Shown here: positions 1-49,497 of the stretch, piece by piece
How positions within the stretch are numbered: the first letter of the stretch is position 1
Layout: the number at the start of each line of letters is the position of its first letter
Source of the DNA: a virus
Taxonomy: Duplodnaviria; Heunggongvirae; Uroviricota; Caudoviricetes
Reading direction: 5' to 3' (one strand)
Length of the DNA stretch: 49,497 nt
Virus record (IMG/VR): IMGVR_UViG_2660238070_000012
Location: 1-49,497 of that record
Position numbers and translations under genes: made by a program
Notes under the pieces: model-generated
The model's database searches: none
The model's input: only the letters and a program-made list of their open reading frames with translations
What the model was told of the DNA's origin: nothing

Positions 1-1158
1 ATGCTCACCGTTAAGCAGATTGAAGCAGCAAAGCCGAAAGAAAAACCATACCGCCTACTCGATGGTAATGGCCTGTACCTTTATGTCCCTGTGTCAGGGA
101 AAAAGGTATGGCAGCTTCGCTACAAGATTGACGGTAAGGAGAAAATCCTGACCGTAGGAAAATATCCGCTAATGACTTTGCAGGAGGCAAGAGATAAAGC
201 ATGGACCGCGAGGAAAGACATCTCGGTTGGCATCGATCCGGTAAAAGCGAAAAAGGCTTCGTCTAACAACAATTCCTTTAGTGCCATTTACAAGGAATGG
301 TACGAGCACAAGAAGCAAGTCTGGTCAGTAGGCTATGCAACTGAACTTGCCAAAATGTTTGATGACGACATTTTACCCATCATCGGCGGTCTTGAGATTC
401 AGGATATTGAGCCGATGCAACTGCTGGAAGTAATCCGCAGATTTGAAGATCGCGGTGCAATGGAGCGAGCCAACAAAGCCCGCAGAAGATGCGGCGAGGT
501 TTTCCGTTACGCTATTGTCACCGGCAGGGCTAAATATAACCCGGCACCTGACCTTGCTGACGCCATGAATGGGTACCGCAAGAAGAACTTCCCGTTTCTT
601 CCTGCAGACCAGATCCCGGCATTCAATAAAGCACTGGCAACATTTTCAGGAAGTATCGTATCGCTCATTGCCACCAAGGTTTTACGCTACACTGCCCTAA
701 GAACGAAAGAGCTTCGTTCCATGCTATGGAAGAACGTCGATTTTGAAAACAGAATTATCACCATCGACGCCAATGTGATGAAGGGACGCAAAATTCATGT
801 GGTCCCGATGTCAGACCAGGTGGTTGAACTTCTCACTACGCTAAGCTCAATCACCAAACCAGTATCAGAGTTTGTTTTTGCCGGGCGCAACGATAAGAAG
901 AAGTCAATCTGCGAGAACGCGGTACTGCTTGTGATCAAACAAATCGGCTATGAAGGTCTGGAAAGCGGTCACGGATTCAGGCATGAATTCAGCACGATTA
1001 TGAACGAGCACGAATGGCCTGCTGACGCTATTGAAGTGCAACTGGCACATGCCAACGGCGGATCTGTGCGAGGGATTTACAACCATGCTCAGTATCTCGA
1101 TAAGCGCAGAGAAATGATGCAGTGGTGGGCGGACTGGATTGATGAAAAGGTGGAGTGA
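1..1158 (+). CDS. Tyrosine recombinase / phage integrase, P4/IntA-like family
   Basis: 385-aa ORF starting at the window edge. N-terminal AKPKEKPYRLLDGNGLYL motif and C-terminal GHGFRH...RGIYNHAQY catalytic region typical of tyrosine integrases. Clear paralog of the integrase at 39369-40544. Confidence 0.85.
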   Translation: MLTVKQIEAAKPKEKPYRLLDGNGLYLYVPVSGKKVWQLRYKIDGKEKILTVGKYPLMTLQEARDKAWTARKDISVGIDPVKAKKASSNNNSFSAIYKEWYEHKKQVWSVGYATELAKMFDDDILPIIGGLEIQDIEPMQLLEVIRRFEDRGAMERANKARRRCGEVFRYAIVTGRAKYNPAPDLADAMNGYRKKNFPFLPADQIPAFNKALATFSGSIVSLIATKVLRYTALRTKELRSMLWKNVDFENRIITIDANVMKGRKIHVVPMSDQVVELLTTLSSITKPVSEFVFAGRNDKKKSICENAVLLVIKQIGYEGLESGHGFRHEFSTIMNEHEWPADAIEVQLAHANGGSVRGIYNHAQYLDKRREMMQWWADWIDEKVE

Positions 1159-1302
1159 TACACCTTAACTATCGAATAGCACAAAGCCTTGCAATCCAGT
1201 GCAAAGCTTTGTGTGTCTCAGTTTTTATAAATTCTTAAGCAAGAATCATAGTTATAACTATTATGTAAATTTTATGATATATATTGTATTTAAATGCTGG
1301 TT
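1159..1302. other. AT-rich junction between convergent integrase and tailspike; candidate attachment site / boundary between two mobile elements
   Basis: 144-bp non-coding, AT-rich spacer between the stop of the integrase and the stop of the tailspike gene. Position is where a prophage att junction is expected. No repeat partner identified by eye. Confidence 0.3.
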
Positions 1303-3381
1303 TTACTTATTAACCCAACCTGTAGCATTTGTGTTGCTTTCCTTTATATAAAGTACTGTATTTCCACCTCCATCAGAACGAGTGTAAATAGAACCAACTG
1401 GTGCTCCAACTCCGCTAGATGTTGGGTTGCCTTCTTGCCCAAATATCACAAGTGAGCTTTTATCTGTAGCTTGATTATTCTGTGTGGCTGATGTTCCAAA
1501 TGAAACATTCCCTATAAATGACACGCTCTTACAGGTTGATGTAGCAAATATACCAACTGATGGTTTATTAGTTGCAATGCCATCACGAATTTGATTTGAA
1601 CTAACAATTACATTTTCTGCACCAGAGTCAATTCGTATACCATTATGGTTGTTATCTGCGGTAGAAACCCCAGCTATAATGTTTGATTGAATAGTAACAT
1701 TTGAATATTTACCATTAATATGAATCCCATGCAGGGAAATATTTCTAAAGATGTTGCTAGAAATTACAACATCATGCGAAAAACCAGACCCTATAAATTC
1801 TTCTGCATTGGTTTCAGAAATCCATAAAGAACTTGATGTTCCTGAATCGTATTCATTATTAGAGATGATTGATTTGTTAATAAAATCACCTTTGAAAAAA
1901 CCGATTCCGCCTCTTGCTGTGTTTCCAGTGACAGTTAGTCCTGAAACCCATCTTGCGTCTACTGCATATGATTGAGACTCTGTAATAAACATGGAATTGT
2001 TGGATATTACGATATCTTCATGAAATGCATCTGATGTATCTGTATATGGATATGTAGGTGCAGCAAGAAGAATCGGGGATCTAACGCCTTCAAAATAATT
2101 GCCAACAATGCGCCCCCTCCTTGCCCCCTGTGGTTTTGATGATGATGGGAATGGGGTTACATGAACTCCTCGCGCGGTACTGTTATAGAAAGAGCATCCG
2201 CTAACCACCCAATCATACCAGTTGAAAACCCTTACCCCGGCAAAGAGCATTCCATCGAACCTGCAGTTTATGACCCTTATATTTTTGTCCTGATTCCCAT
2301 ATGAATTAGCATGGTTCCCAACCCCCGCCCCCCACGCCCCAAACCCAGTGGTGGTATTTTGTGGATTTGAACCAAAATAACAGTTATCAACAAGAACATT
2401 GATGTTTGGGTAATAATCGCCAAGAGATTCAATCCCCGGATCTAACTGTATCGCTTCTGAATAATTTCGGTTGGAAAGTGGTTTGAAGCCAAGAAACTTA
2501 CAGTCTCTTATAATCACCCCTTGCCCGTCAGCAATATCTACAGCATGAAAATCGACTACATCAAGAAATGTTACTCCAACAATAGAAAGATTTCTTGGTG
2601 AGGAGGCCGCAATGATGTCAAAAGGATCTGTAGGGTGGTCTTGTCCTCCTCCATCTAGTATTCCGCCTGTTATTTTAATGTTAGTGCCAGTATTAGGGTT
2701 TATTCTCAGCATAACGTCATTAGAAAAATTACGTTTAATGGTTACGCCATCAGTCATCTTTAGGTGAGTATTTGATTTTATTTGCAACTCAGAAAGCAAA
2801 GTATATATGCCTGGTAGTGAAAACTGTAGTGTACCTCCTCCAATGCTATATATTGCATCTAGCGCAAATTGCAGAGCTACTTTATTGTCAGCATTCGATG
2901 GATGAGCACCGAAGTCAAGAACATCAATGATTTGTTGGTTCTTTTGGTGTTGAGTTTGATTTGCTGCTCCGGGGAATGGTTGTTTCACCGACACTAATTC
3001 ATCCCCATCACCATCATCAAAGGATGCCAACCTCTTCTGAAACTGATCAGGGTCATACTTCAGCACATTAGGAAAATAAAACTGCTGCGCACCACATGCA
3101 TCATAAACAGCCATAGAATGGCCTTGCACAGTTACGAATTTGGCAATCTGTCCGTTATATACTGGATACCCAGCGGCATTGATGACGATTGGCTGTGCAA
3201 CAGGAACGTGAGAACCATCTTCGTTATCAACATAGACCTGAATCTGGTTATCAGGATTTACCGGGTCAGTGTCAATTTTACCGATATAAATTTTGCCATT
3301 AGCTACGGCTTTAAAAGAACGCGCCATAGTGAAGAGTTGCGAAGGCATGCTCACTACAACATTGGCTGTAATGTCTGTCAT
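1303..3381 (-). CDS. Tailspike protein: P22 gp9-like head-binding N-terminal domain fused to a different beta-helix receptor-binding domain
   Basis: 692 aa. The first ~115 aa ([20 protein letters not shown]...[12 protein letters not shown]...NVLKYDPDQ) match the recalled P22 tailspike head-binding domain. The remainder is Gly/Asn/Ser-rich with repetitive beta-helix-like segments. Last gene of the late operon. Confidence 0.85.
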
Positions 3382-3528
3382 TTAATTTGCTCCAGATACA
3401 AGGAATCGCCGCAGCATTGCCGCAGTGATGCATTATTAATCAAAAAAATACGACCACCGTGGTCTTATTGAGGATGCAATCAGCAGATAATAAGATGCCG
3501 ATCCACTCACAAAAGCGAGGCATCAAGA

Positions 3529-3780
3529 ATGGGAAGAGATGACCCGCAATTTAATCTGCGGCTACCTTACGAATTAAAGGAAAAACTAAAACAGCGAGCC
3601 AAATCCAATGGCCGCTCTCTTAATTCAGAATTAGTTCAGATAGTGACTGATGCTGTATCAAAGCCATCCAAAATTTCAGGCTATCGAGACGATGCGGAAC
3701 GCATCGCTGATGAGCAGTCAGAGCTTGTTAAGAAGATGGTGTTTGATACGCTGAAGGATTTGTACAAAAAACCCACCTGA
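3529..3780 (+). CDS. mnt: Mnt-like ribbon-helix-helix repressor (Arc/MetJ family)
   Basis: 83 aa, near-colinear with recalled P22 Mnt (MARDDPHFNFRMP...NGRSMNSELLQIV...DAERLADEQSELVKKMVFDTLKDLYKK). Lies in the immI position between the ejection genes and the tailspike. Confidence 0.85.
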   Translation: MGRDDPQFNLRLPYELKEKLKQRAKSNGRSLNSELVQIVTDAVSKPSKISGYRDDAERIADEQSELVKKMVFDTLKDLYKKPT

Positions 3781-3879
3781 AGGTGGGTTAATTTTTGCAT
3801 TTACCTGGGCCATATTGACTACTTATAAAATGAGATCAATATTTAATCTCCCAATAACGGGTGTATGTTGAGGTATATC

Positions 3880-4059
3880 ATGGCGAAAAAACCAGGTGAA
3901 AACACAGGAAAAAACGGCGGAATATACCAAGAAGTTGGCCCACGCGGCGGTAAGAAAGACAATTTTGCAACCGTCAAGGACAACGAAAGGCTTCCACCAA
4001 CAACAAAGCCAGGTCATGGCTGGGTATTGGATAAGCGAACTCCAGACAGCAAAAAGTAA
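3880..4059 (+). CDS. Hypothetical small basic protein
   Basis: 59-aa ORF from the ATG at 3880, preceded by GAGG. The longer 3865 start lacks an RBS. No recognised motif. Confidence 0.4.
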   Translation: MAKKPGENTGKNGGIYQEVGPRGGKKDNFATVKDNERLPPTTKPGHGWVLDKRTPDSKK

Positions 4060-4072
4060 TAATCAAGCCGGG

Positions 4073-4438
4073 TCACTCCGGCTTTTTGATATGTCGCTCG
4101 CAGAACTCAACAAGCCTGCTCATTAAGTAGCAGTAAGTCTCGTTGGCTCTTCCTGGTTCAACATCAACACCTACCCTTGAGCAGATATCGAATGCCATGT
4201 GAGCGCACTCATGGGCAATAGTAGATAGTTTGCCATTGAACACGCCTATCACATGCAAAACACCATTCTCGCTACTCATTGTATGAGACGCTCCGTTGGC
4301 GTCCGAGTCATGCACGTCAACGCCAAGTTTTTGATGCAGGCGTTGCCATTCTGGAAAGTCTCTACAAAACACAATTGTACCGCTCTCAAAGAGCGGAACG
4401 AGCATCTTTGGTACGTTTCCAATGTTAACTTTTTTCAT
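4073..4438 (-). CDS. Hypothetical protein with HExxH motif (possible small zinc metallopeptidase)
   Basis: 121 aa containing IAHECAHMAF (HExxH). Divergently arranged with the lipoprotein gene. Confidence 0.5.
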   Translation of the reverse strand: MKKVNIGNVPKMLVPLFESGTIVFCRDFPEWQRLHQKLGVDVHDSDANGASHTMSSENGVLHVIGVFNGKLSTIAHECAHMAFDICSRVGVDVEPGRANETYCYLMSRLVEFCERHIKKPE

Positions 4439-4472
4439 GGTATCCTGCGCAAAACTAAGGAGAGTTAATTAT

Positions 4473-4958
4473 ATGAAAAAATCACTGTTAATTATCCCGC
4501 TTCTGCTGGCTGGGTGCGCAAAAGTAAGCGACTATCAGGCAAGTTGCGAGCAACGCTATCCAAAGCTTAGCGATATGGCTAATTGCCTTGATGCCAGCTT
4601 GAAGAACGACTCTCGCATGGCATCAGCACCAACACCTAAGCTGTATGTCCTTGCTGCGAAGATGCTCGGGCAAGGTGTCGATGAAGGCAAGATAAGTGAC
4701 ACACAGGCAAGACTTGAACTTCAGAATCTTTATGTTCAATTACAAAGCCAAGAACAAGCACAACAAATAGCACAAAGCCAAGCATTCCAGCAGGCTTTAT
4801 TGAATTATCAGGCTGTAAACACAATGCAAGCGATCGAGCAAAAAGCGCGCCAGCCTGTTATAACTCAACCTTACCCAACACGCGTTGACACATATACAAA
4901 CTGCAATTCAGGATTTGGAAACACGGTAACATGCAACAGTAGCAGTAATATCAGATAG
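4473..4958 (+). CDS. Lipoprotein (candidate lysogenic-conversion / superinfection-exclusion factor)
   Basis: ATG at 4473 preceded by AAGGAGAG. Signal peptide MKKSLLIIPLLLAGC with lipobox LAGC. Gln-rich coiled region. Opposite strand to the late operon. Confidence 0.6.
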   Translation: MKKSLLIIPLLLAGCAKVSDYQASCEQRYPKLSDMANCLDASLKNDSRMASAPTPKLYVLAAKMLGQGVDEGKISDTQARLELQNLYVQLQSQEQAQQIAQSQAFQQALLNYQAVNTMQAIEQKARQPVITQPYPTRVDTYTNCNSGFGNTVTCNSSSNIR

Positions 4959-4971
4959 TTATATCTTATTT

Positions 4972-6819
4972 TTATTGCTGTTCTGCTGTAATTTGGCTTG
5001 AAAGTATAGGGCGTATCGCATTTGCAGCATTATTTAGCGCTCTTTCATAGGCTGGTGTTCCTGCTTTGGTGTTTGCCAAACGTAAGAGAGCATTCCTTGC
5101 TGCTTTTGACTCATACAAGCGCATCATTGCACCGAAACCAGCCTCAAGCCCCATTGATACGCCAAGAGTCGCAGTTGCGCCAATCGTCCTTATCCTGTTG
5201 GCTTGCGATTGCCCCGTCTGAGTTACTACATTTGCGGTGTCTGACCTTGCTGTTTGCTGTAGAACTTCATGAAGAGAATCAAGCTCTTTCATGTGCTTTC
5301 CAGAAAAAATAGTGTTGTAAATTTCACCGCCTGACTGAGATTTCAGCTTATTAACTTCAGTGATGAACTTGGCTGGAGAGTCACCGGCCTTTTCCGCTAT
5401 TTTGCTGACATAAGCTGCACGCATAGCATCTTTCCCTTTATTATCCAATGCGCTCCAGATTCGTTTCACGTCAGATGGTTTTCTGCTTAATACAACGGTA
5501 TTTATAAGTTCAGGACTGGCTTCACTGCTTGCCTTGTTGAGCTTGTTAGCAATGTTTTTATTAAGCACCTTATTATAAATGTTTGCATAATCGGAATTTG
5601 CTTTAAGGTATTTTGCTGCGTCTGATGCACCGAGGTTTTTTGCAACTGCGTTACGAAGATCTTTTGACATTGCATTCTCTACCATATTGGTAGCTGCTTT
5701 TGCCTGGTTTGGGAAGACCATAGCATCTCCCTGAACATTAGATCTAAATGCTGTTCTGTGCTGACGCAAGAGATCAAACGTAACATCCAAATCAGTTGCA
5801 GGGTTTGCTAATTCTTCACGTAGGTTACGCAAGGATGTAAGCAGGCTTTGATTGGCAGACGTCCCAAGCCGTTCCTGTCTTGCGATCGCTGTATTCAGAG
5901 CATTCATGGTATTTGTGGTATCAACTGCGGCATTACCCATTTTATTGGTGACGTCATTGATAACAGCGCCAGCGGCATCCTTCCGCCCCCTTAACGTGGT
6001 GGTAAGAGATTTCACCACATCATCAGGGTTGTACTCACCAAAACGGTCAAAATAATTACTTACCAGCTTACTACGCGTTGCATATTGCTCCGCTCGCTTT
6101 GAGCCTGTCCCGAGCAAAGCCCCCTCGGCATCCTGAGTTAGGCCGCGAGTGAAAGCATTTTTCGGCGGGATAACATCAGATGTCATTGGTGTCACGCCCA
6201 TCGATTCTGATGTGGCAATTTTCTTCGCCACTTCTGGCGCAATATCACCTTTTATAGCCGTTATTCCACGCCCTATTCCCTTTGCTGCTGCGGAAAGAAC
6301 CCCCTGAGCGGCAAGGTTAACTCCGGCATTTTTAGCTGCATTTTGTGCGAAATCGCCTTTCTGATTTGCGGCCTCTGCCAGTGATCCAATAGCCATGCTT
6401 CCTGCCGTTCCAACTCCTGGAACTAAATACCCGCCAATTGTTTCTCCAGCTTGCGCATAAGGGTCTGTTGGTCGATCGACTGGACGATAGACATCGTCCA
6501 AAACCTTGTGGCCACCAAGCCCCTGGCTGATTGCATTAATCAGACTTGCGCCGCCCTGCAATACGTCAAATGGTATGTTTACCAGACCACGACCAGCCTG
6601 TTCCGCAATTTGCCCTGCACTTTGACCACCAGTGAGCCAATCGCCAGCTTGTTGCATCAATGATGGTTCTTCCCGTGTTGGTGCATTATTGGCCTGATTA
6701 ACTGTTTGTTGCTGAACAGCCTGACCAGCAAAATACTCATCAATGGCGGTGCCAATATCTTCGGTGCTCGTACCATCAGGAAAGGTAAATGTCTTACCGT
6801 TTGCAGTTACTTTCATCAT
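4972..6819 (-). CDS. Ejection (injection) protein, P22 gp16-like
   Basis: 615 aa (P22 gp16 is ~609 aa). Position in P22 gene order after the gp20-like gene. Gly/Ala-rich. Confidence 0.75.
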
Positions 6820-8195
6820 TCCACCGTAAATTGAATGCCTGATTTTGAGGTATATGATCCAACCTGATTCCGTGGTTCTCCTGAAGGTGTCGAATCTTGT
6901 GCTGGCGCTGCGTCAGTATTCATTGACATATACCGCTTAACGGCACTCCCCAATGATTCACCTTTTTTAACATCCAACCCCAATATCTGACCGCCATTAC
7001 GCGATTGTCCAGGGTTGCCATTCGCGCTCATCCACTCAGCTTTAAACTCATTAAACTGCGCGTTTCGTCGCTCAAGGTTTGCCATTGCATCAAGCCATCT
7101 TGCGACCGTCTCAGGGTTATCCATGTCAGTTGGCGCACCCTGTCGAACGATCTCAACGTCTTTATCCGTTGCTGGGCCGGGAGGTAGGAATTTAAGAACC
7201 TGACTGTTAACAAGGGCATTTTGGCGAATGCGCAAATCACGCAATGTCGTATCGCTTCCGGTAAGTTTTGCGAACATGTTCTGTGCGTTACCGAACAAGC
7301 CGGTCGTTGGTTTTTCTGCTCTGAACTGTTGAGCAAGCGCACTCATGGAATTGGCTGAGTTTGATGATGCTGTGGCATTGTTTACAGCCGTCTCGATGCC
7401 TTTTTCCATGTTTACTGACAGCTTAGGTGCTTCACTAATCAACTGCTGAGCCTTTTCCTGCGCTTGCTGCATCTTAAGCCCGAACTCTTGCTGATCCAGA
7501 GCCAAGCGTTGTGCTGCGATATTGTGCCCAGTCATTGCTGACTGATAGGAAAGGTTTTGCCCTCTCGCCTGAAGTGCTTCACCAGCCTGATTGCTGCGGA
7601 TTGTCTCTGCCAGCCTGCCTCGGTCAATTTCACGACCAGCCATCTTATCCTGAACATTGAAGTAATCAATCGGACCAAGCGCGGCCATTCCAAGGTGATC
7701 AACAAACTCACCAAATCCTGAAGGATTCTGCTGATACATCTGAGCAACGCTGTTAGGGTCAACACCGACGCGAGTCAGTTCCTTGGCGTTGTTTTGCAGC
7801 CATGATTGCATTGCTTCTGGAGACGATGACGCAAGGCGTGCGCCAGCCGCTAAGGTGCCGATAGAATTGCGCTGGTCTTCATCAATGAATCCCATGCCTT
7901 TACGAACGGATTCAATCTGGTCTGGATATTGAGTAGCCAACTGACGCAAAGCACCGCGATCACCAGACGCATAAGCATTAGCGTATGCCTGCTGAAATTC
8001 TTTCTGCCGCTGAGCCTGCTTTTTCTGCTGAAACACCCCCGCAATACCTGAAAGGCCTTGCAAAGCAGTCAGCCCAACATTGTTCTGTCTGATAAGCTGA
8101 AGCGTATTGCCGATGTCATTTACGCTCGGAGCGTTTGAGTTGACACCACCGATACCAGCCAACAATCCGCCATTTGTTCCTTGCCAAGTAGCCAT
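6816..8195 (-). CDS. Ejection protein, P22 gp20-like
   Basis: 459 aa. Synteny and size match P22 gene 20. 4-bp overlap with the downstream gene. Confidence 0.75.
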
Positions 8196-8204
8196 GATTA
8201 CCCC

Positions 8205-8900
8205 TTAAAACAACGATCCAAGCAGGCCAAGTCCGCCGCCAATTGCCGCACCTAATCCAGTGCCAAGTCCGGGAACAATAGAGCCAAGAGCAGCGCCAGT
8301 CATAGCCCCTGAAGCTCCACCGCTAATTGCTGTCTGAAGACCTGATGGCTTGTTGGCATTAGCAGCGGCAAGAGCTGCGCTTTGCTGTGCAATGCTGCTC
8401 ATGTTGTTGGCGTACGTCTGCCCGGCGTTTGCCTGACCTTGCAGAGCACCAAGCCCAACGTTTGCCAGATTGTTGTAATTGCTCATCTGGTTTGATAACC
8501 ACGACTGACCGAGAGTCGGAGCAATCGTAGCCAGTTGATTGCTTGTGGCTGTCGAACCAAGTCCGCCAGTCGCCTCCGCAGCAGCAAGACTCTGGTAACG
8601 CGCCTGACCTGCAAGGTCTTTATACTGCTGAGAGTTGTAATACTGATTAAGTGCCTGCCCCTGACCTTCTAAACTGGAAAGATTCTGCAACTGGTTAACA
8701 TACTGCTCCGCAAGAGGCGTGAACGGAGCAAGGTTTTTCATGATCGTCTGCCACTGCTGATTTTGCAGGTCTGCTGCATACTTCTGAGCTTCTGCGGCAT
8801 ACTTTGCGCTTTTATCAGAACTGCCACCTTTCCCGCCTTTTTCATGGCACCAAGGTTCCTCGCCGCGCAGTTTTCTGCCCAGCTTAAATGCATATAACAT
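8205..8900 (-). CDS. Ejection protein, P22 gp7-like
   Basis: 231 aa (P22 gp7 is ~229 aa). Gly/Ala/Gln-rich with C-terminal Gly-rich hydrophobic segment. Synteny. Confidence 0.7.
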   Translation of the reverse strand: MLYAFKLGRKLRGEEPWCHEKGGKGGSSDKSAKYAAEAQKYAADLQNQQWQTIMKNLAPFTPLAEQYVNQLQNLSSLEGQGQALNQYYNSQQYKDLAGQARYQSLAAAEATGGLGSTATSNQLATIAPTLGQSWLSNQMSNYNNLANVGLGALQGQANAGQTYANNMSSIAQQSAALAAANANKPSGLQTAISGGASGAMTGAALGSIVPGLGTGLGAAIGGGLGLLGSLF

Positions 8901-8902
8901 GG

Positions 8903-9358
8903 CTATCTCCCGTGATTCAGGAAGTCGATTAGTTCTTCGCGTGTGGCGCTGTAAAAAGTCACGTCATCCACACCTTTAAAGTATTTCTTGATGGTTCCGA
9001 CACGCTTAAGGCCAATCATTGCGCAGTAAATCTGCCCGTGGCGGAATTTGCGTGCGGCGAACGATGTGACGCACTGAACGGTGGTGTTAGTCAGAATGTA
9101 TCGCCAGAACGCCAGCCCGATTTCCTTGCTGAAGCCGCGAATCTCTGGCAGGTACATGGCGTGGCAATCGAATGTCAGCGGCTGAATCTCCTGATAGTAA
9201 ACAATGCCGCCAAACTGACCGTGCACGTTCACCTCAAAGTAACGGCAATCAGGTTTGTAGTCGTATCCATCACCGTTGTTGCTTCCGGCAATAATGTCAG
9301 GGTGATTTCCGACTGCTTCGATCAGGTCGATGTTTCGCGTTGGTTTGAACTGAATCAT
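8903..9358 (-). CDS. Head assembly / DNA stabilization protein, P22 gp14-like
   Basis: 151 aa. Position between needle and gp7-like gene as in P22. Confidence 0.6.
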   Translation of the reverse strand: MIQFKPTRNIDLIEAVGNHPDIIAGSNNGDGYDYKPDCRYFEVNVHGQFGGIVYYQEIQPLTFDCHAMYLPEIRGFSKEIGLAFWRYILTNTTVQCVTSFAARKFRHGQIYCAMIGLKRVGTIKKYFKGVDDVTFYSATREELIDFLNHGR

Positions 9359-10311
9359 TACTGCTCCGCGATTATCTTGATGGTTGTGGCAGTAAACGTC
9401 GCCCCATTTGACTGAATGGTTAACGTACTGCCATTTGTGGCAAGAAAGCCGTCTTTATCCACGCTGAAGAACGTAGCTAACAGGATGTTATCGGTTGTTG
9501 TCGCCGCATTACGACTGCTTACCAGTGTGTCAGGAACAGAGCCGGAAAAGGTTAGCTGCATTGACCTGTTGGCGGTTCCACTGGGCCACGTCCCGACAAT
9601 CGACAGCTTGAAGAACAGGGTTTTGTTCTCGTTGAACACAACCATCTTGTTGTTAACGGTGTCGAAGAATGGTGCCAACGTTCCGGATAACGGCGTGAGC
9701 GTTTTCAGCAGGCTAACAAGGTTAGTCGGCGCTGTCGGGATGGTTACAGATACTCCTGAGTAAACAACCTCTGATTTCTTGCGCGTGGTGGCATACTCAA
9801 GCGCAGATATTCTTGTTGAGTGATCACCAGCTGTGCTTTGTAGCGTCGAAATACTTCCCTCTGCCGCTGTGAGCCTGGTATCAAGTGCTTCGATATCGTC
9901 TGTATTCTGAGTAATGCGCACATCATGGTTTGCTAACTCAGATTCATTAGCAGCAATTCGCGCCTCGTGATCAGCCAACTCTGTTTCAGCAGCCGTAATC
10001 CTTGTTTCATGATCTGCAAGAGTGCTTTCCGCTGCTGAGATTCTATGTTCATGATTGATGAGAGTTGCTTCAGCAGTTTCAATTCTGGATTCATGGTCTG
10101 CAAGGGTGACATCCTGCTCATCATTCTTCACCTGTGCATCATAAGCCCCCTTCCCTGCTTCGTTGGCCTTGTTAGCCACATTACCAACATCAGTACCCTG
10201 TGCAATAACGTAAAGCAGATACGACTGAGAGAAGATATTGCGTGGAAGGACTGATGTATCGAGCCGCGTAGCCTGGATGATTACTGGCTCATTGAGATTC
10301 GAATCAGCCAT
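9358..10311 (-). CDS. Tail needle protein (gp26-like trimeric coiled coil with C-terminal knob)
   Basis: 317 aa. Long heptad-repeat region ([39 protein letters not shown]...) followed by a globular C-terminus. Synteny after gp10-like gene. Confidence 0.75.
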
Positions 10312-11729
10312 TACTCAATCCTTATCTGGCAGCCAGACAGAGTTACAGGTGACTTCGTGATAACGCGCAATTTGAAGCCAACATTTTTCCTGATGCGCCC
10401 GACTCGCTTCCACAAAACACGTTTGTCGTAAACGAACGGTTCATTCTGCTCAATCATCTGCTCACGACCATAATTGATGCCGTCAGTGGTTGCAGAGAGG
10501 AACAGGCGGTCGGCGTACTGCGCAACTCCAGTTGACGATTCAACTTCAAGGTCGAAAACTCTGGCGTTATCCGCTTTGAACAGCGGAGTAAACAGCAGGT
10601 GTTCCTGTTGCTTGTCGTACTGGCTGCTGATATCGAACTGCAATTTTCCTGTCATCGATTCAAGCTTATCGCCGCACGTTATCTGATTGCCTTCGTAAAT
10701 GAAGTCGATAGCGCGGTACACATCGTCATACAGGCCTGTTTTCAGCACACACCATTGCGGACCATTGGCACTTGAAGATGCGTCGTATACTAGAACATGG
10801 CGCGGAAGGTGGATAATCAGCAACTCATGCGCATCAAATCGCAACGATTCCATCACGCCATCAGCCAGTTCATCAGCAGTGTAGGAGCGGAGGATTTTCT
10901 CAATGCTCGCGCTGGCGATTGGTGACACCTGACCGGAGCCGATGATGTATACAGACGGCGCACCTGTTGCCGGATTGCTGATGAACGCATAGGAATCAGC
11001 AAACGGCGTTTTGCAGTAAGTTCCGGCGATGCCTTTTTGCACCATCAGCGATGGCTGCGCGACATACAAAGCAGCACCAACGGTAGTTGCGCCTGTCAGG
11101 GAGAAATATTCAATCGTCGATGAACCAAAGCAGACGATGAAGTCTCGCCATGTTCCGATGCCGATGATGCCGTCAGGCTGAGACTCTGCACGATATTGTG
11201 CGCTGTATCGGTCAGGGTGCGATTCGTCTTCAAGGTCAGTGATAAACCATGAATCAGTTCCGTCTTTTGACCACGCATAACGCCCACGTAAGCGCGTAAT
11301 GTCACGAACCGAACCTAACTCATACTGCGTGAATCCGCTGTCTGTAGGCCAGTTTGAGACTGTTTTAACCGTGCCATCATAGCGATACTCAACCAGTTGA
11401 CCATTAACGCCTACAGCCTGAGATGTTCGACCATGCGCCATTGATACGCGACCACTTCCGGCGACGTCACCGACTTCGCTTTCGCCTTTGTAGAGCTTGC
11501 CACCACACACACGATAAACAGCATTCTGCGCCATGTTGTACTCGACGCCGCGAGATACACCGTTCACATCAGAACGTTTTGCAATGCCCGGGAATGAGCG
11601 AAGATATCCACTGCTGTTGAGGATTTCTTTTGGTGTAGCCAGCATATTCACTGGCAGATAGTCGATATAGTCAGCGTTTCGGAAATCTTTGCCGACACCT
11701 TTCATAAGCGGAAGTTGCTGAATCGGCAT
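10311..11729 (-). CDS. Tail hub / head completion protein, P22 gp10-like
   Basis: 472 aa, the same length as P22 gp10. Synteny. Confidence 0.8.
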
Positions 11730-11738
11730 TTATTCACC

Positions 11739-12200
11739 TCACGTACTCGGATCATCTTTCTCGATGTAAAACCGATTCCACGTAAACGCGCTTTTGTTAC
11801 CACTACCGCGAGGCATGTCATTTCGCCGCTCAAGTGGTGGTATTTTGGTTAAAGCGATACAGATTGTCTGATATGCACAGTCAGCAGCGGTAAGGAGAGC
11901 ATCCGACGGCTGAATGACGTTATCCATGCACACTTGCACAGCGAGTTTCAAAGCGACGCCATCATTTGCCCATGCAGGGATACCTGAATCATCGTCAGGT
12001 AACGGCATGATGCCGTTTTCTGTATCAGCAAACTGATACCCAAGCTCGATACCTTTCGCCTGCCATGCTGCCATCATGTCTTCGAGGTCATTAATGGCAT
12101 CTTCAATTGCCTGAGGGTCAGCATCTGTCAACGTGGCATTGGAATACAGCCCGGCTTTTCGTAAAGCCTTAAGAACGAGATCACCCTTCGTTTTCGCCAT
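11739..12200 (-). CDS. Tail adaptor protein, P22 gp4-like
   Basis: 153 aa. Position between coat and gp10-like gene. Confidence 0.7.
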   Translation of the reverse strand: MAKTKGDLVLKALRKAGLYSNATLTDADPQAIEDAINDLEDMMAAWQAKGIELGYQFADTENGIMPLPDDDSGIPAWANDGVALKLAVQVCMDNVIQPSDALLTAADCAYQTICIALTKIPPLERRNDMPRGSGNKSAFTWNRFYIEKDDPST

Positions 12201-12369
12201 CTTCTTCCGCCTTAGCCACTTTATGCTTCGTTGCGGTTTCTTCAGGAGTTTTTACCCAACCTTTTTTCAGGTGAGATTTAACTTCTTCGTCATCAACAAT
12301 GATGTAATCGACAGCAAACTGACCACAGGTGATCATGTTGCCAGGCTTATAGAGCATTGTTCGTGCCAT
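12181..12369 (-). CDS. Hypothetical small protein between coat and gp4-like gene
   Basis: 62-aa ORF from the ATG at 12369 with GGAGAA RBS (MARTMLYKPGNMITCGQFAVDYIIVDDEE...). Confidence 0.45.
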   Translation of the reverse strand: MARTMLYKPGNMITCGQFAVDYIIVDDEEVKSHLKKGWVKTPEETATKHKVAKAEEDGENEG

Positions 12370-12410
12370 TGTCTTCTCCCAATAAAAATGGGGCCGAAGC
12401 CCCACCAAAA

Positions 12411-13664
12411 TTACTGCCCGGCAATAACGATGCCCGTATATTCAGGAACAAGTACAGAGCAACCGTACAGAGTGGTGAAACGCGCAGTGGTTACGCCTTT
12501 GATGTGGTCGAAGGCGTAAGACATGATCAGCGTAGCGCCCTGCTCGGTGGTTGCTGTCATTACCTGTGGACCCTGACCAGTCGGGAACGCCAGTTTGCCG
12601 TACATCAGCTCAACAGAACCATCAGCCCAGAACAGGTTAGCAGGTGCTGCGTTCTTGTTGAGAATGGTGATTGCTGCTGATTCTGCCGGTTTGGCATCGA
12701 CGTTTGCATATGGACGACTCGCAACATCAGTATTTTCAACAGGGAGAATCTTTGGAGAAATTGTTACGGTAGTTCCGCTAACAGCCAGAACACGGAATAC
12801 CTGCGGTTGACCGGTGGTATCTTTTGTGATCTGGTGTACGGAATTCACACCGGCAATGGTGAACGCATCACCAACCTGCAAGCCAGATGCAGATACCGTA
12901 ATAGTCCCCTGTCGGTTATCAACTGGCATACCATTTGAATCTTTCGCTTCAACCCTGTGTTCAGGTTGGCCTGATACTGTCAAGGGTTCAGCGCTTCCTT
13001 TCGGTAATCGACCAGAAATATCGGTCTTGTAGCTATCAAAGGAAGCAACCGGAGGGATCTGCGCTTTTTCGTATGCTGTCAGGGTTGCGCCCTGAGCATA
13101 AGCACGGTGACCAAGCTCGCCAGCAAGGTCTTTATAGTTGAAGGGGTTCCAGAAAGAGCGACGGTTGATACCCTGAGGTACACCAATCGCCGTCATGGTG
13201 GCATCAATACCTGCCGCACAGTTCCACAAATCACGGCCCTGTGTACCTGTGGTTGAGTCAGCCATCGTGATCACGTTAGTAGCACGCTGCGTGACCATGG
13301 AAATCAGGTCAGAGTCAATCTGTGCAGCAAGGCGCATACCTGCGGCGCGACCAGCTTCAGTTTTATGTTCCGGATCACGCATTTCACGCGCATCCAGAGT
13401 GTACAGAATGTTTTTCGGCTCCTTGAACACTGAAGGAACAAGGCGCTGAACCAGTGCTGTTGGCGTTTTGCTGCTGAGGTCGAGGCCTTCCTCAATATTC
13501 ATGTGGTAATGCTGCGGACGATACAGAACATCACCTGCTCGCTGCATTGCTGTATCACCGGGACGGAATTTTTTAGCGTTACGGGAAACTACGCAGGCGG
13601 CCTCAAAGCCTTCAACGTAGTTTTCGAACATGATTTCAAGGTCTTTTGCTAATTGGTTAGCCAT
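12411..13664 (-). CDS. Major capsid (coat) protein, P22 gp5-like
   Basis: 417 aa. Immediately follows scaffold gene. Size and order as in P22. Confidence 0.85.
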   Translation of the reverse strand: MANQLAKDLEIMFENYVEGFEAACVVSRNAKKFRPGDTAMQRAGDVLYRPQHYHMNIEEGLDLSSKTPTALVQRLVPSVFKEPKNILYTLDAREMRDPEHKTEAGRAAGMRLAAQIDSDLISMVTQRATNVITMADSTTGTQGRDLWNCAAGIDATMTAIGVPQGINRRSFWNPFNYKDLAGELGHRAYAQGATLTAYEKAQIPPVASFDSYKTDISGRLPKGSAEPLTVSGQPEHRVEAKDSNGMPVDNRQGTITVSASGLQVGDAFTIAGVNSVHQITKDTTGQPQVFRVLAVSGTTVTISPKILPVENTDVASRPYANVDAKPAESAAITILNKNAAPANLFWADGSVELMYGKLAFPTGQGPQVMTATTEQGATLIMSYAFDHIKGVTTARFTTLYGCSVLVPEYTGIVIAGQ

Positions 13665-13682
13665 GCTTAATGCTCCGATAGG

Positions 13683-14576
13683 TTATTTTTTTGCCTTTTT
13701 AGCGGCGAAATACGGCGTCCAGTCACCAGTTTCCAGCGCCTTGGCTTTCAGTTTGTCGAGGTTATTGATTACTGCGCCGTTGCTCCCCTTAACTGTCGGG
13801 GTTGTGGCTGCCGTGGTTTTTGCTTTTGGCATGATTCTGGCCTTCGATTCGATACGTTCCAGCAGACGACCAATTGCTACGGGGTTGGTAGCTTCTGCCA
13901 GTTGCTTGCGCAGTTCAGCGTTGCGACCGAGTGCCAGAACAACGATTTCCGGCTTCTCTGACTCAAACAGGATCGCGTTTTGTGTCTCGATGGGGATTTC
14001 CTCGAGTACGGCCTGCTCAGCTTCCTGATAGCCAGGAACTTTGAGAGCCTTAACACGTTGCTGATATTTGGATAATCGCTCTTGATAGGCGGCCTGAAGC
14101 TCCTGCTCCTTCTGCTTGCGAGCCATCTCCTGTTGCTGGTACTTGCCGTTATCCTCTGCCCACTTAGCCATGCGTTGCTGATAGATTTCTTCATCGAAAC
14201 CGATGTCCTCATCATCCAGTTTTGGCATTCGCGGTGGTTGAGTGATTACCGGCTGCTGCTCGACGGGTTTCTGAGACTGACGCATCAGCTCTTTCAGCTC
14301 GCGGTCTTTCTCTTTAATCGTCTTGCGCAGGTGTTTTACCAGTCCATGCTCTGCGCTATCTTCGCTGGTTGGCGAATCCAGCTTTTCGTCACCAAAGTAG
14401 AATTCCTGTTCTGATTCGTCGTCATCAGTTTCAGTAGCTTCCTCTGCATCATTGCCGGAGGACTCACTGCCATCTTCTGTTTCGACTTCTTCAGCCAGTT
14501 CGACATCATCAGGAATCTGCTCTGACGCGTCGGTTTCGATTTCAACTTCTGGTGTGTTTTCTGCCATCTGGTCCAT
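13683..14576 (-). CDS. Scaffolding protein, P22 gp8-like
   Basis: 297 aa. Highly acidic N-terminus, charged coiled-coil middle, basic C-terminal helix-turn-helix-like tail. Between portal and coat. Confidence 0.8.
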   Translation of the reverse strand: MDQMAENTPEVEIETDASEQIPDDVELAEEVETEDGSESSGNDAEEATETDDDESEQEFYFGDEKLDSPTSEDSAEHGLVKHLRKTIKEKDRELKELMRQSQKPVEQQPVITQPPRMPKLDDEDIGFDEEIYQQRMAKWAEDNGKYQQQEMARKQKEQELQAAYQERLSKYQQRVKALKVPGYQEAEQAVLEEIPIETQNAILFESEKPEIVVLALGRNAELRKQLAEATNPVAIGRLLERIESKARIMPKAKTTAATTPTVKGSNGAVINNLDKLKAKALETGDWTPYFAAKKAKK

Positions 14577-14666
14577 TTGTTACCCCTGTTTACTCGATGT
14601 TCAGCCCATCGGAAGGCAATAGGGTGCCAGGCCTCATAAAGACAGCCATTGCACGTTATGGGTTAA

Positions 14667-16883
14667 TTACTGCTGTGGTTGTTGCTGAGTTGATTTTTGT
14701 AGGATGCTGCTGATGTCCATGCGCTGCGCATGACCCTGTGCCTGACTTTTCAGGACAAGCTCTGCATCAGCACGGGCATTGTCTCCTTGCTGTTGCTGGA
14801 ACTGTCCGAGCAGTTTCAGAGCCTCGCGGATATCAGATTTCTGCTGACTATCGGCAGATGCGAGGATTTTCACAACATTTGCCGCAGCAACCTGAGCATC
14901 AGTCTGTGCCTGGAATGCTTTAACCTGAATGGCTGCCTGCTCGTTCTGCGCTTTCTGCAATTCAGCCTGACCAGCAAGAAGCTGACCTTGCGCAGCAACC
15001 ATAGCCGGATCTGGCTGACTGGCCTGTTGTTGTTTCGCCTGCTCAACCATCTGCTGTTCTTCTGGCGTTCTCGGCTTGATAACTCCAGACAGAAGCAACT
15101 GATTGCGGTTGTATTCTTTAAGGTCGTCCATCCCTTCGCCGTCCATATTGTCGAGGATCATCGACGATACAAGGTCGTGTTTCGGCGTTCCTGGCGGGAT
15201 AAGTGCCAGCATGGAAAGTAACGACTTAACCGTTGCGTCACGGCGAGTAGCGAACGACTGACCGACATCGACAGTCACTTCATAGTTACCCTGAGAAAGG
15301 TCGTTAAGCGCGATAACCTGCCCTGTCTGACGGTCAACCACTTCACCAGTCATCAGCGCCACGTCATCGCTGCCGTCCTCATTAACGATACGCATCGGCG
15401 TATCACTACCATAGACCTCACGTGCCATAGAAAGCCACACGACGCCAGCGCGGCGCATGGATTTAGCCATGTTGTCCATGTAGATATAGGACTGCGTGTC
15501 CATCCGGTTAAAGATGCTATCAACGGTATCGGTAGCGACGTTGCTAGGCATGTTCTCAAGCTGCGACGCACCTGTAATTTGCTGAATAGCCGTTCCGGTG
15601 TACTGCAATAGCCCGGCAAGAGCTGGCGGCATTTGTGTCGGAGGTGTCCAGCCAGCAACCTGAGCTTCTGAAATGACTGTTCCGTTTTTGTCCTTCTTGC
15701 TGGTCATAGGAAGAACTGCAGGTCTTTTCTTATTCCTCTCTGCCCAGTGATTCATTAATGGGCCGGGAATGAAATCAACATCCACGATAGGAATGCCATC
15801 ACCGCCAGCCTGAGTGGCGTTATCTGCAATCATGGAAACCATCAGGTTCTCAAGACGCTGTGCATCCATCGCTTTTGCTGCGTGGCCTTCGATTCGCTCC
15901 TGATTATCAACAAATGATCGACGCCCATATACCGGGATGAGAGGAATATGTTCGCCCGGAATACGCTTCGGTTCTTCCAGCCATTCAGCGCCAGACAGAA
16001 GACCGCAATAAACTCTGCGTTTCTTCACTGTCCGCTCACCAATCAGTTCGAATGCACCATCGGTCAGCTCGTCGACAATATCTTTGATTTGCTCTTCATC
16101 ATAGATTGCCGTTTCTCCGCTAACAGGATTGCGCCACGCCGTGAGCTTCACCTTCTCTATGCGAACTTCGTAGTAGCGTCCAACATAGATGGCATCAGGT
16201 GTTGACCAGTCATATTGAGTACCAGTGTCATCACGAGAAAGGCTTGCCGCGATGGAATCAGGGTATTCAGCCTCGAACGCTTTGGGCGTCATGGAGAACA
16301 TTTCCATAGCCCACATAGCATCAGAGCGGTCATATTGCTTGCTGTCCTGATCGAAGAAGACGCATGTCGCTGGGTCGTAAACAGGAAGAAGGCTGATGCG
16401 TCGCTGCTCGTTACTCGGATCCATTTCATCTTCGTAATCGGCACACATGCGGAAACAACCGAATCCGCCCGTTACAGCATCATCAAATGCGTTATCACAC
16501 GCTTCGCCACCGGATGTTTCCTGATAGTCAGCGCGGAATTTGCCGTTCATCTTTTCGGCTAACGCTTCCGATGCCTTATCGTCCTTCGGCCTGAATTTAA
16601 CGCTGATGCGATTCTGTCGATACTCGCCAATGATGCGATCACATTCACGGGCAATCTTATTCAGTTCAAAGCGCGGGTAATGCTCAAACCTGCCCTCATC
16701 AAACGAGTAACCAGCGTTTGTGCTACCTTCCCACTGTGCGCCGGACACCCTGACGAAACGTTGAGCCTCAATAATCTGCTCACGCATATCCTGCGTTGCT
16801 GACCAGGCATCATCAAAGTTGCACAGCACCTTGCGATGCCAGTCAGCCATCTTTCTATCATCAGCCATCATCCAACTCCGCAA
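14667..16883 (-). CDS. Portal protein, P22 gp1-like
   Basis: 738 aa (P22 portal ~725 aa) with Gln-rich C-terminal barrel region. Follows terminase large subunit. Confidence 0.85.
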   Translation of the reverse strand: MRSWMMADDRKMADWHRKVLCNFDDAWSATQDMREQIIEAQRFVRVSGAQWEGSTNAGYSFDEGRFEHYPRFELNKIARECDRIIGEYRQNRISVKFRPKDDKASEALAEKMNGKFRADYQETSGGEACDNAFDDAVTGGFGCFRMCADYEDEMDPSNEQRRISLLPVYDPATCVFFDQDSKQYDRSDAMWAMEMFSMTPKAFEAEYPDSIAASLSRDDTGTQYDWSTPDAIYVGRYYEVRIEKVKLTAWRNPVSGETAIYDEEQIKDIVDELTDGAFELIGERTVKKRRVYCGLLSGAEWLEEPKRIPGEHIPLIPVYGRRSFVDNQERIEGHAAKAMDAQRLENLMVSMIADNATQAGGDGIPIVDVDFIPGPLMNHWAERNKKRPAVLPMTSKKDKNGTVISEAQVAGWTPPTQMPPALAGLLQYTGTAIQQITGASQLENMPSNVATDTVDSIFNRMDTQSYIYMDNMAKSMRRAGVVWLSMAREVYGSDTPMRIVNEDGSDDVALMTGEVVDRQTGQVIALNDLSQGNYEVTVDVGQSFATRRDATVKSLLSMLALIPPGTPKHDLVSSMILDNMDGEGMDDLKEYNRNQLLLSGVIKPRTPEEQQMVEQAKQQQASQPDPAMVAAQGQLLAGQAELQKAQNEQAAIQVKAFQAQTDAQVAAANVVKILASADSQQKSDIREALKLLGQFQQQQGDNARADAELVLKSQAQGHAQRMDISSILQKSTQQQPQQ

Positions 16884-18364
16884 GGTATGTTGTAGCTTGA
16901 GTAATCAATCTCTTTAGGATCTTTGATGTCTCGCATCTGTATTGCAAAACGCCTCATCATGTAGCCATAGCGAACAGCAGAAAGGATGTCGTCATTTAGC
17001 TTGACGATCTTCCCGTTCTCATCGCGGTGATACAGGCGAAACTCTTCAAAGAATGGCTCGCAGGTGTTAAATACCTTGAAACGACCGTCGAGCATCATGT
17101 CGCGTATCTCTGCTATCCCGGGTTCGACCGCATTACCTCCATCAGGCCATGTTGCATGATCTGGCAACATATCGAACCCAGCGTCGGCGTATTGTTCCTT
17201 GAGCTGAGCGCCGCCTCCCTTTTCGTGCTGATGCCCGTCATGAGGCCAAGCCGTAGGGGTGTTTTTGCTCCATGCTTTAACAGCACTCCATGCCTCTGTC
17301 GCCTTCTTCTGTTTGGCCTTCCAGACGCGAGAAAGATAAATCACGTCCTCGTCTTTATCCCACCAAAGCTGGATGTGTGCCTGTGGGTGATCCCATCCGA
17401 AGTCCATTGCATTGATGACGTAGAAGTGATCAGGACACTCGAACGGCTGACACTTAATAGTCTCTTCCGGTATCTGGAAGATTCGACCACTACCCATCGT
17501 AGGAATACCGCGAGCACGCGCCTCTCTCTCATGCTCGGGATAGGATGCGATGATTTGCTCTTTCTGCTCGTCGGTGTAGTGCTCAGCGTCATAGATGGTC
17601 ATGTTGACCACTTTCTGAGACTTGCTGGGATTCTTCAGGAACTTGGTAACAACGTCAGACATCCCCATCAGCGGGGTAAACGTCAGGATTGAGAATTGCC
17701 CGTATTTGTTGGTACGGGTAAGACCTTCGCCATAAATGCTGTATGGTGGCTCTTCGTCAAACCACACGCCGTGGATTGTGTCACCCTGCCAGCGAGCACG
17801 GCCTTGCGAGTATGGTTTGAAGTAGCAGATTGAAATGCCATCTTCAACGCCATCAGCCGTGTGATGCTTAACCAGAAGATGATCAACAAGGTTCGGAAAG
17901 AAAGGAGACTTCTTCCAGCTAATGATGTCTTCTTTCGGTATGGAACCGTAGCCTGGCTCACCATTCTCTTCGATGCGACCACACAGGATGCGTTGAGTCG
18001 TTTTGGTTACAGTCTCGTTTGTCTCGCCACCAATCCAAAAGACAACAGGCTCATAAAAACGCTTACCTTTCCACTCACCGCCATATTTACCATCAGCAGG
18101 ATAGCCTTTTGTGCCCGGATAACGCCCGGTAAGGTGAAACGCGACTTCAGCAGCACCAGTAAATGACTTACCAAGCTGGTTACCAGCCATAAAACAGCGC
18201 TCTGGATAGTCATGCCCGGCGTCGATGAACTCACGCTGTTTGCTGTATGGCGTAAATTCATATAGCAGGTGTGTGTTACGGTAGTTCTCTTCTTCTTCGA
18301 GTAGCTCGAGCAATTCGATTTGCTCTTCGTCGCTCAAGTTATCAAGAATCGCGTCCAGTTCCAC
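16868..18364 (-). CDS. Terminase large subunit, P22 gp2-like
   Basis: 498 aa (P22 gp2 is 499 aa). Position between TerS and portal. Confidence 0.9.
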
Positions 18365-18836
18365 GGTTGAATAGCTCCTTGATACGAGAGCGTCGCTTAT
18401 CGCGATCTCCCTTATCAGGTGTCACGTCTTCAACTTGCGACTGCTCTTTGAGGCCCAAATCACGGGCGATGATGTTAGCGTTGAGAAGGTCAGCGGCTGC
18501 GCCAGAGAATTTCTGGTCGTAGATGACTTTCTCCGCTCGCGTAGTGACTCCACAAAAACCTTCATCCGCGCGGAATCTTCGCCATGTTTCATCAGAAATA
18601 TCGAGAAATAAGCACAGCCCGGCGAGTGTCATCGCTCGCATCTTGGCGATAGGCTCTTGTATCACTTCACCCTGATACGAGAACGCCTTCATCTCCCATA
18701 GCGGGTTAGCTTCCACCCACTCGAAGTATTCACAACAAGCAGCCCACAGCGCCTCAGGCGATTCGAATTTAGGATTTCGCCCATGACTACTGCGGGCCTC
18801 CCAAAATCGGTTGCCCTTTGGTGCTGCCATATTCAT
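18342..18836 (-). CDS. Terminase small subunit, P22 gp3-like
   Basis: 164 aa, near-colinear with recalled P22 gp3 ([56 protein letters not shown]...). True start may be the second Met (18830). Confidence 0.85.
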
Positions 18837-18865
18837 CTCACTTAGTTGTTATTTCAGGTTGAGCA

Positions 18866-19108
18866 TCATGCTCCGGTGGTGAACAGGTCTAACGCTTCCT
18901 TCGATTTACGCACCGCTTCGATAGTTCGGGTCGTGATATCTGAATTAGCGCCACCTGACTGGAAGTGAATTTTGAATAGCTCAAGCTTCAGTTCGTCAGT
19001 GCCAATGAATTGAAATGCTTCTTCTGCGGCTGCGTTCTGGTTCATGACCAGTTTGTAAATCTCTAACTGGAATTTCTGTTCTTCAGTCATGGGAATAATC
19101 TCTGCCAT
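18866..19108 (-). CDS. Hypothetical protein upstream of terminase
   Basis: 80-aa ORF in the late operon between lysis and packaging genes. Confidence 0.5.
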   Translation of the reverse strand: MAEIIPMTEEQKFQLEIYKLVMNQNAAAEEAFQFIGTDELKLELFKIHFQSGGANSDITTRTIEAVRKSKEALDLFTTGA

Positions 19109-19555
19109 TGTTGGCTCCGTTTATCCGTTAAAAGGGATATCAGTTAAGTTATCCCGTGTAGGGTATAAGCCATTGTCGAGACCACTCATTGAATGGCCTC
19201 TGCAATAACCGATGTCTTTCCATCAGTCCGCCACCACAAAGAATCTTTTTTGCCATAAGGCTGGAGGTTCATCTTTCAGTGGCTGCCAGTGTTATTTCCC
19301 CACTTTCTGGCTTGGGTTGTTTCGCGGTACTGCCGTAACTGGTTGCCCAGAATAAATTCCGGTTTCATTATCAAGCCCACCCGTAGATAGGCTTTGTAAT
19401 GAACTGGCTCTTATCTCAACGCAGCCCCTTACCGCGCGCCAGATGCTCAACTTCAAGCATCAGCAATGAGATGTTTAATCTGGATTCACTCCAGAAGTGA
19501 TCACCACCCTGTCTACAGAGCCAGATGTGAAGGATGATGAGTAAAATTATCGCTA

Positions 19556-20023
19556 TCATCGAAGGCATTGCGTCCTGATGTATTCCTGAAGAGTTCTCAG
19601 TGCTGTTTGGTCGCGGATAATTCCGTCCCGGACACCGAGAACGTTTCGTCCAGCAACTGGAGAGAGTTCGACGGTGGCATCATTGCCCATGCCGGAGGCG
19701 CTGGAGGTTTCGGCTGAGGATGGCACAGGGCATTTTCCTTTGACGAGCACCCTGCCACCATTATCAAGCTTGCGCCGAAGAGCATCATTTTCAGCTTTCG
19801 CATTAGCCAACTCCTTCGTGTATTTTGCATCGAGCGCAGCAACATCACGCTGACGCATCTGCATGTCAGTAATTGCCGCGTTCGCCAGCTTCAGTTCTCT
19901 GGCATTTTTGTCGCGCTGGGCTTTGTAGGTAATGGCGTTATCACGGTAATGATTAACAGCCCATGACAGGCAGACGATGATGCAGATAACCAGAGCGGAG
20001 ATAATCGCGGTTACTCTGCTCAT
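19556..20023 (-). CDS. Rz: Rz i-spanin
   Basis: 155 aa. N-terminal 80 aa match recalled lambda Rz ([73 protein letters not shown]). C-terminus diverges from lambda. Confidence 0.85.
19597..19803 (-). CDS. Rz1: Rz1 o-spanin lipoprotein (embedded in Rz, +1 frame)
   Basis: ATG at 19803 gives [22 protein letters not shown]... with lipobox VAGC and Pro-rich segment. Embedded like lambda Rz1. Confidence 0.7.
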
Positions 20024-20496
20024 ACCTCAATCTCTCTGACCGTTCCGCCAGCTTCTTTGAATTTTGCAATCAGGTTGTCAGCCTTATGCTCGAACTGACC
20101 ATAACCAGCGCCCGGCAGTGAAGCCCAGATATTGCTGCAACGGTCGATTGCCTGACGGATATCACCGCGATCAATCATCGGTAAAGCGCCACGCTCTTTA
20201 ATCTGCTGCAATGCCACAGCGTCCTGGCTTTTCGGAGAGAAGTCTTTCAGGCCAAGCTGCTTACGATAGGCATCCCACCAACGGGAAAGAAGCTGGTAAC
20301 GTCCGGCTGCTGTTGATTTGAGTTTGGGGTTTAGCGTGACAAGTTTGCGAGGGTGATCGGAGTAATCAGTGAATAGCTCTCCGCCAACAATGACGTCATA
20401 ACCATGATTTCTGGTTTTCTGTCGTCCGTTATCAGTTCCCTCTGACCACGCCAGCATATCGAGGAACGCCTTACGTTGATTATTGATTTCCACCAT
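20020..20496 (-). CDS. R: Endolysin R (lambda-type lytic transglycosylase)
   Basis: 158 aa, essentially colinear with recalled lambda R ([49 protein letters not shown]...). Confidence 0.9.
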
Positions 20497-20803
20497 CTTC
20501 TACTCCGGCTTTTTTAGCAGCGAAGCGTTTGATAAGCGAACCAATCGAGTCAGTACCGATGTAGCCGATGAACACGCTCGTTATATAAGCGAGATTGCTA
20601 CTTAGTCCTGCGAAGTCGAGAAGGTCACGAATGAACCAGGCGATAATGGCGCACATCGTTGCGTCGATTACTGTTTTTGTAAACGCACCGCCATTATATC
20701 TGCCGCGAAGGTACGCCATTGCAAACGCAAGGATTGCCCCGATGCCTTGTTCCTTTGCCGCGAGAATGGCGGCTAACAGGTCATGTTTTTCTGGCATCTT
20801 CAT
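20480..20803 (-). CDS. S: Holin S (lambda class I holin with dual-start motif)
   Basis: 107 aa, matches recalled lambda S ([62 protein letters not shown]...). Met1-Lys2-Met3 dual start present. Confidence 0.9.
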
Positions 20804-20914
20804 GTCTTACCCCCAATAAGGGGATTTGCTCTATTTAATTAGGAATAAGGTCGATTACTGATAGAACAAATCCAGGCTACTGTGTTTAGTAATCAGATTT
20901 GTTCGTGACCGATA

Positions 20915-20960
20915 TGCACGGGCAAAACGGCAGGAGGTTGTTAGCGCGACCTCCTGTCAC
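20915..20960 (-). terminator. Candidate late-leader terminator (tR'-like hairpin)
   Basis: Perfect 8-bp inverted repeat CAGGAGGT...ACCTCCTG (20921-20946) followed on the minus strand by CCGTTTTG. Lies in the Q-S intergenic leader. U-tract is weak. Confidence 0.35.
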
Positions 20961-21239
20961 CCGCTTTCACGAAGATCATGTGTAGAAGGCCGCAGCGTAA
21001 CTATCACTGATGAATTCAGGATAGCCAGTGGCTACGGCTCAGTTTGGGTTGTGGCGACCGGTGCTGATCTCCGGTTTGCTGCAACTGCCTACAGCGGGCT
21101 ACGTGGCCACACCGAATCCAGCGAAAGATCCTTGCCCTTACACATCAGCCTGTGCATTCACCACAACGATAAGAGCACTGCGCGGCACCTTTCACCAATT
21201 CCGCGAGGTCTGCGGGTTCAACGCTCTTACCTGTTGTGC

Positions 21240-21330
21240 AAATAAAAAAAGCCACCGTTGCAACTTAAGAGTCACTAACGGCAGCTTATGCCAATAGTGT
21301 TGCTCATTTGCTCAATGATGTCAACACGTT
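21240..21330 (-). promoter_or_regulatory. Candidate late promoter (PR'-like) and Q-utilisation region
   Basis: TTGACA on the minus strand just downstream of the Q-like gene stop, followed by a GTTGCAAC palindrome and a T-run. Position is as expected for a Q-dependent late promoter. -10 element not clear. Confidence 0.3.
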
Positions 21331-21819
21331 CTATGCTACATGTTTAATTTTCTCTACACGTTTCCGATTTTTAAACGCACTATCCAGAACCGGGTAAATC
21401 ATAAACAACGAGGCATTAAGGATTTCGTCAACTTCCCGTCGACAGGTTGCGAGCGATGGTTTTTGAATGCGCACGCCGCCACGGCATAACATCTTGCGAG
21501 GTCTTGCGACGCGATGATAGTAAGATGCAATGGCGTGCTTGGAAGAGCCATGAGCGTAGTAGCTGAGGAGGATTCCAAAGGCTTTCTTGTCAATGTACAT
21601 GACGGAATCGACGACCTGAGAAATCAACATTCCATCATCATCATTACACATTGGCCTTGTCATAACTCTTCCCGGCTCTACGCTCTCCATGAACTTAGCT
21701 ATTACGCTGCTCATGCGCTTTTCCAGACGACCTGAATAAACCCATGCCCCCCACAGTTCAAGCCAGCCATTCAGCCAATCGTGCTGTTCTTTGGTGAGGT
21801 TTATTTCTCTTATGCTCAT
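21331..21819 (-). CDS. Late-gene antiterminator, Q-like
   Basis: 162-aa ORF immediately upstream of the late leader and holin, after the nin genes. Assignment is mainly positional; it is not lambda Q by sequence. Confidence 0.7.
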   Translation of the reverse strand: MSIREINLTKEQHDWLNGWLELWGAWVYSGRLEKRMSSVIAKFMESVEPGRVMTRPMCNDDDGMLISQVVDSVMYIDKKAFGILLSYYAHGSSKHAIASYYHRVARPRKMLCRGGVRIQKPSLATCRREVDEILNASLFMIYPVLDSAFKNRKRVEKIKHVA

Positions 21820-22004
21820 CGTCTTCCTCTCTTGCCCTGTTTGACCATCAGGACGCCGTTAACTATTACGTGACGCTCACCTTTGCTGTCTCGGTTGTAC
21901 TTGAGCACTGTTCCTCTTGCGCAGGAAAGCATCCTCGCCACTTCGGTCTGATTGCCTCGTGTCTGGATAAGAAGCTCTGGTATCGTTTGAATTGTGGCGT
22001 TCAT
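21816..22004 (-). CDS. ninH: NinH-like protein
   Basis: 62 aa with TIPELLIQTRGNQTEVARMLSCARGTVLKY, similar to recalled lambda NinH (KTIPDMLVEAYGNQTEVARRLKCSRGTVRKY). Confidence 0.7.
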   Translation of the reverse strand: MNATIQTIPELLIQTRGNQTEVARMLSCARGTVLKYNRDSKGERHVIVNGVLMVKQGKRGRR

Positions 22005-22363
22005 ACGTTCTCCAGTTCAGTGATTTTTATTCCAAGCCGTCCGCCTGGTACTTTCACACCACGAATTACGCGAATGTCATCGAATTGCTCGTCGTCTTCC
22101 GCAAATCCGGCGTGGATAAGGGAGTCGAGTAAACCCTTCAGGATGTTATCGAGGTCGCGGCGGCGGGAGTCTGGAACGTCTGCGATGACTTTGATGCGGA
22201 GTCGTGATTTGGTGAAAATGTCTAACTTGAGTTGGTGGATGATTTGCTGAACGTCTTTTCGGTATTTCTGTCCTTTAGCGCTGATGTAGTATTGGCTTCC
22301 CCGTCTTCGCCAGTAGGTGTTCACCGACGGCGGGTAAGGAAGCACAAACTGATATTCGTTCAT
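22001..22363 (-). CDS. rusA: Holliday junction resolvase RusA
   Basis: 120 aa. PYPPSVNTYW, RRRDLDNILKGLLDSL, GGRLGIKITE match the RusA family pattern (recalled DLP12 RusA: PWPPSNNRYY...RRRDLDN...GGRLELTITE). Confidence 0.85.
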   Translation of the reverse strand: MNEYQFVLPYPPSVNTYWRRRGSQYYISAKGQKYRKDVQQIIHQLKLDIFTKSRLRIKVIADVPDSRRRDLDNILKGLLDSLIHAGFAEDDEQFDDIRVIRGVKVPGGRLGIKITELENV

Positions 22364-22650
22364 GACTTAATCTTCCCCTCCTTCAGCAGTATCGCCTGCG
22401 TCCTGATCACGCCTTCGAGGTGGTAAAGTCTGGCGTCTTTGTTGTCGAGATTATGGGTGCGTCGGTCGATCTCCGCGTGGCAGTCACTACAAGCCCATGC
22501 ACCGATCAGGTCGTCAGGCTTCATTCCCGTTCCGCAAATTCCAGCCATCCGGTAATGTGCCAGAACTGTAGTTTCAGGATTACCATTGCATACGCCGTAA
22601 ATACGTACCTGGCATTCTCTGCCGCGCGCTTCTTTGCGTAGGTTAGCCAT
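22360..22650 (-). CDS. Cys/His-rich nin-region protein (YbcO/DUF1364-like)
   Basis: 96 aa with multiple Cys/His (CQVRIYGVC...CGTG...CSDCHAEID). Nin-region position next to rusA. Confidence 0.55.
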   Translation of the reverse strand: MANLRKEARGRECQVRIYGVCNGNPETTVLAHYRMAGICGTGMKPDDLIGAWACSDCHAEIDRRTHNLDNKDARLYHLEGVIRTQAILLKEGKIKS

Positions 22651-23372
22651 TAAGCAGCCTCCCCTGTTACTTTCAGCATTCCGTTATCGAGCAGCTTTCT
22701 GGTCAGCCACTGTTGACCACGCCCGGTGATTTTTGTGGTGAACGATATCTGTATTCCGTGATTTGTGTTGACCGCTGTTTCTTTCACTGCGAAATAGCCA
22801 CGATCCATATATTCCTGCATTGGCACATTGCGCCGGGAACCTGAAGCAATAAGGATTTTGTGATCGCGCATCCACGCAAACAGTTTGTTTGGACCAATAC
22901 CAACAACCTTTGCAAAGTTTCCAATCAAAATTCCACTGGCCTCGCCAACGCGATCGGCAAACTCAACTTTAGGTGCGGCAATTGCGAGCTGGTTTTCCAG
23001 TTGCATTTTCTGCTCAGCAAGATCAGCAGCAAGGCGCAACGCTTCTGGTAGCGTTTTGGGGATATTAACCGCAGTTTCTTCAAGCTCTCGCCAACGGTCA
23101 ACAAGACGAGCGGTGAATTCCGGCGACAACTGGGCTACAACGACAATACTGTCTCGCTTACCTTGTTCGCCCTCAAAAACGTAAGCCTCTACGCCACGAA
23201 GTAATCCTAAGTTATTGATTTTTTCGAAAACCACCATTGGGGGATTTCGGATCACACCTCGAGCCGCCAGTCGTTCAATAGATTGTTTCACCTTGTCATG
23301 ACGACTTCCCACCAACTCAGCGATTTCAATGCTTGTCATTTTGATGGCATTGCCATTCATTAACTCATTCAT
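22650..23372 (-). CDS. Phage antirepressor / regulatory protein (Rha-like N-terminus, KilA-C-like C-terminus)
   Basis: 240 aa. N-terminal winged-helix-like segment (TSIEIAELVGSRHDKVKQSIERLAARG) and C-terminal region typical of antirepressor KilAC domains. Family assignment by pattern only. Confidence 0.65.
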   Translation of the reverse strand: MNELMNGNAIKMTSIEIAELVGSRHDKVKQSIERLAARGVIRNPPMVVFEKINNLGLLRGVEAYVFEGEQGKRDSIVVVAQLSPEFTARLVDRWRELEETAVNIPKTLPEALRLAADLAEQKMQLENQLAIAAPKVEFADRVGEASGILIGNFAKVVGIGPNKLFAWMRDHKILIASGSRRNVPMQEYMDRGYFAVKETAVNTNHGIQISFTTKITGRGQQWLTRKLLDNGMLKVTGEAA

Positions 23373-23547
23373 CGTCTTCTTCCTCGTACATTGAGCTATT
23401 CGGATCGCTCATCAGTTCTGCGCAGCAGTGCTCACACACGTGAACTTCCAGCACATGCAGCTTCTGACCGCAGTTAGCGCACGTTAAAGCCCGCTCGACG
23501 CTTTCTTTCTGGTATTGAAGGGATTGGGATGGGCTAAGCATTAACAA
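23365..23547 (-). CDS. ninF: NinF-like zinc-finger protein
   Basis: 60 aa, near-identical to recalled lambda NinF ([51 protein letters not shown]). Confidence 0.8.
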   Translation of the reverse strand: MLMLSPSQSLQYQKESVERALTCANCGQKLHVLEVHVCEHCCAELMSDPNSSMYEEEDDE

Positions 23548-24484
23548 CCTCCATACAAACTTTCACGAATGCCGTTGCTACTTCTGCATTGATTGCGTTT
23601 CCATATCCAATAATTCGCTGATCTTGATTGCGCTTTGCCATTCTTCCCAGTGTGGACTTGCCTCGTCCCAAGCTTTTGGCAATGCCATTAACCATCGGGA
23701 ATGAGCCGGGTCTAACTGGACGATATTTTTCATCTCTACAGTAAAGCCAGTCTGCATCTCTCCAGAAGCCGTTAACCGGTAATGGGTACATAGCTTCACC
23801 GTCCCGGGAAGTTTCAAGCAGATTCTTGGGGTTCCGCTCTTGTCTTTTCCGCTGTAGCAATGCGTTGAACCTGTTGCATCGTTCGCTAAAGGAGTTTGCC
23901 ATCCAGCTAGTCTCACGCATCCAGATAGGTTCTGAATTCCCCTGCGTGTCTCTGGCTGAAAGTTGATATTTGTCGTTGGAGTAGGCCACCCAATACAATC
24001 GCTGCCTGATGTGCGGAGAACCGAAGCCCGCAGCGCAAATATCGGTACCTGCAGAGGTGTAGTTCGCACCTTCCAAGTCAGTTTGTACAAGGTCGAGCCA
24101 AGCGAGGCCGTCTGCGCTTGCAACCTGTTCGCCAATAACGATGCCAGGATTGCATTTTTCAATAAGCCAGAAGAATGCCGGCCATAAGTGCCGCTCGTCA
24201 TCAACCCCTTTTCCTTTGCCTGCCGAGCTGAAAGGTTGGCATGGGCAACTTCCTGTCCAGATACTCTTGTTGTCTGGCCATCCTGCCTTTCTAAGTGCAT
24301 AGCTCCAAACTCCGATTCCTGCAAAAAAGTGGTGCTGGGTAAATCCTCGCAAATCACCTGGTGTGACATCTTCAATACTCCTTTCATCTACATAACCGGG
24401 GGCAATTTCTCCAGCGTCAATTAAGTTACGCAGCCATTGCGCTGCATACGGATCTATTTCGTTGTAATACGCAGTCATCGTCAT
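23534..24484 (-). CDS. DNA (cytosine-5)-methyltransferase, orphan
   Basis: 316 aa from the ATG at 24484 (GAGGAA RBS, coupled to ninE stop). Motif I FAGIGV, motif [12 protein letters not shown], motif VI-like GEQV. No adjacent restriction endonuclease gene. Confidence 0.8.
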
Positions 24485-24657
24485 TTCCTCGCACGATGTC
24501 TTAGCCACCGGATATCCCACAGGTGAGCCGTGTAGTTGAAGGTTTTTACGTCAGATTCTTTTTGGATTGGCTTGCGTTTATTTCTGGAGCGTTTCGTTGG
24601 AAGGTATTTGCAGTTTTCGCAGATGATGTCGGTGAAACTTCGTATCTGTCGTCTCAT
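24481..24657 (-). CDS. ninE: NinE-like protein
   Basis: 58 aa from internal Met: [58 protein letters not shown], matches recalled lambda NinE. Confidence 0.8.
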
Positions 24658-25064
24658 TCGTACCTCCTGTCGGTAAATCTGACACCCTGACCAATAGCCC
24701 ATGCTGTCGTGTACTCAATCAGACTTGCCATACGCTTCACGCTCATCTGCGCGCTGCTTTCGCGAATGTTGACGTATTCGCCTTCAAGCCCGGGCAAAAC
24801 ATCAGCTTCCAGGTTTGTTGCCACTGCATGACCGCTGATCAACAAAACCTTCCATTGTTCCGGTTTTAACCATTTGCCGCACCATTGAACCTGACGTGCG
24901 ATATCCGCCAGCATCGCGTGAAATTTTGCGTTCTGGTCAAGGTTGCGCTTGTAGTCAGTAATGCGGATGGTGACTGGCTTGTCTTTATCGAGTGGTGTTG
25001 CGAGGATGGCGTTGATTGCGGCTTGCTGTTGTTGCTTGCTTCGGAGGAAGATTGTCTGCTTCAT
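24654..25064 (-). CDS. ninB: NinB recombination protein (Orf family)
   Basis: 136 aa resembling lambda NinB. Translationally coupled to ninE. Confidence 0.8.
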
Positions 25065-25066
25065 CG

Positions 25067-25381
25067 TTACTCCTTCACTTTGACTCCAGCAGCGCGGATG
25101 TTTTCCTCATAAGCATCCATTGCATCACCGAAGCCATTGGAATAATCAACAGTAAACCCTTTGGCTAATGCTTCTCTGCTGTCGATAAACTTTGGCGCGG
25201 TTATTTCAATAGCTGCTCGCGATGCCTGCCATAAAGTCCACCACTCATTTAAGGAGTGACGAATATCCATACTTGAAAATGCGAAGTACCTATCACCATT
25301 TCTTGCCTCGGTTATCATCTCGAATGGTAATCTCAATTTTTTGGCAACGTATTCTTCAAACTGCTTTCTTGATTCGTCCAT
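25067..25381 (-). CDS. Hypothetical protein
   Basis: 104-aa ORF tightly packed upstream of ninB. Confidence 0.5.
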   Translation of the reverse strand: MDESRKQFEEYVAKKLRLPFEMITEARNGDRYFAFSSMDIRHSLNEWWTLWQASRAAIEITAPKFIDSREALAKGFTVDYSNGFGDAMDAYEENIRAAGVKVKE

Positions 25382-25392
25382 ATCAATCCCCG

Positions 25393-25593
25393 TTATGACA
25401 GGTTAATTTTCACCCAACCCTTCCCACGCACATTTGCAACAAGCCCTTTCTTTCTCAGGTATTGCATACGACGATCGATGGTTTCGATATACATTCCATT
25501 GCTCCGCCATTTAAGCCAGATATCAAAAACAGGTGTTGGTCTTTCACTCAGCATTGAAAGAATGTTTTGATCTAATTTTTCGTACTTGCTCAC
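25393..25593 (-). CDS. Hypothetical small protein
   Basis: 66-aa ORF coupled to the upstream gene. Basic C-terminus. Confidence 0.45.
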   Translation of the reverse strand: MSKYEKLDQNILSMLSERPTPVFDIWLKWRSNGMYIETIDRRMQYLRKKGLVANVRGKGWVKINLS

Positions 25594-25916
25594 AAATACC
25601 CTCTCTCACTTAATCGCGCCCACGCTTCGTTAAACTCTTCTCGGGTTGCGCCGGATTTTCTTTCTTCAAACATCATGCATTCGCTGATGTCTCCCCATGA
25701 CTTTGGTCGCTTTTCAGCGAACAGATCATCCCATTCGAATACCCAGCGGCCTGATTTTCGGTAGTGGTAAATGGTCAGCCATGTTGTGCTGTTCGCTGGA
25801 TACCCATAGAGAACTTCGACTTTTTGATCACGGTCTTTATGCTTCTTCAGCAGGATAAAGCCAGCAACCAGCGAAGCTCCGGCAAGAATGATGATTGGAA
25901 TTTGCCAGTCAGCCAC
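25590..25916 (-). CDS. Hypothetical membrane-anchored protein
   Basis: 108 aa with N-terminal transmembrane helix (IPIIILAGASLVAGFILL). Confidence 0.5.
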   Translation of the reverse strand: MADWQIPIIILAGASLVAGFILLKKHKDRDQKVEVLYGYPANSTTWLTIYHYRKSGRWVFEWDDLFAEKRPKSWGDISECMMFEERKSGATREEFNEAWARLSERGYL

Positions 25917-25928
25917 GTTTACCTCCGC

Positions 25929-26135
25929 TTAACTCACAAAACGCCACGCCATTTTTGCTACAGCGACAGGCATAACACCGATAATCACCCAGACAAATGC
26001 AGCGCCAAACAACGTATACCATGGGTCTTTACCGTCATTCACAAGACGAATGTAGCTATGCAGAACAATAAAAAACGTCAGAAGAATCCATCCAACGCCA
26101 ACGCATTTGAGTGCGACGAGCATAAACTCAGCCAC
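25929..26135 (-). CDS. Hypothetical small inner-membrane protein (two predicted TM helices)
   Basis: 68 aa with two hydrophobic stretches (GWILLTFFIVL, AFVWVIIGVMPVAV). Confidence 0.5.
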   Translation of the reverse strand: MAEFMLVALKCVGVGWILLTFFIVLHSYIRLVNDGKDPWYTLFGAAFVWVIIGVMPVAVAKMAWRFVS

Positions 26136-26207
26136 GATTTACTCTCCCCCAAATAAAAAGGCCTGCGATTACCAGCAGGCCTGTTATTAGCTCAGTGATG
26201 TAGATGG

Positions 26208-27584
26208 TCATACGTCAGCCCCTTGTGCATATCGTCTGCCACGCGCAGCAGGTGCATTTGATGCTGTGCAAATCTGTCTGGCTTCATCCTGGTCACATGC
26301 AACAAAGTGTCCGTTACAGAACCGCTGGTAAACCGTACCAAGCGAGCCAAAACGGTTTTTCGTCACGATGATTTCAGCAAATGGCGCGGCGCTACTGTTC
26401 TCGTCATATACCGCTTCCCGATAGAGCATGATGATTGAGTCTGCGTCCTGTTCAATGCTTCCTGAATCACGCAAATCTGCGTTTGTCGGGCGTTTGTTTG
26501 GTCGCTTCTCAACATCGCGCGAAAGCTGACTTAGGGAGATAACAGGCGTTTTCAGGTCTTTCGCCATCGCCTTCAGGCTTCCGGAGATGTGAGCAATTGC
26601 TAGGTCGTTGCGGTCTGCTTTCGGCTTCTCAATCAGGCCAAGATAATCCGCCATGATTAGAGACAGGTTTGGATTTTCCTGTTTATGCCGTTCTGCGATT
26701 GAGCGTATTTCTTCGACCGATAACCGCGAGGCATCGACTACCCATACATCCAAATCCGCAAGCTGACTCATGCCGTTAGCAACACGTGCCCAGCACTCGT
26801 CATCCATCGATGCAGGATTTCGCAGCACGCTAACCGACATCCTCCCGGCGTTGGCAATGCTCCGCTCTGCAATCTGCAATGCGCTCATTTCCATTGAGAA
26901 AATCAATACTCCGCGCCGGACGTCAGAACCAGGAATAACGCGGCTTGCAACGCCTTCGGCAATCTTCAGCGCCAGTTCGGTTTTCCCCATACCAGGACGA
27001 GCGGCGATTATCACCAGGTCTTCCGCGTTCATCCCTCCGGTGATGGCATCAAGTTCTTCGATTCCGGTCTTCAGGGTATCGGACTCTTCTCCGTTCCTCA
27101 GACGCCTGTCAAGCGTGTCAGTGTAGTCGGTGATGATTTCCCCTAACCGTACAGGTTTAACCTCGTCACGGGGCTTTCTGATGGCTGAAAGACGCTTTAC
27201 AAGTTCATCCATCGCCTGACTCGATGCGTCGATGGTTCCGCTCTGAATTGGTTCACGCATTTCATCCATGATTTCCAGCACCAGACGGCGGTGATAGTTA
27301 TCCGCGACCATTCCGGCATATCCCTTCAGGTTTGCGGCACTCGGGCAGTTTTTGCTGGTCATCAGGATTGACGTGAAATGCTCCTCTCCGCACGCCTCGG
27401 CAACCATCAGCGCGTCGATTAAATTTCTGTTTCGCGCCTGCTTGCGGATAACCTCGAAGGCTTTCCGGTAGAGCGGAATTGAAAACGCTTCCGGCTCCAG
27501 CGTTGCCAGAACGTCGCTGGCGGTTGGAGTTAATCCACCAATCAGCAGGCCACCGATAACGCTCGCTTCGATATCCTGTTTCAT
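26208..27584 (-). CDS. Replicative DNA helicase, DnaB family
   Basis: 458 aa. Walker A ARPGMGKT and DnaB C-terminal domain signatures. Occupies the lambda P position but is a helicase, not a helicase loader. Confidence 0.9.
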
Positions 27585-28528
27585 GCAATCCCCCTGTCTG
27601 CAAACTTCCCTTCCCGAACTCCCGTTAACGAGTCTTCTCTCAGCAGGTAATCAAAATCAGCCGTCCAGCCCGTGTCGTTGTCTCCGAAGTAAAACGGCTT
27701 GGCCTGATGCACAAACGCCCTGACATACGCCCTGAAACCGTCCACGTTTGGCGTTTTCAGTTGCGGGATGATTTTCTTCAGGCGGCGTTTGCGTTTCTCG
27801 TTGACCGCAACAGCGTGTGGCAGTCTGTCACCGACTTCGGTGTTGTAGGCGTTCAGGAAGGATTCGTAGTCGATTCGTTCTGCCTTGCGACGTTCAGGTT
27901 TAACCTGCCCATCGCCTCCCCCATTGGGGGGTAGGGGGGTATTATTTATATTCTTGTTAATACCTTCTTGTTCATGATGTGCGGTTGTTTGTGCGGCTTC
28001 ATGTGCGCTTTCATGTGCGGCATGTACGCTGAAAGCCGCGCCATTGCTGGCTTCATCATGTGCGGCATCATGTGCGGTTGTTTGTGCGGCTTCATGTGCG
28101 GGTGAATTGTCCATTTTTTGAGCATATTCATGGTAATTTGTGATGGTGATCACACGACCTTTTTGCTTCTCTCCATCAATGGTGATCATCCCCTCTTTCA
28201 CAAAAACCTGAAGCATCCGCTCAACCTGATCACGGCTTGCCGGCTTGCCATGCCTGTCGCATAACTGAAGACCTAAATCAGCTGCTGTCACAACCAGTTG
28301 ACCGGGTTGCAGATGCCATTCATGACCTTTGAAATTAGCTTTGTATGGCTTTCTGGCGGCATTCAGGAGAAGGTTTTCCCACAGGGTGCGAAGATAAACG
28401 TCTTTCGCCCATGACTGTTTCAGAATGCTCCGGTACAACGGAATGTAACCAGTTTTCTGGTTCTCCATCCTGTTGCTCCTGCGCTCGTGTGCGGCGCTGA
28501 AATCGTAGATTTTTGCTGTATTGCTCAT
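27581..28528 (-). CDS. Replication initiation protein (O-like, with repeat-rich linker)
   Basis: 315 aa starting MSNTAKI like lambda O. Internal peptide repeat HEAAQTTAH encoded by DNA iterons. Coupled to the helicase gene. Confidence 0.8.
27975..28105. repeat. Iteron array inside the initiator gene (candidate phage origin of replication)
   Basis: Seven exact and one variant copy of TGTGCGG (as CATGTGCGG / TTTGTGCGG) within ~130 bp, including two copies of a ~35-bp unit, followed by an AT-rich stretch (28105-28140). Analogous to lambda ori inside O. Confidence 0.55.
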
Positions 28529-28530
28529 AA

Positions 28531-28803
28531 CTACCTGCCTTGACGAAAGACCTTAAGAACATCGTTAAACTGACTTACGGATATGTCTTCTTTGAGCAGC
28601 TTTTCCAGAAATGCGTTTGGAATGAACGTATATCCCTCCTCTTTTGGTAGAGACGGGAGCAACGACCTCGCCTCAGCCTTCAGAAGCTCAGTTCTGGCAA
28701 CTTTCACAAAAGAGATTTGAGTTCTTTCATCAATGGAACGAAGGAAGCGCAAACGCTTAACTTCTTTGTGTGTATCAGGTGGATTAAAGCCTTTGTTTCG
28801 CAT
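28531..28803 (-). CDS. Hypothetical protein inserted between cII and the initiator gene
   Basis: 90-aa ORF from the ATG at 28803 with GAGG RBS. Stop overlaps the initiator start region. Lambda has no gene here. Confidence 0.5.
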   Translation of the reverse strand: MRNKGFNPPDTHKEVKRLRFLRSIDERTQISFVKVARTELLKAEARSLLPSLPKEEGYTFIPNAFLEKLLKEDISVSQFNDVLKVFRQGR

Positions 28804-28811
28804 ATAATTAC

Positions 28812-28879
28812 CTCGTTGGATGTTATTAAAATTCCATTTGTATTTGTTCAGAACGCTCGGTTGCCGCCGGGCGTTTTTT
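28812..28879 (+). ncRNA. oop: oop-like antisense RNA
   Basis: 3' end TGTTCAGAACGCTCGGTTGCCGCCGGGCGTTTTTTATT matches the recalled lambda oop RNA 3' hairpin and terminator. TATAAT at 28803-28808 could serve as po -10. 5' boundary approximate. Confidence 0.5.
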
Positions 28880-29119
28880 ATTGGTGAGAATCGAAGCAAC
28901 TTGTCGTGCCAATCGAGCCATGTCGTCGTCAACGACGCCCCATTCAAGAACAGCAAGCAGCATTGAGAACTTTGGAATCCAGTCCCTCTTCCACCTGCTG
29001 ATCTGCGACTTATCAACGCCCACAGCTTCCGCTGTCTTCTCAGTTCCAAGCATTGCGATTTTGTTAAGCAACGCACTCTCGATTCGTAGAGCCTCGTTGC
29101 GTTTGTTTGCACGAACCAT
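28826..29119 (-). CDS. cII: Transcriptional activator CII
   Basis: 97 aa from the ATG at 29119: MVRANKRNEALRIESALLNKIAMLGTEKTAEAVGVDKSQISRWKRDWIPKFSMLLAVLEWGVVDDDMARLARQVA..., matches recalled lambda CII. Confidence 0.92.
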   Translation of the reverse strand: MVRANKRNEALRIESALLNKIAMLGTEKTAEAVGVDKSQISRWKRDWIPKFSMLLAVLEWGVVDDDMARLARQVASILTNKKRPAATERSEQIQMEF

Positions 29120-29150
29120 ATGTAAGTATTTCCTTAGATAACAATTGATT
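29095..29150 (+). promoter_or_regulatory. PRE (CII-activated promoter for repressor establishment)
   Basis: TTGCGTTTGTTTGCACGAACCATATGTAAGTATTTCC on the reverse complement contains the TTGC-N6-TTGC CII-binding repeats overlapping the cII start, as in lambda. Confidence 0.75.
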
Positions 29151-29198
29151 GAATGTATGCAAATAAATGCATACACCATAAGTGTGGTTTAATTTGAT

Positions 29199-29230
29199 GC
29201 CCTTTTTCAGGGCTGGGATGTGTAAGAGCG
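29199..29230 (-). promoter_or_regulatory. nutR (boxB hairpin and boxA)
   Basis: boxB GCCCTGAAAAAGGGC (reverse complement of 29199-29213) and boxA CGCTCTTACA (reverse complement of 29221-29230) between cro and cII. Confidence 0.85.
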
Positions 29231-29237
29231 GGGTTAT

Positions 29238-29447
<210 letters not shown>

Positions 29448-29464
29448 TTAGTACATGCAACTAT

Positions 29465-29528
29465 TATCACCGCTAGAGGTAAAATAGTCAACACGCACGG
29501 TGTTAGATATTTATCCCTTGCGGTGATA
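29465..29528. promoter_or_regulatory. Right operator OR1-OR2-OR3 with divergent promoters PR and PRM
   Basis: Three 17-bp operator sites: TATCACCGCTAGAGGTA (OR1-like), CAACACGCACGGTGTTA (OR2), TATCCCTTGCGGTGATA (OR3), between cro and cI. Confidence 0.9.
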
Positions 29529-29535
29529 GATTTAA

Positions 29536-30252
<717 letters not shown>

Positions 30253-30255
30253 TAA

Positions 30256-30287
30256 AAGGTCGCACAGAAGTGCGGCCTTTTTTATTG
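30256..30287 (+). terminator. Candidate rho-independent terminator downstream of cI
   Basis: Hairpin GGTCGCAC-AGAA-GTGCGGCC (one G-U pair) followed by CTTTTTTATT, starting 4 nt after the cI stop. Confidence 0.5.
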
Positions 30288-30497
30288 GTAGTGATCCACA
30301 CATTGTGCTAACGCATTAATTAGCATTAATATTTAGCTTAATCACAGAACAGCTAAAAATATTTTATCGATAAATATATACATATCAATGAGATAAATAA
30401 AAATGATGCATTTTGTAGCTAATTAATGATTTAGCTACCATTGCCCTGCTTATTTGAAATAAGCTATCATCACCATAACCAAGCATATGGGGGATTT

Positions 30498-31433
30498 ATG
30501 GATACTAAAAAACGAGCTCAAAAAGCAGCAGCAATGTCAGCAATCGTTAGATCAGCTCCAAAGCCAACTCACACAGGATTAATGGCGACAGGTGTTTCTT
30601 GTGCTGTTTTGCCTGATGGTCGCAGAGTGGTTTCAATGCAAGGTGCAAATGGATTGGCAGAAACATTCGGTGTATCTGTTGGCTCAAAAATGCCAAGATG
30701 GGTACCAAATGGGAAGCCAGGTCAATTACCATATGTTCTCCAAGCAAATGAGCTTCAGCCATATATTTCTGATGAACTAAGAGAAGCGCTAGCAGAACCA
30801 ATTGTATATAAAAATACATCAGGTGCAGGTGTCGCTTATGGCATTGACGTTACTATGCTACCAGCGCTTTGCGAGGCATGGACAGATGCTGAGAGGGATG
30901 GAGCCCTACGACAAAAGCATCACTTGAATACAGCTGCAAAAGCCAAAGCGCTCTATAAAGCTCTAGCTAGAGTTGGCGCCGTTGCGCTCGTTGATGAAGC
31001 GACTGGATACCAAAAAGAACGAGAGCGCGATGAACTGGCAAAACTCCTTGAGCAATTCATCGCTAAAGAAATGCGACCATGGGTAAGCACATATCCGCCA
31101 GAATTCTTTGAGGAGTTATGTAGACTCAGAGGAGTCCCATTCAAAGCAAACATGCGGAGACCGCAATACTTTGGTCATCTTGTGAATAACATAACTTATG
31201 ACCGCATGGCACCAGAGCTAAGAAATGCGCTAAAGGAAGAAAGAGCAAAAGCAAAAAAGGCAGGTGCAAAAATGCATCAGTTTCTATCAGAGGGAACTGG
31301 ATATGGTCTTCTTCAAAAGAGACTTACAGGGGTAACAACACTCATGCAAGCAAGCGATACTTATGAAGATTTCATCCAATTGCTTGATAAGGTACACCCT
31401 CTACTAACCGTAGAAGATATTGACGCAGAATAA
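30498..31433 (+). CDS. Hypothetical protein occupying the rexA-rexB locus (candidate phage exclusion factor)
   Basis: 312 aa from the first in-frame ATG (30498) with GGGGGA RBS. Preceded by a very AT-rich ~200-bp promoter-like region. Ala/Lys-rich with no recognised catalytic motif. Confidence 0.7.
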   Translation: MDTKKRAQKAAAMSAIVRSAPKPTHTGLMATGVSCAVLPDGRRVVSMQGANGLAETFGVSVGSKMPRWVPNGKPGQLPYVLQANELQPYISDELREALAEPIVYKNTSGAGVAYGIDVTMLPALCEAWTDAERDGALRQKHHLNTAAKAKALYKALARVGAVALVDEATGYQKERERDELAKLLEQFIAKEMRPWVSTYPPEFFEELCRLRGVPFKANMRRPQYFGHLVNNITYDRMAPELRNALKEERAKAKKAGAKMHQFLSEGTGYGLLQKRLTGVTTLMQASDTYEDFIQLLDKVHPLLTVEDIDAE

Positions 31434-31442
31434 CTTTATTGC

Positions 31443-31469
31443 CCCGGCCTCAGCGCCGGGTTTTCTTTG
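31443..31469 (+). terminator. Rho-independent terminator (lambda timm-like) after the rex-locus gene
   Basis: Perfect stem CCCGGC-CTCAGC-GCCGGG followed by TTTTCTTTG. Recalled lambda sequence left of PL has the same hairpin. Confidence 0.6.
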
Positions 31470-31624
31470 CCTCACGATCCCATTCACCCAATAACACATA
31501 ACCTATTGTATTTATTTGAAAATTAATAGATACAACTCACTATACATCGCAATTCAGATCTCTCGATCACCTCCCAAGCCACACAACCCTGCAAAAAATA
31601 AATCCATATAAAAAACATACAGAT

Positions 31625-31695
31625 AACCATCTGCGGTGATAAATTATCTCTGGCGGTGTTGACATAAATACCACTGGCGGTGATACTAAACACAT
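31625..31695 (+). promoter_or_regulatory. Left operator OL3-OL2-OL1 and promoter PL
   Basis: AACCATCTGCGGTGATA (OL3), TATCTCTGGCGGTGTTG (OL2), TACCACTGGCGGTGATA (OL1), with -35 TTGACA (31659-31664) and -10 GATACT (31682-31687). Confidence 0.9.
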
Positions 31696-31723
31696 CAGCA
31701 GGACGCACTGACCACCATGAAGG

Positions 31724-31757
31724 TGATGCTCTTAAAAATTAAGCCCTGAAGAAGGGC
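31724..31757 (+). promoter_or_regulatory. nutL (boxA and boxB)
   Basis: boxA-like GCTCTTAAA followed by boxB GCCCTGAAGAAGGGC (31743-31757) in the PL leader. Confidence 0.85.
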
Positions 31758-31929
31758 AGCATTCAAAGCAGAAGGCTTTGGGGTGTGGTGAAGGGTTCAT
31801 GGATGGGAATATGTCGCACGTAAAGCGGCGAGGCCTGCGGAACTATTGCCGAATTGAAGTCGGCCGAAGCAGGTCGAAATGGGTCTCCCACCTACCACAC
31901 CACCAAAGCTAACTGACAGGAGAATCCAG

Positions 31930-32256
31930 ATGGATGCACAAACACGCCGCCGCGAACGTCGCGCAGAGAAACAGGCTCAATGGAAAGCAGCAAATCCCCT
32001 GTTGGTTGGGGTAAGCGCAAAACCAGTTAACCGCCCTATTCTCTCGCTGAATCGCAAACCGAAATCACGAGTAGAAAGCGCACTGAATCCGATAGACCTT
32101 ACAGTGCTGGCTGAATACCACGAACAGATTGAAAGCAGCCTGCAACGTATTGAACGCAAGAATCAGCGCACATGGTACAGCAAGCCACGCAGTGAAATGG
32201 GGGTGACTTGTGTTGGTCGCCAGAAAATGAAATTAGGCAGCAAACCACTTATTTGA
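31930..32256 (+). CDS. N: Antiterminator N
   Basis: 108 aa from the ATG at 31930: MDAQTRRRERRAEKQAQWKAANPLLVGVSAKPVNRPILSLNRKPKSRVESALNPIDLTVLAEYH..., matches recalled lambda N through ~aa 85 then diverges. Confidence 0.9.
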   Translation: MDAQTRRRERRAEKQAQWKAANPLLVGVSAKPVNRPILSLNRKPKSRVESALNPIDLTVLAEYHEQIESSLQRIERKNQRTWYSKPRSEMGVTCVGRQKMKLGSKPLI

Positions 32257-32264
32257 GGTGAGAT

Positions 32265-32588
32265 ATGGAAGCATTAGTAGTAGAGCGAAGCGAGGATGGC
32301 TACTGGACGCACCCAGAATACGCCAACCTGTTTGGGGATAGAGAGGTAATTTCAGTTGATGAGTTCAGATCTTTCTGCAAGCAGCATGGCATTGAATCAT
32401 CAATTGTTGAAATGGAAAACGACAACAATCAAACGGTAATTGACGCGTATTTTGAAGATGGGAATCCAAACATCAGTGGATGGGAGCCAAGCATGCCAGA
32501 TGGAGAAGGATGGTTTGTCGGTTCGATTCACGATACAGAAGACGGTCCGATCTGCGTTTGGTTCAGAAATGTAGATAAGGCCGCATAG
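32265..32588 (+). CDS. Hypothetical acidic protein (early-left accessory gene)
   Basis: 107 aa, rich in Asp/Glu. Located where lambda carries ral/sieB. RBS GAGGTGAG upstream. Confidence 0.55.
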   Translation: MEALVVERSEDGYWTHPEYANLFGDREVISVDEFRSFCKQHGIESSIVEMENDNNQTVIDAYFEDGNPNISGWEPSMPDGEGWFVGSIHDTEDGPICVWFRNVDKAA

Positions 32589-32605
32589 TCGGCCTTTATT
32601 TTTGG
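32577..32605 (+). terminator. Candidate intrinsic terminator within the PL operon
   Basis: Hairpin AGGCCG-CATAGT-CGGCCT overlapping the stop codon, followed by TTATTTTTGG. Confidence 0.45.
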
Positions 32606-32625
32606 CACAAACAACAGAGGCTAAC

Positions 32626-32922
32626 ATGGAATTTAAAGGTACTGAAGGTAAGTGGGAAATAATGATGGATGGCGATGAGATTAAAATCATCCAGGCAGAC
32701 TCACTTGAAAATGGCGCAGGCTGGCGTTCGTATATTGCAATCTGTGAGGAAGTTCAATGGATTGAAGATGCCAATCTAATAGCGGCAGCACCTGACCTTC
32801 TCGAAGCACTTCAGTTATTACTTAAGCAAACCAAAAATAGAACAACGACAACATATCCAGAATGGTATGGAGCTGTTAATAATGGTCTTGCAGCAATCAG
32901 AAAAGCTCTTGGGGAAGAATGA
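32626..32922 (+). CDS. Hypothetical acidic protein
   Basis: 98 aa from the ATG at 32626 with AGAGG RBS. The listed 32602 start is TTG and overlaps the terminator. Confidence 0.55.
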   Translation: MEFKGTEGKWEIMMDGDEIKIIQADSLENGAGWRSYIAICEEVQWIEDANLIAAAPDLLEALQLLLKQTKNRTTTTYPEWYGAVNNGLAAIRKALGEE

Positions 32923-33080
32923 TGAATAAGAAATACATCGTTGAAGTTATAGAGCGAGAAACGAAAGAAGTAATTAAACATTTCGAATTTGATAATTATA
33001 GAAAAGCTGACCGCGTAGAAGAGGGATTGTTGCGACAAAGTAATCTCGAAAAATTTGATGTTGTCATGCGATGCGAATAA
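32922..33080 (+). CDS. Hypothetical small protein
   Basis: 52-aa ORF (MNKKYIVEVIERETKEVIKHFEFDNYRKADRVEEGLLRQSNLEKFDVVMRCE) with ATGA overlap to the upstream gene. Below the ORF-track size cutoff. Confidence 0.4.
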   Translation: MNKKYIVEVIERETKEVIKHFEFDNYRKADRVEEGLLRQSNLEKFDVVMRCE

Positions 33081-33263
33081 GCACCTATAGCAGATTTGCG
33101 AGTCTGCTATGTGAGCAATGTCGCTCGTAACTAAACAGGAGCCGACTTGTTCTGATTATTGGAAATCTTCTTTGCCCTCCAGTGTGAGGGCTTTTTTATA
33201 TGCATACCAATAACGCTTCACTCGAGGCGTTTTCGTTATGCAATCAAACAGAAGGAGCATCCT

Positions 33264-33434
33264 ATGCAACAGTTCGCTATTGCAGGGGCGGCATCGGTTC
33301 GCCCTTTCAACCCGATTTTATCGGTACAGCATTCACGAAAAAATATTTTAACCGGAGCAGACTTTAAACAACCAAGAATGAAAAGTTTGCTCGAAAAGCT
33401 TTGGGATATTTTGAAACAACAAGGCCGTCCATGA
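33264..33434 (+). CDS. CIII-like protein (possible FtsH inhibitor)
   Basis: 56 aa from the ATG at 33264 with AAGGAG RBS: MQQFAIAGAASV...KSLLEKLWDILKQQGRP. Resembles recalled lambda CIII (MQYAIAG...ESLLERITRKLRDGWKRLIDILNQPG) in the N-terminus and amphipathic helix. Confidence 0.5.
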   Translation: MQQFAIAGAASVRPFNPILSVQHSRKNILTGADFKQPRMKSLLEKLWDILKQQGRP

Positions 33435-33515
33435 GTTTTACAGATAACTGGTCAGACGAAGAATTCATTCGTCAGATGAAAGAAATGCTCAATCAGCACA
33501 AAGAACAGGAGAAAG

Positions 33516-33827
33516 ATGATGATTCTGACTCTGAATGATAAGCGTGAAATATCGCAAATTATCGCAAGTTTTACTGATGAAGATTACGAGCGAATCAACA
33601 GTGAAGTTGATCGCCTCTGCAAACGTTGCGACCCAATAAGCGAAATGCTTCGCTCATATAAACCAGATGAACACACTAAGGACGCTATCGACTGGCTGGA
33701 AGATGATGACTGTGACTATCAGGAAAAAGCCGCTGAATGGTTCTGGGATGCAATAACCGAAAGAGTTAAGGCTGAATATGCCTTCGCAATATTCAAGCGC
33801 AGACACATTTTTGGAGAAGCAGCATGA
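33516..33827 (+). CDS. Hypothetical protein
   Basis: 103-aa acidic ORF immediately upstream of recT. Confidence 0.5.
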   Translation: MMILTLNDKREISQIIASFTDEDYERINSEVDRLCKRCDPISEMLRSYKPDEHTKDAIDWLEDDDCDYQEKAAEWFWDAITERVKAEYAFAIFKRRHIFGEAA

Positions 33828-34735
33828 GCAATATCGTTGAATTCGTTAAACAGCAGGAGCAGTTATTCTGCGGAGCATTGACTGAACAGACGGTGACATG
33901 GGCTAAGGAAAGCCAGTTTGCAATTCAGTATTTCCAGAAAAACGATTACCTGGCTAAAACAGCACTGGCAAATCCAACCAGCGCACAGAACGCCATCATC
34001 AATGTTGCGGCGATCGGCATCACCTTAAACCCGGCCAGCAAACTGGCTTATCTGGTTCCTCGCGACGGCATGGTGTGCCTTGATATCAGTTATATGGGAT
34101 TGCTCCATATTGCAATGGAGTCTGGTGTTATCTCATGGGGTCAGGCAAAACTTGTTCATGCTAACGATACCTATGAGTCAAACGGGCTTGATAAAGCACC
34201 AACCCATAAATACAACGCCTTCGGTGATCGTGGTGATATCGTTGGCGTTTACTGCACAGTTAAGACGCCAGCAGGTGATTATCTAACGGAAGAGATGAGT
34301 CTGGCTGAAATTGAGGCTGTAAGGAAAACAAGCAAGGCGGCATTCAGCGATAAAGGACCATGGGTAAATCACTGGAATGAGATGGCGCGAAAGACGGTCG
34401 TAAAGCGTGCAAGCAAGTATTGGCCTAAGGCATCACGTCTTGATAGTGCTATTCACGTACTAAACGAAGAAGAAGGTGTGTGGACTGAACCAGTTATGCC
34501 GCACAAATCAGAGGAAGATATCCGCGAAGATGAACGGAAACGCCAGCAGGAAATAATGGAAAAAGCACAACTTCTTTGTGATGAAATGGCTCAGGCTGAA
34601 AAAATGGATGATTTGAAGAGATATTTTGCAGAAGCATATCGCCTGACATCTGGAATGAAATTGCAGCAGAACATACAAGCCATTTACATAGAATGCAAAG
34701 CGAAACTGGAGGTTGCCAGTGAGCAAACTGTATGA
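33824..34735 (+). CDS. recT: Recombinase RecT (single-strand annealing protein)
   Basis: 303 aa with RecT-family pattern (conserved central region ...GLLHIAMESGVISWGQAKLVHANDTYE...). Occupies the bet/erf position. Confidence 0.8.
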   Translation: MSNIVEFVKQQEQLFCGALTEQTVTWAKESQFAIQYFQKNDYLAKTALANPTSAQNAIINVAAIGITLNPASKLAYLVPRDGMVCLDISYMGLLHIAMESGVISWGQAKLVHANDTYESNGLDKAPTHKYNAFGDRGDIVGVYCTVKTPAGDYLTEEMSLAEIEAVRKTSKAAFSDKGPWVNHWNEMARKTVVKRASKYWPKASRLDSAIHVLNEEEGVWTEPVMPHKSEEDIREDERKRQQEIMEKAQLLCDEMAQAEKMDDLKRYFAEAYRLTSGMKLQQNIQAIYIECKAKLEVASEQTV

Positions 34736-35201
34736 AATAGCCAATGAATACGCAAAATTGATGGATTCAGATTTAGAACCAGAGATGATTGCTGACACAA
34801 TAGAAGGCATGGAAGGAGAATTTACCGATAAAATAGAGCAACTTCTTTCCGTCATTAAAAATGAATCTGGTTATGCTGAACGCCTCAAGGAAGAGGCAAA
34901 GTCACTTAATGAGCGAGCCGCAGTAATCCAAAATAAGATTGACAGCATCAAATCATATATAGCGTCATCGCTTGAAATGGTTGGCAAGAAAAATATTCGA
35001 GCAGGTATTCACCAGGTAACAATCCGCAAACCGTCAGAAATTGTAGAAATAATCGACTCAAGCGCCCTTCCTCCTGAATACGTTGAGTTTGAAACGACAA
35101 TTAAAGCCGACAAACTGGCAATCAAACACCAACTAAAAGCAGGAATAAATATCCCCGGCGCTCAACTCAAAGTTGGGAAACCTTCACTTCTTATCAAATA
35201 A
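34713..35201 (+). CDS. Hypothetical protein downstream of recT (siphovirus Gp157-like?)
   Basis: 162-aa coiled-coil-rich ORF overlapping the recT 3' end. Family assignment tentative. Not an exonuclease by size or motifs. Confidence 0.45.
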   Translation: MPVSKLYEIANEYAKLMDSDLEPEMIADTIEGMEGEFTDKIEQLLSVIKNESGYAERLKEEAKSLNERAAVIQNKIDSIKSYIASSLEMVGKKNIRAGIHQVTIRKPSEIVEIIDSSALPPEYVEFETTIKADKLAIKHQLKAGINIPGAQLKVGKPSLLIK

Positions 35202-35212
35202 CGGTATCGCCT

Positions 35213-35527
35213 ATGAAAAAGACTCCATGGGAGAAATGGGAAGTCGATTTCTTGCGCGAGGTAGCGGCGACAATGCCAGTTGAAGTTATCGCAGAAAAAC
35301 TGGAAAGGACTGAAAAAGCAGTAATGGCGAAAGCAACAAGGATTGGCGCTGACATTGTTAGCCGACTTCGTGGAAGACGCTGGACAAGAGCCGAAGTATC
35401 ACTTTTCGGTAAGTTCTCCGCAGAAGAAATAGCAATTGCAACCTGCCGCTCAATTTATTCAGTAAGAGCTATGCGATACAAGCTAAAAAAACTCGATGAA
35501 GAAAGATCAGGCATACGAATAAATTAA
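35213..35527 (+). CDS. Hypothetical protein with internally duplicated helical motif
   Basis: 104 aa. Two similar segments (W..E..FLREVA...IAEKLERTEKAV.AKA.RIG and WTRAEVSLFGKFSAEEIAIATCRS..SVRAMRYKL) suggest a tandem DNA-binding fold. Confidence 0.45.
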   Translation: MKKTPWEKWEVDFLREVAATMPVEVIAEKLERTEKAVMAKATRIGADIVSRLRGRRWTRAEVSLFGKFSAEEIAIATCRSIYSVRAMRYKLKKLDEERSGIRIN

Positions 35528-35543
35528 CATGGAATAATTAACA

Positions 35544-35825
35544 ATGAAGCTAAACATCGACCTCGGAAAATACGTTATTACCGGAACCAAACACGACCTG
35601 ATTCTTAGCGAAAGAGGAATTATCAAAGAAGGCGAGAATGCAGGGAAAGAAACACTAAGTCGTATCGGTTATTACAGCAAGTTTGAGCATCTGGTTAAAG
35701 AGTTATGCAACCGTGAAATCCTGTTATCTCAGGCGCAGACGCTACAGGATATTCAGCAGCATATCGAGACTTTAGGTGTATCACTTAGCATGGCTGTTGA
35801 CCAGTTCATGGAGAGTAAATCATGA
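35544..35825 (+). CDS. Hypothetical protein
   Basis: 93-aa ORF in the early-left operon. Confidence 0.45.
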
Positions 35826-35989
35826 GAGGACTTGCATACAATCCCGGCATTCTTCCGGCAGAAATGATTATTCGCCAACGCGTAAAGCCAATGCCATCGA
35901 GAGAGGAATTGCTTAAGCGAAACTCGTTTCCATCAGTGAATCAGAACAAATATCTGAATGCGATGTGGCGTAAAGGAGGCAAACAGTGA
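35822..35989 (+). CDS. Hypothetical small protein
   Basis: 55-aa ORF ([55 protein letters not shown]) with ATGA coupling upstream. Below the ORF-track cutoff. Confidence 0.4.
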
Positions 35990-36234
35990 GCAATTCAGCA
36001 CGACTACAGCTTGGTTTTTCACCGCTATCAAAAACAATCGTGTTGGCAAAAATGCGTGACTTAGGGGATGGAACAAAACGTCGTGTCGGCAATGATCGCG
36101 GTCGCGATGTAACCAACGAGGCCGCACAACTCGTTTGGCATCTAGTCATGGCTGAAGGCGGTGAAATTAATTGGGAGCTGGATGATGGTTCTCGCATGGT
36201 ATTGAAGGCAGAAAAGCAGGAGCCTCCACAGTGA
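35986..36234 (+). CDS. Hypothetical protein
   Basis: 82-aa ORF with GTG start overlapping the upstream stop. Confidence 0.4.
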
Positions 36235-36506
36235 ATATCGACACCACGATAACGATCGATACGGCCCTAAATACCGGACTGGCACTTCTCGGTTGGCTTT
36301 ACATCATGTCCAGTACATGGCGATGGCTGGGTTCCATTTTCCTAAAACAGTGGAAAAAACGGCGCAAACAGGAACTACGCCAGAAGGCATTAGAAGCGTT
36401 CTATGACGCATTTGAACTTAGCCGCATAGAACCAGGCACAACAGCCAGGATAGCGACAAAAGGCGACCTGATGATAGTGATGTTCAGACAGGAGAAAACA
36501 AAATGA
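36231..36506 (+). CDS. Hypothetical small membrane protein
   Basis: 91 aa with GTG start. One TM helix (LALLGWLYIMSSTW) followed by a basic segment (KQWKKRRKQELRQK). Confidence 0.45.
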   Translation: MNIDTTITIDTALNTGLALLGWLYIMSSTWRWLGSIFLKQWKKRRKQELRQKALEAFYDAFELSRIEPGTTARIATKGDLMIVMFRQEKTK

Positions 36507-36727
36507 CAGAACAGACGATGACAAATCGCGAACTTGTTGATGCCGCGATTGAACTTGCTGGCGATTTTTATTCCATGATGGGTTACGAGCATCGACCTGG
36601 TTTTAAGTATTGGGAGTCACCGCATCCGCAAGAACAACAGGTGTTTGAAATGGCTTGCCGTGCTTTTGAGGTTATTCGCGGTTCTGATGTGATGGACGCC
36701 GTTGCCGACTTGGAGGATGAAGAGTGA
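36503..36727 (+). CDS. Hypothetical protein
   Basis: 74-aa acidic ORF, coupled. Confidence 0.45.
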   Translation: MTEQTMTNRELVDAAIELAGDFYSMMGYEHRPGFKYWESPHPQEQQVFEMACRAFEVIRGSDVMDAVADLEDEE

Positions 36728-37353
36728 GCGAGATTAACTATCAGGCACTGCGTGAAAAGGCAGAAAAAGCAACGTGGGGAGACTGGGACTCATATAAACC
36801 ACACCGTGGCGCACGTGGTTATAAGGTCCGACTAAGTGGTCAGGCCATTGCGCAACACGTTCTGAAAAACAACGCTGAATTTATTGCTGCCTTTAATCCA
36901 AAGGTTGCTTTGGCATTACTGGATGAACTGGAAAGAAACCAGCAATACATCAAACGCCGTGACCAGGAGAACGAGGATATTGCGCTAACGGTAGGGAAGC
37001 TGCGTGTTGAGCTGGAAGCCGCAGAGAAGCGCAACGCAAAATTACAAAGCGAGAATGCATACATCCGCAACCGGTACAAAGAACTGGACCTGTTAATCGG
37101 GAAAAACATTCTGGTCATGCAGGCTGCGATTATCGAATGGCAGGCAACTGGCGACGCTAAGAGCGGACTGGCATGGATTTATAACACACTGTTTGGCCCA
37201 GGCGAATTGCCGGACGAATCTGAGAAAGATGCTCAGGCCTACTTTAATCGCAAATATGCACCGATTGACGAAAAGCTTATGGAGCTTCACAAGTGGTTTT
37301 GGGAACAAAGTAAAGCCGAGCGCGCCGCTGGCATTCGCATCAAAGGAGAGTGA
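36724..37353 (+). CDS. Ead/Ea22-like coiled-coil protein
   Basis: 209 aa with central coiled coil (KRRDQENEDIALTVGKLRVELEAAEKRNAKLQSENAYIRNRYKELDLLIGKN). Position corresponds to the lambda ea22 region. Confidence 0.6.
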   Translation: MSEINYQALREKAEKATWGDWDSYKPHRGARGYKVRLSGQAIAQHVLKNNAEFIAAFNPKVALALLDELERNQQYIKRRDQENEDIALTVGKLRVELEAAEKRNAKLQSENAYIRNRYKELDLLIGKNILVMQAAIIEWQATGDAKSGLAWIYNTLFGPGELPDESEKDAQAYFNRKYAPIDEKLMELHKWFWEQSKAERAAGIRIKGE

Positions 37354-37491
37354 GGATGTTCAATAATTTGCCTGGTACTGGTTTTTTCGTTGTTTTCGGT
37401 GTCATTTGCGCCGTTATTGGCTGGGCAGTTATTGAGTCCATTCTTTGGCTGCTTTCTTTCATTCACATAACTATTGGTTGAGAACTGATCC

Positions 37492-38346
37492 ATGACCACT
37501 TTAACCGACAAAGAACTGATTAAAGAAATCAAAGAGCGAATCGGTAGCCTGGACGTGCGAGACAATATTGAGCGTCGGGCTTATGAAATTGCTCTGGCAT
37601 CGCTGGAAGCAGAGGCAGTTATGTTCTGTATATCAGGACAAAATGTAGATTCAGAAGAACATGTATCAACCAGCAAAGCGGTTGTTGATGCCTGGGTTGA
37701 AGAATGGAATCAGGTTGACGGAAGTCCTGGCGAACCACTGTACAAAACTATGCCACTCTACTATCACGCTGCCTTGCCAGCGCCGGTAGTGCCGGAAGAA
37801 GCAACTCCGGAAAACGTAGAAATGCTCTCTGGCTATGTTTCCACGTACAAATTAACCGATAGCGAGCGCGATATTGCTGCCGAAATATGGAACGCCTGCC
37901 GCGCCACCATGCTTCATGGTGCCGAACCTGCAAGTAATCATGAAGAGTTGCCACTTGATTATCTCCAAGGTCAAAAAGATGGTCTTGAATGGGCTGCGCA
38001 GCTTGCAGAAGCAAATCACCCACAAACTGGCGACTGGCTTTACGATGACCCGCTGGAGCTGGCTAAAGCTATCAGAAAAGGTCCTGACATGCCCGAATTC
38101 GATGGACCAACTCCGGTAACTCTGGATGGTTGGATAAGCTGTAGTGAGCGAATGCCTGAGAACATTCCCGGAAGTTGTAAAGAGTATCTGGTGTTTGATG
38201 GGCTTAATAATAAAGTTCATCACGATTACTGGGTTGTCCCTGATGGAGACAGTGCGCCAGTTGCGTCGTTCTGGAATCATTACGGGGCACATGTAACTCA
38301 CTGGATGCCTCTACCAGAACCGCCGAAGGAGGTTAACCGTGGCTAA
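37492..38346 (+). CDS. Hypothetical protein with DUF551-like C-terminal domain
   Basis: 284 aa. C-terminal WISCSERMPE...HHDYWVVPDG...HVTHWMPLPEPP pattern typical of DUF551-containing phage proteins. Confidence 0.55.
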   Translation: MTTLTDKELIKEIKERIGSLDVRDNIERRAYEIALASLEAEAVMFCISGQNVDSEEHVSTSKAVVDAWVEEWNQVDGSPGEPLYKTMPLYYHAALPAPVVPEEATPENVEMLSGYVSTYKLTDSERDIAAEIWNACRATMLHGAEPASNHEELPLDYLQGQKDGLEWAAQLAEANHPQTGDWLYDDPLELAKAIRKGPDMPEFDGPTPVTLDGWISCSERMPENIPGSCKEYLVFDGLNNKVHHDYWVVPDGDSAPVASFWNHYGAHVTHWMPLPEPPKEVNRG

Positions 38347-38623
38347 CCTGCAACTTGCCGTTAAAGGTGAATACTTCGATGCCATGATTCGCGGGGAGAA
38401 AACGGAAGAGTATCGCCTGTGTAATGACTACTGGAATAAGCGCCTCGTTAACCGTAAGTATTACCGCCTGATTATCACAAAGGGATATCCGAAGCGCGAA
38501 GACTTCAGTCGCAGAATTGACGTCCCGTATAACGGATATGAAATAAAGACAATCACACATCCGCACTTCGGTGATAAACCGGTAAAGGTGTTCGCGATAA
38601 AGGTAAATATCGGCAATAAATAA
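38339..38623 (+). CDS. Hypothetical protein (ASCH/PUA-like?)
   Basis: 94 aa with GTG start. GEYFDAMIRGEKTEEYR...YYRLIITKGYP resembles ASCH-domain proteins. Confidence 0.45.
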   Translation: MANLQLAVKGEYFDAMIRGEKTEEYRLCNDYWNKRLVNRKYYRLIITKGYPKREDFSRRIDVPYNGYEIKTITHPHFGDKPVKVFAIKVNIGNK

Positions 38624-38695
38624 CAATCCTCGCACTCGCGGGGATTTCTTTTATCTGAACTCGCTACGGCGGGTTTTGTTTTATGGAGATGATAA

Positions 38696-38914
38696 ATGTA
38701 CTTCCGGGTCACAGGTGAATGGAATGGAGAGCCATTCAACAGAGTTATCGAAGCAGAGAACATCAATGACTGCTATGACCACTGGATGCTGTGGGCGCAG
38801 ATAGCACATGCAGACGTAACCAATATTCGAATTGAAGAACTGAAAAACACCAAGCCGCCTGATGGCGGTTTTTTATTGCCTGATTTGCAGGTTCGATTCC
38901 CTATTCGGAGATAG
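38696..38914 (+). CDS. Hypothetical protein
   Basis: 72-aa ORF immediately upstream of xis. Confidence 0.45.
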   Translation: MYFRVTGEWNGEPFNRVIEAENINDCYDHWMLWAQIAHADVTNIRIEELKNTKPPDGGFLLPDLQVRFPIRR

Positions 38915-38919
38915 CACTC

Positions 38920-39120
38920 ATGCAACACGAACTACAACCTGATTCACTGGTTGATTTGAAATTCATCATGGCTGATACTGGCTTTGGTAAGACCTTCATC
39001 TATGACCGGATTAAGTCCGGAGACCTGCCTAAAGCCAAAGTTATCCACGGGCGAGCAAGATGGTTATATCGTGACCATTGTGAATTCAAAAATAAGCTCT
39101 TAAGCCGCGCCAATGGGTAA
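38920..39120 (+). CDS. xis: Excisionase / AlpA-family DNA-binding protein
   Basis: 66 aa, small HTH protein (LKFIMADTGFGKTFIYDRIKSGDLPKAKVIHGRARW) directly upstream of the integrase. Confidence 0.75.
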   Translation: MQHELQPDSLVDLKFIMADTGFGKTFIYDRIKSGDLPKAKVIHGRARWLYRDHCEFKNKLLSRANG

Positions 39121-39368
39121 AATAGCGGGTAAAATATTTTTCACATCTAAAAAACACCATTCCAATCAATCCCCTGCCGCCTCAAGTAGATGTCTGCAGG
39201 GGACACCATGAACACTTCTCACTAAGTTCAATTAATTCCATAACTCACTGTTTTAACTGATATCATCTCCTTATACTCGTCCAGCAAAGTACCATTATTT
39301 CTAATGGAATCTATACATCTTTGCGTATAACATTGTGTATAACTGAGTTCGATCTTTTTTCTATACAC

Positions 39369-40544
39369 ATGCTGCTATCTGACATCCAAATAAAAAGAGC
39401 AAAACCGAAGGACAAACCCTATACGCTTAACGATGGTATGGGGCTATCACTCCTGATCGACACAGCGGGCAGTAAAGGCTGGCGTTTTCGCTATCGCTTT
39501 GCAGGTAAGCCTAAGATGATTTCCTTTGGCGTATATGGCGATGTGTCGTTGGCACAGGCACGTACCAAACGTGATGAAGCGCGTTCGATGTTAGCCAACG
39601 GGATAAACCCAAGTGAAGCCAGAAAAGCAGATAAGATTGCTTTGCAGTTCGCGCATGAGAACAGCTTTGAGTCTGTGGCCAGAGAATGGCACTCATCGAA
39701 AAAAGCCACCTGGTCAGAGGGTTATGCAAAAGAGGTTCTCAATTGTATGGAAAAGGATATTTTTCCTTTTATCGGCCAGCGCCCAATTGAGCAGATTGAA
39801 CCATTAGAACTGCTAACCGTCCTGCAAAAAATAGAGAAAAGAGGTGCGCTAGAGCAAACCAGTAAGATCCGCCGCCGCTGTGGTGAAGTGCTTCGTTATG
39901 CTGTTGCCACTGGTAGAGCAAAGTATAATTTTGCACCCGATTTAGCTATCGCACTCAACAAACCTAAAACCCAACACTTCCCGTTCCTGACTGAAAGCGA
40001 GTTGCCCGAGTTCGTTAATGCTCTGGATAACTATCAGGGCAGTTTAGTTACCAAATACGCCACGCAGCTGTTGATGCTAACAGGCGTGCGAACAATTGAA
40101 CTACGTGCAGCGGAATGGGCTGAGTTTGATTTAGATAATGCCTTATGGGAGATCCCCAAAGAACGGATGAAGAAACGCCGCCCCCATCTGGTTCCGTTAT
40201 CAACTCAGGCGATCAATATCCTGAAAAAGCTGCAAGAAATAACAGGGAATTACAGCCTCGTTTTCCCTGGCCGGAATGACGTCAGTAAACCAATGAGCGA
40301 AGCCAGCATCAACAAAGTGATAAAACTACTGGGTTATCACGGTCGGTTAACGGGTCACGGTTTCAGGCATACCATGAGCACCATCTTGCATGAGCATGGG
40401 TTTGAAAGTGCCTGGATTGAAATGCAGCTTGCGCATGTTGATAAGAACTCTATTCGAGGTACTTACAATCATGCGCAATATATTAAAGATCGACAAGTAA
40501 TGATGGAATGGTACGCTAGCTTATTAAATACGACCTGCTATTAA
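39369..40544 (+). CDS. int: Tyrosine recombinase / phage integrase, P4/IntA-like family
   Basis: 391 aa from the ATG at 39369 (MLLSDIQIKRAKPKDKPYTLNDGMGLSL...). C-terminal GHGFRH...RGTYNHAQY catalytic region. Paralogous to the integrase at 1-1158. Confidence 0.9.
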   Translation: MLLSDIQIKRAKPKDKPYTLNDGMGLSLLIDTAGSKGWRFRYRFAGKPKMISFGVYGDVSLAQARTKRDEARSMLANGINPSEARKADKIALQFAHENSFESVAREWHSSKKATWSEGYAKEVLNCMEKDIFPFIGQRPIEQIEPLELLTVLQKIEKRGALEQTSKIRRRCGEVLRYAVATGRAKYNFAPDLAIALNKPKTQHFPFLTESELPEFVNALDNYQGSLVTKYATQLLMLTGVRTIELRAAEWAEFDLDNALWEIPKERMKKRRPHLVPLSTQAINILKKLQEITGNYSLVFPGRNDVSKPMSEASINKVIKLLGYHGRLTGHGFRHTMSTILHEHGFESAWIEMQLAHVDKNSIRGTYNHAQYIKDRQVMMEWYASLLNTTCY

Positions 40545-41474
40545 ATCCAGCATGAAACAAATATGGTGAGTAATTTGATACTGTTTGTTTTTTGGCAACC
40601 CAGGGAAATGCCTTACAGTTGGTTGACTATTGTAATAATAATAGTTAAGACCAATGTTGCTGCCAAACTGGGTTGGATGTTGGGGAACAAGATTTGTAAT
40701 TTGATCTGAAACATCTAAAAATTTTGCAGTAACATTTGAACTTCCTCGTTGCGTGTTGCTTGATACAAAATGACGAATCCAAACTGTATTCGCTTGTAAA
40801 TTCTTGAACACCAAATGTGCGGCAACAGCAGAAGGTTGACCACCTCCAAGATCTAGTACCTGGCCAGTAATTGTATAATCGCCAAATCCTAAGTAATTTT
40901 GTCCCACGAATTGATGTGCGTGCGTGAAAAGTTCCGGCCCATTATAATCAGCATTTTTTGCTAACTTTCTAAAGTTATCGCTAATAATAATTAACTTCGA
41001 CAAAGGAAGAAGAGCGCACTGATTAGGAAGCATTTTATTATTTAAAACAACATGATAACTAATCAATTGATTTGTCGCCAACAACTGAATATCAGAGTTG
41101 GATAATGATGGATTATCATATAGAAGTGCAACTCGTCTATTTAAGTTAGCATTCAACCAATTATTAATATCATTAATCGTTGTATTGGGCTGAATAAGAT
41201 ATCCAGAGATGATATTATTTTTATTTGTTAATACACTTGATAAATTTTGATTTAAAGTTAAGACGTTATTGTGTGAAGAAAAATCTTCCTGATAAGGATT
41301 AAGGATAACAATTATGTCAGAATTCCAAACATTTAAACATGTTAATAAATTTCTCGTATTGACGTTAATTGGTTCTAAAATTGGTAGCAGACCATTTAGG
41401 CTAACTCCCTTCGCAACGAGGTCCCTAAGGCATAATAACTCTGTACTTCTCGCATACAAATATGGGCTATACAT
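40524..41474 (-). CDS. Hypothetical protein, second gene of an AT-rich two-gene cassette
   Basis: 316 aa, Asn/Leu/Ile-rich. Low-GC codon usage unlike the flanking prophage. 3' end overlaps the integrase stop by 21 bp convergently. Confidence 0.65.
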   Translation of the reverse strand: MYSPYLYARSTELLCLRDLVAKGVSLNGLLPILEPINVNTRNLLTCLNVWNSDIIVILNPYQEDFSSHNNVLTLNQNLSSVLTNKNNIISGYLIQPNTTINDINNWLNANLNRRVALLYDNPSLSNSDIQLLATNQLISYHVVLNNKMLPNQCALLPLSKLIIISDNFRKLAKNADYNGPELFTHAHQFVGQNYLGFGDYTITGQVLDLGGGQPSAVAAHLVFKNLQANTVWIRHFVSSNTQRGSSNVTAKFLDVSDQITNLVPQHPTQFGSNIGLNYYYYNSQPTVRHFPGLPKNKQYQITHHICFMLDLIAGRI

Positions 41475-41495
41475 AACTTACAACTCCTGAGGATA

Positions 41496-42377
41496 TCAAC
41501 AAATTTTAATTTTTACATCCATCAAATTCATGATGAATTCTTTTTGCTTTCTTGATAATGGTGTTGCATAACCTAAAACACGTAAACATGCTGGAAGAGA
41601 ATAAATATAATCCAAAAAAACTTTATCGTTACATCTTTTTTTCATAGCAGAGATAAAGTATTTATTTGCTATGTTTAATGGCATCTGCATGAATATCTCT
41701 TTACAATATTCATAAACCAATCCGTTAGGCATATTTATTTTAGTTGAAGTGTAATCTTCTATTATAGCTAAGAACTCTTCCTTTCTAAGAACTGAAAACA
41801 AGCTGTCACTTTTAATATAATCAATATTTGAATCTGCCTCCTTAATGACACTCAATTGATCTTTTTTATTCAAAACCATAACTCCCACTCTGGGGAGATT
41901 TAAAGCACAATATTTACTTGCATACTCTGGATGTGTAACTATATACACTTTATCAAAAACATCCAAATAATCAGGGGCTTGAGTAATCAACCTTTTTGGT
42001 GAATCATACTCTGTCTTAATCTCGTAAGCTGTAGACGTACCATTAAACACCGCAACATCCACTATAGAGTTTTTAATTGGTAACTCTATGGACGACGAAC
42101 TTGTTTTTGGGCTGTGCTTACCGAATATTATTTTATTGACAAGTGCTGTCTTATAAACATATTCATTTCTATAATTCAGACGCAAAAAATCATATAATGA
42201 TGTAAATAAATCCCTTAGTGAAATCTCATGTTCATTATTATCATTGTTTGAAAACAGTGTTTCATAGCAGTAAGAATCAAAACTCCCAAATAAATCCGAA
42301 ATATCCTTACCTTTTGCTAAGGATGAAAAAATGGGGCGACGGAAAAATTTAGCATATTCCTTTTTATTATGACTCAT
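41496..42377 (-). CDS. Hypothetical protein with PD-(D/E)xK-like nuclease motif, first gene of AT-rich cassette
   Basis: 293 aa. IVDVAVFNGTSTAYEIKTEYD gives D-x10-E-x-K spacing typical of restriction-endonuclease-fold nucleases. Very AT-rich. 21-bp gap to the downstream gene. Confidence 0.65.
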   Translation of the reverse strand: MSHNKKEYAKFFRRPIFSSLAKGKDISDLFGSFDSYCYETLFSNNDNNEHEISLRDLFTSLYDFLRLNYRNEYVYKTALVNKIIFGKHSPKTSSSSIELPIKNSIVDVAVFNGTSTAYEIKTEYDSPKRLITQAPDYLDVFDKVYIVTHPEYASKYCALNLPRVGVMVLNKKDQLSVIKEADSNIDYIKSDSLFSVLRKEEFLAIIEDYTSTKINMPNGLVYEYCKEIFMQMPLNIANKYFISAMKKRCNDKVFLDYIYSLPACLRVLGYATPLSRKQKEFIMNLMDVKIKIC

Positions 42378-43056
42378 TACTCATACTCTATAAACATCAT
42401 GCAATTTGATAAGTTATGACGAATTCTCACCATCCAGTTACTACCTGTACATACTAATCAAAAAAAACGAGTACGCAAGATACGAAAGTACTTTTCTTGT
42501 TCACCAGTTAGCTTACCTTGATCCTCACCAGCGACTGGAAGATAGGTAGCAGTATATGTGGAAACCTTCCCCTAGCTAGGTCTACAAACGTAGTTTGGGC
42601 ATTTAGGCTCCACGATTCACGGTTTGACACGGCCTGATATCTGCACATTCGTTTTGATATGCAGCAATCGTGAAAAAGGAAAATATACGCTCGACAGACC
42701 AAAACGGCACTACACCGCACCCGCCTGCGGTTTTCATATCACTAAAAATTTTCAGCCTGGATTTTTTACAAACGATACCGCCAGTCCGTGCCAGTCCTCG
42801 AGATGTACTGCGATACAGGAACTGAAAAGAATGAAAAGAAATTCATTTTTTTTCAGTTTTACTGTCCGTCGAATCTATGGCCTGAATACGCAACTCTATG
42901 ATATTAAATGGATAATTAATTTTAGGTGTGTGATTTTATGAAGGTTTGTGAAACATGAAGAAGATAACCAGTTGAAAAATAATAATTTTATGACCGTATA
43001 AACTGAAATCCTGTGTTCAGGTTCCGGGAACAGATCGGCCATTCCCGACGCATACT

Positions 43057-43329
43057 TTACCCATTCTTTTGCGCAGCCAGCAGCAACTTTAAAGCCTTTT
43101 CCCGTTCCTCGGGTGGAATTGCATCAATCAGCTCTTTAACCCTTCCCTGCCCGTTCAGCGCGCTTGGACTAACGGAATGGGAGAAAGCAACATTCATCAC
43201 AAACGAGTGACCGCACTCCACATTAGAGCAATAGCAGTACACATCGTACAGTTGTGGGTGTTTCCTGTTTGTTTTACCTATCCGTGCTACTGCCTGACAT
43301 GTGGGGCAGTACATTCTCATCATCTTCAT
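43057..43329 (-). CDS. Ogr/Delta-family zinc-finger late transcription activator
   Basis: 90 aa: MYCPTCQ...VYCYCSNVECGHSF gives the C-x2-C...C-x4-C pattern of P2 Ogr / P4 Delta. True start may be an internal Met. Confidence 0.7.
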   Translation of the reverse strand: MKMMRMYCPTCQAVARIGKTNRKHPQLYDVYCYCSNVECGHSFVMNVAFSHSVSPSALNGQGRVKELIDAIPPEEREKALKLLLAAQKNG

Positions 43330-43394
43330 CGTTCTGTGCCCTATACTGTTGCCCGCCAGAAGAAGGGATTTGGATCCCTACCTCTTGTTCTGAA

Positions 43395-43590
43395 CGTGTA
43401 ACACTGGTAACACGTGTAACGCTATTGATTTAAAAGGATTTAATCTGTTACCAGTTAGCAAAATCAAGAGGTAACGCGTGGTAACACACCATTTTTTGTT
43501 ACCTCTGTTACCAGTCAGTATTTTTGACTGGTAACACTGAAGAACCGCATCAGTAACGGGTGTTACCTCTGTTACCAGTGTTACCTCATA
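43395..43590. repeat. Iteron cluster (GGTAACA / TGTTACC) downstream of the primase gene; candidate ori/crr
   Basis: At least 12 copies of the heptamer GGTAACA or its complement TGTTACC in both orientations within ~190 bp (for example TGTTACCTCTGTTACCAG twice). Confidence 0.6.
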
Positions 43591-43611
43591 AAAATAAGAC
43601 TCACGCGATAA

Positions 43612-46299
43612 TCACTCAGGTTCAGCGCTTCCCAGTACCTGTGTATTGAACTGGTACACACGTTTAAGCCCTATTTCTGGCAGGCGAATGCTGTTTTGCG
43701 TCCGGCCATCTTCACCGGGTTTCAGCCAGCCCGCGTCCACACACAACCTGGCCACCTTACGCGAGTCAAATCCCTTACAGATCTCCTTCCAGCCTGACGG
43801 GAGAACGTAGAACGTCACAACCGGCTCTGTCACGTTGTCTCCTTTATCGACTTTTCTGAATCCCATCATTGAAACAGGCCGGTTCCTGTCGTCATTCCAG
43901 TCAGCAAACCGACTGAACTGATTACGCGTCATGAAGTCCCGAACCTGTTCAAGTGCCGCTTTATCTTCCTGATTAGCTGTATGGCCCCGGTCAGCCATCC
44001 ATGCAGCCAGACAGCTTTGAGCGGCACGAAAGGCCTCTCCCTCCGGCCATCCTGTGATGCCCGCTTTTGTGGCCAGCTCCCCGGCCATCGCAACCAGAGC
44101 AAAACGGGTAACAGCCCGGCCAACCTGATTCCCGGCATTTTCCGGCGTCAGCCTTCGGGTATACTCTTTCAATAAGGCTTTCGCCTGACTGGTCAGTTCC
44201 GGCAGATCAGCGGTCAGGCAATACAGCCAGTCGCGGAATGGTGCACCATGATAATGCGCTACGTGCTGCTCAAGATGCTCAGCCAGGGTTTTCCCGCTAC
44301 TGAAGCCATGAAGTTCTTCAAACACGCCATACTTGCCCGAATCGCTTGGGATCTGGATCATTCTGACCTCAACCCCGGCATACGTACGTTCCCCGGCGCT
44401 TGCCGCATGCTCTACCAGTGACAGTTCCCCGGTAGACAGAAACAACAGATTCCAGCGGTTGGTTTCCCTTACCGAACCATCTGTTCTGGCTCTGGCTTTG
44501 CCCTGCCCGTTAGCCAGCATATAAGCGATATTTCCCGCCTCCCTGCCGTCAACCTCCCGGATTTCATCCAGCATCAGCGTGGCATCATTGCGGCGGCTCG
44601 CCGTTCCTTCTAAGGCATTCCCCGTCGCCCGCCACGTATGCCAGAAATCTGTTCCACCACATACTGATGCAGCCACTTTCATCGTCGTGGTTTTACCGTC
44701 TGTGGATTCCCCTTTGAGGTGATAACCTCCACCGCCGATACCAACCAGTTTCAGAAGGGGGGCAGCAAATGCCAGACTCACCGCAAAGGCAAGACGGGCA
44801 TTCTTTATGCAATAACGGCCTATATTTTCACGCCAGCCCTCTGATGTGCCGCTGACACGAAAATCACGCCCCTGCACACTCGATGTTTGTAAGATGACTG
44901 ACTGGGCTTCGCGCCCTATCACTTCATCCTGGAGAACGTAAACCCCGCCGTGCCAGCCAGTTTTATTCACACAGGTTACTTTTCTGTCCGGTTTACACAG
45001 CGAGATATATTCCATCAGGAATGCTCTGGCCATGCCGTTAATGTTGATGTAAGAAAGCCCGTTAACCAGCAGAACGCGGCGCAGTTCTTCCCCGCTACCG
45101 CCCAGCATCTCCATCGGCATTGCCCATTTACGGCTGTTTCCGTTGGTATCTTCCCATTCCAGCAAACGCCCGTAATTACTTCCATCAGCATCACTGGTGA
45201 TTGCCGTCACCCGCAACGGACTGCAAATTTTGATATTACGTATCTCTGTATCACCATCAGACTTATTAACCAGCTTGTCGTACCACAAATATTCTTTTGT
45301 CAGCCGGAACCCTTCTGGTAAACGGGTCTGCCCTTTGCCATGCAGCGTCATTTCTTCACGAAAGGCATCTCTCGCCCGTTCTTTCCCCACTTCCTGCCGA
45401 TAATCATCCCAGTCAGCCTTATGGCGTACCGGAGGGAGCGTTACCCAGCCATCCACCGCTTTGGCGGCTTTCTCTGCCTGAATACGCCCGGTGTTTTCTT
45501 TGCCGTCAGCCAGATCATTATCTCCGGCCAGAATGATCCGGGTTTCCGGCCAGCGTTTTCGGATCTGCTCCGTCACCTTCAGTAAATTGGTGGCAGCGAC
45601 AGCCGCCACGATCCATCCTTCAGTCAGCAGACTGACGGTAAGCGCCGTGGCAAAACCCTCAGTGATAATCACCTGTTCAGGTGTTTCAGCGGGTATATCG
45701 GTCAGGGCAATGAATGCGCCAGACAGCTGGCTACCGGGCAGCAGACTTTTATCCCCGTCAGGATTGATAAGCTGGCCACCAGTAATATTCCCGGAAATAT
45801 CCGTCAAAGGCAGCAGTAATGAACCGGTGGAAAATGTTATTCCGGCCAGATTCAAAGGCTGTGACAGCAAGGGAAGTGAATACCCGTGTAAGCTCTTATT
45901 TGTCAGATAGACCGGCTCACCATTGCAGGACTGCTGTCTGAGTCTGGTATATCGCTCCGCGCCCGCTTCTTTTCCTGCGGCCTTTTTCCTGGCTGGCAAT
46001 GCGGGCTTCTCCTGTATTTCTGGTAATGCAAGCGCCTCAGATACCATCCCGGCGACTTCTTTTATCTTTCTTCCTGTCACCAGACGAACCAGATCAAGAC
46101 CATCGCCATGACCGCACTGATTACAAAACCACGTCCCTCGCCCCGCTTTATCGTCCAGTCGAAAACGATCTTTTCCACCACAGGCAGGGCAAGCCCCATG
46201 ATGTCCTGCGGACGGTACTTTAATACCTAATGCTGACAGGATATAAGGCCAGCGCCCAATTGCAGCTCCGGAAATCGTGGATACAGACGGTGTTTTCAC
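43612..46299 (-). CDS. Primase-helicase, P4 alpha-like
   Basis: 895 aa. N-terminal zinc-binding primase motif (CPACGGKDRFR...CNQCGHGDGLD), Toprim-like region (IILAGDNDLADGKENTG), C-terminal helicase Walker A (LKGESTDGKTT). Confidence 0.85.
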   Translation of the reverse strand: MKTPSVSTISGAAIGRWPYILSALGIKVPSAGHHGACPACGGKDRFRLDDKAGRGTWFCNQCGHGDGLDLVRLVTGRKIKEVAGMVSEALALPEIQEKPALPARKKAAGKEAGAERYTRLRQQSCNGEPVYLTNKSLHGYSLPLLSQPLNLAGITFSTGSLLLPLTDISGNITGGQLINPDGDKSLLPGSQLSGAFIALTDIPAETPEQVIITEGFATALTVSLLTEGWIVAAVAATNLLKVTEQIRKRWPETRIILAGDNDLADGKENTGRIQAEKAAKAVDGWVTLPPVRHKADWDDYRQEVGKERARDAFREEMTLHGKGQTRLPEGFRLTKEYLWYDKLVNKSDGDTEIRNIKICSPLRVTAITSDADGSNYGRLLEWEDTNGNSRKWAMPMEMLGGSGEELRRVLLVNGLSYININGMARAFLMEYISLCKPDRKVTCVNKTGWHGGVYVLQDEVIGREAQSVILQTSSVQGRDFRVSGTSEGWRENIGRYCIKNARLAFAVSLAFAAPLLKLVGIGGGGYHLKGESTDGKTTTMKVAASVCGGTDFWHTWRATGNALEGTASRRNDATLMLDEIREVDGREAGNIAYMLANGQGKARARTDGSVRETNRWNLLFLSTGELSLVEHAASAGERTYAGVEVRMIQIPSDSGKYGVFEELHGFSSGKTLAEHLEQHVAHYHGAPFRDWLYCLTADLPELTSQAKALLKEYTRRLTPENAGNQVGRAVTRFALVAMAGELATKAGITGWPEGEAFRAAQSCLAAWMADRGHTANQEDKAALEQVRDFMTRNQFSRFADWNDDRNRPVSMMGFRKVDKGDNVTEPVVTFYVLPSGWKEICKGFDSRKVARLCVDAGWLKPGEDGRTQNSIRLPEIGLKRVYQFNTQVLGSAEPE

Positions 46300-46706
46300 A
46301 GCAGCACCTCCTGACCTTCCGGCTTCACAAATTCAAAACCTTCGGGTAGTTCGCCATCAGGTGCTCCGAAAATAATATCCCGGTAAACCTCACGCATCTC
46401 TGTGACACCAAAAACTGACAGGCGAATATTTTCTGACATAAAGCCTGGTTTAAGCATTTTTTCCAGTTTCTCTGCGGCCAGTATGCAACCAGCATCAGCC
46501 CCAAACTCATTCACCCACGGCATTTCAATATGGTAAATAATATTACTCACCACTTTTTCGTGGGAGAGTTCTATTCGTTCGCCATCTTCAATATAAACAG
46601 GTTCATTATGAACACGCACCATTAAGGAAATGAATGCATCAGCAATGTAGTAGCGTAAGACTGCTGTTCGTAAAGCATGCGCCTTTAAATTTTGATTATT
46701 ATTCAT
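46296..46706 (-). CDS. Hypothetical protein upstream of the primase (epsilon position)
   Basis: 136-aa ORF translationally coupled (ATGA) to the primase gene. Confidence 0.5.
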   Translation of the reverse strand: MNNNQNLKAHALRTAVLRYYIADAFISLMVRVHNEPVYIEDGERIELSHEKVVSNIIYHIEMPWVNEFGADAGCILAAEKLEKMLKPGFMSENIRLSVFGVTEMREVYRDIIFGAPDGELPEGFEFVKPEGQEVLL

Positions 46707-46935
46707 CGCGCATCACTCCCTTAATTGTGCTGGTTTCCTTAACAACGCCATCCAGTTGTTCGGCAATACAGGCCACTAAAGCCGCAGCGCCTTCCGCTGA
46801 AACAGTTCTCGCTCCATTCACTGTGGGCACGGACAAGACCTCTGCAAGAAACTCACTGGCCAGTGCCGCCCGTAACAGACGACTCTCCCCCTGTTCACTC
46901 AATATGCAGCCTTGCTTAAAATTCATGGATTTCAT
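46699..46935 (-). CDS. Hypothetical protein
   Basis: 78-aa ORF coupled to the downstream gene. Confidence 0.45.
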   Translation of the reverse strand: MKSMNFKQGCILSEQGESRLLRAALASEFLAEVLSVPTVNGARTVSAEGAAALVACIAEQLDGVVKETSTIKGVMRDE

Positions 46936-47135
46936 GCAACCACCTCCCCGGCTCTTTTCACAGGGATACGGGCAGCAAAGCTCAGGATAAATTCAGTGGC
47001 AAGTTTAAGGCGTGCAGCATGCTCGCATTCTGCGATTACACGCACAGGGCGTGGACGGGCATCACGGTCTGTACGGCGGACAGCCAGAAAGACAAAGGTA
47101 AATTCAGGGTGAGATAAAGCAGGGACTGTAGCCAT
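46932..47135 (-). CDS. Hypothetical small protein (possible DNA-binding regulator)
   Basis: 67 aa from the internal ATG at 47135 (MATVPALSHPEFTFVFLAVRRTDRDARPRPVRVIAECEHAARLKLATEF...). The longer listed ORF runs through a structured non-coding region. Confidence 0.4.
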   Translation of the reverse strand: MATVPALSHPEFTFVFLAVRRTDRDARPRPVRVIAECEHAARLKLATEFILSFAARIPVKRAGEVVA

Positions 47136-47146
47136 AATGGCAACCT

Positions 47147-47413
47147 CCTTCAGATAGCGGGTAACGCTACCACCGGAGTTCCTACGCTCATGGGTGGTAG
47201 CCCAGACGGGGGTAGGAATACCGGCTCTGAAGGATACCGGCCAGCCCGAAAGCTGCCCCGCCTGGACTACCATAATTCTGATGATGTGGCGTAAAAAATA
47301 AAAAAATACAATCAGCCACCACACCATAAATTTTAGGTGAGTCAAAGCTGCGACACAAAAAAACACGCCTAGCGCGTGTAGTATCGCCTTCAGATAACAC
47401 GGGTTCCTACGCC
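47147..47413. promoter_or_regulatory. Structured leader with two direct repeats and one inverted-complementary segment (candidate antisense-RNA control region)
   Basis: CCTTCAGATA..GGGT...TTCCTACGC occurs at 47147-47187 and 47387-47413. A partially complementary segment GTAGGAATACCGGCTCTGAAGG lies at 47212-47233. An internal hairpin GCTACCACC / GGTGGTAGC is at 47165-47201. Confidence 0.4.
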
Positions 47414-47609
47414 CGGCTGCCGATTTTGCGGCAACCTTTAAACTATATCCCGCGCATTCCTGGTGAGGCAAGAAATTTATAACCGAAAACTGATCATTGC
47501 CTGGATTAATTAACGCTGGCATGCTTAAGCCTCTGCTTAAAAATAGTTCTTCATTTTTCCTGATGCTGTAAACGAGACCCGCCTCTGAGCGGGTCTTTCT
47601 GTCGCTAAG

Positions 47610-48614
47610 TCAATCCGCAAACGTCAGGGTGCACTCATCAACAGCCGCGTACAGTTCAGGTTCACCGAGTGCATAACCTTCATTGCGCAGGTAGGAATGC
47701 ACGTATTCACTGCTTTCATCATCAAACTCAGCACGAAACCAGCGTGTTATCGCCTGAGTGTAAATATGCAGATTATCCAGCGTCGTTACTGCCAGACGCT
47801 TACCCGGCATAAACGGGGGAATAAACGCAAAGCGGCCAGCAACAGAACTTGTAGCCATCTGTGCCGCATTCACATCAGACGGGCGGTCTGCGGCATTAAA
47901 TAACTTCAGGCGTTGATGTGCTGCCAGCTCTGCCCCAACCAGTACAACCAGACGAGGATCTTCACGAAACTGCTCAGCAATAAGCTCTGTAATCAGATGG
48001 TTGGCCAGAGCATCAATATTTTTCCAGGTGCCAGTCTCTCCCAGAGTGACAGGCTCAGAGATGATTTGCTTTCCGTTCCCGTAGGCTTTCGCCAGTGCAT
48101 GCCAGCCAATATTGACATCCTCGCCTTTTTTATTGATTTCCGGGTTTGTAGTATTTGCAATCGACACACCGTTGAAACCGACCCGCAGCATGTCCAGCGC
48201 ATATGCCTGGGCAAAAAAGCTCTCAACCGTTTTCTCAAACTCATCCGGCACGCCGGTATGGTAAATATGAGACATATCGGAATAGCTGATCCGGGCGCAG
48301 GTATCCGTCTCTGTCAGAAAGAACTCCGTACCATTGATTGCCATTTTTTTGTGGAAACGGCCACCATCCACACGTCCGGTATACAGTTCACTGGCACCAA
48401 TATTGACGGCATTACCTGACACGGCGTTAACATCACGTAGGGTAATATTTTTAATAAGCCACCCGGATTCCAGAATTGAGGTACGCAGTATATTTTCAGT
48501 AGGTTCGCTTAATGCAAAGCGTCTGTTTGATTCTTCCTGATAGTTAGTGCCAGTGACGAATTTATTATGATAACGACGTGCTGCGTCCGGCCTTTCAGTT
48601 TTGAAGGCATACAT
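47610..48614 (-). CDS. Major capsid protein homolog, P2 gpN family
   Basis: 334 aa. GFNGV, GW, IDAL, EDPRLVVLVG and LDNLHIY align with recalled P2 gpN motifs (GFNGV, GW, LDAL, EDPDLVVIVG, LENLSIY). Based on recalled sequence only. Confidence 0.6.
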   Translation of the reverse strand: MYAFKTERPDAARRYHNKFVTGTNYQEESNRRFALSEPTENILRTSILESGWLIKNITLRDVNAVSGNAVNIGASELYTGRVDGGRFHKKMAINGTEFFLTETDTCARISYSDMSHIYHTGVPDEFEKTVESFFAQAYALDMLRVGFNGVSIANTTNPEINKKGEDVNIGWHALAKAYGNGKQIISEPVTLGETGTWKNIDALANHLITELIAEQFREDPRLVVLVGAELAAHQRLKLFNAADRPSDVNAAQMATSSVAGRFAFIPPFMPGKRLAVTTLDNLHIYTQAITRWFRAEFDDESSEYVHSYLRNEGYALGEPELYAAVDECTLTFAD

Positions 48615-48636
48615 AGTTTTTCACCTTTTTAAGTAT

Positions 48637-49497
48637 TTAAGAAAAGATTTTATTTTTGTACTCAGTAACCAGATTGTATTTCATTACATGCTCAACATAA
48701 TCCCGGTCACTTACGACTGAACGTAATACATAATTATCTGCTCGATAGTACTCCCTGTAAGCCATAGCTCTTGCCATTCCACCGTTATTTAATACATAAC
48801 GATCAGTTGGAACGCTACAACGACTAATAATTTCACTCACGGAATCAGATAAAGACTTGAGTGCATCAGTAATAAATTTAATATCACGGACAACGTCACT
48901 GTCATTAAATACAGAAATAAAATCAGCAGGGATCTGGCCGGATTGAGGAAATATATTCAGTAAACGCTTATCGATTCCCTTCCCAATGTAGTTTCCTTCA
49001 TCGGCCAGTACTCCCGGCAAAAGCTTGATCGTGCTCAATCGACTATGTTGTTCATTCAACCGGGAAACAGCCAGATGGTAATACCGTTCAGCATCCGCTC
49101 GTTCAGCATGCCCCATTTTATTCGTTTTGGCTTCAGCAATGCTACTGACGCCGTTTTTTGAGAATGTGCTTTTCCATGCAACTTCCGCATTTGTCACTTC
49201 ACGCTGCCGGAAAGATAACTCTTCCTCTTCCTGACGACACAACTGGGCATAACGGCTCAGGAGCAGGTTGATCTCATTCGCCACAGTTTCCGTATCAGGT
49301 ACTGTTAACCCCGTAAGTGAATACAGCTTTTCACCTTTAGCTCGCAGCTTATTCAGTGAATATATTTCAATAATACGCACAATACAGGCCGTGTCGCTAT
49401 GAGTCTCTTTAAATGATCTTACTTTGTAACTATCTAACACCGACACATGTTCGTTCTTAATTGATGCCAATTTCTTCTTAAAAACATTGTCAACCAT
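48637..49497 (-). CDS. Hypothetical protein (start coincides with window end)
   Basis: 286-aa ORF upstream of and co-oriented with the capsid homolog. Does not resemble recalled P2 gpO scaffold. May be N-terminally truncated by the window. Confidence 0.5.
   Translation of the reverse strand: MVDNVFKKKLASIKNEHVSVLDSYKVRSFKETHSDTACIVRIIEIYSLNKLRAKGEKLYSLTGLTVPDTETVANEINLLLSRYAQLCRQEEEELSFRQREVTNAEVAWKSTFSKNGVSSIAEAKTNKMGHAERADAERYYHLAVSRLNEQHSRLSTIKLLPGVLADEGNYIGKGIDKRLLNIFPQSGQIPADFISVFNDSDVVRDIKFITDALKSLSDSVSEIISRCSVPTDRYVLNNGGMARAMAYREYYRADNYVLRSVVSDRDYVEHVMKYNLVTEYKNKIFS

Follow-up and report, generated by a model that had tools for sequence, protein, structure and literature searches.

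The work on the prophage KplE1 has described a recombination module composed of the integrase IntS, TorI and a 16-nt core, CTGCAGGGGACACCAT (published for KplE1 in PMC2951348), and this module is conserved in the phages HK620, Sf6 and CUS-3 (Panis et al., PLoS Genet 2010, PMC2951348; Viruses 2012, PMC3509656). In the KplE1/HK620 module IntS binds to the core and to arm sites, TorI directs excision, and intS is transcribed from, and autoregulated at, a promoter located inside attL (PMC2951348; PMC3509656). P4-like satellites, on their part, are defined by seven components, namely int, psu, delta, sid, alpA, epsilon and alpha (PMC8628076).

According to the annotation of their records, the free genomes of Sf6 and HK620 carry the early-left genes, the gene of a 66-aa TorI homolog (gene 18 and hkaC, respectively), the attP core, int, an O-antigen gene and a convergent tailspike gene, in this order; the O-antigen slot is occupied by oac in Sf6 and by an O-antigen modification gene in HK620. 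Because attP has the excisionase gene on one side and int on the other, int comes to lie next to the tailspike gene upon integration, and the excisionase gene stays at the other end of the prophage. In lambda and P22 int is found opposite the tailspike end and reads outward.

Here we analysed a 49,497-nucleotide stretch of DNA (IMG/VR record IMGVR_UViG_2660238070_000012, positions 1 to 49,497, called the window below), which harbours two integrase genes. Our data make it very probable that, in an E. coli chromosome of the ST131 type, the interval from yfdC to dsdC contains two independent integrative elements arranged head-to-tail at the argW 3' end, and that a phage has integrated into the argW core beside a resident island.

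Results

Genomic context of the window

The flanks outside the window were read from the E. coli O25b:H4-ST131 strain 4993. Both segment 1-3400 and segment 38300-43700 match the O25b:H4-ST131 strains 4993 and MB1159 with 100% identity; in strain 4993 there is a 933-bp offset between the two segments, the window coming perhaps from a sister genome or differing by an indel inside the prophage. The order of genes in strain 4993, from left to right, is yfdC, tRNA-Arg (argW), intS, the tailspike gene with the prophage body, torI and int2, and to the right of int2 there follow sce7725, sce7726, an Ogr/Delta gene, a DUF927 primase gene, an Icd-like gene (Ash family in Pfam), a P2-family capsid gene, a hypothetical gene, an HTH gene (AlpA) and dsdC. 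Host genes begin about 310 bp to the left of the window, beyond argW, and nothing mobile is located to the left of intS in this strain.

The features of the prophage and of its right boundary are the following (positions of the window, strand, description):

1-1158, plus: intS, 385 aa, inward-reading integrase gene at the argW (attL) end of the P22-like (HK620/Sf6/CUS-3-type) prophage
1159-1302, no strand: int-tailspike intergenic region, internal phage DNA between convergent genes, the O-antigen slot in Sf6/HK620
1303-3381, minus: P22-type tailspike, last late gene (Pfam Head_binding 1.3e-65 and Beta_helix; RefSeq phage tailspike protein)
3382-38884, no single strand: P22-like prophage body, late, lysis and replication genes on the minus strand, immunity and early-left genes on the plus strand (ORF layout)
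38885-38900, plus: 16 nt identical to the argW T-arm, TTGCAGGTTCGATTCC, located 19 nt before torI
38920-39120, plus: torI, excisionase (recombination directionality factor, RDF) of the IntS module, at the prophage end opposite to intS
39121-39193, plus: phage P arm of att, 2 differences from the HK620/Sf6 attP left arm over the aligned ~39148-39193
39194-39209, plus: 16-nt att core CTGCAGGGGACACCAT, attR of the prophage and at the same time attL of the island, hybrid junction
39210-39368, plus: island arm (S') and region upstream of the island integrase gene, identical to the post-argW sequence of strain SK1144

The two integrases

Both integrase genes are full-length and, as the initial annotation had it, co-oriented on the plus strand. 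Their paralogy, also claimed there from the similar N- and C-termini, was confirmed in a pairwise protein comparison (45% identity over 387 aa, E=1e-123). The N-termini read AAKPKEKPY in the product of 1-1158 and RAKPKDKPY in that of 39369-40544, Pfam recognized Arm-DNA-bind_3, Phage_int_M and Phage_integrase in both, and the HGFRH...LAH...RG(I/T)YNHAQY region and the LRT.ELR motif are kept in the alignment. Each protein has the arm-binding N-terminal, central and catalytic domains of the P4-type tyrosine recombinases, together with the R...HxxR...H...Y residues, which we take to be the catalytic ones on the basis of general knowledge of the family.

Over 385 aa the product of the left gene shares 98% of its residues with HK620 Int, and at the DNA level intS shares 95.6-96.9% identity with int of the P22-like phages HK620, Sf6, CUS-3, Kapi1, IME10 and phiv205-1, as well as of HK633 and others. 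In strain 4993, which is identical over 1-3400, the RefSeq name of the gene is intS, and tRNA-Arg lies 161 bp upstream on the same strand. This position downstream of tRNA-Arg, in the same orientation, corresponds to the geometry of the IntS module, the predicted attL promoter region falling outside the window. The expression of intS would depend on the attL promoter because the int gene of the prophage is severed from the early-left transcript. The layout of the window also matches the integration product of HK620/Sf6: intS abuts the tailspike gene and torI is found at the far end. Judged by its homology and position, intS is the own integrase of the P22-like prophage and does not belong to another element on the left. 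The initial annotation had put this gene outside the prophage, past an AT-rich spacer of 144 bp; the spacer has indeed this length and a GC content of 28% (vs 47% for the whole window), but the integrase lies inside the prophage.

The other half of the module is equally recognizable. All 66 residues of the torI product were aligned with the 'Tor inhibition protein' (PDB 1Z4H, E=6.6e-43), the RefSeq name is torI, PHROG 66 (excisionase) gave a match, and the positional counterparts are hkaC and gene 18 mentioned above. The end of torI is separated from the core by 73 bp, so the RDF gene is adjacent to attR. The counterpart in HK620 of the T-arm copy at 38885-38900 falls in the annotated region of a cII-activated 'phage integration' promoter.

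Between the two ends, the RefSeq annotation of the prophage body in strain 4993 lists RecT, ead/Ea22-like and antirepressor genes. The phages E212, CUS-3, Kapi1 and phiv205-1, to which its late region is closest, match ~50-57% of 1303-26000 at ~95% identity, and no single phage covers more than 57% of this region. The prophage of strain 4993 contains damaged small genes, at least one by a frameshift and one by truncation.

The spacer between intS and the tailspike gene

The initial annotation had located a shared att core in the spacer at 1159-1302 and proposed a search for repeats between it and 40545-43056. In the search for repeats of 7-16 nt the longest exact matches of the spacer to 40545-43056, to 38700-39368 and to the argW flank were of 8-10 nt only, a length reached by shuffled spacers in 84-98% of the trials; no att-like repeat connects the two regions, and the shared core lies in neither of them, being at 39194-39209 and in both outside flanks. 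The same 144 bp, together with the last 60-84 bp of intS, escort this tailspike gene in P22-like prophages integrated at dacD-sbmC and at ybhB-bioA. Since the spacer travels with the tailspike gene to other loci, it is internal phage DNA at a mosaic boundary and, by these comparisons, not an att junction. In the alignment its first ~45 nt past the int stop codon are common with HK620, whose record annotates a terminator of the int/excision transcript there. A consensus scan of 1100-1400 for promoters and terminators gave nothing, the homology with the HK620 terminator being visible by alignment only.

Attachment cores and junctions at argW

The core CTGCAGGGGACACCAT matches once in the window, at 39194-39209, and there are three copies of it in total, the other two being read from strain 4993: one as the 3'-terminal part of argW (window-equivalent about -175 to -160) and another beside dsdC (window-equivalent about 50188-50203, about 690 bp to the right of the window). 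The copy at 39194-39209 does not differ from those at the argW 3' end and on the dsdC side, nor from the attP cores of HK620 and Sf6.

The nature of the three junctions was established by the alignment of six junctions. The argW junction consists of the tRNA sequence, the core and the HK620/Sf6 P' arm; the middle junction (39148-39260) of the HK620/Sf6 P arm, the core and the post-argW arm of SK1144; and the dsdC junction of the island arm, the core and host DNA. Taken together, the arms of the prophage attL and attR rebuild the phage attP (P-O-P'). The repeat shared by the island and argW is somewhat longer than the core, it reaches 20 nt. The initial annotation had seen no tRNA-like sequence: ARAGORN likewise detected no tRNA gene in the window, but two 16-nt pieces of argW are present, at 38885-38900 and 39194-39209. 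Its broader idea, that two elements with related integrases are inserted at one site, was borne out by this tandem at argW with a shared direct-repeat core.

The island to the right of the prophage

The second element contains the following features within the window:

39369-40544, plus: island integrase (Int2), 391 aa, of a P4-related island, 45% identical to IntS
40524-42377, minus: accessory pair of the sce7725/sce7726 families, beside the island integrase gene (RefSeq names)
43057-43329, minus: Ogr/Delta-like zinc-finger late-gene activator (Pfam Ogr_Delta 5.1e-14; PHROG 603)
43612-46299, minus: P4 alpha-like primase-helicase (Pfam Zn_Ribbon_Prim, Toprim_3 and DUF927; PHROG 1139, DNA primase, 4.5e-185)
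46296-49497, minus: remaining island genes in the window, two small ORFs included (ORF list)
46932-47522, minus: Ash-family gene (Pfam Phage_ASH 3.1e-32), region with 71% DNA identity to the cI/ash region of P4
47610-48614, minus: full-length P2-family major capsid gene (Pfam Phage_cap_P2 9.5e-67)
48637-49497, minus: 286-aa ORF before the capsid gene, no family match

In strain 4993 the island extends about 700 bp beyond the window, with an AlpA gene (Pfam 5.2e-20) and then the third core. Its organization mirrors that of the phage, int being proximal to argW and the putative RDF of the AlpA family distal. A distant relationship links AlpA to TorI (27% identity over 51 aa, pairwise E 2e-5).

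The ownership of Int2 is revealed by strain SK1144, in which the order is yfdC, argW, WP_000926944.1, sce7725, sce7726, Ogr/Delta, DUF927 and further genes up to HTH and dsdC, without the P22-like prophage. WP_000926944.1, which is the same protein as Int2, is encoded here 160 bp downstream of argW, and the SK1144 island has a core at each of its ends, 11.0 kb apart. Since the same protein is encoded next to argW in a strain that lacks the prophage, the integrase gene at 39369-40544, described in the initial annotation as that of the prophage, can be assigned with confidence to a P4-related island of ~11 kb that follows the prophage on its right. A search of 50,697 phage records gave no close full-length counterpart of Int2: integrases of the IntS type, with 45-47% identity, head the full-length matches, and matches at 60-80% identity occur in 3 of the 1017 matching phage records.

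From the P4-like set of components the island possesses an integrase, a delta-like activator, an alpha-like primase and alpA, the last one read in strain 4993. Psu, sid and epsilon were not detected among the island ORFs (Pfam was run on all annotated ORFs, PHROGs on most of them, with no dedicated Sid profile), and there is no room for additional genes; therefore the island is described here as P4-related, short of the seven-component definition. It may still code for a very divergent Sid, for example in the 286-aa ORF. The adjacency of int and alpha across att in the circular form is not seen either: two small ORFs, the Ash-family gene, the capsid gene, the 286-aa ORF and alpA intervene between the primase gene and the distal att.

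Some functional candidates were also considered in this region. The genes at 40524-42377 might have been O-antigen (gtr) genes of the phage, with att beyond them; this was rejected, they belong to the sce7725/sce7726 families and are present in the island-only strains. PADLOC matched the sce7726 protein (PDLC02989, 1.2e-18) and gave no match for sce7725, and neither protein is in any Pfam family. A defence function of the pair was not adopted on this single PADLOC match, the literature search having given no useful result. The 286-aa ORF was discarded as a GpO-like scaffold as well, with no Pfam or PHROG match and no tblastn match in the 50,697 phage records.

States of the site among E. coli genomes

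The empty site, a comparison suggested in the initial annotation, was built in silico by joining the two flanks, that of argW and that of dsdC, at the core (825 bp). The construct yfdC-argW-core-dsdC is found uninterrupted, with 100% identity over the 825 bp, in many genomes, O25:H4 strains included, and at least 80% of it is covered in one place in 911 of 5,426 genomes. The island alone is common in ST131 genomes. A 301-bp probe over the middle junction was fully covered in 13 genomes only. Empty, island-only and tandem states of the site all exist in E. coli genomes.

The middle junction can also be dissected by the genomes that contain only one of its halves. Elsewhere the matches from the torI side stop at 39209-39218, and the matches from the island side, which overlap tRNA-Arg, start at 39194; consequently the two halves overlap by exactly the 16-nt core.

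Discussion

On the basis of these comparisons the structure and the formation of the locus can be outlined as follows. Element 1 is a P22-like prophage of ~39.4 kb, reaching from the argW core (about 160-175 bp to the left of position 1) to 39194-39209, and element 2 a P4-related island of ~11.0 kb, reaching from the core at 39194-39209 to the dsdC-side core. The recombination module of element 1 is of the HK620/Sf6/KplE1 type, with the order torI(xis)-attP-int in the free form and the tailspike gene convergent on int; integration at the attP core splits torI from intS, so that intS gets to the argW side and torI beside attR. The island was probably resident first, and the phage probably entered second, through recombination by IntS into the intact core copy at argW. 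The second integration would have given rise to the hybrid middle junction of phage P arm, core and island arm. The many island-only genomes of ST131 point to the phage as most likely the later arrival; this order is read from how the states are spread over genomes rather than from a phylogeny.

It follows from the same scheme how the elements might leave the chromosome. Recombination of cores 1 and 2 by IntS and TorI would release the 39.4-kb phage and restore the island-only junction, and recombination of cores 2 and 3 by Int2, perhaps with AlpA, would excise the island. IntS/TorI and Int2/AlpA, two pairs whose integrases are 45% and whose RDFs 27% identical, share the argW core, and we see a slight chance that they cross-talk, in the sense that phage induction would co-excise the island via cores 1 and 3, or that Int2 would act on the hybrid junction. 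If this were true, the mobility of a satellite with a P2-type capsid gene would be tied to an unrelated podovirus. In all HK620-type phages torI stands between two separated pieces of argW, the T-arm and the core, and this split could record how the RDF gene was once captured into attP in such a tandem state.

Two other explanations of the locus have to be weighed. Int2 could be regarded, as in the initial annotation, as the integrase of the P22-like prophage, with 1-1158 belonging to another element past the tailspike end and the 144-bp spacer serving as the shared att junction; the gene at 39369-40544, on the plus strand after the early-left genes, does fit superficially the lambda/P22 layout, and the two integrases are paralogous. 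To the left of the window there is no such element, only argW and then, from about 310 bp, host genes. The spacer carries no att-like repeats and moves with the tailspike gene to other loci, of the HK620 attP arms one borders intS and the other torI, Int2 adjoins argW in strains free of the prophage, and phage records offer no close full-length match to it (among those listed the best are of IntS type at 45-47%, and three records reach 60-80%). Against all these observations this assignment is scarcely credible.

The other explanation concerns the history of the prophage: intS, attL, torI and attR would be the remains of an older, KplE1-like cryptic prophage, and the P22-like structural and early genes would have been gained later by homologous recombination with an infecting relative rather than by a new site-specific integration, which would make the prophage a rescued mosaic. 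P22-like phages are highly mosaic, the module of tailspike gene, spacer and 3' remnant of intS occurs in prophages at other loci, the coverage of 1303-26000 by a single phage never exceeds 57%, and KplE1-type remnants are common at argW, with torI/attR halves in many genomes. However, in length (39.4 kb) and gene order the element equals an intact HK620/Sf6-type genome, and in the close ST131 relatives only the island is present, joined cleanly to the argW core and free of any KplE1 remnant. On these grounds a fresh integration is the simpler assumption, and we consider the later acquisition of the P22-like genes highly improbable. Both histories lead to an identical present structure and to the same assignment of the integrases. 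We retain the fresh integration of a complete phage beside the resident island as the preferred reading.

The main value of the present analysis lies in the correct annotation. HK620/Sf6/KplE1-type prophages keep their integrase beside the tailspike gene and the excisionase at the other end, and a lambda-style expectation mislabels the phage integrase as foreign and adopts that of the neighbour instead. Such a misassignment would shift the bounds of the prophage by about 1.3 kb on one side and by at least 1.3 kb on the other, and would hide the 11-kb satellite-like island. The empty, island-only and tandem series at argW in ST131 is also usable for studying how diverged integrases work on one tRNA core.

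Comparison with known systems

The arrangement as such is an ordinary textbook case that has been described before: a published recombination module stands beside a common satellite-like island. With HK620, Sf6, CUS-3 and KplE1 (CPS-53) the prophage shares the integrase, TorI, the 16-nt core and near-identical P and P' arms; int adjoins argW and reads inward, the RDF gene is at the far end, and the chromosomal site, yfdC-argW...dsdC, is the same. It differs from HK620 and Sf6 in lacking an O-antigen gene between int and the tailspike gene, where there are 144 bp only, and from the KplE1/HK620 module in that its attR abuts a second integrative element instead of dsdC-side host DNA. The receptor-binding part of its tailspike is unlike those of the sequenced phages in the collection.

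The island resembles P4 and the P4-like satellites (Moura de Sousa and Rocha 2021, PMC8628076; Rousset et al. 2022, PMC9122126) in its size of ~11 kb, in its insertion at a tRNA gene and in having a P4-type integrase beside a variable accessory slot, and further in its Ogr/Delta-like activator, its alpha-like Zn-ribbon/Toprim/DUF927 primase, its AlpA and its Ash-family gene. In contrast to P4, the primase gene is not at the end opposite to int, a full-length P2-family capsid gene is present, and the insertion is at argW rather than at leuX.

Finally, the locus agrees with the tandem arrays described at tRNA genes, with its shared core from the tRNA 3' end, its three direct repeats and its hybrid middle junction, and with the newcomer inserted next to the intact tRNA gene, ahead of the resident element. 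Compared with such arrays nothing is unusual in it; the two integrases are only 45% identical here, yet they share the same 16-nt core.

The two ends of the prophage

A partial copy of the tRNA gene argW, into whose 3' end the P22-like prophage is integrated, was recognized beside the excisionase gene torI. It consists of the 16-nt T-arm sequence TTGCAGGTTCGATTCC, which is matched exactly at the following positions:

window 38885-38900: argW T-arm copy
HK620 (L004) 1692-1677: the same 16 nt
Sf6 (L003) 3016-3031: the same 16 nt

In the window torI lies 19 nt downstream of this copy, which is preceded by a hairpin and a T-run, and in HK620 and Sf6 the copy is kept within the annotated cII-dependent integration promoter region. 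Within argW itself the T-arm 16-mer and the 16-nt att core share one base; in the phages 293 bp separate the two, with torI in between. The arrangement looks like the outcome of a torI segment inserting into a formerly unbroken 31-nt stretch copied from the 3' end of argW.

At the other end of the prophage, the 3'-terminal part of the integrase gene intS and the 144-bp spacer between intS and the tailspike gene form a block that is also found in two P22-like prophages at other loci:

window 1075-1302: intS 3' end and spacer
L007 (comparison prophage) 3980-4208: the same block
L008 (comparison prophage) 4001-4228: the same block

At these dacD-sbmC and ybhB-bioA sites the tailspike gene is joined by the entire spacer and by the last 60-84 bp of intS, a piece that in one of the two prophages is carried in RefSeq as a truncated hypothetical gene. 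Since the intS tail and the spacer accompany the same tailspike at other loci, they mark a mosaic exchange boundary inside the int 3' end. Copies of the full tailspike gene with 97-98% identity occur at other loci in many E. coli genomes, including ST131. Phage matches start only at about 3039, with the head-binding domain; nothing in the phage collection matched the receptor-binding part (1303 to about 3038) at an identity of about 85% or higher. The tailspike may be O25b-specific.

The stretch 3400-38300, lying between two 100%-identical segments, was compared with NZ_CP103557.1. Because the offsets of these segments differ by 933 bp in strain 4993 and by 2,918 bp in MB1159, either the window has indels relative to both assemblies at some point within the prophage, or it stems from another strain.

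The P4-related island

The following features were located in the island to the right of the prophage:

40524-42377: sce7725/sce7726 gene pair, in a variable slot adjoining the island integrase gene
47610-49497: full-length P2-family major capsid gene (Pfam 9.5e-67), preceded by a 286-aa ORF
about 50005-50075 (window-equivalent, outside the window; L002, the strain 4993 side of the third att core, about 14570-14640): GGGCT/GGGCTG-type repeat run

The repeat run, of about 11 tandem units, is located within the island close to its distal end, some 110 bp short of the third core.

The 286-aa ORF had no Pfam or PHROG match and no tblastn match among phages. Together with this ORF, a full-length P2-family capsid gene in an island with no detectable sid or psu is unusual for a P4-type satellite, and the gene set could point to another means of capsid production or resizing.

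Convergent with the island integrase gene, sce7725 shares 21 bp with the 3' end of that gene. In PADLOC only sce7726 of the pair was matched (candidate model PDLC02989, 1.2e-18). RefSeq annotates no gene in the 680 bp from sce7726 to ogr (42378-43056), where a 105-aa ORF at 42624-42941 gave only a marginal match, to SduA. The sce7725/sce7726 slot occupies the same position as the defence hotspot of P4-like satellites.

Follow-up and report, generated by a model that had tools for sequence, protein, structure and literature searches.

Interval 3381-4971 of the window (the whole 49.5-kb stretch of DNA that was analysed) is best read, with a probability of roughly 60%, as the "ant moron" of an E. 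coli prophage of the P22-like (Lederbergvirus) group, in which three independent modules form a mosaic, with the functions proposed below. The pocket is the already known hypervariable accessory-gene region between ejection gene 16 and the tailspike gene, and the Mnt module, the hkcC/orf59a cassette and the lipoprotein gene are three separate modules rather than a single coordinated pocket. The locus is mostly ordinary overall, its arrangement as a whole being already described in the literature (PMC2629481); the lipoprotein is the one part that merits experiment. The ant moron was described in 2008 as hypervariable, with ten types in sixteen genomes (Villafane et al. 2008, PMC2629481). The moron is bounded by two late genes:

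1303 to 3381, minus strand: tailspike gene (gene 9 homolog), a 692-aa ORF with matches to Pfam Head_binding (E 1.3e-65) and Beta_helix.
4972 to 6819, minus strand: ejection-protein gene 16, a 615-aa ORF similar to P22 gp16.

The tailspike gene, the final gene of the late operon, forms the left boundary, while gene 16, the last late gene ahead of the moron, forms the right one. An ant moron is characterized by variable non-morphogenetic genes in the interval from gene 16 to gene 9 and by sequence in common with other such regions; here a gp16 homolog lies on one side and a tailspike with a Head_binding match on the other. Homologs of gene 16 in E. coli genomes are annotated as P22-gp16 family DNA ejection protein. 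Locus comparison shows that the gene order is that of P22, HK620 and 720R6, and sequence is shared with other ant morons: hkcC/orf59a/mnt recur in P22 and HK620, the lipoprotein in 720R6 and Gally. No related prophage was seen to have the genes outside the interval bounded by genes 16 and 9. Relative to P22, the allele is set apart only by the lipoprotein and the loss of arc/ant; hkcC and orf59a are intact in P22.

The original prediction had placed the pocket at the sieA/immI position of P22 and had stated that arc and ant are missing, and both points are borne out. tblastn with P22 queries found no Arc, Ant or SieA homologs in the 49.5-kb window, save a cross-match of Arc to mnt, and the immI arrangement of P22, with arc, ant and sar under Mnt/Arc control, is not found, mnt beginning only 147 bp from the tailspike start codon (3381). 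The three genes that had been named (mnt, the HExxH gene and the lipoprotein gene) are real rather than chance ORFs, with ~100 homologous clusters for the lipoprotein and 517 for the HExxH protein; a fourth gene, the orf59a homolog (3880-4059), two bidirectional terminators and an Omnt-like palindrome had been overlooked. All four proteins were without matches to the PADLOC-DB defence models at E up to 0.1. Promoter assignments at the locus are all based on consensus matches or on homology with P22.

The lipoprotein module consists of two features:

4380 to 4466, plus strand: PsieA-homologous promoter/5' region with the shared Shine-Dalgarno (CTAAGGAG), identical at 83 of 87 positions to P22 just upstream of sieA.
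4473 to 4958, plus strand: lipoprotein gene, encoding a 161-aa precursor with lipobox LAGC and Ala at +2; phrog_6067, E 2.9e-109.

The start at 4473 was set by homolog alignment and by the Shine-Dalgarno AAGGAG (4457-4462), the mechanical ORF start being 4422. The N-terminus (MKKSLLIIPLLLAGC) has a basic n-region, a hydrophobic h-region and a lipobox of the form [LVI][ASTVI][GAS]C, and lipidation is predicted. Across 26 homologs G14 and C15, the last two residues of the lipobox, and A16 are invariant and L12 is nearly so; four further Cys positions are conserved, with C25, C38 and C154 invariant. No transmembrane segments are present past the signal peptide, and searches of Pfam, NCBIfam and PADLOC returned zero matches. 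The protein has no sequence similarity to SieA, the P22 SieA tblastn gave no match in the window, and the multi-pass inner-membrane architecture and FxRYPxEAxxFNK motif of SieA types A-C are not seen.

The promoter/5' region overlaps the 5' end of hkcC on the opposite strand. Sequence identity among the window, P22 and HK620 extends up to and including the Shine-Dalgarno and is lost directly after it, and the slot that follows is occupied by sieA in P22 and by hkcB in HK620. The lipoprotein cassette appears to have been swapped for either gene at this junction, so that a copy of the putative PsieA would precede it. The 85 bp preceding sieA sufficed for exclusion in P22 (PMC10883804). The lipoprotein is probably expressed from the prophage, and its earlier description as a prophage-expressed envelope protein is credible, the gene sitting behind the 83/87 match to P22. 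With Ala at +2 it would be sorted to the outer membrane and act at the envelope.

The lipoprotein gene abuts gene 16, convergently, in all five genera compared (E. coli, Morganella, Serratia, Yersinia and Klebsiella), and it is the sole moron gene in Yersinia and Morganella. In Serratia it lies 17 bp past mnt with no terminator between the two, which suggests that mnt and the lipoprotein gene form an operon there. Among the loci classified, which comprise 80 IMG/VR loci (the best 80 of >470 matches, a query-biased sample) and reference loci, the lipoprotein is never accompanied by SieA or HkcB. Exclusion of superinfecting P22-like phages is tentatively proposed as its most likely role, at somewhat less than even odds, with slot, promoter and envelope location making up the whole of the evidence for the link. 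A host-fitness or virulence moron, acting for example in serum resistance or envelope stability like lambda Bor, is an unlikely second choice. A predicted, prophage-expressed outer-membrane lipoprotein would suit such a function, and the gene is found in 186 of 5426 complete E. coli genomes, the same allele being present in human-derived strains that include an ST131 isolate. However, the protein resembles neither Bor/Iss nor TraT nor any Pfam family, it is mutually exclusive with SieA among the loci classified (best 80 of >470 plus references), and it is found exclusively in the sieA slot of P22-like prophages, beside the ejection genes, across Enterobacterales of very different lifestyles, including Xenorhabdus, Pectobacterium, Yersinia ruckeri and Morganella.

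The hkcC/orf59a cassette comprises the following:

3815 to 3843, plus strand: promoter-like site TTGACT-17-AATATT upstream of orf59a, matching 9/12 consensus positions.
3880 to 4059, plus strand: orf59a homolog, encoding a 59-aa Lys/Gly/Pro-rich, weakly YjzC-like protein; phrog_3202, E 7e-31.
4065 to 4084, both strands: bidirectional terminator common to the convergent orf59a and hkcC genes, from the terminator scan and annotated in HK620 as tORF59A.
4073 to 4438, minus strand (the late-operon strand): hkcC homolog, encoding a 121-aa HExxH...E protein that matches HK620 hkcC; phrog_1365, E 1.7e-39.

The HkcC motif, HECAH, spans residues 76-80, and P22 carries an intact but unannotated copy of the gene with 97% DNA identity. 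Conservation of the motif in homologs had been set beforehand as a test of the original prediction, and it is strict: all of 66 diverse homologs (23-73% identity) retain H76, E77, H80, E100 and G49. The AlphaFold2 model (pLDDT 89.3) places the motif on helix 71-88 and E100 at the start of helix 100-116, so that both a helical HExxH and a candidate third ligand conserved family-wide are predicted. Foldseek against BFVD retrieves small phage proteins, some of them named SprT-like, with TM up to 0.82; one family member matches Pfam SprT-like at E 1e-4, below every curated threshold, and the comparison with solved structures gave no significant match. The pattern of residue conservation fits a minimal SprT-like zincin. 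HkcC has no signal peptide in its sequence. We picture a cytoplasmic, minimal zinc metallopeptidase-like protein with HExxH and a Glu 20 residues downstream. hkcC would be expressed from the late transcript during lytic growth, given its late-strand orientation and a scan that detected no minus-strand terminator separating it from gene 16.

The HExxH gene had been described as a neighbour of mnt and as an opposite-strand moron gene coupled to the lipoprotein. Each of these statements needs correction: the orf59a homolog intervenes, the gene shares the strand of the late operon and has a counterpart in P22, and its conserved partner is orf59a. The product of orf59a is 98% identical to P22 ORF59a and matches Pfam YjzC at E 0.0013, below the curated cutoff. 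It may be expressed separately from hkcC. The promoter-like site at 3815-3843 is suggestive only, being the sole 9/12 match in 3250-5100 where shuffles average 2.7, which is not above chance. orf59a and hkcC homologs form convergent pairs in five independent contexts. Siphovirus prophages carry the convergent pair between their tail chaperone and tape-measure genes, and it recurs in two further contexts, with HkcC identity down to 43%; the two genes are either both present or both absent among the loci classified (best 80 of >470 plus references).

This tight co-occurrence and mobility among unrelated phage types, together with the promoter-like site of orf59a and its location on the non-late strand, would also suit a prophage-expressed defence or toxin-antitoxin-like pair, consisting of a protease and a small inhibitor, rather than a late lytic function. 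We regard that reading as rather improbable, as the genes are convergent and form no operon, all phage contexts seen have hkcC running in the same direction as late or structural genes, PADLOC gives no match, and distant relatives (about 34% identity or less) are without the small partner.

The third module is built around Mnt:

3452 to 3464, no strand assigned: Omnt-like operator palindrome GACCAC-C-GTGGTC (GACCACCGTGGTC), at a position homologous to P22 Omnt (GGTCCAC-C-GTGGACC).
3468 to 3496, plus strand: Pmnt-like promoter TTGAGG-17-TAAGAT, read from sequence, in the same register as P22 TTGAGA-17-TATCAT.
3529 to 3780, plus strand: mnt, encoding an 83-aa ribbon-helix-helix repressor of the Gln6 specificity class, with Pfam Arc and Repressor_Mnt.
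3770 to 3789, both strands: bidirectional intrinsic terminator at the end of mnt, with an 8-bp stem and T-runs on both strands.

Both Pfam matches exceed the curated cutoffs (Arc, E 2.8e-22, residues 3-50; Repressor_Mnt, E 2.2e-18, residues 53-80), giving the N-terminal Arc-like RHH domain and C-terminal tetramerisation helix of the Mnt family. The protein is 76% identical to P22 Mnt, and from 3682 on the gene is 97% identical to P22 in DNA. The palindrome, placed by alignment to the P22 arc-mnt intergenic region, lies directly upstream of mnt's own promoter and is a single site in the window at up to 2-3 mismatches. As a perfect 6+1+6 palindrome is not rare by chance, the case for the putative operator is made by position and conservation. 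Most Gln6-type loci preserve the operator arms, at a constant distance of 62 bp ahead of the start codon, with a variable centre base (C/T/G/A). In a set of 19 distinct intergenic alleles from ant-less loci the arms are kept and the Pmnt hexamers are kept or improved (TTGTGG / TATGAT); the promoter here matches 8/12 consensus positions, under the threshold of the consensus scan. Repressor and operator also covary among the best 80 of >470 matches plus references: Gln6-type Mnt pairs with GACCAC-N-GTGGTC in most cases and is never ant-linked, His6-type Mnt pairs with GGTCCAC-N-GTGGACC and is almost always ant-linked, and the Serratia type has a palindrome of its own (AGTACCATTATGGTACT).

The Mnt module may be viewed as a self-contained autoregulatory unit of a natural specificity class unlike that of P22, a class without arc/ant, which it has lost, but maintained by selection. 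Mnt would bind the palindrome that precedes the -35 hexamer of mnt by 2 bp. Because this palindrome also sits on the sole route by which moron and late-operon transcription would enter the tailspike gene, the target of Mnt would be mnt transcription itself, and possibly read-through into gene 9, in place of an antirepressor. In the leftward direction the Pant-equivalent hexamers are degraded, and no obvious Mnt-repressible promoter directed towards gene 9 was found. It had been suggested that operators be sought near 22650-23372; none is found there, and the gene encodes a Rha + KilAC-domain protein, not a homolog of P22 Ant.

In P22, ant on superinfecting genomes is repressed by the Mnt of the prophage. 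By analogy, and with repressor and operator specificity held by selection, Mnt could serve as an immunity factor in trans, repressing ant of superinfecting P22-like phages that have the same operator and so sparing the resident prophage induction. We consider this quite improbable, in that none of the Gln6/GACCAC operators is ant-linked in the best 80 of >470 matches, a query-biased sample, and hence no target phage is known.

Slightly less probable still is the earlier reading of the whole region as a single coordinated pocket, with Mnt deprived of its target and a divergent, prophage-expressed pair, the HExxH protein and the lipoprotein, acting jointly on the surface or against superinfection. 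The two start codons are indeed divergent and 34 bp apart, the region is the sieA/immI slot of P22, and the HExxH motif is conserved. The divergence, however, goes back to P22, in which sieA faces this same 5' end of hkcC. Morganella, Serratia, Yersinia, Klebsiella and 720R6-type E. coli morons carry the lipoprotein but no hkcC, and hkcC itself occurs with sieA, with hkcB, with an empty slot and in siphovirus tail clusters. By these distribution data the coordinated reading is largely refuted. In addition, hkcC is on the late strand, lacks a signal peptide and has orf59a as its conserved partner.

That a decaying immI region has left Mnt behind as a non-functional remnant, a possibility raised in the phage L genome paper (PMC8022706) and in keeping with the deletion of arc and ant and the unrecognisable Pant hexamers, is very improbable, given a dN/dS of 0.07-0.09 at a dS of about 0.5 against other ant-less alleles, an intact reading frame in nearly all sampled copies, operator arms and promoter hexamers kept while neighbouring sequence and centre base vary, and a distant third (Serratia) type that is also ant-less, has its own palindrome and heads an apparent mnt-lipoprotein operon. 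Judged by this substitution ratio, mnt is under strong purifying selection and is not a decaying remnant. The original statement that Mnt is orphaned from its usual target is therefore not simply so, as a putative cognate operator and promoter are kept under purifying selection.

Comparison with known systems places each module in context. HkcC is modelled with the beta-sheet, HExxH helix and subsequent helix with a conserved Glu of SprT-like and other minimal zincins; it differs in its HECxH motif, its several conserved Cys, its length of only 121 residues and the lack of additional domains. orf59a shares with the YjzC-like proteins (PF14168) a similar length and the G-x-Y-x-E ... PPT ... W pattern, but scores 19.4 bits against a cutoff of 25 bits.

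The lipoprotein and P22 SieA (Leavitt et al. 2024, PMC10883804) have the same slot, orientation and upstream promoter/Shine-Dalgarno region, and both are envelope proteins encoded beside the ejection-protein genes, the products of which are the targets of SieA. SieA is a multi-pass inner-membrane protein, whereas the protein here would be secreted, lipid-anchored, mostly helical and, by prediction, located in the outer membrane. By analogy, T5 Llp, phi80/N15 Cor and TP-J34 Ltp are small lipoproteins, expressed from the prophage or early, that act at the envelope against incoming phage. No sequence or fold relationship of these proteins to the lipoprotein was detectable, and their targets are FhuA or the tape-measure protein, neither of which is used by P22-like podoviruses.

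A close comparison for the locus as a whole is the P22 immI/ant moron (sieA-hkcC-orf59a-mnt-arc-ant, between genes 16 and 9), with the same position and flanking genes, 97% DNA identity in hkcC, orf59a and the 3' third of mnt, and the same sequence upstream of the sieA slot and operator/promoter geometry upstream of mnt. It differs in that arc, ant and the sar target are absent here and an unrelated lipoprotein gene replaces sieA. Mnt itself differs from P22 Mnt in the N-terminal domain and the half-sites, with Gln6/AGACCAC here and His6/GGTCCAC in P22. As in ST64T, ST104, phage L, ST160 and SE1, mnt is directly beside the tailspike gene with no arc/ant, and the mnt-tailspike junction here is also that of ST160 and SE1, with 92-93% DNA identity; in contrast, the sieA slot of these phages holds other small genes or none. 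The state of mnt without ant is on record for ST64T/ST104 (PMC2629481) and, as an orphan mnt, for phage L (PMC8022706). Published work has not decided if an mnt of this kind is functional; the covariation of repressor and operator and the dN/dS argue in favour.

The pocket between the tailspike gene (gene 9) and gene 16 was given the name “ant moron” by Villafane, Casjens and colleagues, who described ten types in sixteen genomes (PMC2629481). In the window it holds four genes rather than three. The original prediction located and described mnt, the HExxH gene and the lipoprotein gene correctly and missed the small 59-aa gene that lies between the first two.

Features of the pocket and its flanks
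1-1158, plus strand: integrase gene
1303-3381, minus strand: tailspike gene (Pfam Head_binding, E 1.3e-65)
3529-3780, plus strand: mnt
3880-4059, plus strand: 59-aa gene (orf59a homolog)
4073-4438, minus strand: 121-aa HExxH gene (hkcC)
4473-4958, plus strand: lipoprotein gene (start set by homologs and the Shine-Dalgarno sequence; the mechanical ORF runs from 4422)
4972-6819, minus strand: gene 16, then gene 20, gene 7 and others, the remainder of the P22-type late operon
3770-3789 and 4065-4084, both strands: two strong bidirectional terminators

The pocket interval is 100% identical to a prophage of an E. coli O25b:H4-ST131 genome, and of 5426 complete E. coli genomes, 1124 contain portions of it.

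The 147-bp stretch separating gene 9 from mnt contains the palindrome GACCAC-C-GTGGTC at 3452-3464, the only Omnt-like operator within the window. Its position matches that of P22 Omnt, which differs in reading GGTCCAC-C-GTGGACC. A putative promoter, TTGAGG-17-TAAGAT, begins 2 bp beyond the palindrome, in the same register as P22 TTGAGA-17-TATCAT, which we take to be Pmnt. Mnt proteins were classified in 80 IMG/VR loci (the best 80 of >470 matches) together with reference loci. Residue 6 was reportedly established as a specificity determinant of Mnt by Youderian, Knight and Sauer. Mnt with Gln6 (N-terminus MGRDDPQFNLRLPY), the class found in the window, occurs without ant in every classified locus; the majority of these loci have (A)AGACCAC-N-GTGGTCTT, always 62 bp upstream of the ATG, with constant arms and C, T, G or A as the centre base. 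Mnt with His6 (MARDDPHFNFRMP, as in P22) comes with a linked ant in almost every case (a single locus was scored without it), and nearly all of its loci have GGTCCAC-N-GTGGACC. A third type, found in Serratia (locus L007, 5640-6010), has its own palindrome, AGTACCATTATGGTACT, and is also without ant. Repressor type thus tracks operator type, the pattern expected for a working repressor-operator pair with shifted specificity.

Alignment of 19 distinct ant-less intergenic alleles reveals conservation of the operator arms and of both promoter hexamers, and the ant-less mnt is itself under strong purifying selection (dS ~0.5, dN ~0.04 and dN/dS 0.07-0.09 between alleles). The retained operator and promoter, the purifying selection and the match between repressor and operator class all speak against the view that Mnt is simply orphaned. 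The distinct specificity class, taken with the strong selection, argues that Mnt does something other than control ant, and these results bear on a question that the literature left open for L/ST64T-type phages, namely whether their orphan mnt is a vestige. We also note a mosaic breakpoint inside mnt at 3682: synonymous change relative to P22 is saturated in codons 1-51, the DNA-binding half, and the tetramerisation half shows 97% DNA identity to P22, so that the specificity domain and the operator appear to have been exchanged as a unit.

Autoregulation would be the most plausible role for this Mnt, which may also gate transcription crossing the operator toward gene 9. A leftward Pant-like promoter repressible by Mnt was sought by eye and by scan, and no convincing hexamers were found; because Pant hexamers are not recognisable, repression of such a promoter is unsupported. 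Read on the minus strand of this allele, the operator looks like a weak terminator with a T-run after it; other alleles do not conserve the T-run, so the resemblance is considered incidental. In the Serratia prophage L007 the lipoprotein gene lies 17 bp after mnt with no intervening terminator, which suggests that the two form an operon; there Mnt would also drive the downstream lipoprotein gene. A search for Mnt half-sites near 22650-23372, a region taken in the original prediction to encode an antirepressor, located no operator nearby. This minus-strand gene, inside the nin operon, encodes a protein with Rha and ANT/KilAC domains that shows no homology to P22 Ant, the tblastn alignment covering 37 aa at E 0.11. 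The early/nin region also carries a DNA methylase gene, and at 43612-49497 the P22-like prophage is adjoined by a P4-like satellite element.

Other elements of the window
23534-24520, minus strand: C-5 cytosine DNA methylase gene, early/nin region (Pfam DNA_methylase, E 4.6e-14)
43612-46299, minus strand: DUF927/Toprim primase of the P4-like element
46932-47522, minus strand: Ash-family protein of the P4-like element
47190-47277, minus strand: C4 antisense RNA of the P4-like element (81 bits)
47358-47435, minus strand: isrK of the P4-like element (69 bits)

The HExxH gene had been read as an opposite-strand gene expressed from the prophage. It is situated on the late strand, no terminator was found by scan between gene 16 and hkcC, and its expression is expected late in lytic growth. 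Siphovirus prophages of Klebsiella, Rosenbergiella and metagenomic origin carry a 57-62% identical HkcC homolog, likewise on the late strand, in the gap that separates the tail chaperone gene from the tape-measure gene, and each of these homologs is followed by a convergent 59-aa gene with 76-78% identity to orf59a. The pairing is still seen at 43-44% HkcC identity and is lost in more distant members; across the classified loci, hkcC and orf59a are always both present or both absent. The recurring pair and the joint presence and absence indicate that the functional unit is hkcC with orf59a, not hkcC with the lipoprotein. A family member with ~34% identity, in a contig of an SU10-like phage (L100, 4001-4366), lies directly upstream of the large terminase gene, which it overlaps, and is without an orf59a partner.

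Residues H76, E77, C78 and H80 are invariant among 20 close HkcC homologs. A profile search of 1.84 billion representative proteins returned relatives in 517 clusters, mostly stand-alone proteins of 110-140 aa. Five columns, G49, H76, E77, H80 and E100, stay invariant across 66 members that range from 23% to 73% identity. The signature is therefore an HExxH motif with a Glu 20 residues downstream. The AlphaFold2 model is confident (pLDDT 89.3) and comprises a four-stranded sheet, one helix, the HExxH helix and a second helix that starts from E100. Among predicted viral structures, Foldseek matched numerous small, uncharacterised proteins of phages with TM reaching 0.82, and some of these bear the name SprT-like or metalloprotease. 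No significant match was obtained in Pfam, NCBIfam or the PDB, sequence-profile searches included, and a PADLOC scan gave no family assignment. HkcC would probably work like a zincin, and it is placed in no curated family. Both hkcC and 59a were given as P22 genes of unknown function (PMC2629481), and we found no functional study of either in the literature. For some 25 years hkcC has carried the label “unknown” in P22; its product now emerges as a conserved minimal HExxH...E protein, linked to orf59a and probably made together with the late genes, which amounts to a testable hypothesis.

Sequence identity among the window, P22 and HK620 extends through the Shine-Dalgarno sequence CTAAGGAG and breaks off directly after it, the gene beyond this swap point being the lipoprotein gene, sieA and hkcB, respectively. 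The upstream stretch at 4380-4466 is identical to P22 at 83 of 87 positions. In P22, a single copy of sieA with only 85 bp of upstream DNA, which includes the putative PsieA, is sufficient for full exclusion (Leavitt et al., PMC10883804). The shared upstream region and the sufficiency of these 85 bp in P22 give good grounds to infer that the lipoprotein is expressed from the prophage. Both the signal peptide and the lipobox of the protein are canonical, and position +2 is Ala. Under the standard Lol sorting rule, Ala at this position predicts sorting to the outer membrane, which is the probable destination of the lipoprotein. Among its conserved features are C25 and C38, a helix rich in Gln, and a variable hairpin at the C-terminus that contains two Cys. 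The structural model is only moderately confident in the N-terminal helical bundle and poor elsewhere, and its fold matches are uninformative. A suspected likeness of the N-terminal C-x12-C region to LprI/DUF1311 lysozyme inhibitors was dropped, as there is no Pfam match.

The lipoprotein family comprises ~100 clusters, all from Enterobacterales and none with a known function; profile searching turned up no relatives beyond the prophages of this order. Of 5426 complete E. coli genomes, 186 (~3%) carry the lipoprotein. In Morganella, Serratia, Yersinia and Klebsiella, the gene always converges on the 3' end of gene 16, the two stop codons lying only 9-17 bp apart, and in Morganella and Yersinia it is the sole gene of the moron. 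Among the classified loci the lipoprotein never occurs together with SieA or HkcB, and the known occupants of the sieA slot are all envelope proteins. A second common E. coli allele, seen in phage vB_EcoP-720R6 (L001, 3495-3914) and in ~10 loci with the same mnt-lipoprotein spacing, has, in place of hkcC/orf59a, a late-strand gene for an unrelated lipoprotein of 139 aa (MKRIIGVVAGAILLSGC...); this protein has no Pfam match, and its gene adjoins that of the same sieA-slot lipoprotein.

Position, promoter and cellular location make exclusion of P22-like phages by the lipoprotein the most economical hypothesis, to which we assign a probability of about 40%. Its main rival is that the lipoprotein serves as a Bor-like host-fitness factor. 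A bolder and rather doubtful reading holds that the lipoprotein is the founder of an unrecognised exclusion family and, separately, that hkcC/orf59a is a mobile two-gene cassette. Such a family would be Enterobacterales-restricted and outer-membrane-anchored, substituting for the inner-membrane SieA; it would block the gp7/gp20/gp16 ejection conduit, or an outer-membrane step, from the periplasmic side, and the variable disulfide-bonded C-terminal hairpin would set specificity. The cassette, a minimal zincin and a YjzC-like mini-protein, may insert into late operons of unrelated phages. The family to which the lipoprotein belongs is compact and uncharacterised, and it is restricted to the sieA slot, where a copy of the region upstream of sieA precedes it. 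This makes the lipoprotein a sensible target for experiment and a cheap, well-motivated candidate for a second, mechanistically different block of podovirus DNA delivery.

P22, HK620 and phage 720R6 share the architecture of the window between genes 16 and 9, and the pocket belongs to the ant-moron class. The stretch 3682-4466 shows 97% DNA identity with P22 and spans the 3' third of mnt, orf59a and an intact, unannotated P22 copy of the HExxH ORF. Only two differences separate the pocket from that of P22: arc/ant are missing and sieA is replaced. The region overall is textbook P22 biology, requires no new concept or principle and will not surprise a P22 specialist; the mnt-only state, hkcC and orf59a are already on record. 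What is added is the evidence for the ant-less Mnt as a selected, operator-matched specificity variant, the hkcC/orf59a linkage with its strictly conserved zincin signature, and the exact cassette swap through which the region upstream of sieA now precedes a lipoprotein gene of an uncharacterised family.

Follow-up and report, generated by a model that had tools for sequence, protein, structure and literature searches.

ORF90, a conserved small gene between cII and the replication initiator of a lambdoid phage, and its probable relation to the oop antisense RNA

The region between cII and the replication initiator in the phage record IMGVR_UViG_2660238070_000012, analysed here over its whole stretch of 49,497 nucleotides (the window), is best explained as an ordinary lambdoid junction at which the cII/oop element meets a replication module of the P22/CUS-3 type, a reading to which a probability of roughly 0.75 is given. 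A 90-codon frame in this region, ORF90, would be a real first cistron, followed by the O-like initiator and then by the DnaB-type helicase, while oop would act on cII, and its promoter, pO, would act by interference, without masking the ribosome-binding site of ORF90. The layout had looked like a new antisense target; it appears to be the standard cII/oop/pO junction with a different first replication gene, and the current understanding of oop is left unchanged by the findings. The features of the region are collected in Table 1.

Table 1. Coordinates of the features around the junction of cII, oop and the replication module in the window.
Feature	Position	Strand	Remarks
DnaB-type replicative helicase, 458 aa	26208..27584	-	Closes the module; Pfam DnaB_C (E 1.4e-77) plus the N-terminal domain of DnaB
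O-like replication initiator, 315 aa	27581..28528	-	Pfam Phage_rep_O, E 3.6e-15; PHROG 345
Iteron-like 12-nt repeats, core TCATGTGCGG	27971..28101 (27971-28020 and 28052-28101)	.	Repeat family D1
Degenerate second pO -10, CATAAC	28526..28531	+	Located where the O-like gene begins, in a region alignable with the start of lambda O
ORF90, 90 aa	28531..28803	-	ATG 28803..28801, TAG 28533..28531; between cII and the O-like initiator
Candidate pO promoter, TGGATT-17-TATAAT	28780..28808	+	-10 at 28803-28808, overlapping the ORF90 start codon
Shine-Dalgarno GAGGT of ORF90	28810..28814	-	7 nt 5' of the ATG; kept in most loci
Predicted oop-like antisense RNA, about 65-69 nt	28815..28882	+	Start from the -10 and from lambda/P22 homology; 3' end from the terminator
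oop intrinsic terminator hairpin	28850..28877	+	12 pairs, T run 28874-28879; terminator scan
cII, 97 aa	28826..29119	-	Pfam Phage_CII, E 1.7e-48; 96/97 identical to lambda cII
cro	29238-29438	-	Immunity region

Coding capacity and conservation of ORF90

ORF90 is a genuine protein-coding gene and more than a chance reading frame, because its product matches PHROG 2519 (annotated function unknown) along its entire length (residues 1-90 covering all 90 profile positions, E 5.4e-57), its frame is intact in all 86 loci compared, and its dN/dS lies between 0.03 and 0.22 across all informative pairs, with dS saturated. The product is 90 aa long in 85 of these loci and carries an in-frame deletion of four codons in the remaining one. 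Comparison of the window with divergent copies gave dN/dS values of 0.06, 0.10, and 0.20, also at saturated dS, and the gene is under purifying selection. The original prediction of a 90-aa frame with a good ribosome-binding site between cII and the initiator is thus borne out at the coordinates of Table 1, down to the GAGGT ahead of its ATG, and the frameshifting in relatives that it had named as a refuting outcome was not encountered in the 86 loci. The minus-strand frame is open upstream as far as 29112, which explains the longer versions of ORF90 found in databases; conservation marks the ATG at 28803 as the start.

The gene is widely distributed and is common among prophages of E. coli and Salmonella. 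By tblastn, ORF90 was found in 57 GenBank phage records, with CUS-3, Gally, JEP4, HF4s, Kapi1, TL-2011a, and approximately 50 Stx2a-converting phages among its bearers, and with Salmonella phage S.Inf 5-2 carrying a copy at 76% identity. It is contained in 141 IMG/VR stretches and in 278 of 5426 complete E. coli genomes, two ST131 strains being 100% identical to the window; the PGAP label in these genomes is 'hypothetical protein', under which the gene is already catalogued. Homologues of exactly 90 aa with 68-80% identity occur in Salmonella, Scandinavium, Klebsiella aerogenes, and Pseudescherichia. An exhaustive HMM search of 1.84 billion representatives returned 14 matches, the true relatives among which are all short and comprise ORF90-like proteins, fragments, and forms with a misplaced start, and the sole long match (1975 aa, with a matching part of 25 residues) was judged spurious. 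An apparent relative from Hydrogenedentota (locus L008) was rejected as an off-frame, low-complexity match. The carriers include Stx2a-converting phages, ST131 prophages, and the Gally prophage of the AIEC strain LF82, and a phenotype for ORF90 would help in understanding replication control in medically relevant prophages.

An AF2 model of ORF90 built from the family alignment has a pLDDT of 80 and comprises four helices (residues 12-23, 26-51, 63-71, and 76-87) and, at residues 54-59, a short pair of strands. A search of NCBIfam with ORF90 gave no match, a sequence profile search of the PDB gave nothing meaningful, the fold comparison gave no informative match, and Pfam DUF2740 is absent from the protein at E <= 0.1. 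A PADLOC match to JetB (E 0.02) was taken as noise, above which nothing was found in that search.

The beginning of the gene appears to diverge less at synonymous sites than its remainder. Over the first 30 codons, dS is 0.57-0.95, below the mostly saturated values of the rest of the frame, although few sites contribute, and the first five or so codons are nucleotide-identical in lineages with otherwise saturated dS. This low early divergence could reflect either the overlap with the pO promoter or a constraint on translation initiation, and it fits both equally.

The oop terminator and the predicted antisense RNA

The original prediction placed the 3' hairpin and terminator of oop on the opposite strand just upstream of ORF90, and a terminator scan located an intrinsic terminator there that is base-for-base identical to that of lambda. 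As in the oop/pO elements of lambdoid phages, this conserved terminator, tO, lies inside the C-terminal coding region of cII; two of its 12 pairs show compensatory changes in relatives. Two alleles of the terminator loop, TTGCCG and TCTTGCACA, occur at the equivalent of 28860-28866 (in loci L002 and L029, among others), and they switch the C-terminus of cII from PAATERS to PVCKTERS, with the stem kept.

The RNA predicted to end at this terminator folds at -20 kcal/mol (z -3.0) and would lie antisense to the 3'-terminal ~55 nt of cII and to 11 nt of the 22-nt spacer between cII and ORF90. By this overlap with cII, the predicted RNA of 28815-28882 would belong to the oop antisense RNAs of lambdoid phages. 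An Rfam scan of 27500-30500 at E <= 1 gave no oop or other family across the region, the only matches being weak, terminator-like ones after cI.

The pO promoter and the predicted start of oop

The TATAAT at 28803-28808, put forward in the original prediction as a candidate -10 of the oop promoter, is present and is positionally homologous to the pO -10 of both lambda and P22. The hexamer alone is not significant, with 16 occurrences in the window against ~22 expected; judged from the aligned sequences, what counts is its position, which is homologous to those two promoters and invariant in 86 loci. The stretch CGCATATAATT at the candidate promoter is invariant in the 86 loci, including those in which ORF90 DNA is only 69-74% identical. 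In a -35/-10 scan, lambda pO (TTGAGT-17-CATAAT), P22 pO (TGGTCA-17-CATAAT), and the window site each scored 9/12, and a candidate promoter of the sigma-70 type accordingly stands with its -10 over the start codon of the first replication gene, as is the case in oop/pO elements. Its -35 is weak (3/6) and loosely conserved. The same scan found no plus-strand promoter-like site inside ORF90; the only other match, at 7/12, lies downstream of cII.

The start of oop is predicted from the seventh base past the -10, G28815, and is good to about ±2 nt; lambda spacing would give 28816. With a start at ~28815, the complements of the Shine-Dalgarno sequence (28810-28814) and of the ATG (28801-28803) are promoter DNA and would not be part of the RNA, and the predicted duplex between oop and the mRNA would end at about -12 from the ORF90 ATG, 1 nt short of the Shine-Dalgarno sequence. 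It is therefore most likely that oop starts just beyond the ribosome-binding site of ORF90. The start region of the gene had been described as covered by oop, and the predicted start places the RNA past the ribosome-binding site with no overlap of the frame, an outcome that the original prediction had itself named as refuting; indeed, coverage of that site does not follow even from the originally proposed -10, since a -10 at 28803-28808 puts the start ~7 nt later. The claimed antisense relation is accordingly retained for the 3' end of cII, as predicted, and given up for the ORF90 ribosome-binding site, whose Shine-Dalgarno complement precedes the predicted +1.

Neighbouring genes and the replication module

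ORF90 is closely tied to the genes downstream. In all 86 loci, the junction reads TAGnnATG, with the ATG of the O-like gene (MSNTAK...) 2 nt past the ORF90 stop, and a cII-like gene lies 21-23 nt upstream of ORF90. These cII genes have at least four unrelated types of N-terminus and one common C-terminus, NKKRP(AA/VCK)TERS(D/E)QIQM(E/D)F, which is the part overlapping oop; the mosaic joint therefore falls within oop, and ORF90 travels with the replication module and not with the immunity region. The same picture of a mosaic joint is given by the Stx2a phages, whose matches start only at about 28888 of the window. The linkage is not obligatory from the side of the initiator: its type of O-like N-domain is found in 69 phage records, 12 of which (from Klebsiella, Yersinia, and Enterobacter phages) are without ORF90. 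In the records examined, the slot of ORF90 is filled by a 265-aa regulator in Klebsiella phages and by a 59-aa ORF together with a KilAC antirepressor in Yersinia phages.

The resident initiator looks domain-swapped, a chimera to judge from its sequence, in that it shares 58% identity with P22 gp18 over its C-terminal 125 residues, while its N-terminal origin-binding domain is of another type, common to Klebsiella and Yersinia phages. Within the initiator gene, a 12-nt iteron-like unit is repeated about 9-10 times and encodes a His/Ala-rich linker; these repeats probably form the replication origin, which in lambda likewise lies within the initiator gene. Where the O-like gene begins (28493-28551), the lambda pO/O-start junction recurs in decayed form, and the degenerate CATAAC -10 of this second copy is probably inactive. 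The arrangement suggests that ORF90 came to lie with a copy of the module junction on either side.

On the other side of the junction lies cI (29539-30252, plus strand), which we take to be of the lambda type. A two-way terminator-like hairpin at 30246-30287 directly follows the cI stop, and the weak, sub-threshold Rfam matches there (STnc320 and Leu leader) concern the hairpin only. Just downstream of cI, at the position of lambda rexA/rexB, a 330-aa ORF (30441-31433, plus strand) carries a P63C domain (PF10546, E 7.5e-23) and may serve the prophage in an accessory or exclusion role.

Proposed expression of the module

ORF90 would presumably be translated from the early pR transcript by way of its own GAGGT Shine-Dalgarno sequence, and it is probably coupled in translation to the initiator, because 2 nt separate its stop from the next ATG and the last codons of ORF90 contain the Shine-Dalgarno sequence of the initiator. 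The pO-type promoter over the ORF90 start codon should fire an oop RNA of ~67 nt, running from about 28815 to the terminator, and by analogy with lambda this RNA should act on cII through cleavage by RNase III. If pO affects ORF90 and the genes downstream at all, it would then do so through polymerase at pO interfering with the convergent transcription from pR, and not through masking of the ribosome-binding site.

Likeness of ORF90 to the initiator domain

By hhalign (probability 76%, E 2.2e-5), the ORF90 stretch EEGYTFIPNAFLEKLLKEDISVSQFNDVLKVFRQ, residues 55-88, corresponds to residues 26-59 of both lambda O and P22 gp18, and the sub-threshold O-like matches in PHROG fall on the same residues. 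Against Pfam Phage_rep_O (PF04492), ORF90 scores 14.6 bits, below the cut-off of 28.7, and covers profile positions 6-39 of 95 only, which leaves it outside that family. The likeness is to the first strand and two helices of the winged-helix domain, for which the AF2 model of ORF90 has a strand-helix-helix arrangement; in contrast to lambda O and gp18, ORF90 has neither recognition helix nor wing and has a separate helical N-terminus of ~50 residues, and it ends where the winged-helix domain would continue. Lacking the recognition helix and the wing, ORF90 should not bind iterons as O does. When IMG/VR was scanned with the N-termini of lambda O and gp18, every match was a copy of the lambda O query at 100% identity.

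A history that would account for this likeness is that a new origin-binding domain and its origin replaced most of an older N-domain of the gene 18 type, a leftover 5' piece of which survived within ORF90. Purifying selection argues that ORF90 now has a function. It is conceivable, although improbable, that ORF90 is an exapted initiator fragment, made of the helical leader and the first strand-helix-helix of a lambda O/P22 gp18-type domain, and selected for binding initiator subunits, its own or those of co-infecting lambdoid phages, whereby it would tune or poison the assembly of the origin complex, with pO over the start codon setting how much pR transcription reaches it. This likeness to an initiator domain offers one concrete, testable idea, and it is the only lead worth an experiment.

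Alternative explanations

The original prediction amounted to saying that oop RNA pairs across the ribosome-binding region of ORF90 and directly represses its translation, so that the gene comes under oop-dependent control. In its favour, the predicted duplex ends within the 30S footprint, where some effect on initiation is conceivable, the start of oop is itself a prediction with its margin of ±2 nt, and cutting of the duplex by RNase III would sever ORF90 from the upstream mRNA; however, the Shine-Dalgarno sequence and the ATG lie between -10 and +1, the scan offers no alternative promoter inside ORF90 for a longer antisense RNA, and lambda O and P22 orf48 show the same geometry. Regulation by masking is therefore not supported and is considered very unlikely, and the arrangement is not special to an inserted gene, as lambda and P22 have the same promoter-over-start layout. 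Equally unlikely is that ORF90 is a functionless recombination scar, the leftover 5' end of an older initiator gene of the lambda O/P22 gene 18 type. The alignment of residues 55-88 with lambda O and gp18 and the weak Pfam and PHROG O-like matches fit such an origin, as do the stop of ORF90 where the wHTH domain would go on, the occurrence of a lambda-type start junction twice, once per gene start, and the chimeric nature of the resident initiator with its gp18-like C-domain. Against a lack of function stand the low dN/dS (0.03-0.22 with saturated dS, the O-like third of ORF90 included), the keeping of length and frame across genera in 86 of 86 loci, apart from the one in-frame deletion, and the confident AF2 model; moreover, no full-length parent initiator with the ORF90 N-terminus was found among the 1.84 billion representatives. 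An origin as a scar, with exaptation afterwards, is possible.

Alternatively, ORF90 might belong to the accessory (moron-like) early genes, occupy a slot of variable content, and possibly serve host takeover, anti-defence, or inter-phage competition, with no relation to replication control. The varied contents of the slot, with orf48 in P22, the regulator in Klebsiella phages, and the two genes in Yersinia phages, where they stand upstream of the same O-like N-domain, speak for this, as does the occurrence of that N-domain without ORF90 in 12 of 69 phage records. The association of ORF90 with the initiator/helicase pair in 86 of 86 loci, the 2-nt coupling junction, the partial likeness to the initiator domain, and the PADLOC search, with nothing above noise, weigh against it, and an accessory role is regarded as unlikely. 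The region is accordingly read here as an ordinary lambdoid junction with ORF90 as first cistron of the replication module.

Comparison with lambda, P22, and other known systems

Read as an ordinary junction, the region can be set beside lambda point by point. The lambda coordinates confirm that cII (38360-38653) is there directly followed by O (38686), as the original prediction had it. The mapped 5' end of lambda oop, at 38675, pairs with the base just upstream of the AGGAG of O, at -11. In both phages, oop/pO is convergent to pR, antisense to the 3' end of cII, and ended by the identical terminator hairpin, and the pO -10 lies over the start codon of the first gene of the replication module, with the +1 (predicted in the window) just past the Shine-Dalgarno complement. 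The window differs in that its 5' arm of oop is 11 nt shorter, by which the 5' stem-loop of lambda is cut to 4 bp, in having a perfect TATAAT where lambda has CATAAT, along with a weaker -35, and in having the 90-aa ORF instead of O under the promoter. The distance from pO to the iterons is ~350 bp in lambda, whereas the putative iterons of the window lie ~700-830 bp away; the distance from pO to the origin has been examined in lambda as a factor in replication (PMC3985674). In the same study, lambda oop was reported to destabilise cII mRNA through RNase III with the stability of O-P mRNA unchanged, inactivation of pO slightly raised both pR read-through and the level of O, and interference between convergent promoters was indicated (PMC3985674). 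Lambda oop has also been the subject of a review (PMC12197685).

P22 provides the closest parallel for a small gene in this slot. In the P22 record BK000583, the annotated oop promoter covers the beginning of orf48, a gene lying between c1 and gene 18, and the P22 oop sequence obtained by small-RNA-seq, GAUUGAUCCAGUC..., starts upstream of the orf48 Shine-Dalgarno sequence (PMC13397905). The product of orf48 (Pfam DUF2740) is encoded in the same slot as ORF90, with an initiator and then a DnaB-type helicase downstream, and the DNA of the two start regions is homologous; the proteins, in contrast, show no homology and differ in length (48 aa in P22 and 90 aa in the window). A single-sequence hint of protein homology (E 0.002) was discarded after it fell to an hhalign probability of 3% with the family profile. 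A small ORF between cII and the initiator has already been mapped across lambdoid phages (PMC3349717, Fig. S2), and the 'extra gene' at this position is not new as a layout.

Follow-up and report, generated by a model that had tools for sequence, protein, structure and literature searches.

In phage lambda, the slot that runs from the stop codon of the repressor gene cI to the timm terminator holds rexA and rexB, the classic example of exclusion genes that a lysogen expresses from a place beside cI. What stands in that slot when a phage of the same immunity carries something else there, and what might it do for the lysogen? We addressed this question in a 49,497-nucleotide sequence of a tailed phage (IMG/VR record IMGVR_UViG_2660238070_000012; hereafter 'the window'). 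A first-pass annotation, made from the letters alone, had noticed one open reading frame (ORF) in place of rexA-rexB and had proposed it as an anti-phage or conversion gene. We find there an accessory ('moron') cassette that is complete in itself, in an E. coli prophage and at the cI-timm hotspot of lambda-immunity phages. The cassette is composed of a cI-ending terminator, its own predicted sigma-70-type promoter and one gene, with timm reused at the 3′ end (Table 1).

The cassette and its junctions

Both breakpoints can be placed to the base. Against the lambda reference (NC_001416, blastn), positions 29100-30253 are 97.7% identical, up to 1 base past the cI stop codon. Similarity restarts at 31443. 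This position is the counterpart of the base that follows the rexB stop codon in lambda, and the timm hairpin, CCCGGCCTCAGCGCCGGG, begins with it. Within 30254-31442, blastn against the same reference returned no match. The cassette is 1189 bp long (30254-31442), with junctions at 30253/30254 and 31442/31443, and the first-pass annotation was right that lambda similarity stops at the end of cI and resumes at timm. Its further statement that the surroundings match lambda 'almost base for base' holds on the cI/OR/cro side, but the right flank (PL/OL, nutL and N) is ~85-86% identical to lambda and 97% identical to HK542. A perfect lambda operator lies at 31669-31685, inside PL/OL1. The insert is also no variant of rex: it has no DNA similarity to lambda rexAB, and P63C was the only domain found in its ORF.

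A clean swap of the rex slot, as had been suspected, is further borne out by other lambda-immunity phages. HK542, ev099 and HK106 have the same two junctions, at the cI stop and at 31443/timm, and different cargo: HK542 has two hypothetical ORFs there, ev099 a protein with an NYN domain, and HK106 one ORF along with hicAB, whereas the window has a single P63C gene. These common junctions with different cargo identify the site as the known cI-N hotspot. The same principle of cassette replacement, each time with other cargos, is seen in HK542/HK244, ev099, HK106/mEp234, mEp332, CL707 and HK544, and GenBank EF120455-61 hold further cargos at the cI-N site. The paper on BstA (PMC8585504) credits this mosaic hotspot to Degnan et al. 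2007. Thus, cassette swapping here is a previously described phenomenon and not a new one.

None of the phage-collection records carries the P63C cassette, and an identical cassette was found in 2 of 5426 complete E. coli genomes. Two other loci, L101 and L003, still have 28-29 nt from the 3′ end of cI on the 5′ side of their cassette, and an identical cassette stands behind a different, 235-aa repressor, flanked by a 28-nt remnant of lambda cI and by timm. The cassette travels as a unit between heteroimmune prophages, and its junctions fall within the final ~28 nt of cI and at timm.

Table 1. Features of the cassette and its flanks (positions are those of the window)
Feature	Position	Strand	Remarks
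cI, lambda-type repressor gene (flanking context)	29539..30252	+	237-aa ORF
Intrinsic terminator, 5′ edge of cassette (predicted)	30254..30287	+	hairpin AAAAGGTCGCAC-AGAA-GTGCGGCCTTTT, then T-run; terminator scan
AT-rich regulatory region of cassette	30288..30497	+	28% GC over 30300-30499
Distal dyad, candidate operator	30307..30324	.	GCTAA-N8-TTAGC; 1 of 2 such dyads in 49.5 kb
Proximal dyad, candidate operator	30415..30438	.	GTAGCTAA-N8-TTAGCTAC; perfect 8-nt inverted repeat
Sigma-70-type promoter (predicted)	30441..30470	+	-35 TTGCCC, 18-nt spacer, -10 TATCAT
Third palindrome	30448-30464		GCTTATTT-G-AAATAAGC; in promoter spacer
Shine-Dalgarno-like GGGGGA	30489..30494	+	3 nt before ATG; read from sequence
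P63C-family gene	30498..31433	+	ATG 30498, TAA 31431-31433; 311 aa + stop
Lambda timm terminator, right junction of hotspot	31443..31468	+	CCCGGC-CTCAGC-GCCGGG + T-run; terminator scan
PL promoter with OL1 (flanking context, 3′ of timm)	31659..31687	+	TTGACA-17-GATACT

The intrinsic terminator first noticed behind cI is well supported. Its hairpin (30254-30281) has 12 pairs and a dG of -18.1 kcal/mol (z = -5.3; 0 of 200 shuffles were as stable), and it is kept in the cassettes of loci L003-L006. This terminator would end PRM/PRE transcripts behind cI, and it looks bidirectional because an A-tract lies 5′ of the hairpin. The gene had also been credited with a terminator of its own at the other end. 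There, however, it uses that of lambda: the timm hairpin (31443-31460; dG -12.4 by RNA folding) begins 9 nt after the gene end and serves as the predicted 3′ terminator. Both hairpins are G+C-rich and followed by a T-run, and both are predicted to act as intrinsic terminators. A search of 29300-32300 for known RNA families gave sub-threshold matches to the terminator hairpin and nothing else.

The P63C protein and its relatives

The single ORF is real, although the 312 aa first given for it count the stop codon; the product has 311. It had been described as a protein without a recognisable motif, which proved incorrect. Pfam P63C (PF10546) matches aa 183-269 with 81.6 bits against a cut-off of 26.1 (E 6.6e-23), and PHROG 2384 matches the full length (aa 4-306 of 311; E 6.2e-106). 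The cassette protein is a true member of the P63C family (PF10546 / PHROG 2384), and the RefSeq annotation of the gene already read 'P63C domain-containing protein'. The family takes its name from p63 of Myxococcus phage Mx8. An AlphaFold2 model of the protein has a pLDDT of 78, and a structural search of BFVD returned Mx8 p63 as second-best match (E 1.3e-4), along with neighbours named 'Regulatory protein' and 'Repressor domain protein'. Remote-homology and structure searches, which the first-pass annotation had advised, placed the protein by way of P63C, PHROG 2384 and Mx8 p63, but gave no solved relative of its fold. Sequence and profile searches of the PDB found none: the profile search was empty, and the sequence matches, which added up weak repeats of designed PPR proteins, were rejected as spurious. 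NCBIfam families matched at noise level only (SutA, E 0.87). The segment 'ALVDEATG' was considered as a Walker-B or DEAD-box motif and rejected, as no Walker A motif accompanies it and a helix is predicted for the segment. In the searchable literature we found no functional study of the P63C domain or PF10546.

The N-terminal helix of the protein is basic and is followed by an N-domain of alpha+beta type (~aa 20-135), the VDEATGYQ..R motif, which is invariant (aa 165-175), and a P63C C-domain that is helical (aa 183-269 and further). The Pfam model is confined to aa 183-269; it includes neither the VDEATGYQ motif nor the N-domain, which is also conserved. The search for homologues yielded 1568, mostly of 310-350 aa. 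All 69 of the diverse homologues that were aligned match Pfam P63C, and D166, E167, T169, G170, Q172, R175 and E191 are invariant among them. Compared with ~80%-identical homologues, dN is 0.13-0.14 and dS is saturated, so that a numerical dN/dS ratio is not obtainable; the ORF is under strong purifying selection.

Relatives of the gene recur beside repressors in prophages of both Gram-negative and Gram-positive hosts. For example, three different cI-type repressors are followed, after ~255 bp, by an 81%-identical homologue, and an 84%-identical one lies downstream of an Mnt/Arc-type repressor. In Salmonella phage SPN9CC the homologue directly follows cI, and in the S. pyogenes prophage Javan515 it stands between repressor and integrase. 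Among 20 upstream neighbours scanned, 12 are HTH+S24 repressors, which fall into several unrelated types. Other contexts differ. The relative in Stx phage 933W, L0095, lies in the nin region in a lytic-strand context, and genes with Bro-N, AntA/ANT, ORF6N or P22_AR domains are frequent neighbours of relatives, which also often lie in immI-like regions. At 16 of 76 genomic loci from diverse phyla, a small ORF flanks the gene on one side and an IS1-like DDE transposase on the other, and conserved terminal inverted repeats enclose it as a passenger. On mobile elements it is always a single gene. Outside phages, its immediate neighbours are mostly transposases and not defence genes. P63C proteins in hosts of unrelated phyla can still share ~40% identity and a dyad type.

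Promoter, dyads and expression

The AT-rich, promoter-like stretch of ~200 bp ahead of the gene, described at first sight, is indeed there (Table 1). A promoter scan of the cassette matched 9 of 12 consensus positions, and in an alignment of 16 cassettes the -35 element is TTGACA-like, TA...T of the -10 element is invariant and the spacing is fixed. The earlier claim of a promoter of its own is upheld to this extent, as a prediction conserved across cassettes. Homologous cassettes have a purine-rich GAGG/AGGA block at the place of the Shine-Dalgarno-like GGGGGA. Control by CI was considered and rejected: within 3 mismatches there is no lambda CI operator inside the cassette, and lambda operators occur at OR and OL only.

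The regulatory region is marked by dyads. Its pentamer GCTAA/TTAGC occurs 6 times against 0.39 expected (P ~4e-6). The distal dyad is found at -191 in all cassettes encoding an identical protein. The proximal dyad adjoins the -35 hexamer, and across 16 cassettes its half-sites are invariant and its spacer is variable. In the window, GCTAA-N8-TTAGC is present in two copies, both in the cassette promoter region, and across 1.02 Mb of loci all 33 dyads of this type (type A) lie upstream of P63C genes of the group with at least 60% identity. A different dyad, GCACGT-N4-ACGT[GA]C, was found upstream of genes of the 35-53%-identity group in 7 of 7 cases, including 933W L0095. More generally, a perfect 7-mer dyad is present in 72% of 104 distinct upstream regions versus 24% of control windows (P = 5e-25).

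What might bind these sites? The consensus of the host regulator SlyA, TTAGCAAGCTAA, has the same pentamers as the dyads at a different spacing. A host factor is nevertheless unlikely, given a spacing unlike that of SlyA and the existence of other subfamilies in unrelated phyla with other dyads. Hosts of different phyla repeatedly carry a third dyad type, TGCTTGCA...TGCAAGCA, which likewise argues against a host factor, and the different dyads of the remoter subfamilies argue for self-regulation by the P63C protein. The candidate sites are dyad-symmetric and conserved, overlap the gene's own promoter and co-vary with the P63C protein, a combination that would be expected of autoregulation. Judged from these sequence patterns, the P63C protein most likely binds DNA in a sequence-specific manner and regulates itself. 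Predicted DNA binding and self-regulation are compatible with either an exclusion function or a regulatory (conversion) function.

Genomic context strongly favours expression of the gene in the lysogen. It is oriented as cI is, terminators on both sides insulate it, and its sigma-70-type promoter is conserved across cassettes and has no CI operator within. That relatives are found repeatedly right behind unrelated lysogeny repressors favours the same conclusion.

Possible functions and comparison with known systems

Our best explanation, which we hold tentatively, is that the P63C protein is a DNA-binding accessory protein which the lysogen expresses and which regulates itself, possibly with an exclusion role like that of BstA or Rex. 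The two-domain protein would bind the GCTAA-N8-TTAGC dyads upstream of and within its own promoter, and this would keep its level low, constant and independent of CI in the lysogen. DNA recognition would fall to the KilA-N-like N-domain, and the strongly conserved C-terminal half (VDEATGYQ + P63C) would be an effector on a target conserved across bacteria. Like RexAB and BstA in the same slot, the protein would act against phages that enter the cell or against other mobile DNA. The exclusion role is suggested by context together with a weak resemblance of the N-domain, and the gene is a reasonable candidate for a new phage-exclusion gene in a known hotspot. Several observations pull against exclusion: neither PADLOC nor NCBIfam has a match, ~40% identity between phyla is more conservation than a defence sensor usually shows, and the neighbours outside phages are not defence genes. 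Some relatives also occupy lytic-strand contexts or lie beside Bro-N/Ant genes, which a regulatory role fits equally well. A wider version, which we consider rather unlikely, makes the whole family a large class, overlooked so far, of exclusion or abortive-infection factors in prophage lysogeny modules and insertion sequences (ISs) across bacterial phyla, each encoded by one self-regulated gene and joining a KilA-N-like dyad reader to a novel effector. The dyad would be the protein's own operator and possibly also a self-immunity tag like aba of BstA, and the VDEATGYQ + P63C effector domain would act on replicating foreign DNA.

The protein could alternatively be a transcription regulator of lysogenic conversion, autoregulated and altering genes of the host or of other prophages, with no block on infection. 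Promoter dyads that co-vary with the subfamily suggest the sequence-specific DNA binding that such a regulator would need, and the names of its BFVD neighbours point the same way. In line with its Pfam description, P63C belongs with the Bro-N, KilA-N and Ant domains, a group reportedly recognised by Iyer and colleagues in 2002 as shuffled modules of viral transcription regulators. However, the dyad stands at the cassette alone in the window, and only upstream of P63C genes in 1.02 Mb, so no regulon is visible. A host-specific regulon is also hard to reconcile with the same dyad type and a ~40%-identical protein in unrelated phyla and on ISs, and the invariant acidic and polar C-terminal residues suggest more than DNA binding and dimerisation. 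We therefore regard a pure regulator as unlikely, if by no means far-fetched. An antirepressor-like factor, modulating repressors or the lysis-lysogeny decision of its own or competing prophages, would suit a slot that adjoins cI and relatives that often neighbour Bro-N, AntA/ANT, ORF6N and P22_AR genes and often lie in immI-like regions. It would have a parallel in RexA, for which a role in biasing the lambda switch has recently been reported (bioRxiv 10.1101/2021.04.19.439022; PMC11077077). Yet the cassette is found behind unrelated repressors (~20% identity) and behind Mnt and is thus not specific to one repressor, a constitutive antirepressor on the lysogeny strand would destabilise lysogeny, and the copies carried by ISs lack a prophage switch that they could influence. 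Such a modulator seems to us quite improbable.

Hardly better placed is selfish cargo that aids the maintenance or spread of its carrier, as an autorepressed addiction toxin, an anti-defence factor or an accessory DNA-transaction factor. The copies inside IS1-like elements, the invariable single gene on mobile elements and the tight predicted autoregulation, typical of dose-sensitive or toxic products, speak for it. We nonetheless think it quite unlikely: there is no partner antitoxin-like gene and no likeness to known toxins, nucleases or anti-defence proteins, and a place on the lysogeny strand beside repressors suggests benefit to the lysogen rather than a role in transfer. A neutral hitch-hiker or decaying remnant with no current function would agree with the rarity of the cassette in E. 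coli. This reading is disfavoured by current evidence and very improbable: the ORF is intact and under strong purifying selection, its promoter and candidate operators are conserved, and the family has invariant residues.

The preferred reading, a lysogen-expressed DNA-binding protein with a possible exclusion role, comes with concrete predictions that are cheap to test: a promoter with an approximate start site near 30477, three candidate operator dyads and residues to mutate. The family at stake spans more than 1500 sequence clusters in many phyla. Should the protein be a defence factor, a widespread single-gene system would have been missed by PADLOC (2023 library); should it be a regulator, a DNA-binding specificity would be defined for an orphan viral domain family.

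How does the P63C protein compare with the systems known from this position? RexA and RexB are encoded in the same slot and in the same orientation as cI, but have no sequence or domain similarity to the P63C protein (neither PF15969 nor PF15968 was found in the ORF). They are two genes, whereas here there is one, with no membrane component predicted. Moreover, rexAB is co-transcribed with cI from PRM, whereas the P63C gene is separated from cI by a strong terminator and has its own CI-independent predicted promoter.

Proteins with Bro-N, KilA-N or ANT domains share the layout of the P63C protein, an alpha+beta DNA-binding N-domain followed by a helical C-domain, and give weak structural echoes. 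Pfam Bro-N, KilA-N, ORF6N and ANT, however, match none of 69 family members at E <= 10, and genes for such proteins are usually on lytic or Mnt/Arc-controlled transcripts, whereas the P63C gene is on the lysogeny strand.

Defence libraries gave no closer relative: the cassette protein matched 0 of 5027 defence models in PADLOC v2.0.0 (2023 library). Membership of the BstA family was rejected. At E <= 1, PADLOC model PDLC02356 matched neither the cassette protein nor five homologues (BstA itself, as positive control, gave E 1.9e-124), and the BstA-like C-terminal domain PF26567 was found in neither the cassette protein nor 69 aligned homologues. [quoted passage not shown] Over this region, hhalign against the BstA family gave E 8e-4 with a probability of only 24% and a significant core of ~30 columns; its score was 34.8, compared with 16.4 +/- 3.1 (maximum 27.1) for 150 column-shuffled controls. 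The P63C N-domain thus weakly resembles the KilA-N-like domain of BstA at the level of sequence.

In other respects the likeness to BstA extends to organisation. BstA of Salmonella phage BTP1 (st313-td; PMC8585504) is likewise a single protein of ~310 aa with a two-domain layout, encoded, like the P63C protein in the window and homologues elsewhere, immediately downstream of a prophage repressor. It has a functional 5′ DNA element, aba, where the P63C gene has conserved dyads at its 5′ end; aba consists of direct CCCGCC repeats, whereas the cassette has inverted GCTAA/TTAGC dyads. The C-domains are unrelated. In BTP1, bstA lies 88 bp after cI and is presumed to share the promoter of the repressor (PMC8585504), whereas the P63C gene has its own predicted promoter behind a terminator. 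Abortive-infection activity has been demonstrated for BstA and is a candidate function of the P63C protein. The cI-adjacent slot has earlier yielded RexAB and BstA, and P63C, as a third and unrelated cargo, is a well-founded candidate for functional testing.

A cassette swap at the rex position

The immunity region of the window is of the lambda type, reading along the plus strand cro (minus), OR, cI, the cassette region, OL/PL and N, and a mobile, insulated, single-gene cassette occupies the rex position within it. Blastn against lambda (NC_001416) confirmed the replacement of rexA-rexB that the first-pass annotation had proposed, with the same breakpoints at the cI stop and timm. Positions 29100-30253 match at 97.7% identity, the match stops one base past the cI stop codon, and it is back at 31443, the base after the rexB stop in lambda and the first base of the timm hairpin. 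The 1189 bases between these two matches have no counterpart in NC_001416. The near-perfect likeness to lambda originally noted for the flanks holds on the cI side, whereas the right flank is just 84-87% identical to lambda and 97% identical to HK542. In HK542, ev099 and HK106, all of lambda immunity, similarity to the window is lost at the cI stop (30248-30263) and returns at exactly 31443. The cargo at this site is two hypothetical ORFs in HK542, an NYN-domain gene in ev099, and hicAB plus one ORF in HK106. Given these shared breakpoints around other cargo, the swap is real, and it is located within the cI-N mosaic hotspot of Degnan et al. (2007), as cited in PMC8585504. The hotspot, the principle of such swaps and the P63C domain family are already known; the cargo at the cI-timm site is uncharacterised. 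A literature search found no paper on P63C operator architecture, on a link to lysogeny modules across phyla, or on carriage by insertion sequences.

Features of the cassette and its flanks, in window coordinates
Feature	Position	Description
cI	29539-30252	plus strand; flank left of the cassette
Terminator	30254-30287	directly 3′ of the cI stop; 12-pair hairpin and T-run
Promoter-like site	30441-30470	-35 TTGCCC at 30441, 18-nt spacer, -10 TATCAT ending at 30470
Promoter-spacer palindrome	30448-30464	GCTTATTT-G-AAATAAGC
Shine-Dalgarno-like site		GGGGGA, 5′ of the ORF
P63C gene	30498-31433	ATG to TAA; 311 aa
timm	31443-31460	lambda terminator, 9 nt past the ORF end
OL/PL	31659-31687	right flank, then N

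The hairpin after cI has a dG of -18.1 kcal/mol, a stability equalled by none of 200 shuffles, and is followed by an AT-rich spacer of ∼200 bp (28% GC). The gene had been credited with its own promoter and terminator and with a length of 312 aa. A promoter-like site is indeed present; the ORF ends so close to timm that the gene uses lambda's terminator, and the product is one residue shorter. No lambda operator was found inside the cassette at ≤3 mismatches. We infer with good support that lysogens express the cassette and that CI does not control this expression.

The AT-rich spacer also holds a leftward sigma-70-like site on the minus strand (30361-30388; TTGATA-16-TAAAAT, 10/12 match). It faces the bidirectional-looking terminator after cI (30254-30281) and could yield a transcript of ∼100 nt. 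Its TATCAA box is kept in several cassettes, and no Rfam family matches the region.

Dyads and a putative self-regulated promoter

The 49.5-kb window contains just two copies of the inverted repeat GCTAA-N8-TTAGC (30307 and 30418). Both are in the AT-rich spacer, where the GCTAA/TTAGC pentamer is 15-fold enriched (P about 4e-6). When the promoters of 16 otherwise divergent cassettes were aligned (60% mean column identity), the half-sites TAGCTAA and TTAGCTA proved invariant around a variable 8-nt spacer. In this alignment a TTGACA-like -35 directly adjoins the dyad and is followed by another AGCT(T)AA; an AGCTA lies across the -10, in which the TA...T positions do not vary.

Dyads also track the gene more widely. 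Across 1.02 Mb from 123 loci, each of the 33 copies of GCTAA-N8-TTAGC precedes a P63C gene of the ≥60%-identity group by 49-201 nt, and the seven GCACGT-N4-ACGT[GA]C dyads all precede genes of the 35-53% identity group, L0095 of phage 933W among them. A third type, TGCTTGCA...TGCAAGCA, turns up repeatedly in hosts of unrelated phyla, and a perfect 7-mer dyad is present in 72% of 104 distinct upstream regions versus 24% of control windows (P = 5e-25). Given that the dyad varies along with the protein and is retained from phylum to phylum, the most economical candidate for its binder is the cassette's only product. Autoregulation of the cassette by its own sequence-specific DNA-binding product is thus a well-supported prediction. 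TTAGC/GCTAA pentamers are half-sites of the SlyA/RovA consensus TTAGCAAGCTAA too, with a spacing that differs from that of 30307-30464; action of a SlyA-type anti-H-NS factor on this AT-rich promoter is conceivable but unlikely. The dyad TGCACGT-N4-ACGTGCA precedes L0095 at L015:3817-3835 (the 933W locus) as well as homologues in Serratia, Xenorhabdus and IMG/VR contigs.

Lysogeny modules and mobility

Three different cI-type repressors are each followed, ∼255 bp on and ahead of N, by the gene for an 81%-identical protein, and in Morganella prophages a Mnt/Arc-type repressor precedes the gene for an 84%-identical one. The gene for a 100%-identical protein stands behind lambda cI in some IMG/VR contigs and behind an unrelated 235-aa repressor in others, and 12 of the 20 upstream neighbours scanned are HTH+S24 repressors of several types. 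Salmonella phage SPN9CC carries a homologue directly 3′ of cI, and Streptococcus pyogenes prophage Javan515 one between repressor and integrase. Exceptions are L0095, a lytic-strand gene of the nin region, and several copies that adjoin Bro-N/Ant-type genes. Taken together, these contexts strongly link the P63C gene to the strand and neighbourhood active in lysogens. L0095 of the Stx2 phage 933W is a 36%-identical homologue adjoining roi. Three Morganella loci are immI-like: one strand carries a Mnt-type repressor followed by the cassette, and the opposite strand carries Arc and a Bro-N/ORF6N antirepressor. The cassette in these loci keeps the promoter and dyads and lacks the upstream terminator hairpin.

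How the unit moves is shown by an identical cassette behind the unrelated 235-aa HTH+S24 repressor (L101:2728-3982, also L105), in which 28 nt from the 3′ end of lambda cI and the timm hairpin are both retained. At L003:5715-5743, next to tail genes, 29 nt from the 3′ end of cI persist. These remnants indicate that the mobile unit takes in the final codons of the repressor gene, the probable recombination junction. A P63C homologue has a different setting in 16 of 76 genomic loci spread over diverse phyla: it is on the opposite strand and is flanked by a ∼75-aa ORF and an IS1-like DDE transposase of ∼300 aa. Conserved terminal inverted repeats, such as GGTGGTGTCTCAGTTTGAAAT, bound this three-gene unit in 3/3 loci checked (L045:2873-5205, L047:2865-5250, L064:2422-5348), which suggests that an insertion sequence carries the P63C gene as a passenger.

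The window is 99.98% identical to the prophage of ST131 strain 4993 from 25069 to its end and only 85-98% identical, with gaps, over the late, lysis and nin regions (10184-25075). The immunity-to-integrase half is thus shared and the late half different, and on these identities the window prophage is a mosaic relative of the strain 4993 prophage. Past the prophage integrase lies a P4-like satellite region (∼39369-48614, from positions 29117-38362 of the strain 4993 locus, 99.98% identity). In the matching ST131 genome it is annotated with a sce7725/sce7726 pair, Ogr/Delta, a DUF927 primase-like gene, an Icd-like gene and a P2-family capsid-like gene; the pair sits at the usual spot of satellite defence hotspots.

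The P63C protein and its possible role

Although no motif had been recognised in the protein at first, Pfam places a P63C domain at residues 183-269 (E 6.6e-23). The product matches PHROG 2384, of unknown function, at full length and is RefSeq WP_021552633.1 ('P63C domain-containing protein', two ST131 genomes). It matched no PADLOC or NCBIfam model, and sequence searches gave no solved relative. The family comprises at least 1568 clusters, with ∼40% full-length identity between members from Proteobacteria, Actinobacteria, Planctomycetes, Verrucomicrobia, Acidobacteria and Chlamydiae. Residues D166, E167, T169, G170, Q172, R175 and E191 are invariant in 69 diverse members and make up a 'VDEATGYQ..R' motif just upstream of the Pfam domain. 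Against ∼80%-identical homologues dN is 0.13-0.14 with dS saturated, indicating purifying selection. In an AlphaFold2 model (pLDDT 78), a basic helix at the N terminus is followed by a confidently predicted alpha+beta domain (about residues 20-135) and a helical C-terminal half. Foldseek found nothing for it in the PDB; BFVD returned Mx8 p63 and, weakly, proteins named 'Regulatory', 'Repressor domain', 'BRO N-terminal' and 'Antirepressor'. The C-terminal half is highly conserved from phylum to phylum, which speaks for an effector with a universal target.

What such an effector might do can be read in several ways. The rex slot, the linkage to lysogeny, the tight autoregulation of a protein that may be dose-sensitive and a BstA-like N-terminal motif would fit a BstA- or Rex-like exclusion role. 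We hold this reading tentatively, at somewhat less than an even chance, since no defence model matched and no defence-island neighbours were seen among the contexts examined. The protein might instead be a conversion regulator, or it might modulate repressors or the lysis-lysogeny switch. Carriage of P63C copies in IS elements suggests yet another reading, that the gene is selfish maintenance or toxin-like cargo.

For the exclusion role, one comparison is with BstA of phage BTP1, a known single-gene abortive-infection protein encoded downstream of cI, with 307 aa and a KilA-N-like domain at residues 32-147 (PMC8585504). Membership of the window protein in the BstA family was rejected: it did not match the PADLOC BstA model, which detected the BstA control at 1.9e-124, and it lacks the BstA C-domain. 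A profile-profile alignment of the families pairs residues 29-186 with BstA residues 23-165 (E 8e-4, probability just 24%). The alignment scores 34.8, above every one of 150 column-shuffled controls (16.4 ± 3.1, maximum 27.1), and has a robust core of only ∼30 columns, a beta-hairpin-plus-helix motif. It is plausible that what the two proteins have in common is a type of N-terminal DNA-binding domain rather than family membership.

Follow-up and report, generated by a model that had tools for sequence, protein, structure and literature searches.

A two-gene cassette in the cargo slot of an argW satellite is a Gop-less relative of P4 gop-β-cII and a putative anti-phage system

The window, the whole 49,497-nt stretch of DNA that was analysed, contains a prophage with its own integrase at nt 1–1158 and, downstream of it, an argW satellite of about 11 kb. 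The satellite carries an Ogr/Delta gene, a DUF927 primase and a P2-type capsid gene. Two genes, here called A and B, lie next to the satellite integrase. The features of the locus are as follows.

39194–39208, plus strand: att core, a 15-bp copy of the tRNA-Arg argW 3′ end, CTGCAGGGGACACCA, at the prophage-satellite junction
39369–40544, plus strand: P4-type tyrosine integrase, part of the argW satellite (start by PGAP 39369; longest ORF from 39321)
40518–42696, no strand assigned: swappable cargo module in the int-to-ogr slot, delimited by breakpoints against sister satellites
41474–40524, minus strand: gene B, 316 residues, sce7725 family; proposed sensor or controller, possibly an enzyme
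42377–41496, minus strand: gene A, 293 residues, sce7726 family and probably Phage_P4_cII; proposed effector
42378–42696, minus strand: module-specific region upstream of A, within the cargo-specific segment that ends at the breakpoint at 42697
42704–42731, no strand assigned: GC-rich hairpin that resembles a terminator on either strand, at the slot's conserved right edge
43057–43329, minus strand: Ogr/Delta-like zinc-finger activator (PF04606, 5e-14), a conserved flank
43612–46299, minus strand: satellite primase-helicase, P4 alpha-like, with Zn-ribbon, Toprim and DUF927 domains

The att core is unique in the window, in which no intact tRNA was found. Identity with the prophage-free strain SK1144 begins at this core, which is the end of the annotated tRNA-Arg of that strain. 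The integrase has the Pfam domains Arm-DNA-bind_3, Phage_int_M and Phage_integrase. It was considered as the prophage's own integrase and rejected as such, since in SK1144 it adjoins argW with no prophage present and the prophage has its own integrase at nt 1–1158. The original prediction placed the cassette between a prophage integrase and a satellite; the integrase is that of the satellite, and the cassette lies inside it.

Genes A and B are separated by 21 bp, and an AGGAG ribosome-binding site is located 8 nt before the ATG of B. The two genes make up a self-contained operon, with A before B. The co-oriented pair of 293- and 316-residue reading frames and their spacing had been recognized correctly at the outset, with the strand now corrected to minus for both genes. 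The 3′ ends of B and the integrase overlap by 21 bp. The region at nt 42378–42696 presumably holds the promoter of A; a promoter scan upstream of A returned only weak promoter-like matches, none of them convincing. The GC content is 0.306 for A, 0.340 for B and 0.324 for the whole cassette. In a comparison of 1854-bp segments across the 49,497 nt (mean 0.469, sd 0.041) the cassette is the minimum, which bears out the AT-richness of the pair against its flanks noted in the original prediction.

Comparison with two sister satellites defines the extent of the module. The satellite in SC434 (L014) has retron Ec48 in the same slot, and that in FDAARGOS_1261 (L015) has an AAA ATPase with a DUF4435 protein, a PARIS-like pair. 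Homology to these satellites stops at nt 40517/40485 and picks up again at 42697/42699. Because the breakpoints fall there, the module takes in the 319 bp that precede A, together with the final integrase codons. The separate acquisition proposed from base composition is upheld, and the boundaries proposed with it, 40545 to 42380, give way to about 40486/40518 to 42696. The suggestion of an integrase-proximal cargo slot also holds, and in the operational sense the slot is a defence hotspot, with the same flanks around alternative known defence systems.

The P4 and P2 hotspots of Rousset et al. 2022 are likewise integrase-adjacent satellite slots with mutually exclusive defence cargos. The present slot belongs to another satellite family, however, and lies between int and ogr/Delta where those hotspots have psu, cos and int, so that it falls outside the P4-like hotspot defined as the psu/cos-int locus. 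The satellite is not P4-like: neither psu nor sid was found in it, and it has its own capsid gene, of the P2 family. In the parts of the Rousset supplementary tables that were searched, neither the protein accessions nor the peptide strings of the pair were found. With this locus, the idea of satellite defence hotspots reaches beyond P4 to a second family of P2-type satellites.

Gene A matches the NCBIfam model NF033832 (sce7726) with 175.6 bits and an E-value of 9.6e-52, against a curated cut-off of 70 bits. A direct BLASTP with P4 cII gives 9e-11. The PADLOC cll model matches A at 1.2e-18 and P4 cII itself at 3e-113, and both proteins are in PHROG 984. Precomputed matches to PF26915 (Phage_P4_cII) exist for the 100% identical protein P0074 and for all listed homologues. 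A local Pfam scan gave no match for A, the PF26915 model being presumably missing from that copy of Pfam. By these sequence comparisons A is homologous to P4 cII; it has an N-terminal extension of about 65 residues and lacks the C-terminal tail of cII.

Across the A family, E72, D107, E119-x-K121 and Q133xxxY137 are invariant. The core strands of a PD-(D/E)xK fold carry D107...E119-x-K121, so that the D-x10-E-x-K spacing read early on as a nuclease signature has proved well chosen. The protein has the αβββαβ core of the superfamily, in which strand 2 carries the acidic residue and strand 3 the (D/E)xK, surrounded by helical N- and C-terminal parts. Its best structural match is the MmcB-like protein 3dnx. 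It shares the core fold, and the motif order E...D...ExK...QxxxY, with the MmcB-like and RecB-like nucleases (3dnx, NucS, Cas4-type motif set), but its sequence identity with them is only 12–15%, and it differs from them in the extra helical terminal domains and in its obligate TIM-barrel partner. A is a PD-(D/E)xK protein of the MmcB/RecB-like nuclease fold in which the catalytic motif set is complete, and a predicted nuclease.

Gene B matches NCBIfam NF033831 (sce7725) over residues 1–311 of the 312-residue model (242.2 bits, E 1.1e-71, cut-off 60). With both genes assigned to NCBIfam families (sce7726 and sce7725), and A also to PADLOC ‘cll’ and, through its precomputed matches, probably to Pfam Phage_P4_cII, the statement that the proteins could not be placed from sequence no longer stands. 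Of the profile searches then suggested, PADLOC yielded the cll match for A, and the Pfam scan of both proteins nothing usable. B has no hit to PF14350 (Beta_protein), for which the gathering threshold was the cut-off. In the B family 12 of 43 members match PF14350, all below threshold, the best at 1.4e-4. BLASTP of B against P4 β is not significant, and the link needed profile methods; profile-profile alignment of the B family with P4 β (hhalign) gives 90% and an E-value of 1.6e-6. The PADLOC ‘beta’ model matches neither B nor three other sce7725 members, and the PD-Lambda-2_C model does not match B. The B family is related to Beta_protein without being a member of it, and profile evidence makes it a distant homologue of P4 β.

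The B protein has a TIM-barrel-like fold, which resembles aldolase/lyase-type barrels, and about 16 invariant polar or aromatic residues. For B, Foldseek in BFVD gave a single real match, to a Gordonia phage protein that is uncharacterised; P4 β itself was absent from the results. Searching PDB sequences with profiles produced noise only, for the families of A and B alike.

In P4, gop encodes a small two-transmembrane protein and lies upstream of β. A search with a gop HMM built from P4 and three loci, in six frames at E<=10, found none in the window, nor in any locus of the sce7725 type. Of the components of gop-β-cII (DefenseFinder ‘gop_beta_cll’; PADLOC gop, beta, cll) the cassette therefore has a clear cII homologue in A and a distant β homologue in B which the β model does not recognize, and it lacks gop. 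Each of the two is carried by a P2-type satellite as integrase-proximal cargo. A and B form a co-oriented operon, whereas β and cII of P4 converge. The cassette is a two-gene Gop-less relative of gop-β-cII, made of a nuclease-fold protein and a TIM-barrel-like protein. The comparison with P4 gop/beta in the original prediction hence goes further than its author knew, as A and B are homologous to cII and, distantly, to β.

It was reported that gop-β-cII gives protection from λ and P1 (PMC9122126) and that phage orf184 triggers it (bioRxiv 10.1101/2023.04.06.535777). PD-λ-2 (Vassallo et al. 2022) has a β-family third component, and P4 β matches PD-Lambda-2_C at 8e-14. This β-like PD-λ-2C is dispensable for neutralising the toxin, yet defence requires it (PMC9519451); we propose the same role for B. 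The partners in PD-λ-2 are a HigB-like toxin and an Xre-peptidase, in contrast to the nuclease-fold partner in the cassette. Both gop-β-cII and PD-λ-2 are validated defence systems whose mechanisms are unknown.

All 17 independent loci examined outside E. coli have A and B side by side, and no third gene is conserved among them. β-like and cII-like genes are adjacent in all β-type loci too. Integrases or Lamassu/Thoeris genes are often present at the 17 loci. HMM scores separate two co-diverging clades, sce7726 with sce7725 and cII with β (with or without gop). In 13 loci, the yield of a genome scan that used one narrow pattern, integrases account for 6 of the 92 neighbouring proteins, DUF927 primases occur at 2 loci, and matches to Lamassu LmuA/B and to ThsB TIR account for 2 proteins each. 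Literature searches on the two families and on MmcB-like proteins in an anti-phage context returned annotation mentions only.

Because of the kinship with gop-β-cII, and because sister satellites hold known defence in the same slot, the cassette is probably an anti-phage system. Exchangeable satellite cargo related to gop-β-cII, most likely with a function in anti-phage or inter-element defence, is the interpretation we favor, and the predicted defence or exclusion role is retained as the best reading. In such a system A would be the effector that cuts DNA, either that of the phage or that of the host as abortive infection. B would couple the activity of A to infection as a sensor or activator, possibly as an enzyme, and would not be a simple antitoxin.

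A plain toxin-antitoxin or addiction module, in which A is a toxic nuclease, B its antitoxin, and the satellite is stabilised with no phage defence, seems unlikely. The literature describes P4 gop/β as a TA-like pair, β being classically the antidote to Gop; A and B are tightly linked on a mobile element, and the TA modules HipBA or HigBA adjoin relatives at other loci. Yet B is interrupted by IS1 in THO-015, where the protein accession of A is unchanged, so that viability does not depend on B in the presence of an intact A. IS1 also lies within the cassette in two further genomes. At one locus (L042) B is split while A seems intact, and at another (L040) the reverse is seen. The behavior of PD-λ-2C speaks against an antitoxin as well, and the barrel fold and invariant residues of B look enzymatic rather than like a labile antitoxin. 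The dispensability of B, which would be lethal in a classical restriction-modification pair, also makes it highly improbable that B modifies DNA or the nucleotide pool while A cuts unmodified or modified DNA. Moreover, dozens of unrelated barrels match the structure of B at least as well as the TGT type does, and domain scans detected no cofactor-binding or target-recognition domain in B.

P4 cII is named after a lysogeny phenotype, and in E. coli, Yersinia, Morganella and a Variovorax MAG the cassette is found repeatedly with an integrase on one side and a DUF927 primase on the other, as would fit lysogeny control or nuclease interference with helper DNA instead of general immunity. Such a role in the satellite life cycle is quite unlikely in our view: some loci have the pair with no satellite genes around it (L003, L004, L010), and since sister satellites fill the slot with defence systems of unrelated kinds, the life cycle does not require the cassette. 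An accessory pair for DNA repair or metabolism, in which a TIM-barrel enzyme works with an MmcB-like repair endonuclease, would account for the match of A to 3dnx and for the aldolase/lyase-type barrel of B, and L004 lies among housekeeping genes; P4 cII matches the MmcB-like family at 99.8% by HHpred in Rousset Table S3. The patchy distribution, the AT-rich, horizontally acquired cassette, its association with integrases and the swappable slot with retron or PARIS-like alternatives make this decidedly improbable.

Compared with gop-β-cII and PD-λ-2, the pair is simpler: it has two genes, and the predicted nuclease is its only recognizable effector. It could therefore be the most tractable entry to the function of β-like barrels. 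A broader proposal, which we regard as doubtful, is that the β-like TIM barrels (P4 β, PD-λ-2C, sce7725) are a conserved catalytic module for infection sensing or signal processing with interchangeable effectors, and that sce7725/sce7726 is the minimal ancestral core. The effectors under this proposal would be the Gop membrane protein, the HigB/peptidase pair and the cII/sce7726 nuclease. If true, it would define a new class of enzyme-based phage sensor, covering about 1,500 sequence clusters across bacteria and roughly 8% of complete E. coli genomes.

In a large lineage of clinical E. coli the cassette is nearly fixed, its copies being at least 99% identical: 425 of 5426 complete genomes have it, strains labelled ST131 among them. 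This could affect host range in phage therapy. An sce7725-family protein was seen by LC-MS in clinical E. coli (PMC8203672).

The original prediction of a two-gene, AT-rich cassette agrees with the ORFs found, which both lie on the minus strand:

42377..41496, minus strand, gene A, ORF of 293 aa
41474..40524, minus strand, gene B, ORF of 316 aa

The 21-bp gap between them and an AGGAG 8 nt upstream of the ATG of B indicate an A-then-B operon. The GC content is 0.306 for A, 0.340 for B and 0.324 for the cassette, the minimum among all 1854-bp windows of the sequence (mean 0.469, sd 0.041). The 3' ends of B and the convergent integrase gene overlap by 21 bp. Expression of the operon is suggested by a "sce7725 family protein" that LC-MS picked up in clinical isolates of E. 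coli (PMC8203672).

Gene A encodes a protein of the NCBIfam family sce7726 (175.6 bits, cut-off 70). A matches the PADLOC 'cll' model at 1.2e-18, the same model giving 3e-113 for cII of satellite P4. The two proteins share a PHROG and align by BLASTP at 9e-11 over the catalytic core; A homologues carry Pfam PF26915 (Phage_P4_cII), and the RefSeq name for P4 cII is "sce7726 family protein". Residues E72, E98, D107, E119, K121, D125, R129, Q133, D136 and Y137 are invariant among 36 diverse members of the family. The motif order, E...D...ExK...QxxxY, is that of RecB/Cas4-type PD-(D/E)xK nucleases. In the AF2 model (pLDDT 92.8), D107 and E119-x-K121 lie on consecutive core strands. The PD-(D/E)xK motif read earlier in this protein is thus borne out, and A is a nuclease-fold protein whose set of catalytic motifs is intact. 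No solved structure is detectable by sequence for the sce7726 or sce7725 family.

Protein B belongs over its full length to NCBIfam sce7725 (242 bits, cut-off 60), with no match in Pfam or PADLOC. Sixteen positions are invariant in the family, including E12, E34, N59, D199, H220, H235, S238, K297 and H304, a pattern more in keeping with an active site than with a passive binding partner. BLASTP between B and P4 β is not significant. The sce7725 profile aligns with the β-family profile over 251 columns (90% probability, E 1.6e-6), matching the N-terminal YxPxLxxRxxEL motif as well as the GDY/GDH motif, and, independently, 12 of 43 sce7725 members have sub-threshold matches to Pfam Beta_protein (best 1.4e-4), other families matching at most one member each. 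These comparisons make B a distant relative of β, yet outside PF14350. B is an enzyme-like barrel. In a set of 1.84 billion representatives, sce7725 accounts for 1,490 clusters when grouped at 50% identity with E ≤ 1e-3; the best 150 matches listed are single-domain proteins of 270–327 aa. With Foldseek, the B model had just one significant viral structural match in BFVD (E 2.6e-9), to an uncharacterised protein of 379 aa from Gordonia phage Powerball, and β-like barrels may be present in actinophages too.

The cII-like gene directly adjoins the sce7725 gene in 17 independent non-E. coli loci, from Pseudomonas, Hafnia, Yersinia, Morganella, Pantoea, Tatumella, Curvibacter, Variovorax, Duganella, Lysobacter, Janthinobacterium, Massilia, Rugamonas, a Pyrinomonadaceae MAG and others. 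Proteobacterial loci have the two genes in one direction, A then B; in the acidobacterial locus they converge. In the β-type loci (P4, Methylibium, P. aeruginosa and Acinetobacter), a small gop-like ORF is followed by β, which is convergent with cII. Outside P4 these ORFs are:

L006 5519-6004, Methylibium, gop-like ORF upstream of β
L007 5563-5994, P. aeruginosa, gop-like ORF upstream of β
L009 5679-6008, Acinetobacter, gop-like ORF upstream of β

The gop-like ORFs encode two hydrophobic segments and then a coiled-coil-like tail, and extend the three-gene gop-β-cII form beyond P4 and enterobacteria. An HMM of gop from the four β-type loci had no match in the window, nor in any locus of the sce7725 type. 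Thus the cassette differs from P4 gop-β-cII in lacking gop and in its co-oriented genes. All-against-all comparison of neighbouring proteins revealed no third conserved gene beside the pair; only integrases and DUF927 primases recur. The pairing of the A and B genes is obligate, and the conserved unit is the β-like/cII-like pair, to which gop is an add-on. By HMM scores the pairs form two co-diverging clades, sce7726 with sce7725 and cII with β, which suggests that the partner proteins interact functionally.

The cassette was first thought to adjoin the prophage integrase and to lie between it and a satellite-like element. Comparison with E. coli SK1144 corrects both points. There the same DNA as window 39194..49497 follows tRNA-Arg argW directly at 99.99% identity, with the prophage absent, in the order argW, int, sce7725, sce7726, ogr/Delta, DUF927 primase, two hypotheticals, an Icd/Ash-like gene, P2-family major capsid gene, hypothetical, HTH regulator and dsdC. 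A further P4-type integrase is encoded at 1..1158 and shares 45% identity with the one beside the cassette. The window is resolved as follows:

1..~39193, lambdoid prophage, with its own integrase at 1..1158
39194..39208, att copy CTGCAGGGGACACCA, last 15 nt of argW, where the identity with SK1144 starts
from 39194, satellite of ~11 kb, with the cassette-adjoining integrase at 39369..40544

The att copy is unique within the window, and no intact tRNA is present there. The second integrase, the argW 3'-end copy and the SK1144 arrangement establish two argW elements in tandem, each with its own P4-type integrase and with the 15-bp tRNA copy between them; the cassette is cargo inside the satellite. 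The window, like matching ~50-kb IMG/VR proviruses, is a fusion of the lambdoid prophage and part of the satellite. A 66-aa ORF at 38920-39120, which directly precedes the att copy at the right end of the prophage, resembles an AlpA/Xis-type excisionase by eye and has no Pfam match at E ≤ 0.001; the prophage integrase lies at the opposite end, 38 kb away.

Among 5426 complete E. coli genomes, 439 carry the satellite integrase and 425 the cassette (422 at ≥99% identity). Two satellites with diverged integrases hold other cargo between int and ogr/Delta: a reverse transcriptase with the retron Ec48 effector in SC434, and an AAA ATPase with a DUF4435 protein, a PARIS-type pair, in FDAARGOS_1261. 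Homology of the window to these satellites ends at 40517 and 40485, in the last int codons, and restarts at 42697 and 42699, thereby delimiting a mobile module:

~40518..42696, mobile module
42704..42731, GC-rich hairpin ACCGCACCCGCCTGCGGT exactly at the slot's conserved right breakpoint, resembling a terminator on either strand

Defence systems are exchanged at this slot, in which the cassette resides. The hairpin may mark the recombination boundary or shield the cargo from transcription at ogr/Delta.

The relatives have been studied experimentally. P4 gop-β-cII protects E. coli against λ and P1, and Gop, which has two transmembrane segments, is toxic without β (PMC9122126); toxicity of the gop-β-cII system is set off by the phage accessory gene orf184 (bioRxiv 10.1101/2023.04.06.535777). 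P4 β (L001 651-1718) matches the PADLOC model PD-Lambda-2_C at 8e-14, placing β-family proteins in at least two defence systems that have been validated experimentally and whose partner genes are unrelated. PD-λ-2C, the third component of PD-λ-2, is needed for defence and dispensable for toxin neutralisation (Vassallo et al., PMC9519451). No mechanism for β or cII was found in the literature searched.

We consider it reasonably probable that the cassette is a defence system overall, and hold the mechanistic details with less confidence. B would detect or transduce an infection cue and license A for DNA cleavage, directed at the invader or, in an abortive infection, at the host; in P4 and PD-λ-2 a module of this kind would be wired to other effectors. 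Four other explanations together have an appreciable though smaller chance of being right: that the cassette is a TA or addiction module, that it serves the life cycle of the satellite, that it is an accessory repair pair, or that it follows R-M-like logic. The TA reading is opposed by natural disruptions. In E. coli THO-015 (L043 1625-3352), gene B is split by IS1 while the upstream A has the identical protein accession; in MAG L042, B is split and A apparently intact, with the reverse in L040. Two more cassette-carrying genomes (H2, H3) have IS1 within the cassette. Since a broken B coexists with an unchanged or apparently intact A, A at native expression does not depend on B as an antidote, though unseen compensating changes are possible. 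This argues against a simple TA module and agrees with B acting as a sensor or activator in the manner of PD-λ-2C.

The cassette is not categorically new, because both genes are already named RefSeq families, one recognised as cII-like. Apparently undescribed in the literature searched are sce7725 as a β relative, the β-like/cII-like pair rather than gop/β as the conserved core, the widespread gop-less two-gene form, and the pair in the defence slot of a non-P4 satellite family.

Unlike P4, the argW satellite, a satellite of P2-type phages, carries capsid genes (window 46932-49497 and L012 621-2152). It encodes a P2-family major capsid protein (PF05125, 1e-66) beside an Ash/Icd-like protein, Ogr/Delta and a DUF927 primase, with neither psu nor sid. 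Yersinia enterocolitica harbors the same satellite type and the same pair at 50–56% protein identity (Phage_cap_P2, GPO_N, DUF927, Ogr_Delta, A, B, int), and there the satellite encodes a GPO_N scaffold-like protein in addition.

The neighbourhood is supportive only as evidence for defence, as the sample is small and lacks a background control: the 92 neighbour proteins from 13 loci include six integrases, two DUF927 primases, two matches to Lamassu LmuB models, two to LmuA/Cap4-nuclease models, two ThsB-type TIR proteins, one SLFN-helicase and one AspBHI-type restriction protein. The Pseudomonas copy is flanked by HipBA and a Bro-N protein, and the P. aeruginosa β locus by a filamentous prophage and HigBA. 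In Leptospira, according to one paper, the pair belongs to a low-GC island that also has an IS1595 element.

Follow-up and report, generated by a model that had tools for sequence, protein, structure and literature searches.

A P4-related phage satellite of Escherichia coli ST131 and other Enterobacterales that encodes a P2-family capsid protein

An 11-kb island at argW

The window that we analyzed is a stretch of 49,497 nucleotides (IMGVR_UViG_2660238070_000012:1-49497), and it includes most of an intact 11.0-kb phage satellite, which is integrated at a tRNA-Arg gene (argW) in the chromosome of E. coli ST131. The features of the satellite that lie within the window are as follows. (Coordinates of the features inside the immunity region were converted to window numbering by adding 28399.)

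39190..39209, plus strand: attL of the satellite (ATGTCTGCAGGGGACACCAT), a hybrid site in common with the adjoining P22-like prophage (its right end)
39369..40544, plus strand: P4-type tyrosine integrase (391 aa as annotated; alternative ORF start at 39321)
40524..42377, minus strand: variable cargo in the hotspot between integrase and cos (30-36% GC in the GC profile)
40524-41474, minus strand: cargo gene of the sce7725 family (RefSeq name)
41496-42377, minus strand: cargo gene of the sce7726 family (RefSeq name)
42680..42860, strand not given: probable cos region, with the invariant core CGGCACTACACCGCACCCGCCTGC at 42705-42728
43057..43329, minus strand: Ogr/Delta-type late-gene activator (90 aa, single domain; PF04606, E = 5e-14)
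43406..43585, strand not given: cluster of 10 iterons (GTTACC/GGTAAC), directly past the 3' end of the primase gene
43612..46299, minus strand: primase-helicase (895 aa; P4-alpha-like primase domain plus DUF927)
46296..46706, minus strand: 136-aa protein in the position of P4 orf106/cnr (DUF5375-like; phrog_5991, E = 8e-38)
46699..46935, minus strand: 78-aa protein in the position of P4 epsilon (matches phrog_38507 only)
46932..47522, minus strand: P4-type immunity region, annotated as an Ash/Icd-like ORF (PF10554, E = 3e-32)
47190-47277: C4 (CI-type) antisense RNA (Rfam C4, 81.1 bits; gathering score 45)
47358-47435: isrK-like leader (Rfam isrK, 68.9 bits; gathering score 50)
47396-47448: C4 target sites (c4-a1b1, 43.8 bits, slightly under the gathering score of 46.7)
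47471..47442: promoter-like site (from a promoter and terminator scan)
47610..48614, minus strand: homolog of major capsid proteins (WP_000270796.1; 334 aa; P2 family, ESSI-2-like branch)
48637..49497, minus strand: p286 (WP_000228221.1), a 286-aa all-helical orphan that is invariably encoded immediately upstream of the satellite capsid gene

The 3' end of the tRNA-Arg gene in strain SA186 carries a 20-nt repeat (ATTCCTGCAGGGGACACCAT), and a second copy lies 11,034 bp downstream, which gives the length of the satellite. The attL copy in the window has 2 mismatches to the SA186 repeat, and no such match is expected by chance. The initial annotation had seen no integrase in the window, but this was wrong: both attL and an integrase with Arm-DNA-bind_3, Phage_int_M, and Phage_integrase domains are inside it. 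We assign this integrase to the satellite because the identical protein (WP_000926944.1) is encoded directly after tRNA-Arg in SA186, with no prophage in between. The prophage to the left of the satellite in the window is P22-like and unrelated; it sits in tandem at the same tRNA site and is missing from SA186. As had been suggested, the element continues past the end of the window, by about 750 bp, which holds only alpA, the region upstream of alpA, and attR. The gene in the alpA position lies 18 bp past the window end and encodes a 75-aa helix-turn-helix protein; the orthologous gene in relatives bears PF05930. This accounts for all ORFs of the 11-kb element, and genes for portal, terminase, and tail proteins are absent.

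The primase-helicase matches Zn_Ribbon_Prim, Toprim_3, and DUF927, as well as phrog_1139 (E = 4.5e-185). It had been described as an alpha-type primase-helicase, which holds for its N-terminal 317 residues (38% identity to P4 alpha, E = 2e-49) but not for the remainder, which is DUF927 and resembles neither the helicase nor the ori-binding part of P4 alpha. The adjacent iteron cluster has 10 copies in 180 bp, versus 0.57 copies per kb across the window, and is probably an ori or a crr-like replication site: in P4, crr is in the corresponding position, downstream of alpha. The 136-aa protein is linked to P4 orf106 via PHROG and Pfam families only; BLASTP finds no similarity between the two. In Pectobacterium, a gene for a 136-aa protein in the same position bears PF17345 (DUF5375), and the E. 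coli protein matches there by tblastn. We also considered that the 78-aa protein might be a homolog of epsilon, but it is unlike both P4 epsilon and the PF25738 protein that is found in the same position in a Salmonella relative.

The cargo genes adjoin the probable cos region. The sce7726-family protein matches PADLOC PDLC02989 (E = 1.2e-18) and is 39% identical to P4 cII over 61 aa (E = 9e-11). The sce7725-family protein has no similarity to P4 beta. In relatives, the cargo slot holds Kiwa or a retron. The cos region is about 75% identical to, and collinear across, both ends of the record of Cronobacter phage ESSI-2. The 21-22 nt of its core do not vary across the satellite loci, which extend from E. 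coli to Providencia, and Yersinia phage vB_YenM_324 has them unchanged. An exact 22-mer of the core is present in at least 120 IMG/VR contigs, mostly near ESSI-2-like baseplate or integrase genes. The cohesive end would be GGCGGGTGCGGTGTAG, on the minus strand; the proposed use of the 22-mer as the cleavage site is based on the ends of one phage record and on conservation. The 19-nt cohesive-end cos of P2 and P4 (P2/186) has no match in the whole window, even with up to 3 mismatches allowed.

The capsid protein, p286, and the predicted helper

The initial annotation had recognized the 334-aa protein as a member of the P2 capsid family, and formal searches agree: it matches PF05125 (E = 9.5e-67; 225.8 bits, versus a cut-off of 27) over positions 16-326 of the 327 in the profile, and phrog_70 (E = 1.8e-86). 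Its matches in PDB include 7oz4 (E = 3.6e-21) and 7jw1, which is P2 gpN (E = 2.7e-16). However, it is 47-50% identical to the capsid proteins of ESSI-2-like phages versus just 23% to P2 gpN. The satellite proteins form one monophyletic clade, which is sister to the phage clade and tracks host taxonomy. Satellite and phage capsid proteins are collinear and full-length, with 82 columns in which both sets conserve the same residue (90% level). Nine substitutions are fixed in, and specific to, the satellite proteins. An AlphaFold2 model of the capsid protein (from a 15-sequence alignment) had a pLDDT of 41, and we did not use it for fold search or domain mapping.

The 286-aa protein encoded before the capsid gene had been called unrelated, and indeed p286 has no match among families from Pfam and PADLOC or among PDB sequences. 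The AlphaFold2 model is all helical (pLDDT 85, pTM 0.80), and a fold search with it gave no match to solved or viral folds. Profile comparison showed no similarity of p286 to P4 Sid, P4 Psu, or ESSI-2 gpO. Among 1.84 billion representative proteins, p286 forms only 53 clusters, and the two most distant clusters that we checked are both within an AlpA-p286-capsid triad. From its position and linkage, we guess that p286 is a candidate scaffold or size-determining partner of the capsid protein. Nor did we find sid- or psu-like genes, whose absence had been noted before: there was no Pfam match, and tblastn was negative in all family members.

This element belongs to a family with at least 25 loci in at least 15 genera of Enterobacterales, with the common order alpA-p286-capsid-(gpO_N)-ash-primase-ogr-cos-cargo-int. 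No locus of the family has genes for portal, terminase (terL or terS), sheath, tail, Sid, or Psu. Seventeen members are 10.9-12.4 kb long despite their differing cargo. The gene in parentheses encodes the protease domain of gpO and was added in one subclade only (Yersiniaceae, Pectobacteriaceae, and Morganellaceae). The satellite gpO_N retains D19, H48, and S107 of P2 gpO, which reportedly form the catalytic triad of the protease. The E. coli branch lacks gpO_N, so it would have to rely on the helper's protease and scaffold. The genes for the capsid protein (dN/dS 0.04-0.18), p286 (mostly 0.09-0.28), and gpO_N (0.02-0.09) have ratios that are comparable to those of the primase gene.

As judged from these sequences, the helper is a small (29-31 kb) ESSI-2-like peduovirus (Seongnamvirus, Quadragintavirus, or Tresduoquattuorvirus) and not P2. 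We make this assignment because three independent markers agree: capsid identity, the cos core, and Ogr. The Ogr/Delta zinc finger that had been noticed in the initial annotation is confirmed by its Pfam match, and along its entire length it shares 52% of its residues with Ogr of Escherichia phage ESSI2_ev040, versus an identity of only 21% to P4 delta. The nearest capsid and Ogr relatives are all from ESSI-2-like Peduoviridae (ESSI-2, ESSI2_ev015/040/129/239, and vB_YenM_324). The proposed connection to P2 thus stands for the capsid family but not for the helper lineage, given the low identity to gpN and the lack of a P2 cos. We could not demonstrate an Ogr-type late promoter for the satellite. 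In E. coli there is a TGT-N12-ACA dyad, some 64 nt upstream of alpA, but we give it no weight because other family members do not conserve it.

The ESSI-2-like phages share the cos core with the satellite, and they likewise have defence cargo adjoining cos, but their genomes are complete, at 29-31 kb. Their ogr adjoins the portal and terminase genes, which are divergent from the head genes (gpO of 270 aa, capsid, and terS) and the tail genes. The measured family members are about 37-40% of the length of such a genome; for P4 and P2, this ratio is 35%. (We considered whether "Salmonella phage S.Kent 1-2-1", at 15.4 kb, might be a packaged satellite, but it proved to be part of an ordinary ESSI-2-like phage.) Six species-representative assemblies contain both a satellite and an ESSI-2-like prophage. 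Among complete E. coli genomes, about 8% have the satellite, and these are mainly from the pandemic ST131 clone. ESSI-2-like prophages are rare, in 29 of 5426 complete E. coli genomes, and we saw none in ST131 among the complete E. coli genomes surveyed. Given this scarcity of helpers in E. coli (PMC6969025), the ST131 copy may seldom encounter one.

Possible roles of the capsid protein

The initial annotation had left three options: a capsid-encoding satellite, a hybrid remnant, or an unusual mosaic. Because the element is equipped with att sites, integrase, immunity RNA, replication genes, activator, and cos of its own, we favor the first, and satellite status is well supported. We propose that this is a P4-related satellite lineage which uses its own capsid protein, together with p286, to form satellite-sized heads, and which relies on the helper's portal, terminase, and tails (probability roughly 0.6). 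The mechanism is proposed by analogy with SaPIbov5 and with the cf-PICIs. In SaPIbov5, a satellite-encoded capsid homolog (Ccm) takes up the pentons and makes the capsids small (T=4; PMC8569155), and cf-PICIs, with a capsid protein of their own, also produce small capsids (bioRxiv 10.1101/2022.09.08.507074, PMC10085698).

In a lysogen, the C4-type RNA would silence the replication operon. Upon infection or induction of a helper, late genes would be cross-activated by the two Ogr proteins, and the primase-helicase would replicate the excised element from the iterons. Expression of alpA, p286, and the capsid gene would follow. The satellite capsid protein and p286 would then form procapsids that hold about 11 kb, not about 30 kb, with the satellite's gpO-type protease taking part in the branch from Yersiniaceae, Pectobacteriaceae, and Morganellaceae. 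The satellite protein might form the whole shell or occupy defined positions within it, and it would stand in for the external Sid cage of P4. The particle would be completed by the helper's portal, its terminase (cutting the common cos), its head-completion proteins, and its tails.

A bolder version of this proposal, to which we give somewhat less than even odds, is that a widespread and unnamed branch of P4-related elements has swapped the Sid/Psu cage for a self-encoded procapsid kit. Such a kit would comprise a capsid protein that was anciently captured from ESSI-2-like peduoviruses, p286 serving as a scaffold or to set the size, and also a stand-alone gpO protease in certain lineages. The virions would be chimeric, with a satellite-made T=4 shell, the helper's portal, the helper's terminase packaging at the mimicked cos, and helper tails.

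Ccm is the closest precedent for such a capture: it is a phage-acquired homolog of the helper's HK97-fold capsid protein, and SaPIbov5 is a cos-packaged satellite without its own terminase or portal. Similarly, our satellite protein is 47-50% identical to the capsid protein of phages that share its cos core and Ogr. However, Ccm belongs to another capsid family, host phylum, and satellite lineage; it is just 24% identical to the helper protein; and it is not accompanied by anything equivalent to p286 or the gpO protease domain. Also, Ccm turns prolate heads into isometric ones, whereas here both heads would be isometric (presumably T=7 to T=4). The cf-PICIs also encode portal, protease, head-tail connectors, and terminase subunits, so that the helper supplies only tails. 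None of these genes are in the E. coli satellite (a protease domain is found in one subclade only), so portal and terminase must be borrowed too. Two PICIs of Gram-negative bacteria also encode capsid homologs: PmCI172, which makes small capsids on myovirus tails (PMC6092414), and EcCICFT073, which is nevertheless packaged in full-size capsids (PMC6893505). Family members with the integrase upstream of alpA share the int-alpA-...-primase layout with these islands. But the helpers of these islands are Mu-like or lambdoid phages, and by their descriptions, which are what we compared, the islands lack Ogr/Delta, the C4 immunity RNA, and a P2-family capsid protein.

The satellite protein might instead be a minority subunit, as Ccm is in SaPIbov5 (PMC8569155): placed at, for example, the twelve pentons of a mostly helper-made shell, it would impose the curvature of a small capsid, with p286 as an accessory factor. 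This would be a sub-variant of size redirection and not a separate function. The identity of 47-50%, the collinearity, and the 82 common columns make co-assembly plausible, and the E. coli branch has no scaffold or protease of its own. The sequence does not distinguish this role from that of a whole shell; however, the gpO-protease subclade and the invariant p286 resemble a self-sufficient kit, and we consider a minority subunit unlikely. A more different idea is that the capsid homolog and p286 poison or misdirect the helper's heads while satellite DNA travels in ordinary helper capsids, possibly as multimers, which would protect the host population or favor the satellite. Interference with helper assembly is common among satellites, this element carries defence cargo, and EcCICFT073 shows that a satellite with a capsid homolog can use full-size capsids. 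But the element sizes are tightly kept, and they fit poorly to full-size heads: three copies (33-37 kb) would exceed the 29-31 kb helper genome, and two copies would underfill the head. Furthermore, a full-length and strongly constrained capsid protein that shares so many columns with the phage proteins suggests that assembly has been retained. This makes pure interference improbable.

That the element is a decaying remnant, or a mosaic in which an ESSI-2-like prophage and a P4-like island were joined by chance, with a capsid gene that has no present function, seems very improbable. The rarity of helpers in E. coli (PMC6969025), the ST131 copies that are broken by IS elements, and a stop codon in p286 of the relative from Brenneria populi could be explained this way. 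But the idea is contradicted by conservation: the 11-12 kb architecture has the same gene order and intact frames in many genera, the capsid clade is monophyletic, tracks host taxonomy, and is under strong purifying selection, the cos core is conserved, and the att sites are intact. Finally, the joint presence of P2-family capsid and Ogr genes might suggest an ordinary complete P2-like prophage, and the initial annotation had proposed examining the flanks for this. The flanks turned out to be chromosomal, with tRNA-Arg and dsdC at a distance of 11 kb; nothing between them encodes portal, terminase, or tail proteins, and the prophage to the left is P22-like, so we dismiss this idea almost entirely in favor of a capsid-encoding satellite.

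Relation to P4 and implications

The satellite resembles P4 in its size of about 11 kb and its integration at a tRNA gene through a P4-type integrase; in AlpA/Vis, an Ash region with a CI/C4 immunity RNA, and a Cnr-like gene; in an alpha primase domain with iterons downstream; in an Ogr/Delta activator; and in a cos beside a defence-cargo hotspot next to the integrase, with cargo that includes a P4 cII homolog (the sce7726 family). Unlike P4, it lacks sid and psu, has the capsid gene and p286 between alpA and the immunity region, has DUF927 as the helicase part of its primase, and has a cos of the ESSI-2 type instead of the P2 type. Also, its Ogr is single-domain, helper-like, and encoded after the primase gene, whereas P4 delta sits in the sid-delta-psu operon. 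(Retronphage phiR73, which is reportedly homologous to most of P4, is a classical P4-like element and was therefore rejected as a match.) P4-like satellites have a seven-gene core, as applied by SatelliteFinder (PMC8628076, PMC13586616). Our satellite carries five of the seven genes if the primase-helicase, which is alpha-like in its primase domain only, is counted; Sid and Psu are missing. Elements that lack two core genes fall into a rare "Type C" class, and partial sets of P4 markers have been read as likely defective (PMC13586616). We found no earlier account of this satellite lineage, or of a capsid gene in P4-like satellites, in the literature that we searched; this is not proof of absence, because most subscription journals were outside the search.

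Surveys define P4-like satellites via sid and psu; elements without both end up in a rare "incomplete" class or are taken to be defective. Here, a conserved lineage found across Enterobacterales attains a size of about 11 kb with another toolkit and another group of helpers, so that P4-type satellites have a wider range of helpers than had been known. Capsid-size piracy has P4 as its textbook example; a conserved copy of the helper's major capsid gene, along with the p286 gene, in satellites without P4's capsid-shrinking genes points to an alternative route to a small capsid. After SaPIbov5 Ccm, this would be a second, independent instance in which a satellite has acquired the capsid gene of its helper. 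If the procapsid kit is real, it would lie midway between capsid remodelling (as in P4 and SaPI1) and the capsid autonomy of cf-PICIs. With the isolated ESSI2_ev coliphages, this satellite offers a tractable E. coli system for relating a capsid variant or its partner to T number. And since the satellite has a slot for defence cargo, it bears on how defence genes move between enterobacteria.

Genes and boundaries of the satellite

An 11,034-bp element at tRNA-Arg (argW) lies mostly within the window. The initial annotation had placed a P2-family capsid gene beside a satellite-type primase and an Ogr/Delta gene, and this observation is real, except for its remark that no integrase was visible. 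Coordinates and shared orientation of the primase, Ogr/Delta, capsid, and 286-aa (p286) genes were confirmed. Unless noted, assignments are from ORF listing and family scans.

39369-40544: P4-type integrase (family scan)
43057-43329, minus strand: Ogr/Delta zinc-finger protein
43612-46299, minus strand: primase-helicase, 895 aa
46296-46706 and 46699-46935, minus strand: two small ORFs
46932-47522, minus strand: Ash/Icd-like ORF
47610-48614, minus strand: P2-family major capsid protein, 334 aa (PF05125, E = 9.5e-67, profile covered almost end to end)
48637-49497, minus strand: p286, 286 aa (no family match)

The capsid protein also matches a solved P2 gpN chain (7jw1, E = 2.7e-16), and no ORF matched Sid or Psu, as had been claimed. 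The primase was called alpha-type, a label that fits only residues 1–317 (38% identity with P4 alpha); the remainder is a DUF927 domain. The element does run past the window end, which coincides exactly with the start codon of p286, and we found the remainder in E. coli SA186: an 18-bp spacer, a 75-aa alpA-type gene, about 480 bp of non-coding DNA, and attR. From tRNA-Arg to dsdC, the order in SA186 is integrase, sce7725, sce7726, Ogr/Delta, primase, two hypotheticals, Icd-like, capsid, p286, and a helix-turn-helix regulator. The SA186 tRNA has the 20-nt direct repeat ATTCCTGCAGGGGACACCAT at its 3' end, with a second copy 11,034 bp downstream; the window's left copy, at 39190-39209, has 2 mismatches. 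We found no tRNA gene anywhere in the window, which places the intact tRNA-Arg to its left. Near attR, about 320 bp past the window end and between alpA and attR, the satellite has a perfect pentanucleotide array, (GGGCT)n with about 18 units (21617-21705 of L001, the E. coli satellite locus); its length could vary between strains.

Directly left of the satellite (about 1-39189) is a P22-like lambdoid prophage with the same att core. It has genes for CI/Cro, N, RecT, Ea22, and TorI, and a P22-type capsid, scaffold, and portal were seen in a matching genome. The prophage ends with torI (38920-39120), abutting the satellite. It is missing from SA186, where the satellite is alone, so the two are separate elements inserted in tandem at argW.

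Many E. coli ST131 chromosomes, JJ1886 and SA186 among them, match the 7.1 kb around the initially noted genes at 100% identity. Of 5426 complete E. coli genomes, 446 contain at least 80% of this region, and in 421 of these the identity is 99% or higher; among phage records, there was no DNA-level match except for one 110-bp stretch. Insertion sequences break up the satellite in several ST131 genomes (IS1A in AR_0081, ISEc23 in JJ1886 and JJ1887, IS4321 in S12), so some copies are probably inactivated.

The element has regulatory and replication features of P4. At 47190-47448, within the Ash/Icd ORF, are a C4 antisense RNA (Rfam, 81 bits versus a gathering score of 45), which belongs to the family of the P4 CI immunity RNA, along with an isrK-like leader (Rfam, 69 bits) and C4 target sites. 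The position expected for a P4 P_LE-type leader has a promoter-like site and a terminator-like hairpin. Ten GTTACC/GGTAAC iterons at 43406-43585, between the primase and Ogr genes (background 0.57 per kb), are just downstream of the primase gene, a place occupied in P4 by the crr repeats. We saw no other such cluster in the element, and this one is probably a replication origin or a crr-like site. For late-promoter control, we found a single TGT-N12-ACA dyad, but it is not conserved. Between the integrase and the putative cos site, an AT-rich pair (40524-42377, 30–36% GC) from the sce7725 and sce7726 families looks like a candidate defence pair. The sce7726 protein is homologous to P4 cII (E = 9e-11) and matches PADLOC model PDLC02989 (“cll”), and the same slot in relatives holds Kiwa or a retron Ec48-type system.

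Relatives of the satellite and constraint on its capsid gene

Many Enterobacterales have annotated homologs of the capsid protein (50–100% identity). We scanned species-representative genomes and obtained 80 loci, which a tblastn census separated into two clean types. Satellite-type loci (about 25) have the order alpA-p286-capsid-(gpO_N)-ash-primase-ogr, where gpO_N encodes an N-terminal gpO protease domain; tblastn never found portal, terminase, sheath, sid, or psu in them. Phage-type loci (about 53) have Ogr, portal, and terL on one side, transcribed divergently from gpO (about 270 aa), capsid, terS, and tail sheath. In Providencia and Pectobacterium the order is AlpA, a ~285-aa protein, capsid, a 170-aa Phage_GPO_N, Ash, primase (DUF927), Ogr/Delta, cargo, and integrase, which differs from E. 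coli by one additional gene and by the cargo (Kiwa in one, retron Ec48-type in the other). The gpO_N gene is confined to the branch from Yersiniaceae, Pectobacteriaceae, and Morganellaceae. It lacks the C-terminal scaffolding half of P2 gpO and retains D19, H48, and S107, reportedly the catalytic triad.

The integrase has one of two positions: beyond the cargo and on the opposite strand (the E. coli arrangement), or immediately upstream of alpA and on its strand, which resembles the int-alpA order of PICIs (comparison of L016, L017, L019, L021, L027, L030, L032, L034, L036, L037, and L093 with L001, L003, L006, L018, L020, L029, L031, and L035). Each arrangement is accompanied by different tRNA or att sites. 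A divergent branch (L097/L098, GCA_009480045.1; p286 homolog P0262) has the p286-capsid pair, an epsilon-like PF25738 “Derepression” gene, and a 162-aa Ogr/Delta, which is about as long as P4 delta; this branch may connect classical P4-like elements with the capsid-carrying lineage.

p286 had no match in Pfam, PADLOC, or PDB sequences, and profile comparison showed no similarity to Sid, Psu, or gpO. Its AlphaFold2 model is confident (pLDDT 85, pTM 0.80) and all-helical, with a long helical hairpin; nothing specific among PDB and BFVD folds resembled it. When 1.84 billion representative proteins were searched by profile, just 53 clusters were found, almost all of 276–300 aa. AlpA and a P2-family capsid gene flank p286 in both of the most distant clusters that we checked, so the pairing of p286 with the capsid gene is invariant. 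Because of this pairing, and because the slot upstream of the capsid gene in the phages is occupied by the gpO scaffold, we propose that p286 may be a scaffold or size-determining factor. In Brenneria populi D9-5 (L027), whose genome also has an ESSI-2-like prophage (L039), the p286 ortholog has an in-frame TAG that leaves a 217-aa ORF; this may be a natural knockout.

Elements with two core genes missing (“Type C”), as in this case, are rare, at 79 of 1037 in one survey, and regions with only some P4 markers have been read as probably defective (PMC13586616). Could the capsid gene be a decaying remnant? In a neighbour-joining tree the satellite capsid proteins form one clade, sister to that of the ESSI-2-like phages, and its two subclades track host families. 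Satellite and phage capsid proteins are collinear. At the 90% level, 82 columns are conserved with the same residue in the two sets, and there are only nine fixed differences. Together with the low dN/dS values, this rules out a decaying remnant. Nor is the element a cf-PICI, as it lacks portal, terminase, and connectors, and it is not a P2-like prophage. Our results support the initial suggestion of a capsid-encoding satellite.

Pairwise dN/dS by gene
Capsid gene: 0.04–0.18
p286: 0.09–0.28 (one low-divergence pair, 0.57)
gpO_N: 0.02–0.09
Primase: 0.04–0.09

The putative helper

Three independent sequence markers point to the ESSI-2-like peduoviruses (29–31 kb), and away from P2, as the probable helpers. 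The nearest phage capsid proteins (47–50% identity) are from Cronobacter phage ESSI-2, Escherichia phages ESSI2_ev015/040/129/239, and Yersinia phage vB_YenM_324, versus 23% identity to P2 gpN. The satellite's Ogr is 52% identical over its full length to that of ESSI2_ev040 and 21% identical to P4 delta. The 19-nt cos of P2 is absent from the window; instead, non-coding DNA at 42680-42860 matches the ends of the ESSI-2 record at ~75% identity and is collinear over its end-to-start junction. GCGGGTGCGGTGTAG is present at both ends of this record, which begins (G)GCGG, similarly to P2 (GGCGAGG). The 21–22-nt core of this region did not vary among the satellite loci examined, which range from E. 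coli to Providencia, Xenorhabdus, Proteus, and Pectobacterium; it is always 350–700 bp downstream of ogr and is identical in vB_YenM_324. The exact 22-mer is in at least 120 IMG/VR contigs; among the 80 fetched for context, 61 have adjoining ESSI-2-like baseplate, fibre, or integrase genes and 7 are satellites. From its conservation and the record ends, rather than from mapped termini, we infer that the 22-mer is a cos site. In ESSI2_ev040, the cos-like region (L095 28468-30523) is next to the integrase and is flanked by abortive-infection and serine acetyltransferase genes, which parallels the cargo hotspots described for P2 and P4.

E. coli-infecting ESSI-2-like phages were isolated from infant gut viromes and are scarce as E. 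coli prophages (PMC6969025); we found such prophages in 29 of 5426 complete E. coli genomes. Satellite and ESSI-2-like prophage occur together in six assemblies.

Proposed role of the capsid gene

The element is complete as a P4-type satellite except for virion genes and Sid/Psu. What it has instead is a helper-derived capsid protein with a dedicated partner, p286. The att-to-att length of 17 members (10.9–12.4 kb) is about 37–40% of the helper genome, compared to 35% for P4 and P2. A helper head would be too small for three copies and underfilled by two, which makes small heads the economical explanation. Ccm of SaPIbov5 sits at pentons and gives T=4 shells (PMC8569155), and cf-PICIs make entire small capsids (bioRxiv 10.1101/2022.09.08.507074). 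Both are precedents for small capsids produced through a capsid homolog that the satellite itself encodes. The satellite's capsid protein would form either the whole shell or only defined positions; its AlphaFold2 model (pLDDT 41) was too poor to use. We consider the satellite status and the helper lineage to be well supported and very probable, while the capsid-building mechanism is one that we infer by reasoning; for the full explanation, our probability is about 0.6.

Capsid homologs carried by satellites are already established (Ccm, PmCI172, and EcCICFT073; PMC6092414, PMC6893505), while the literature that we searched has no mention of a capsid gene in a P4-type satellite. The element belongs to a lineage related to P4 that differs in its putative helper group and in having a capsid-based morphogenetic module.
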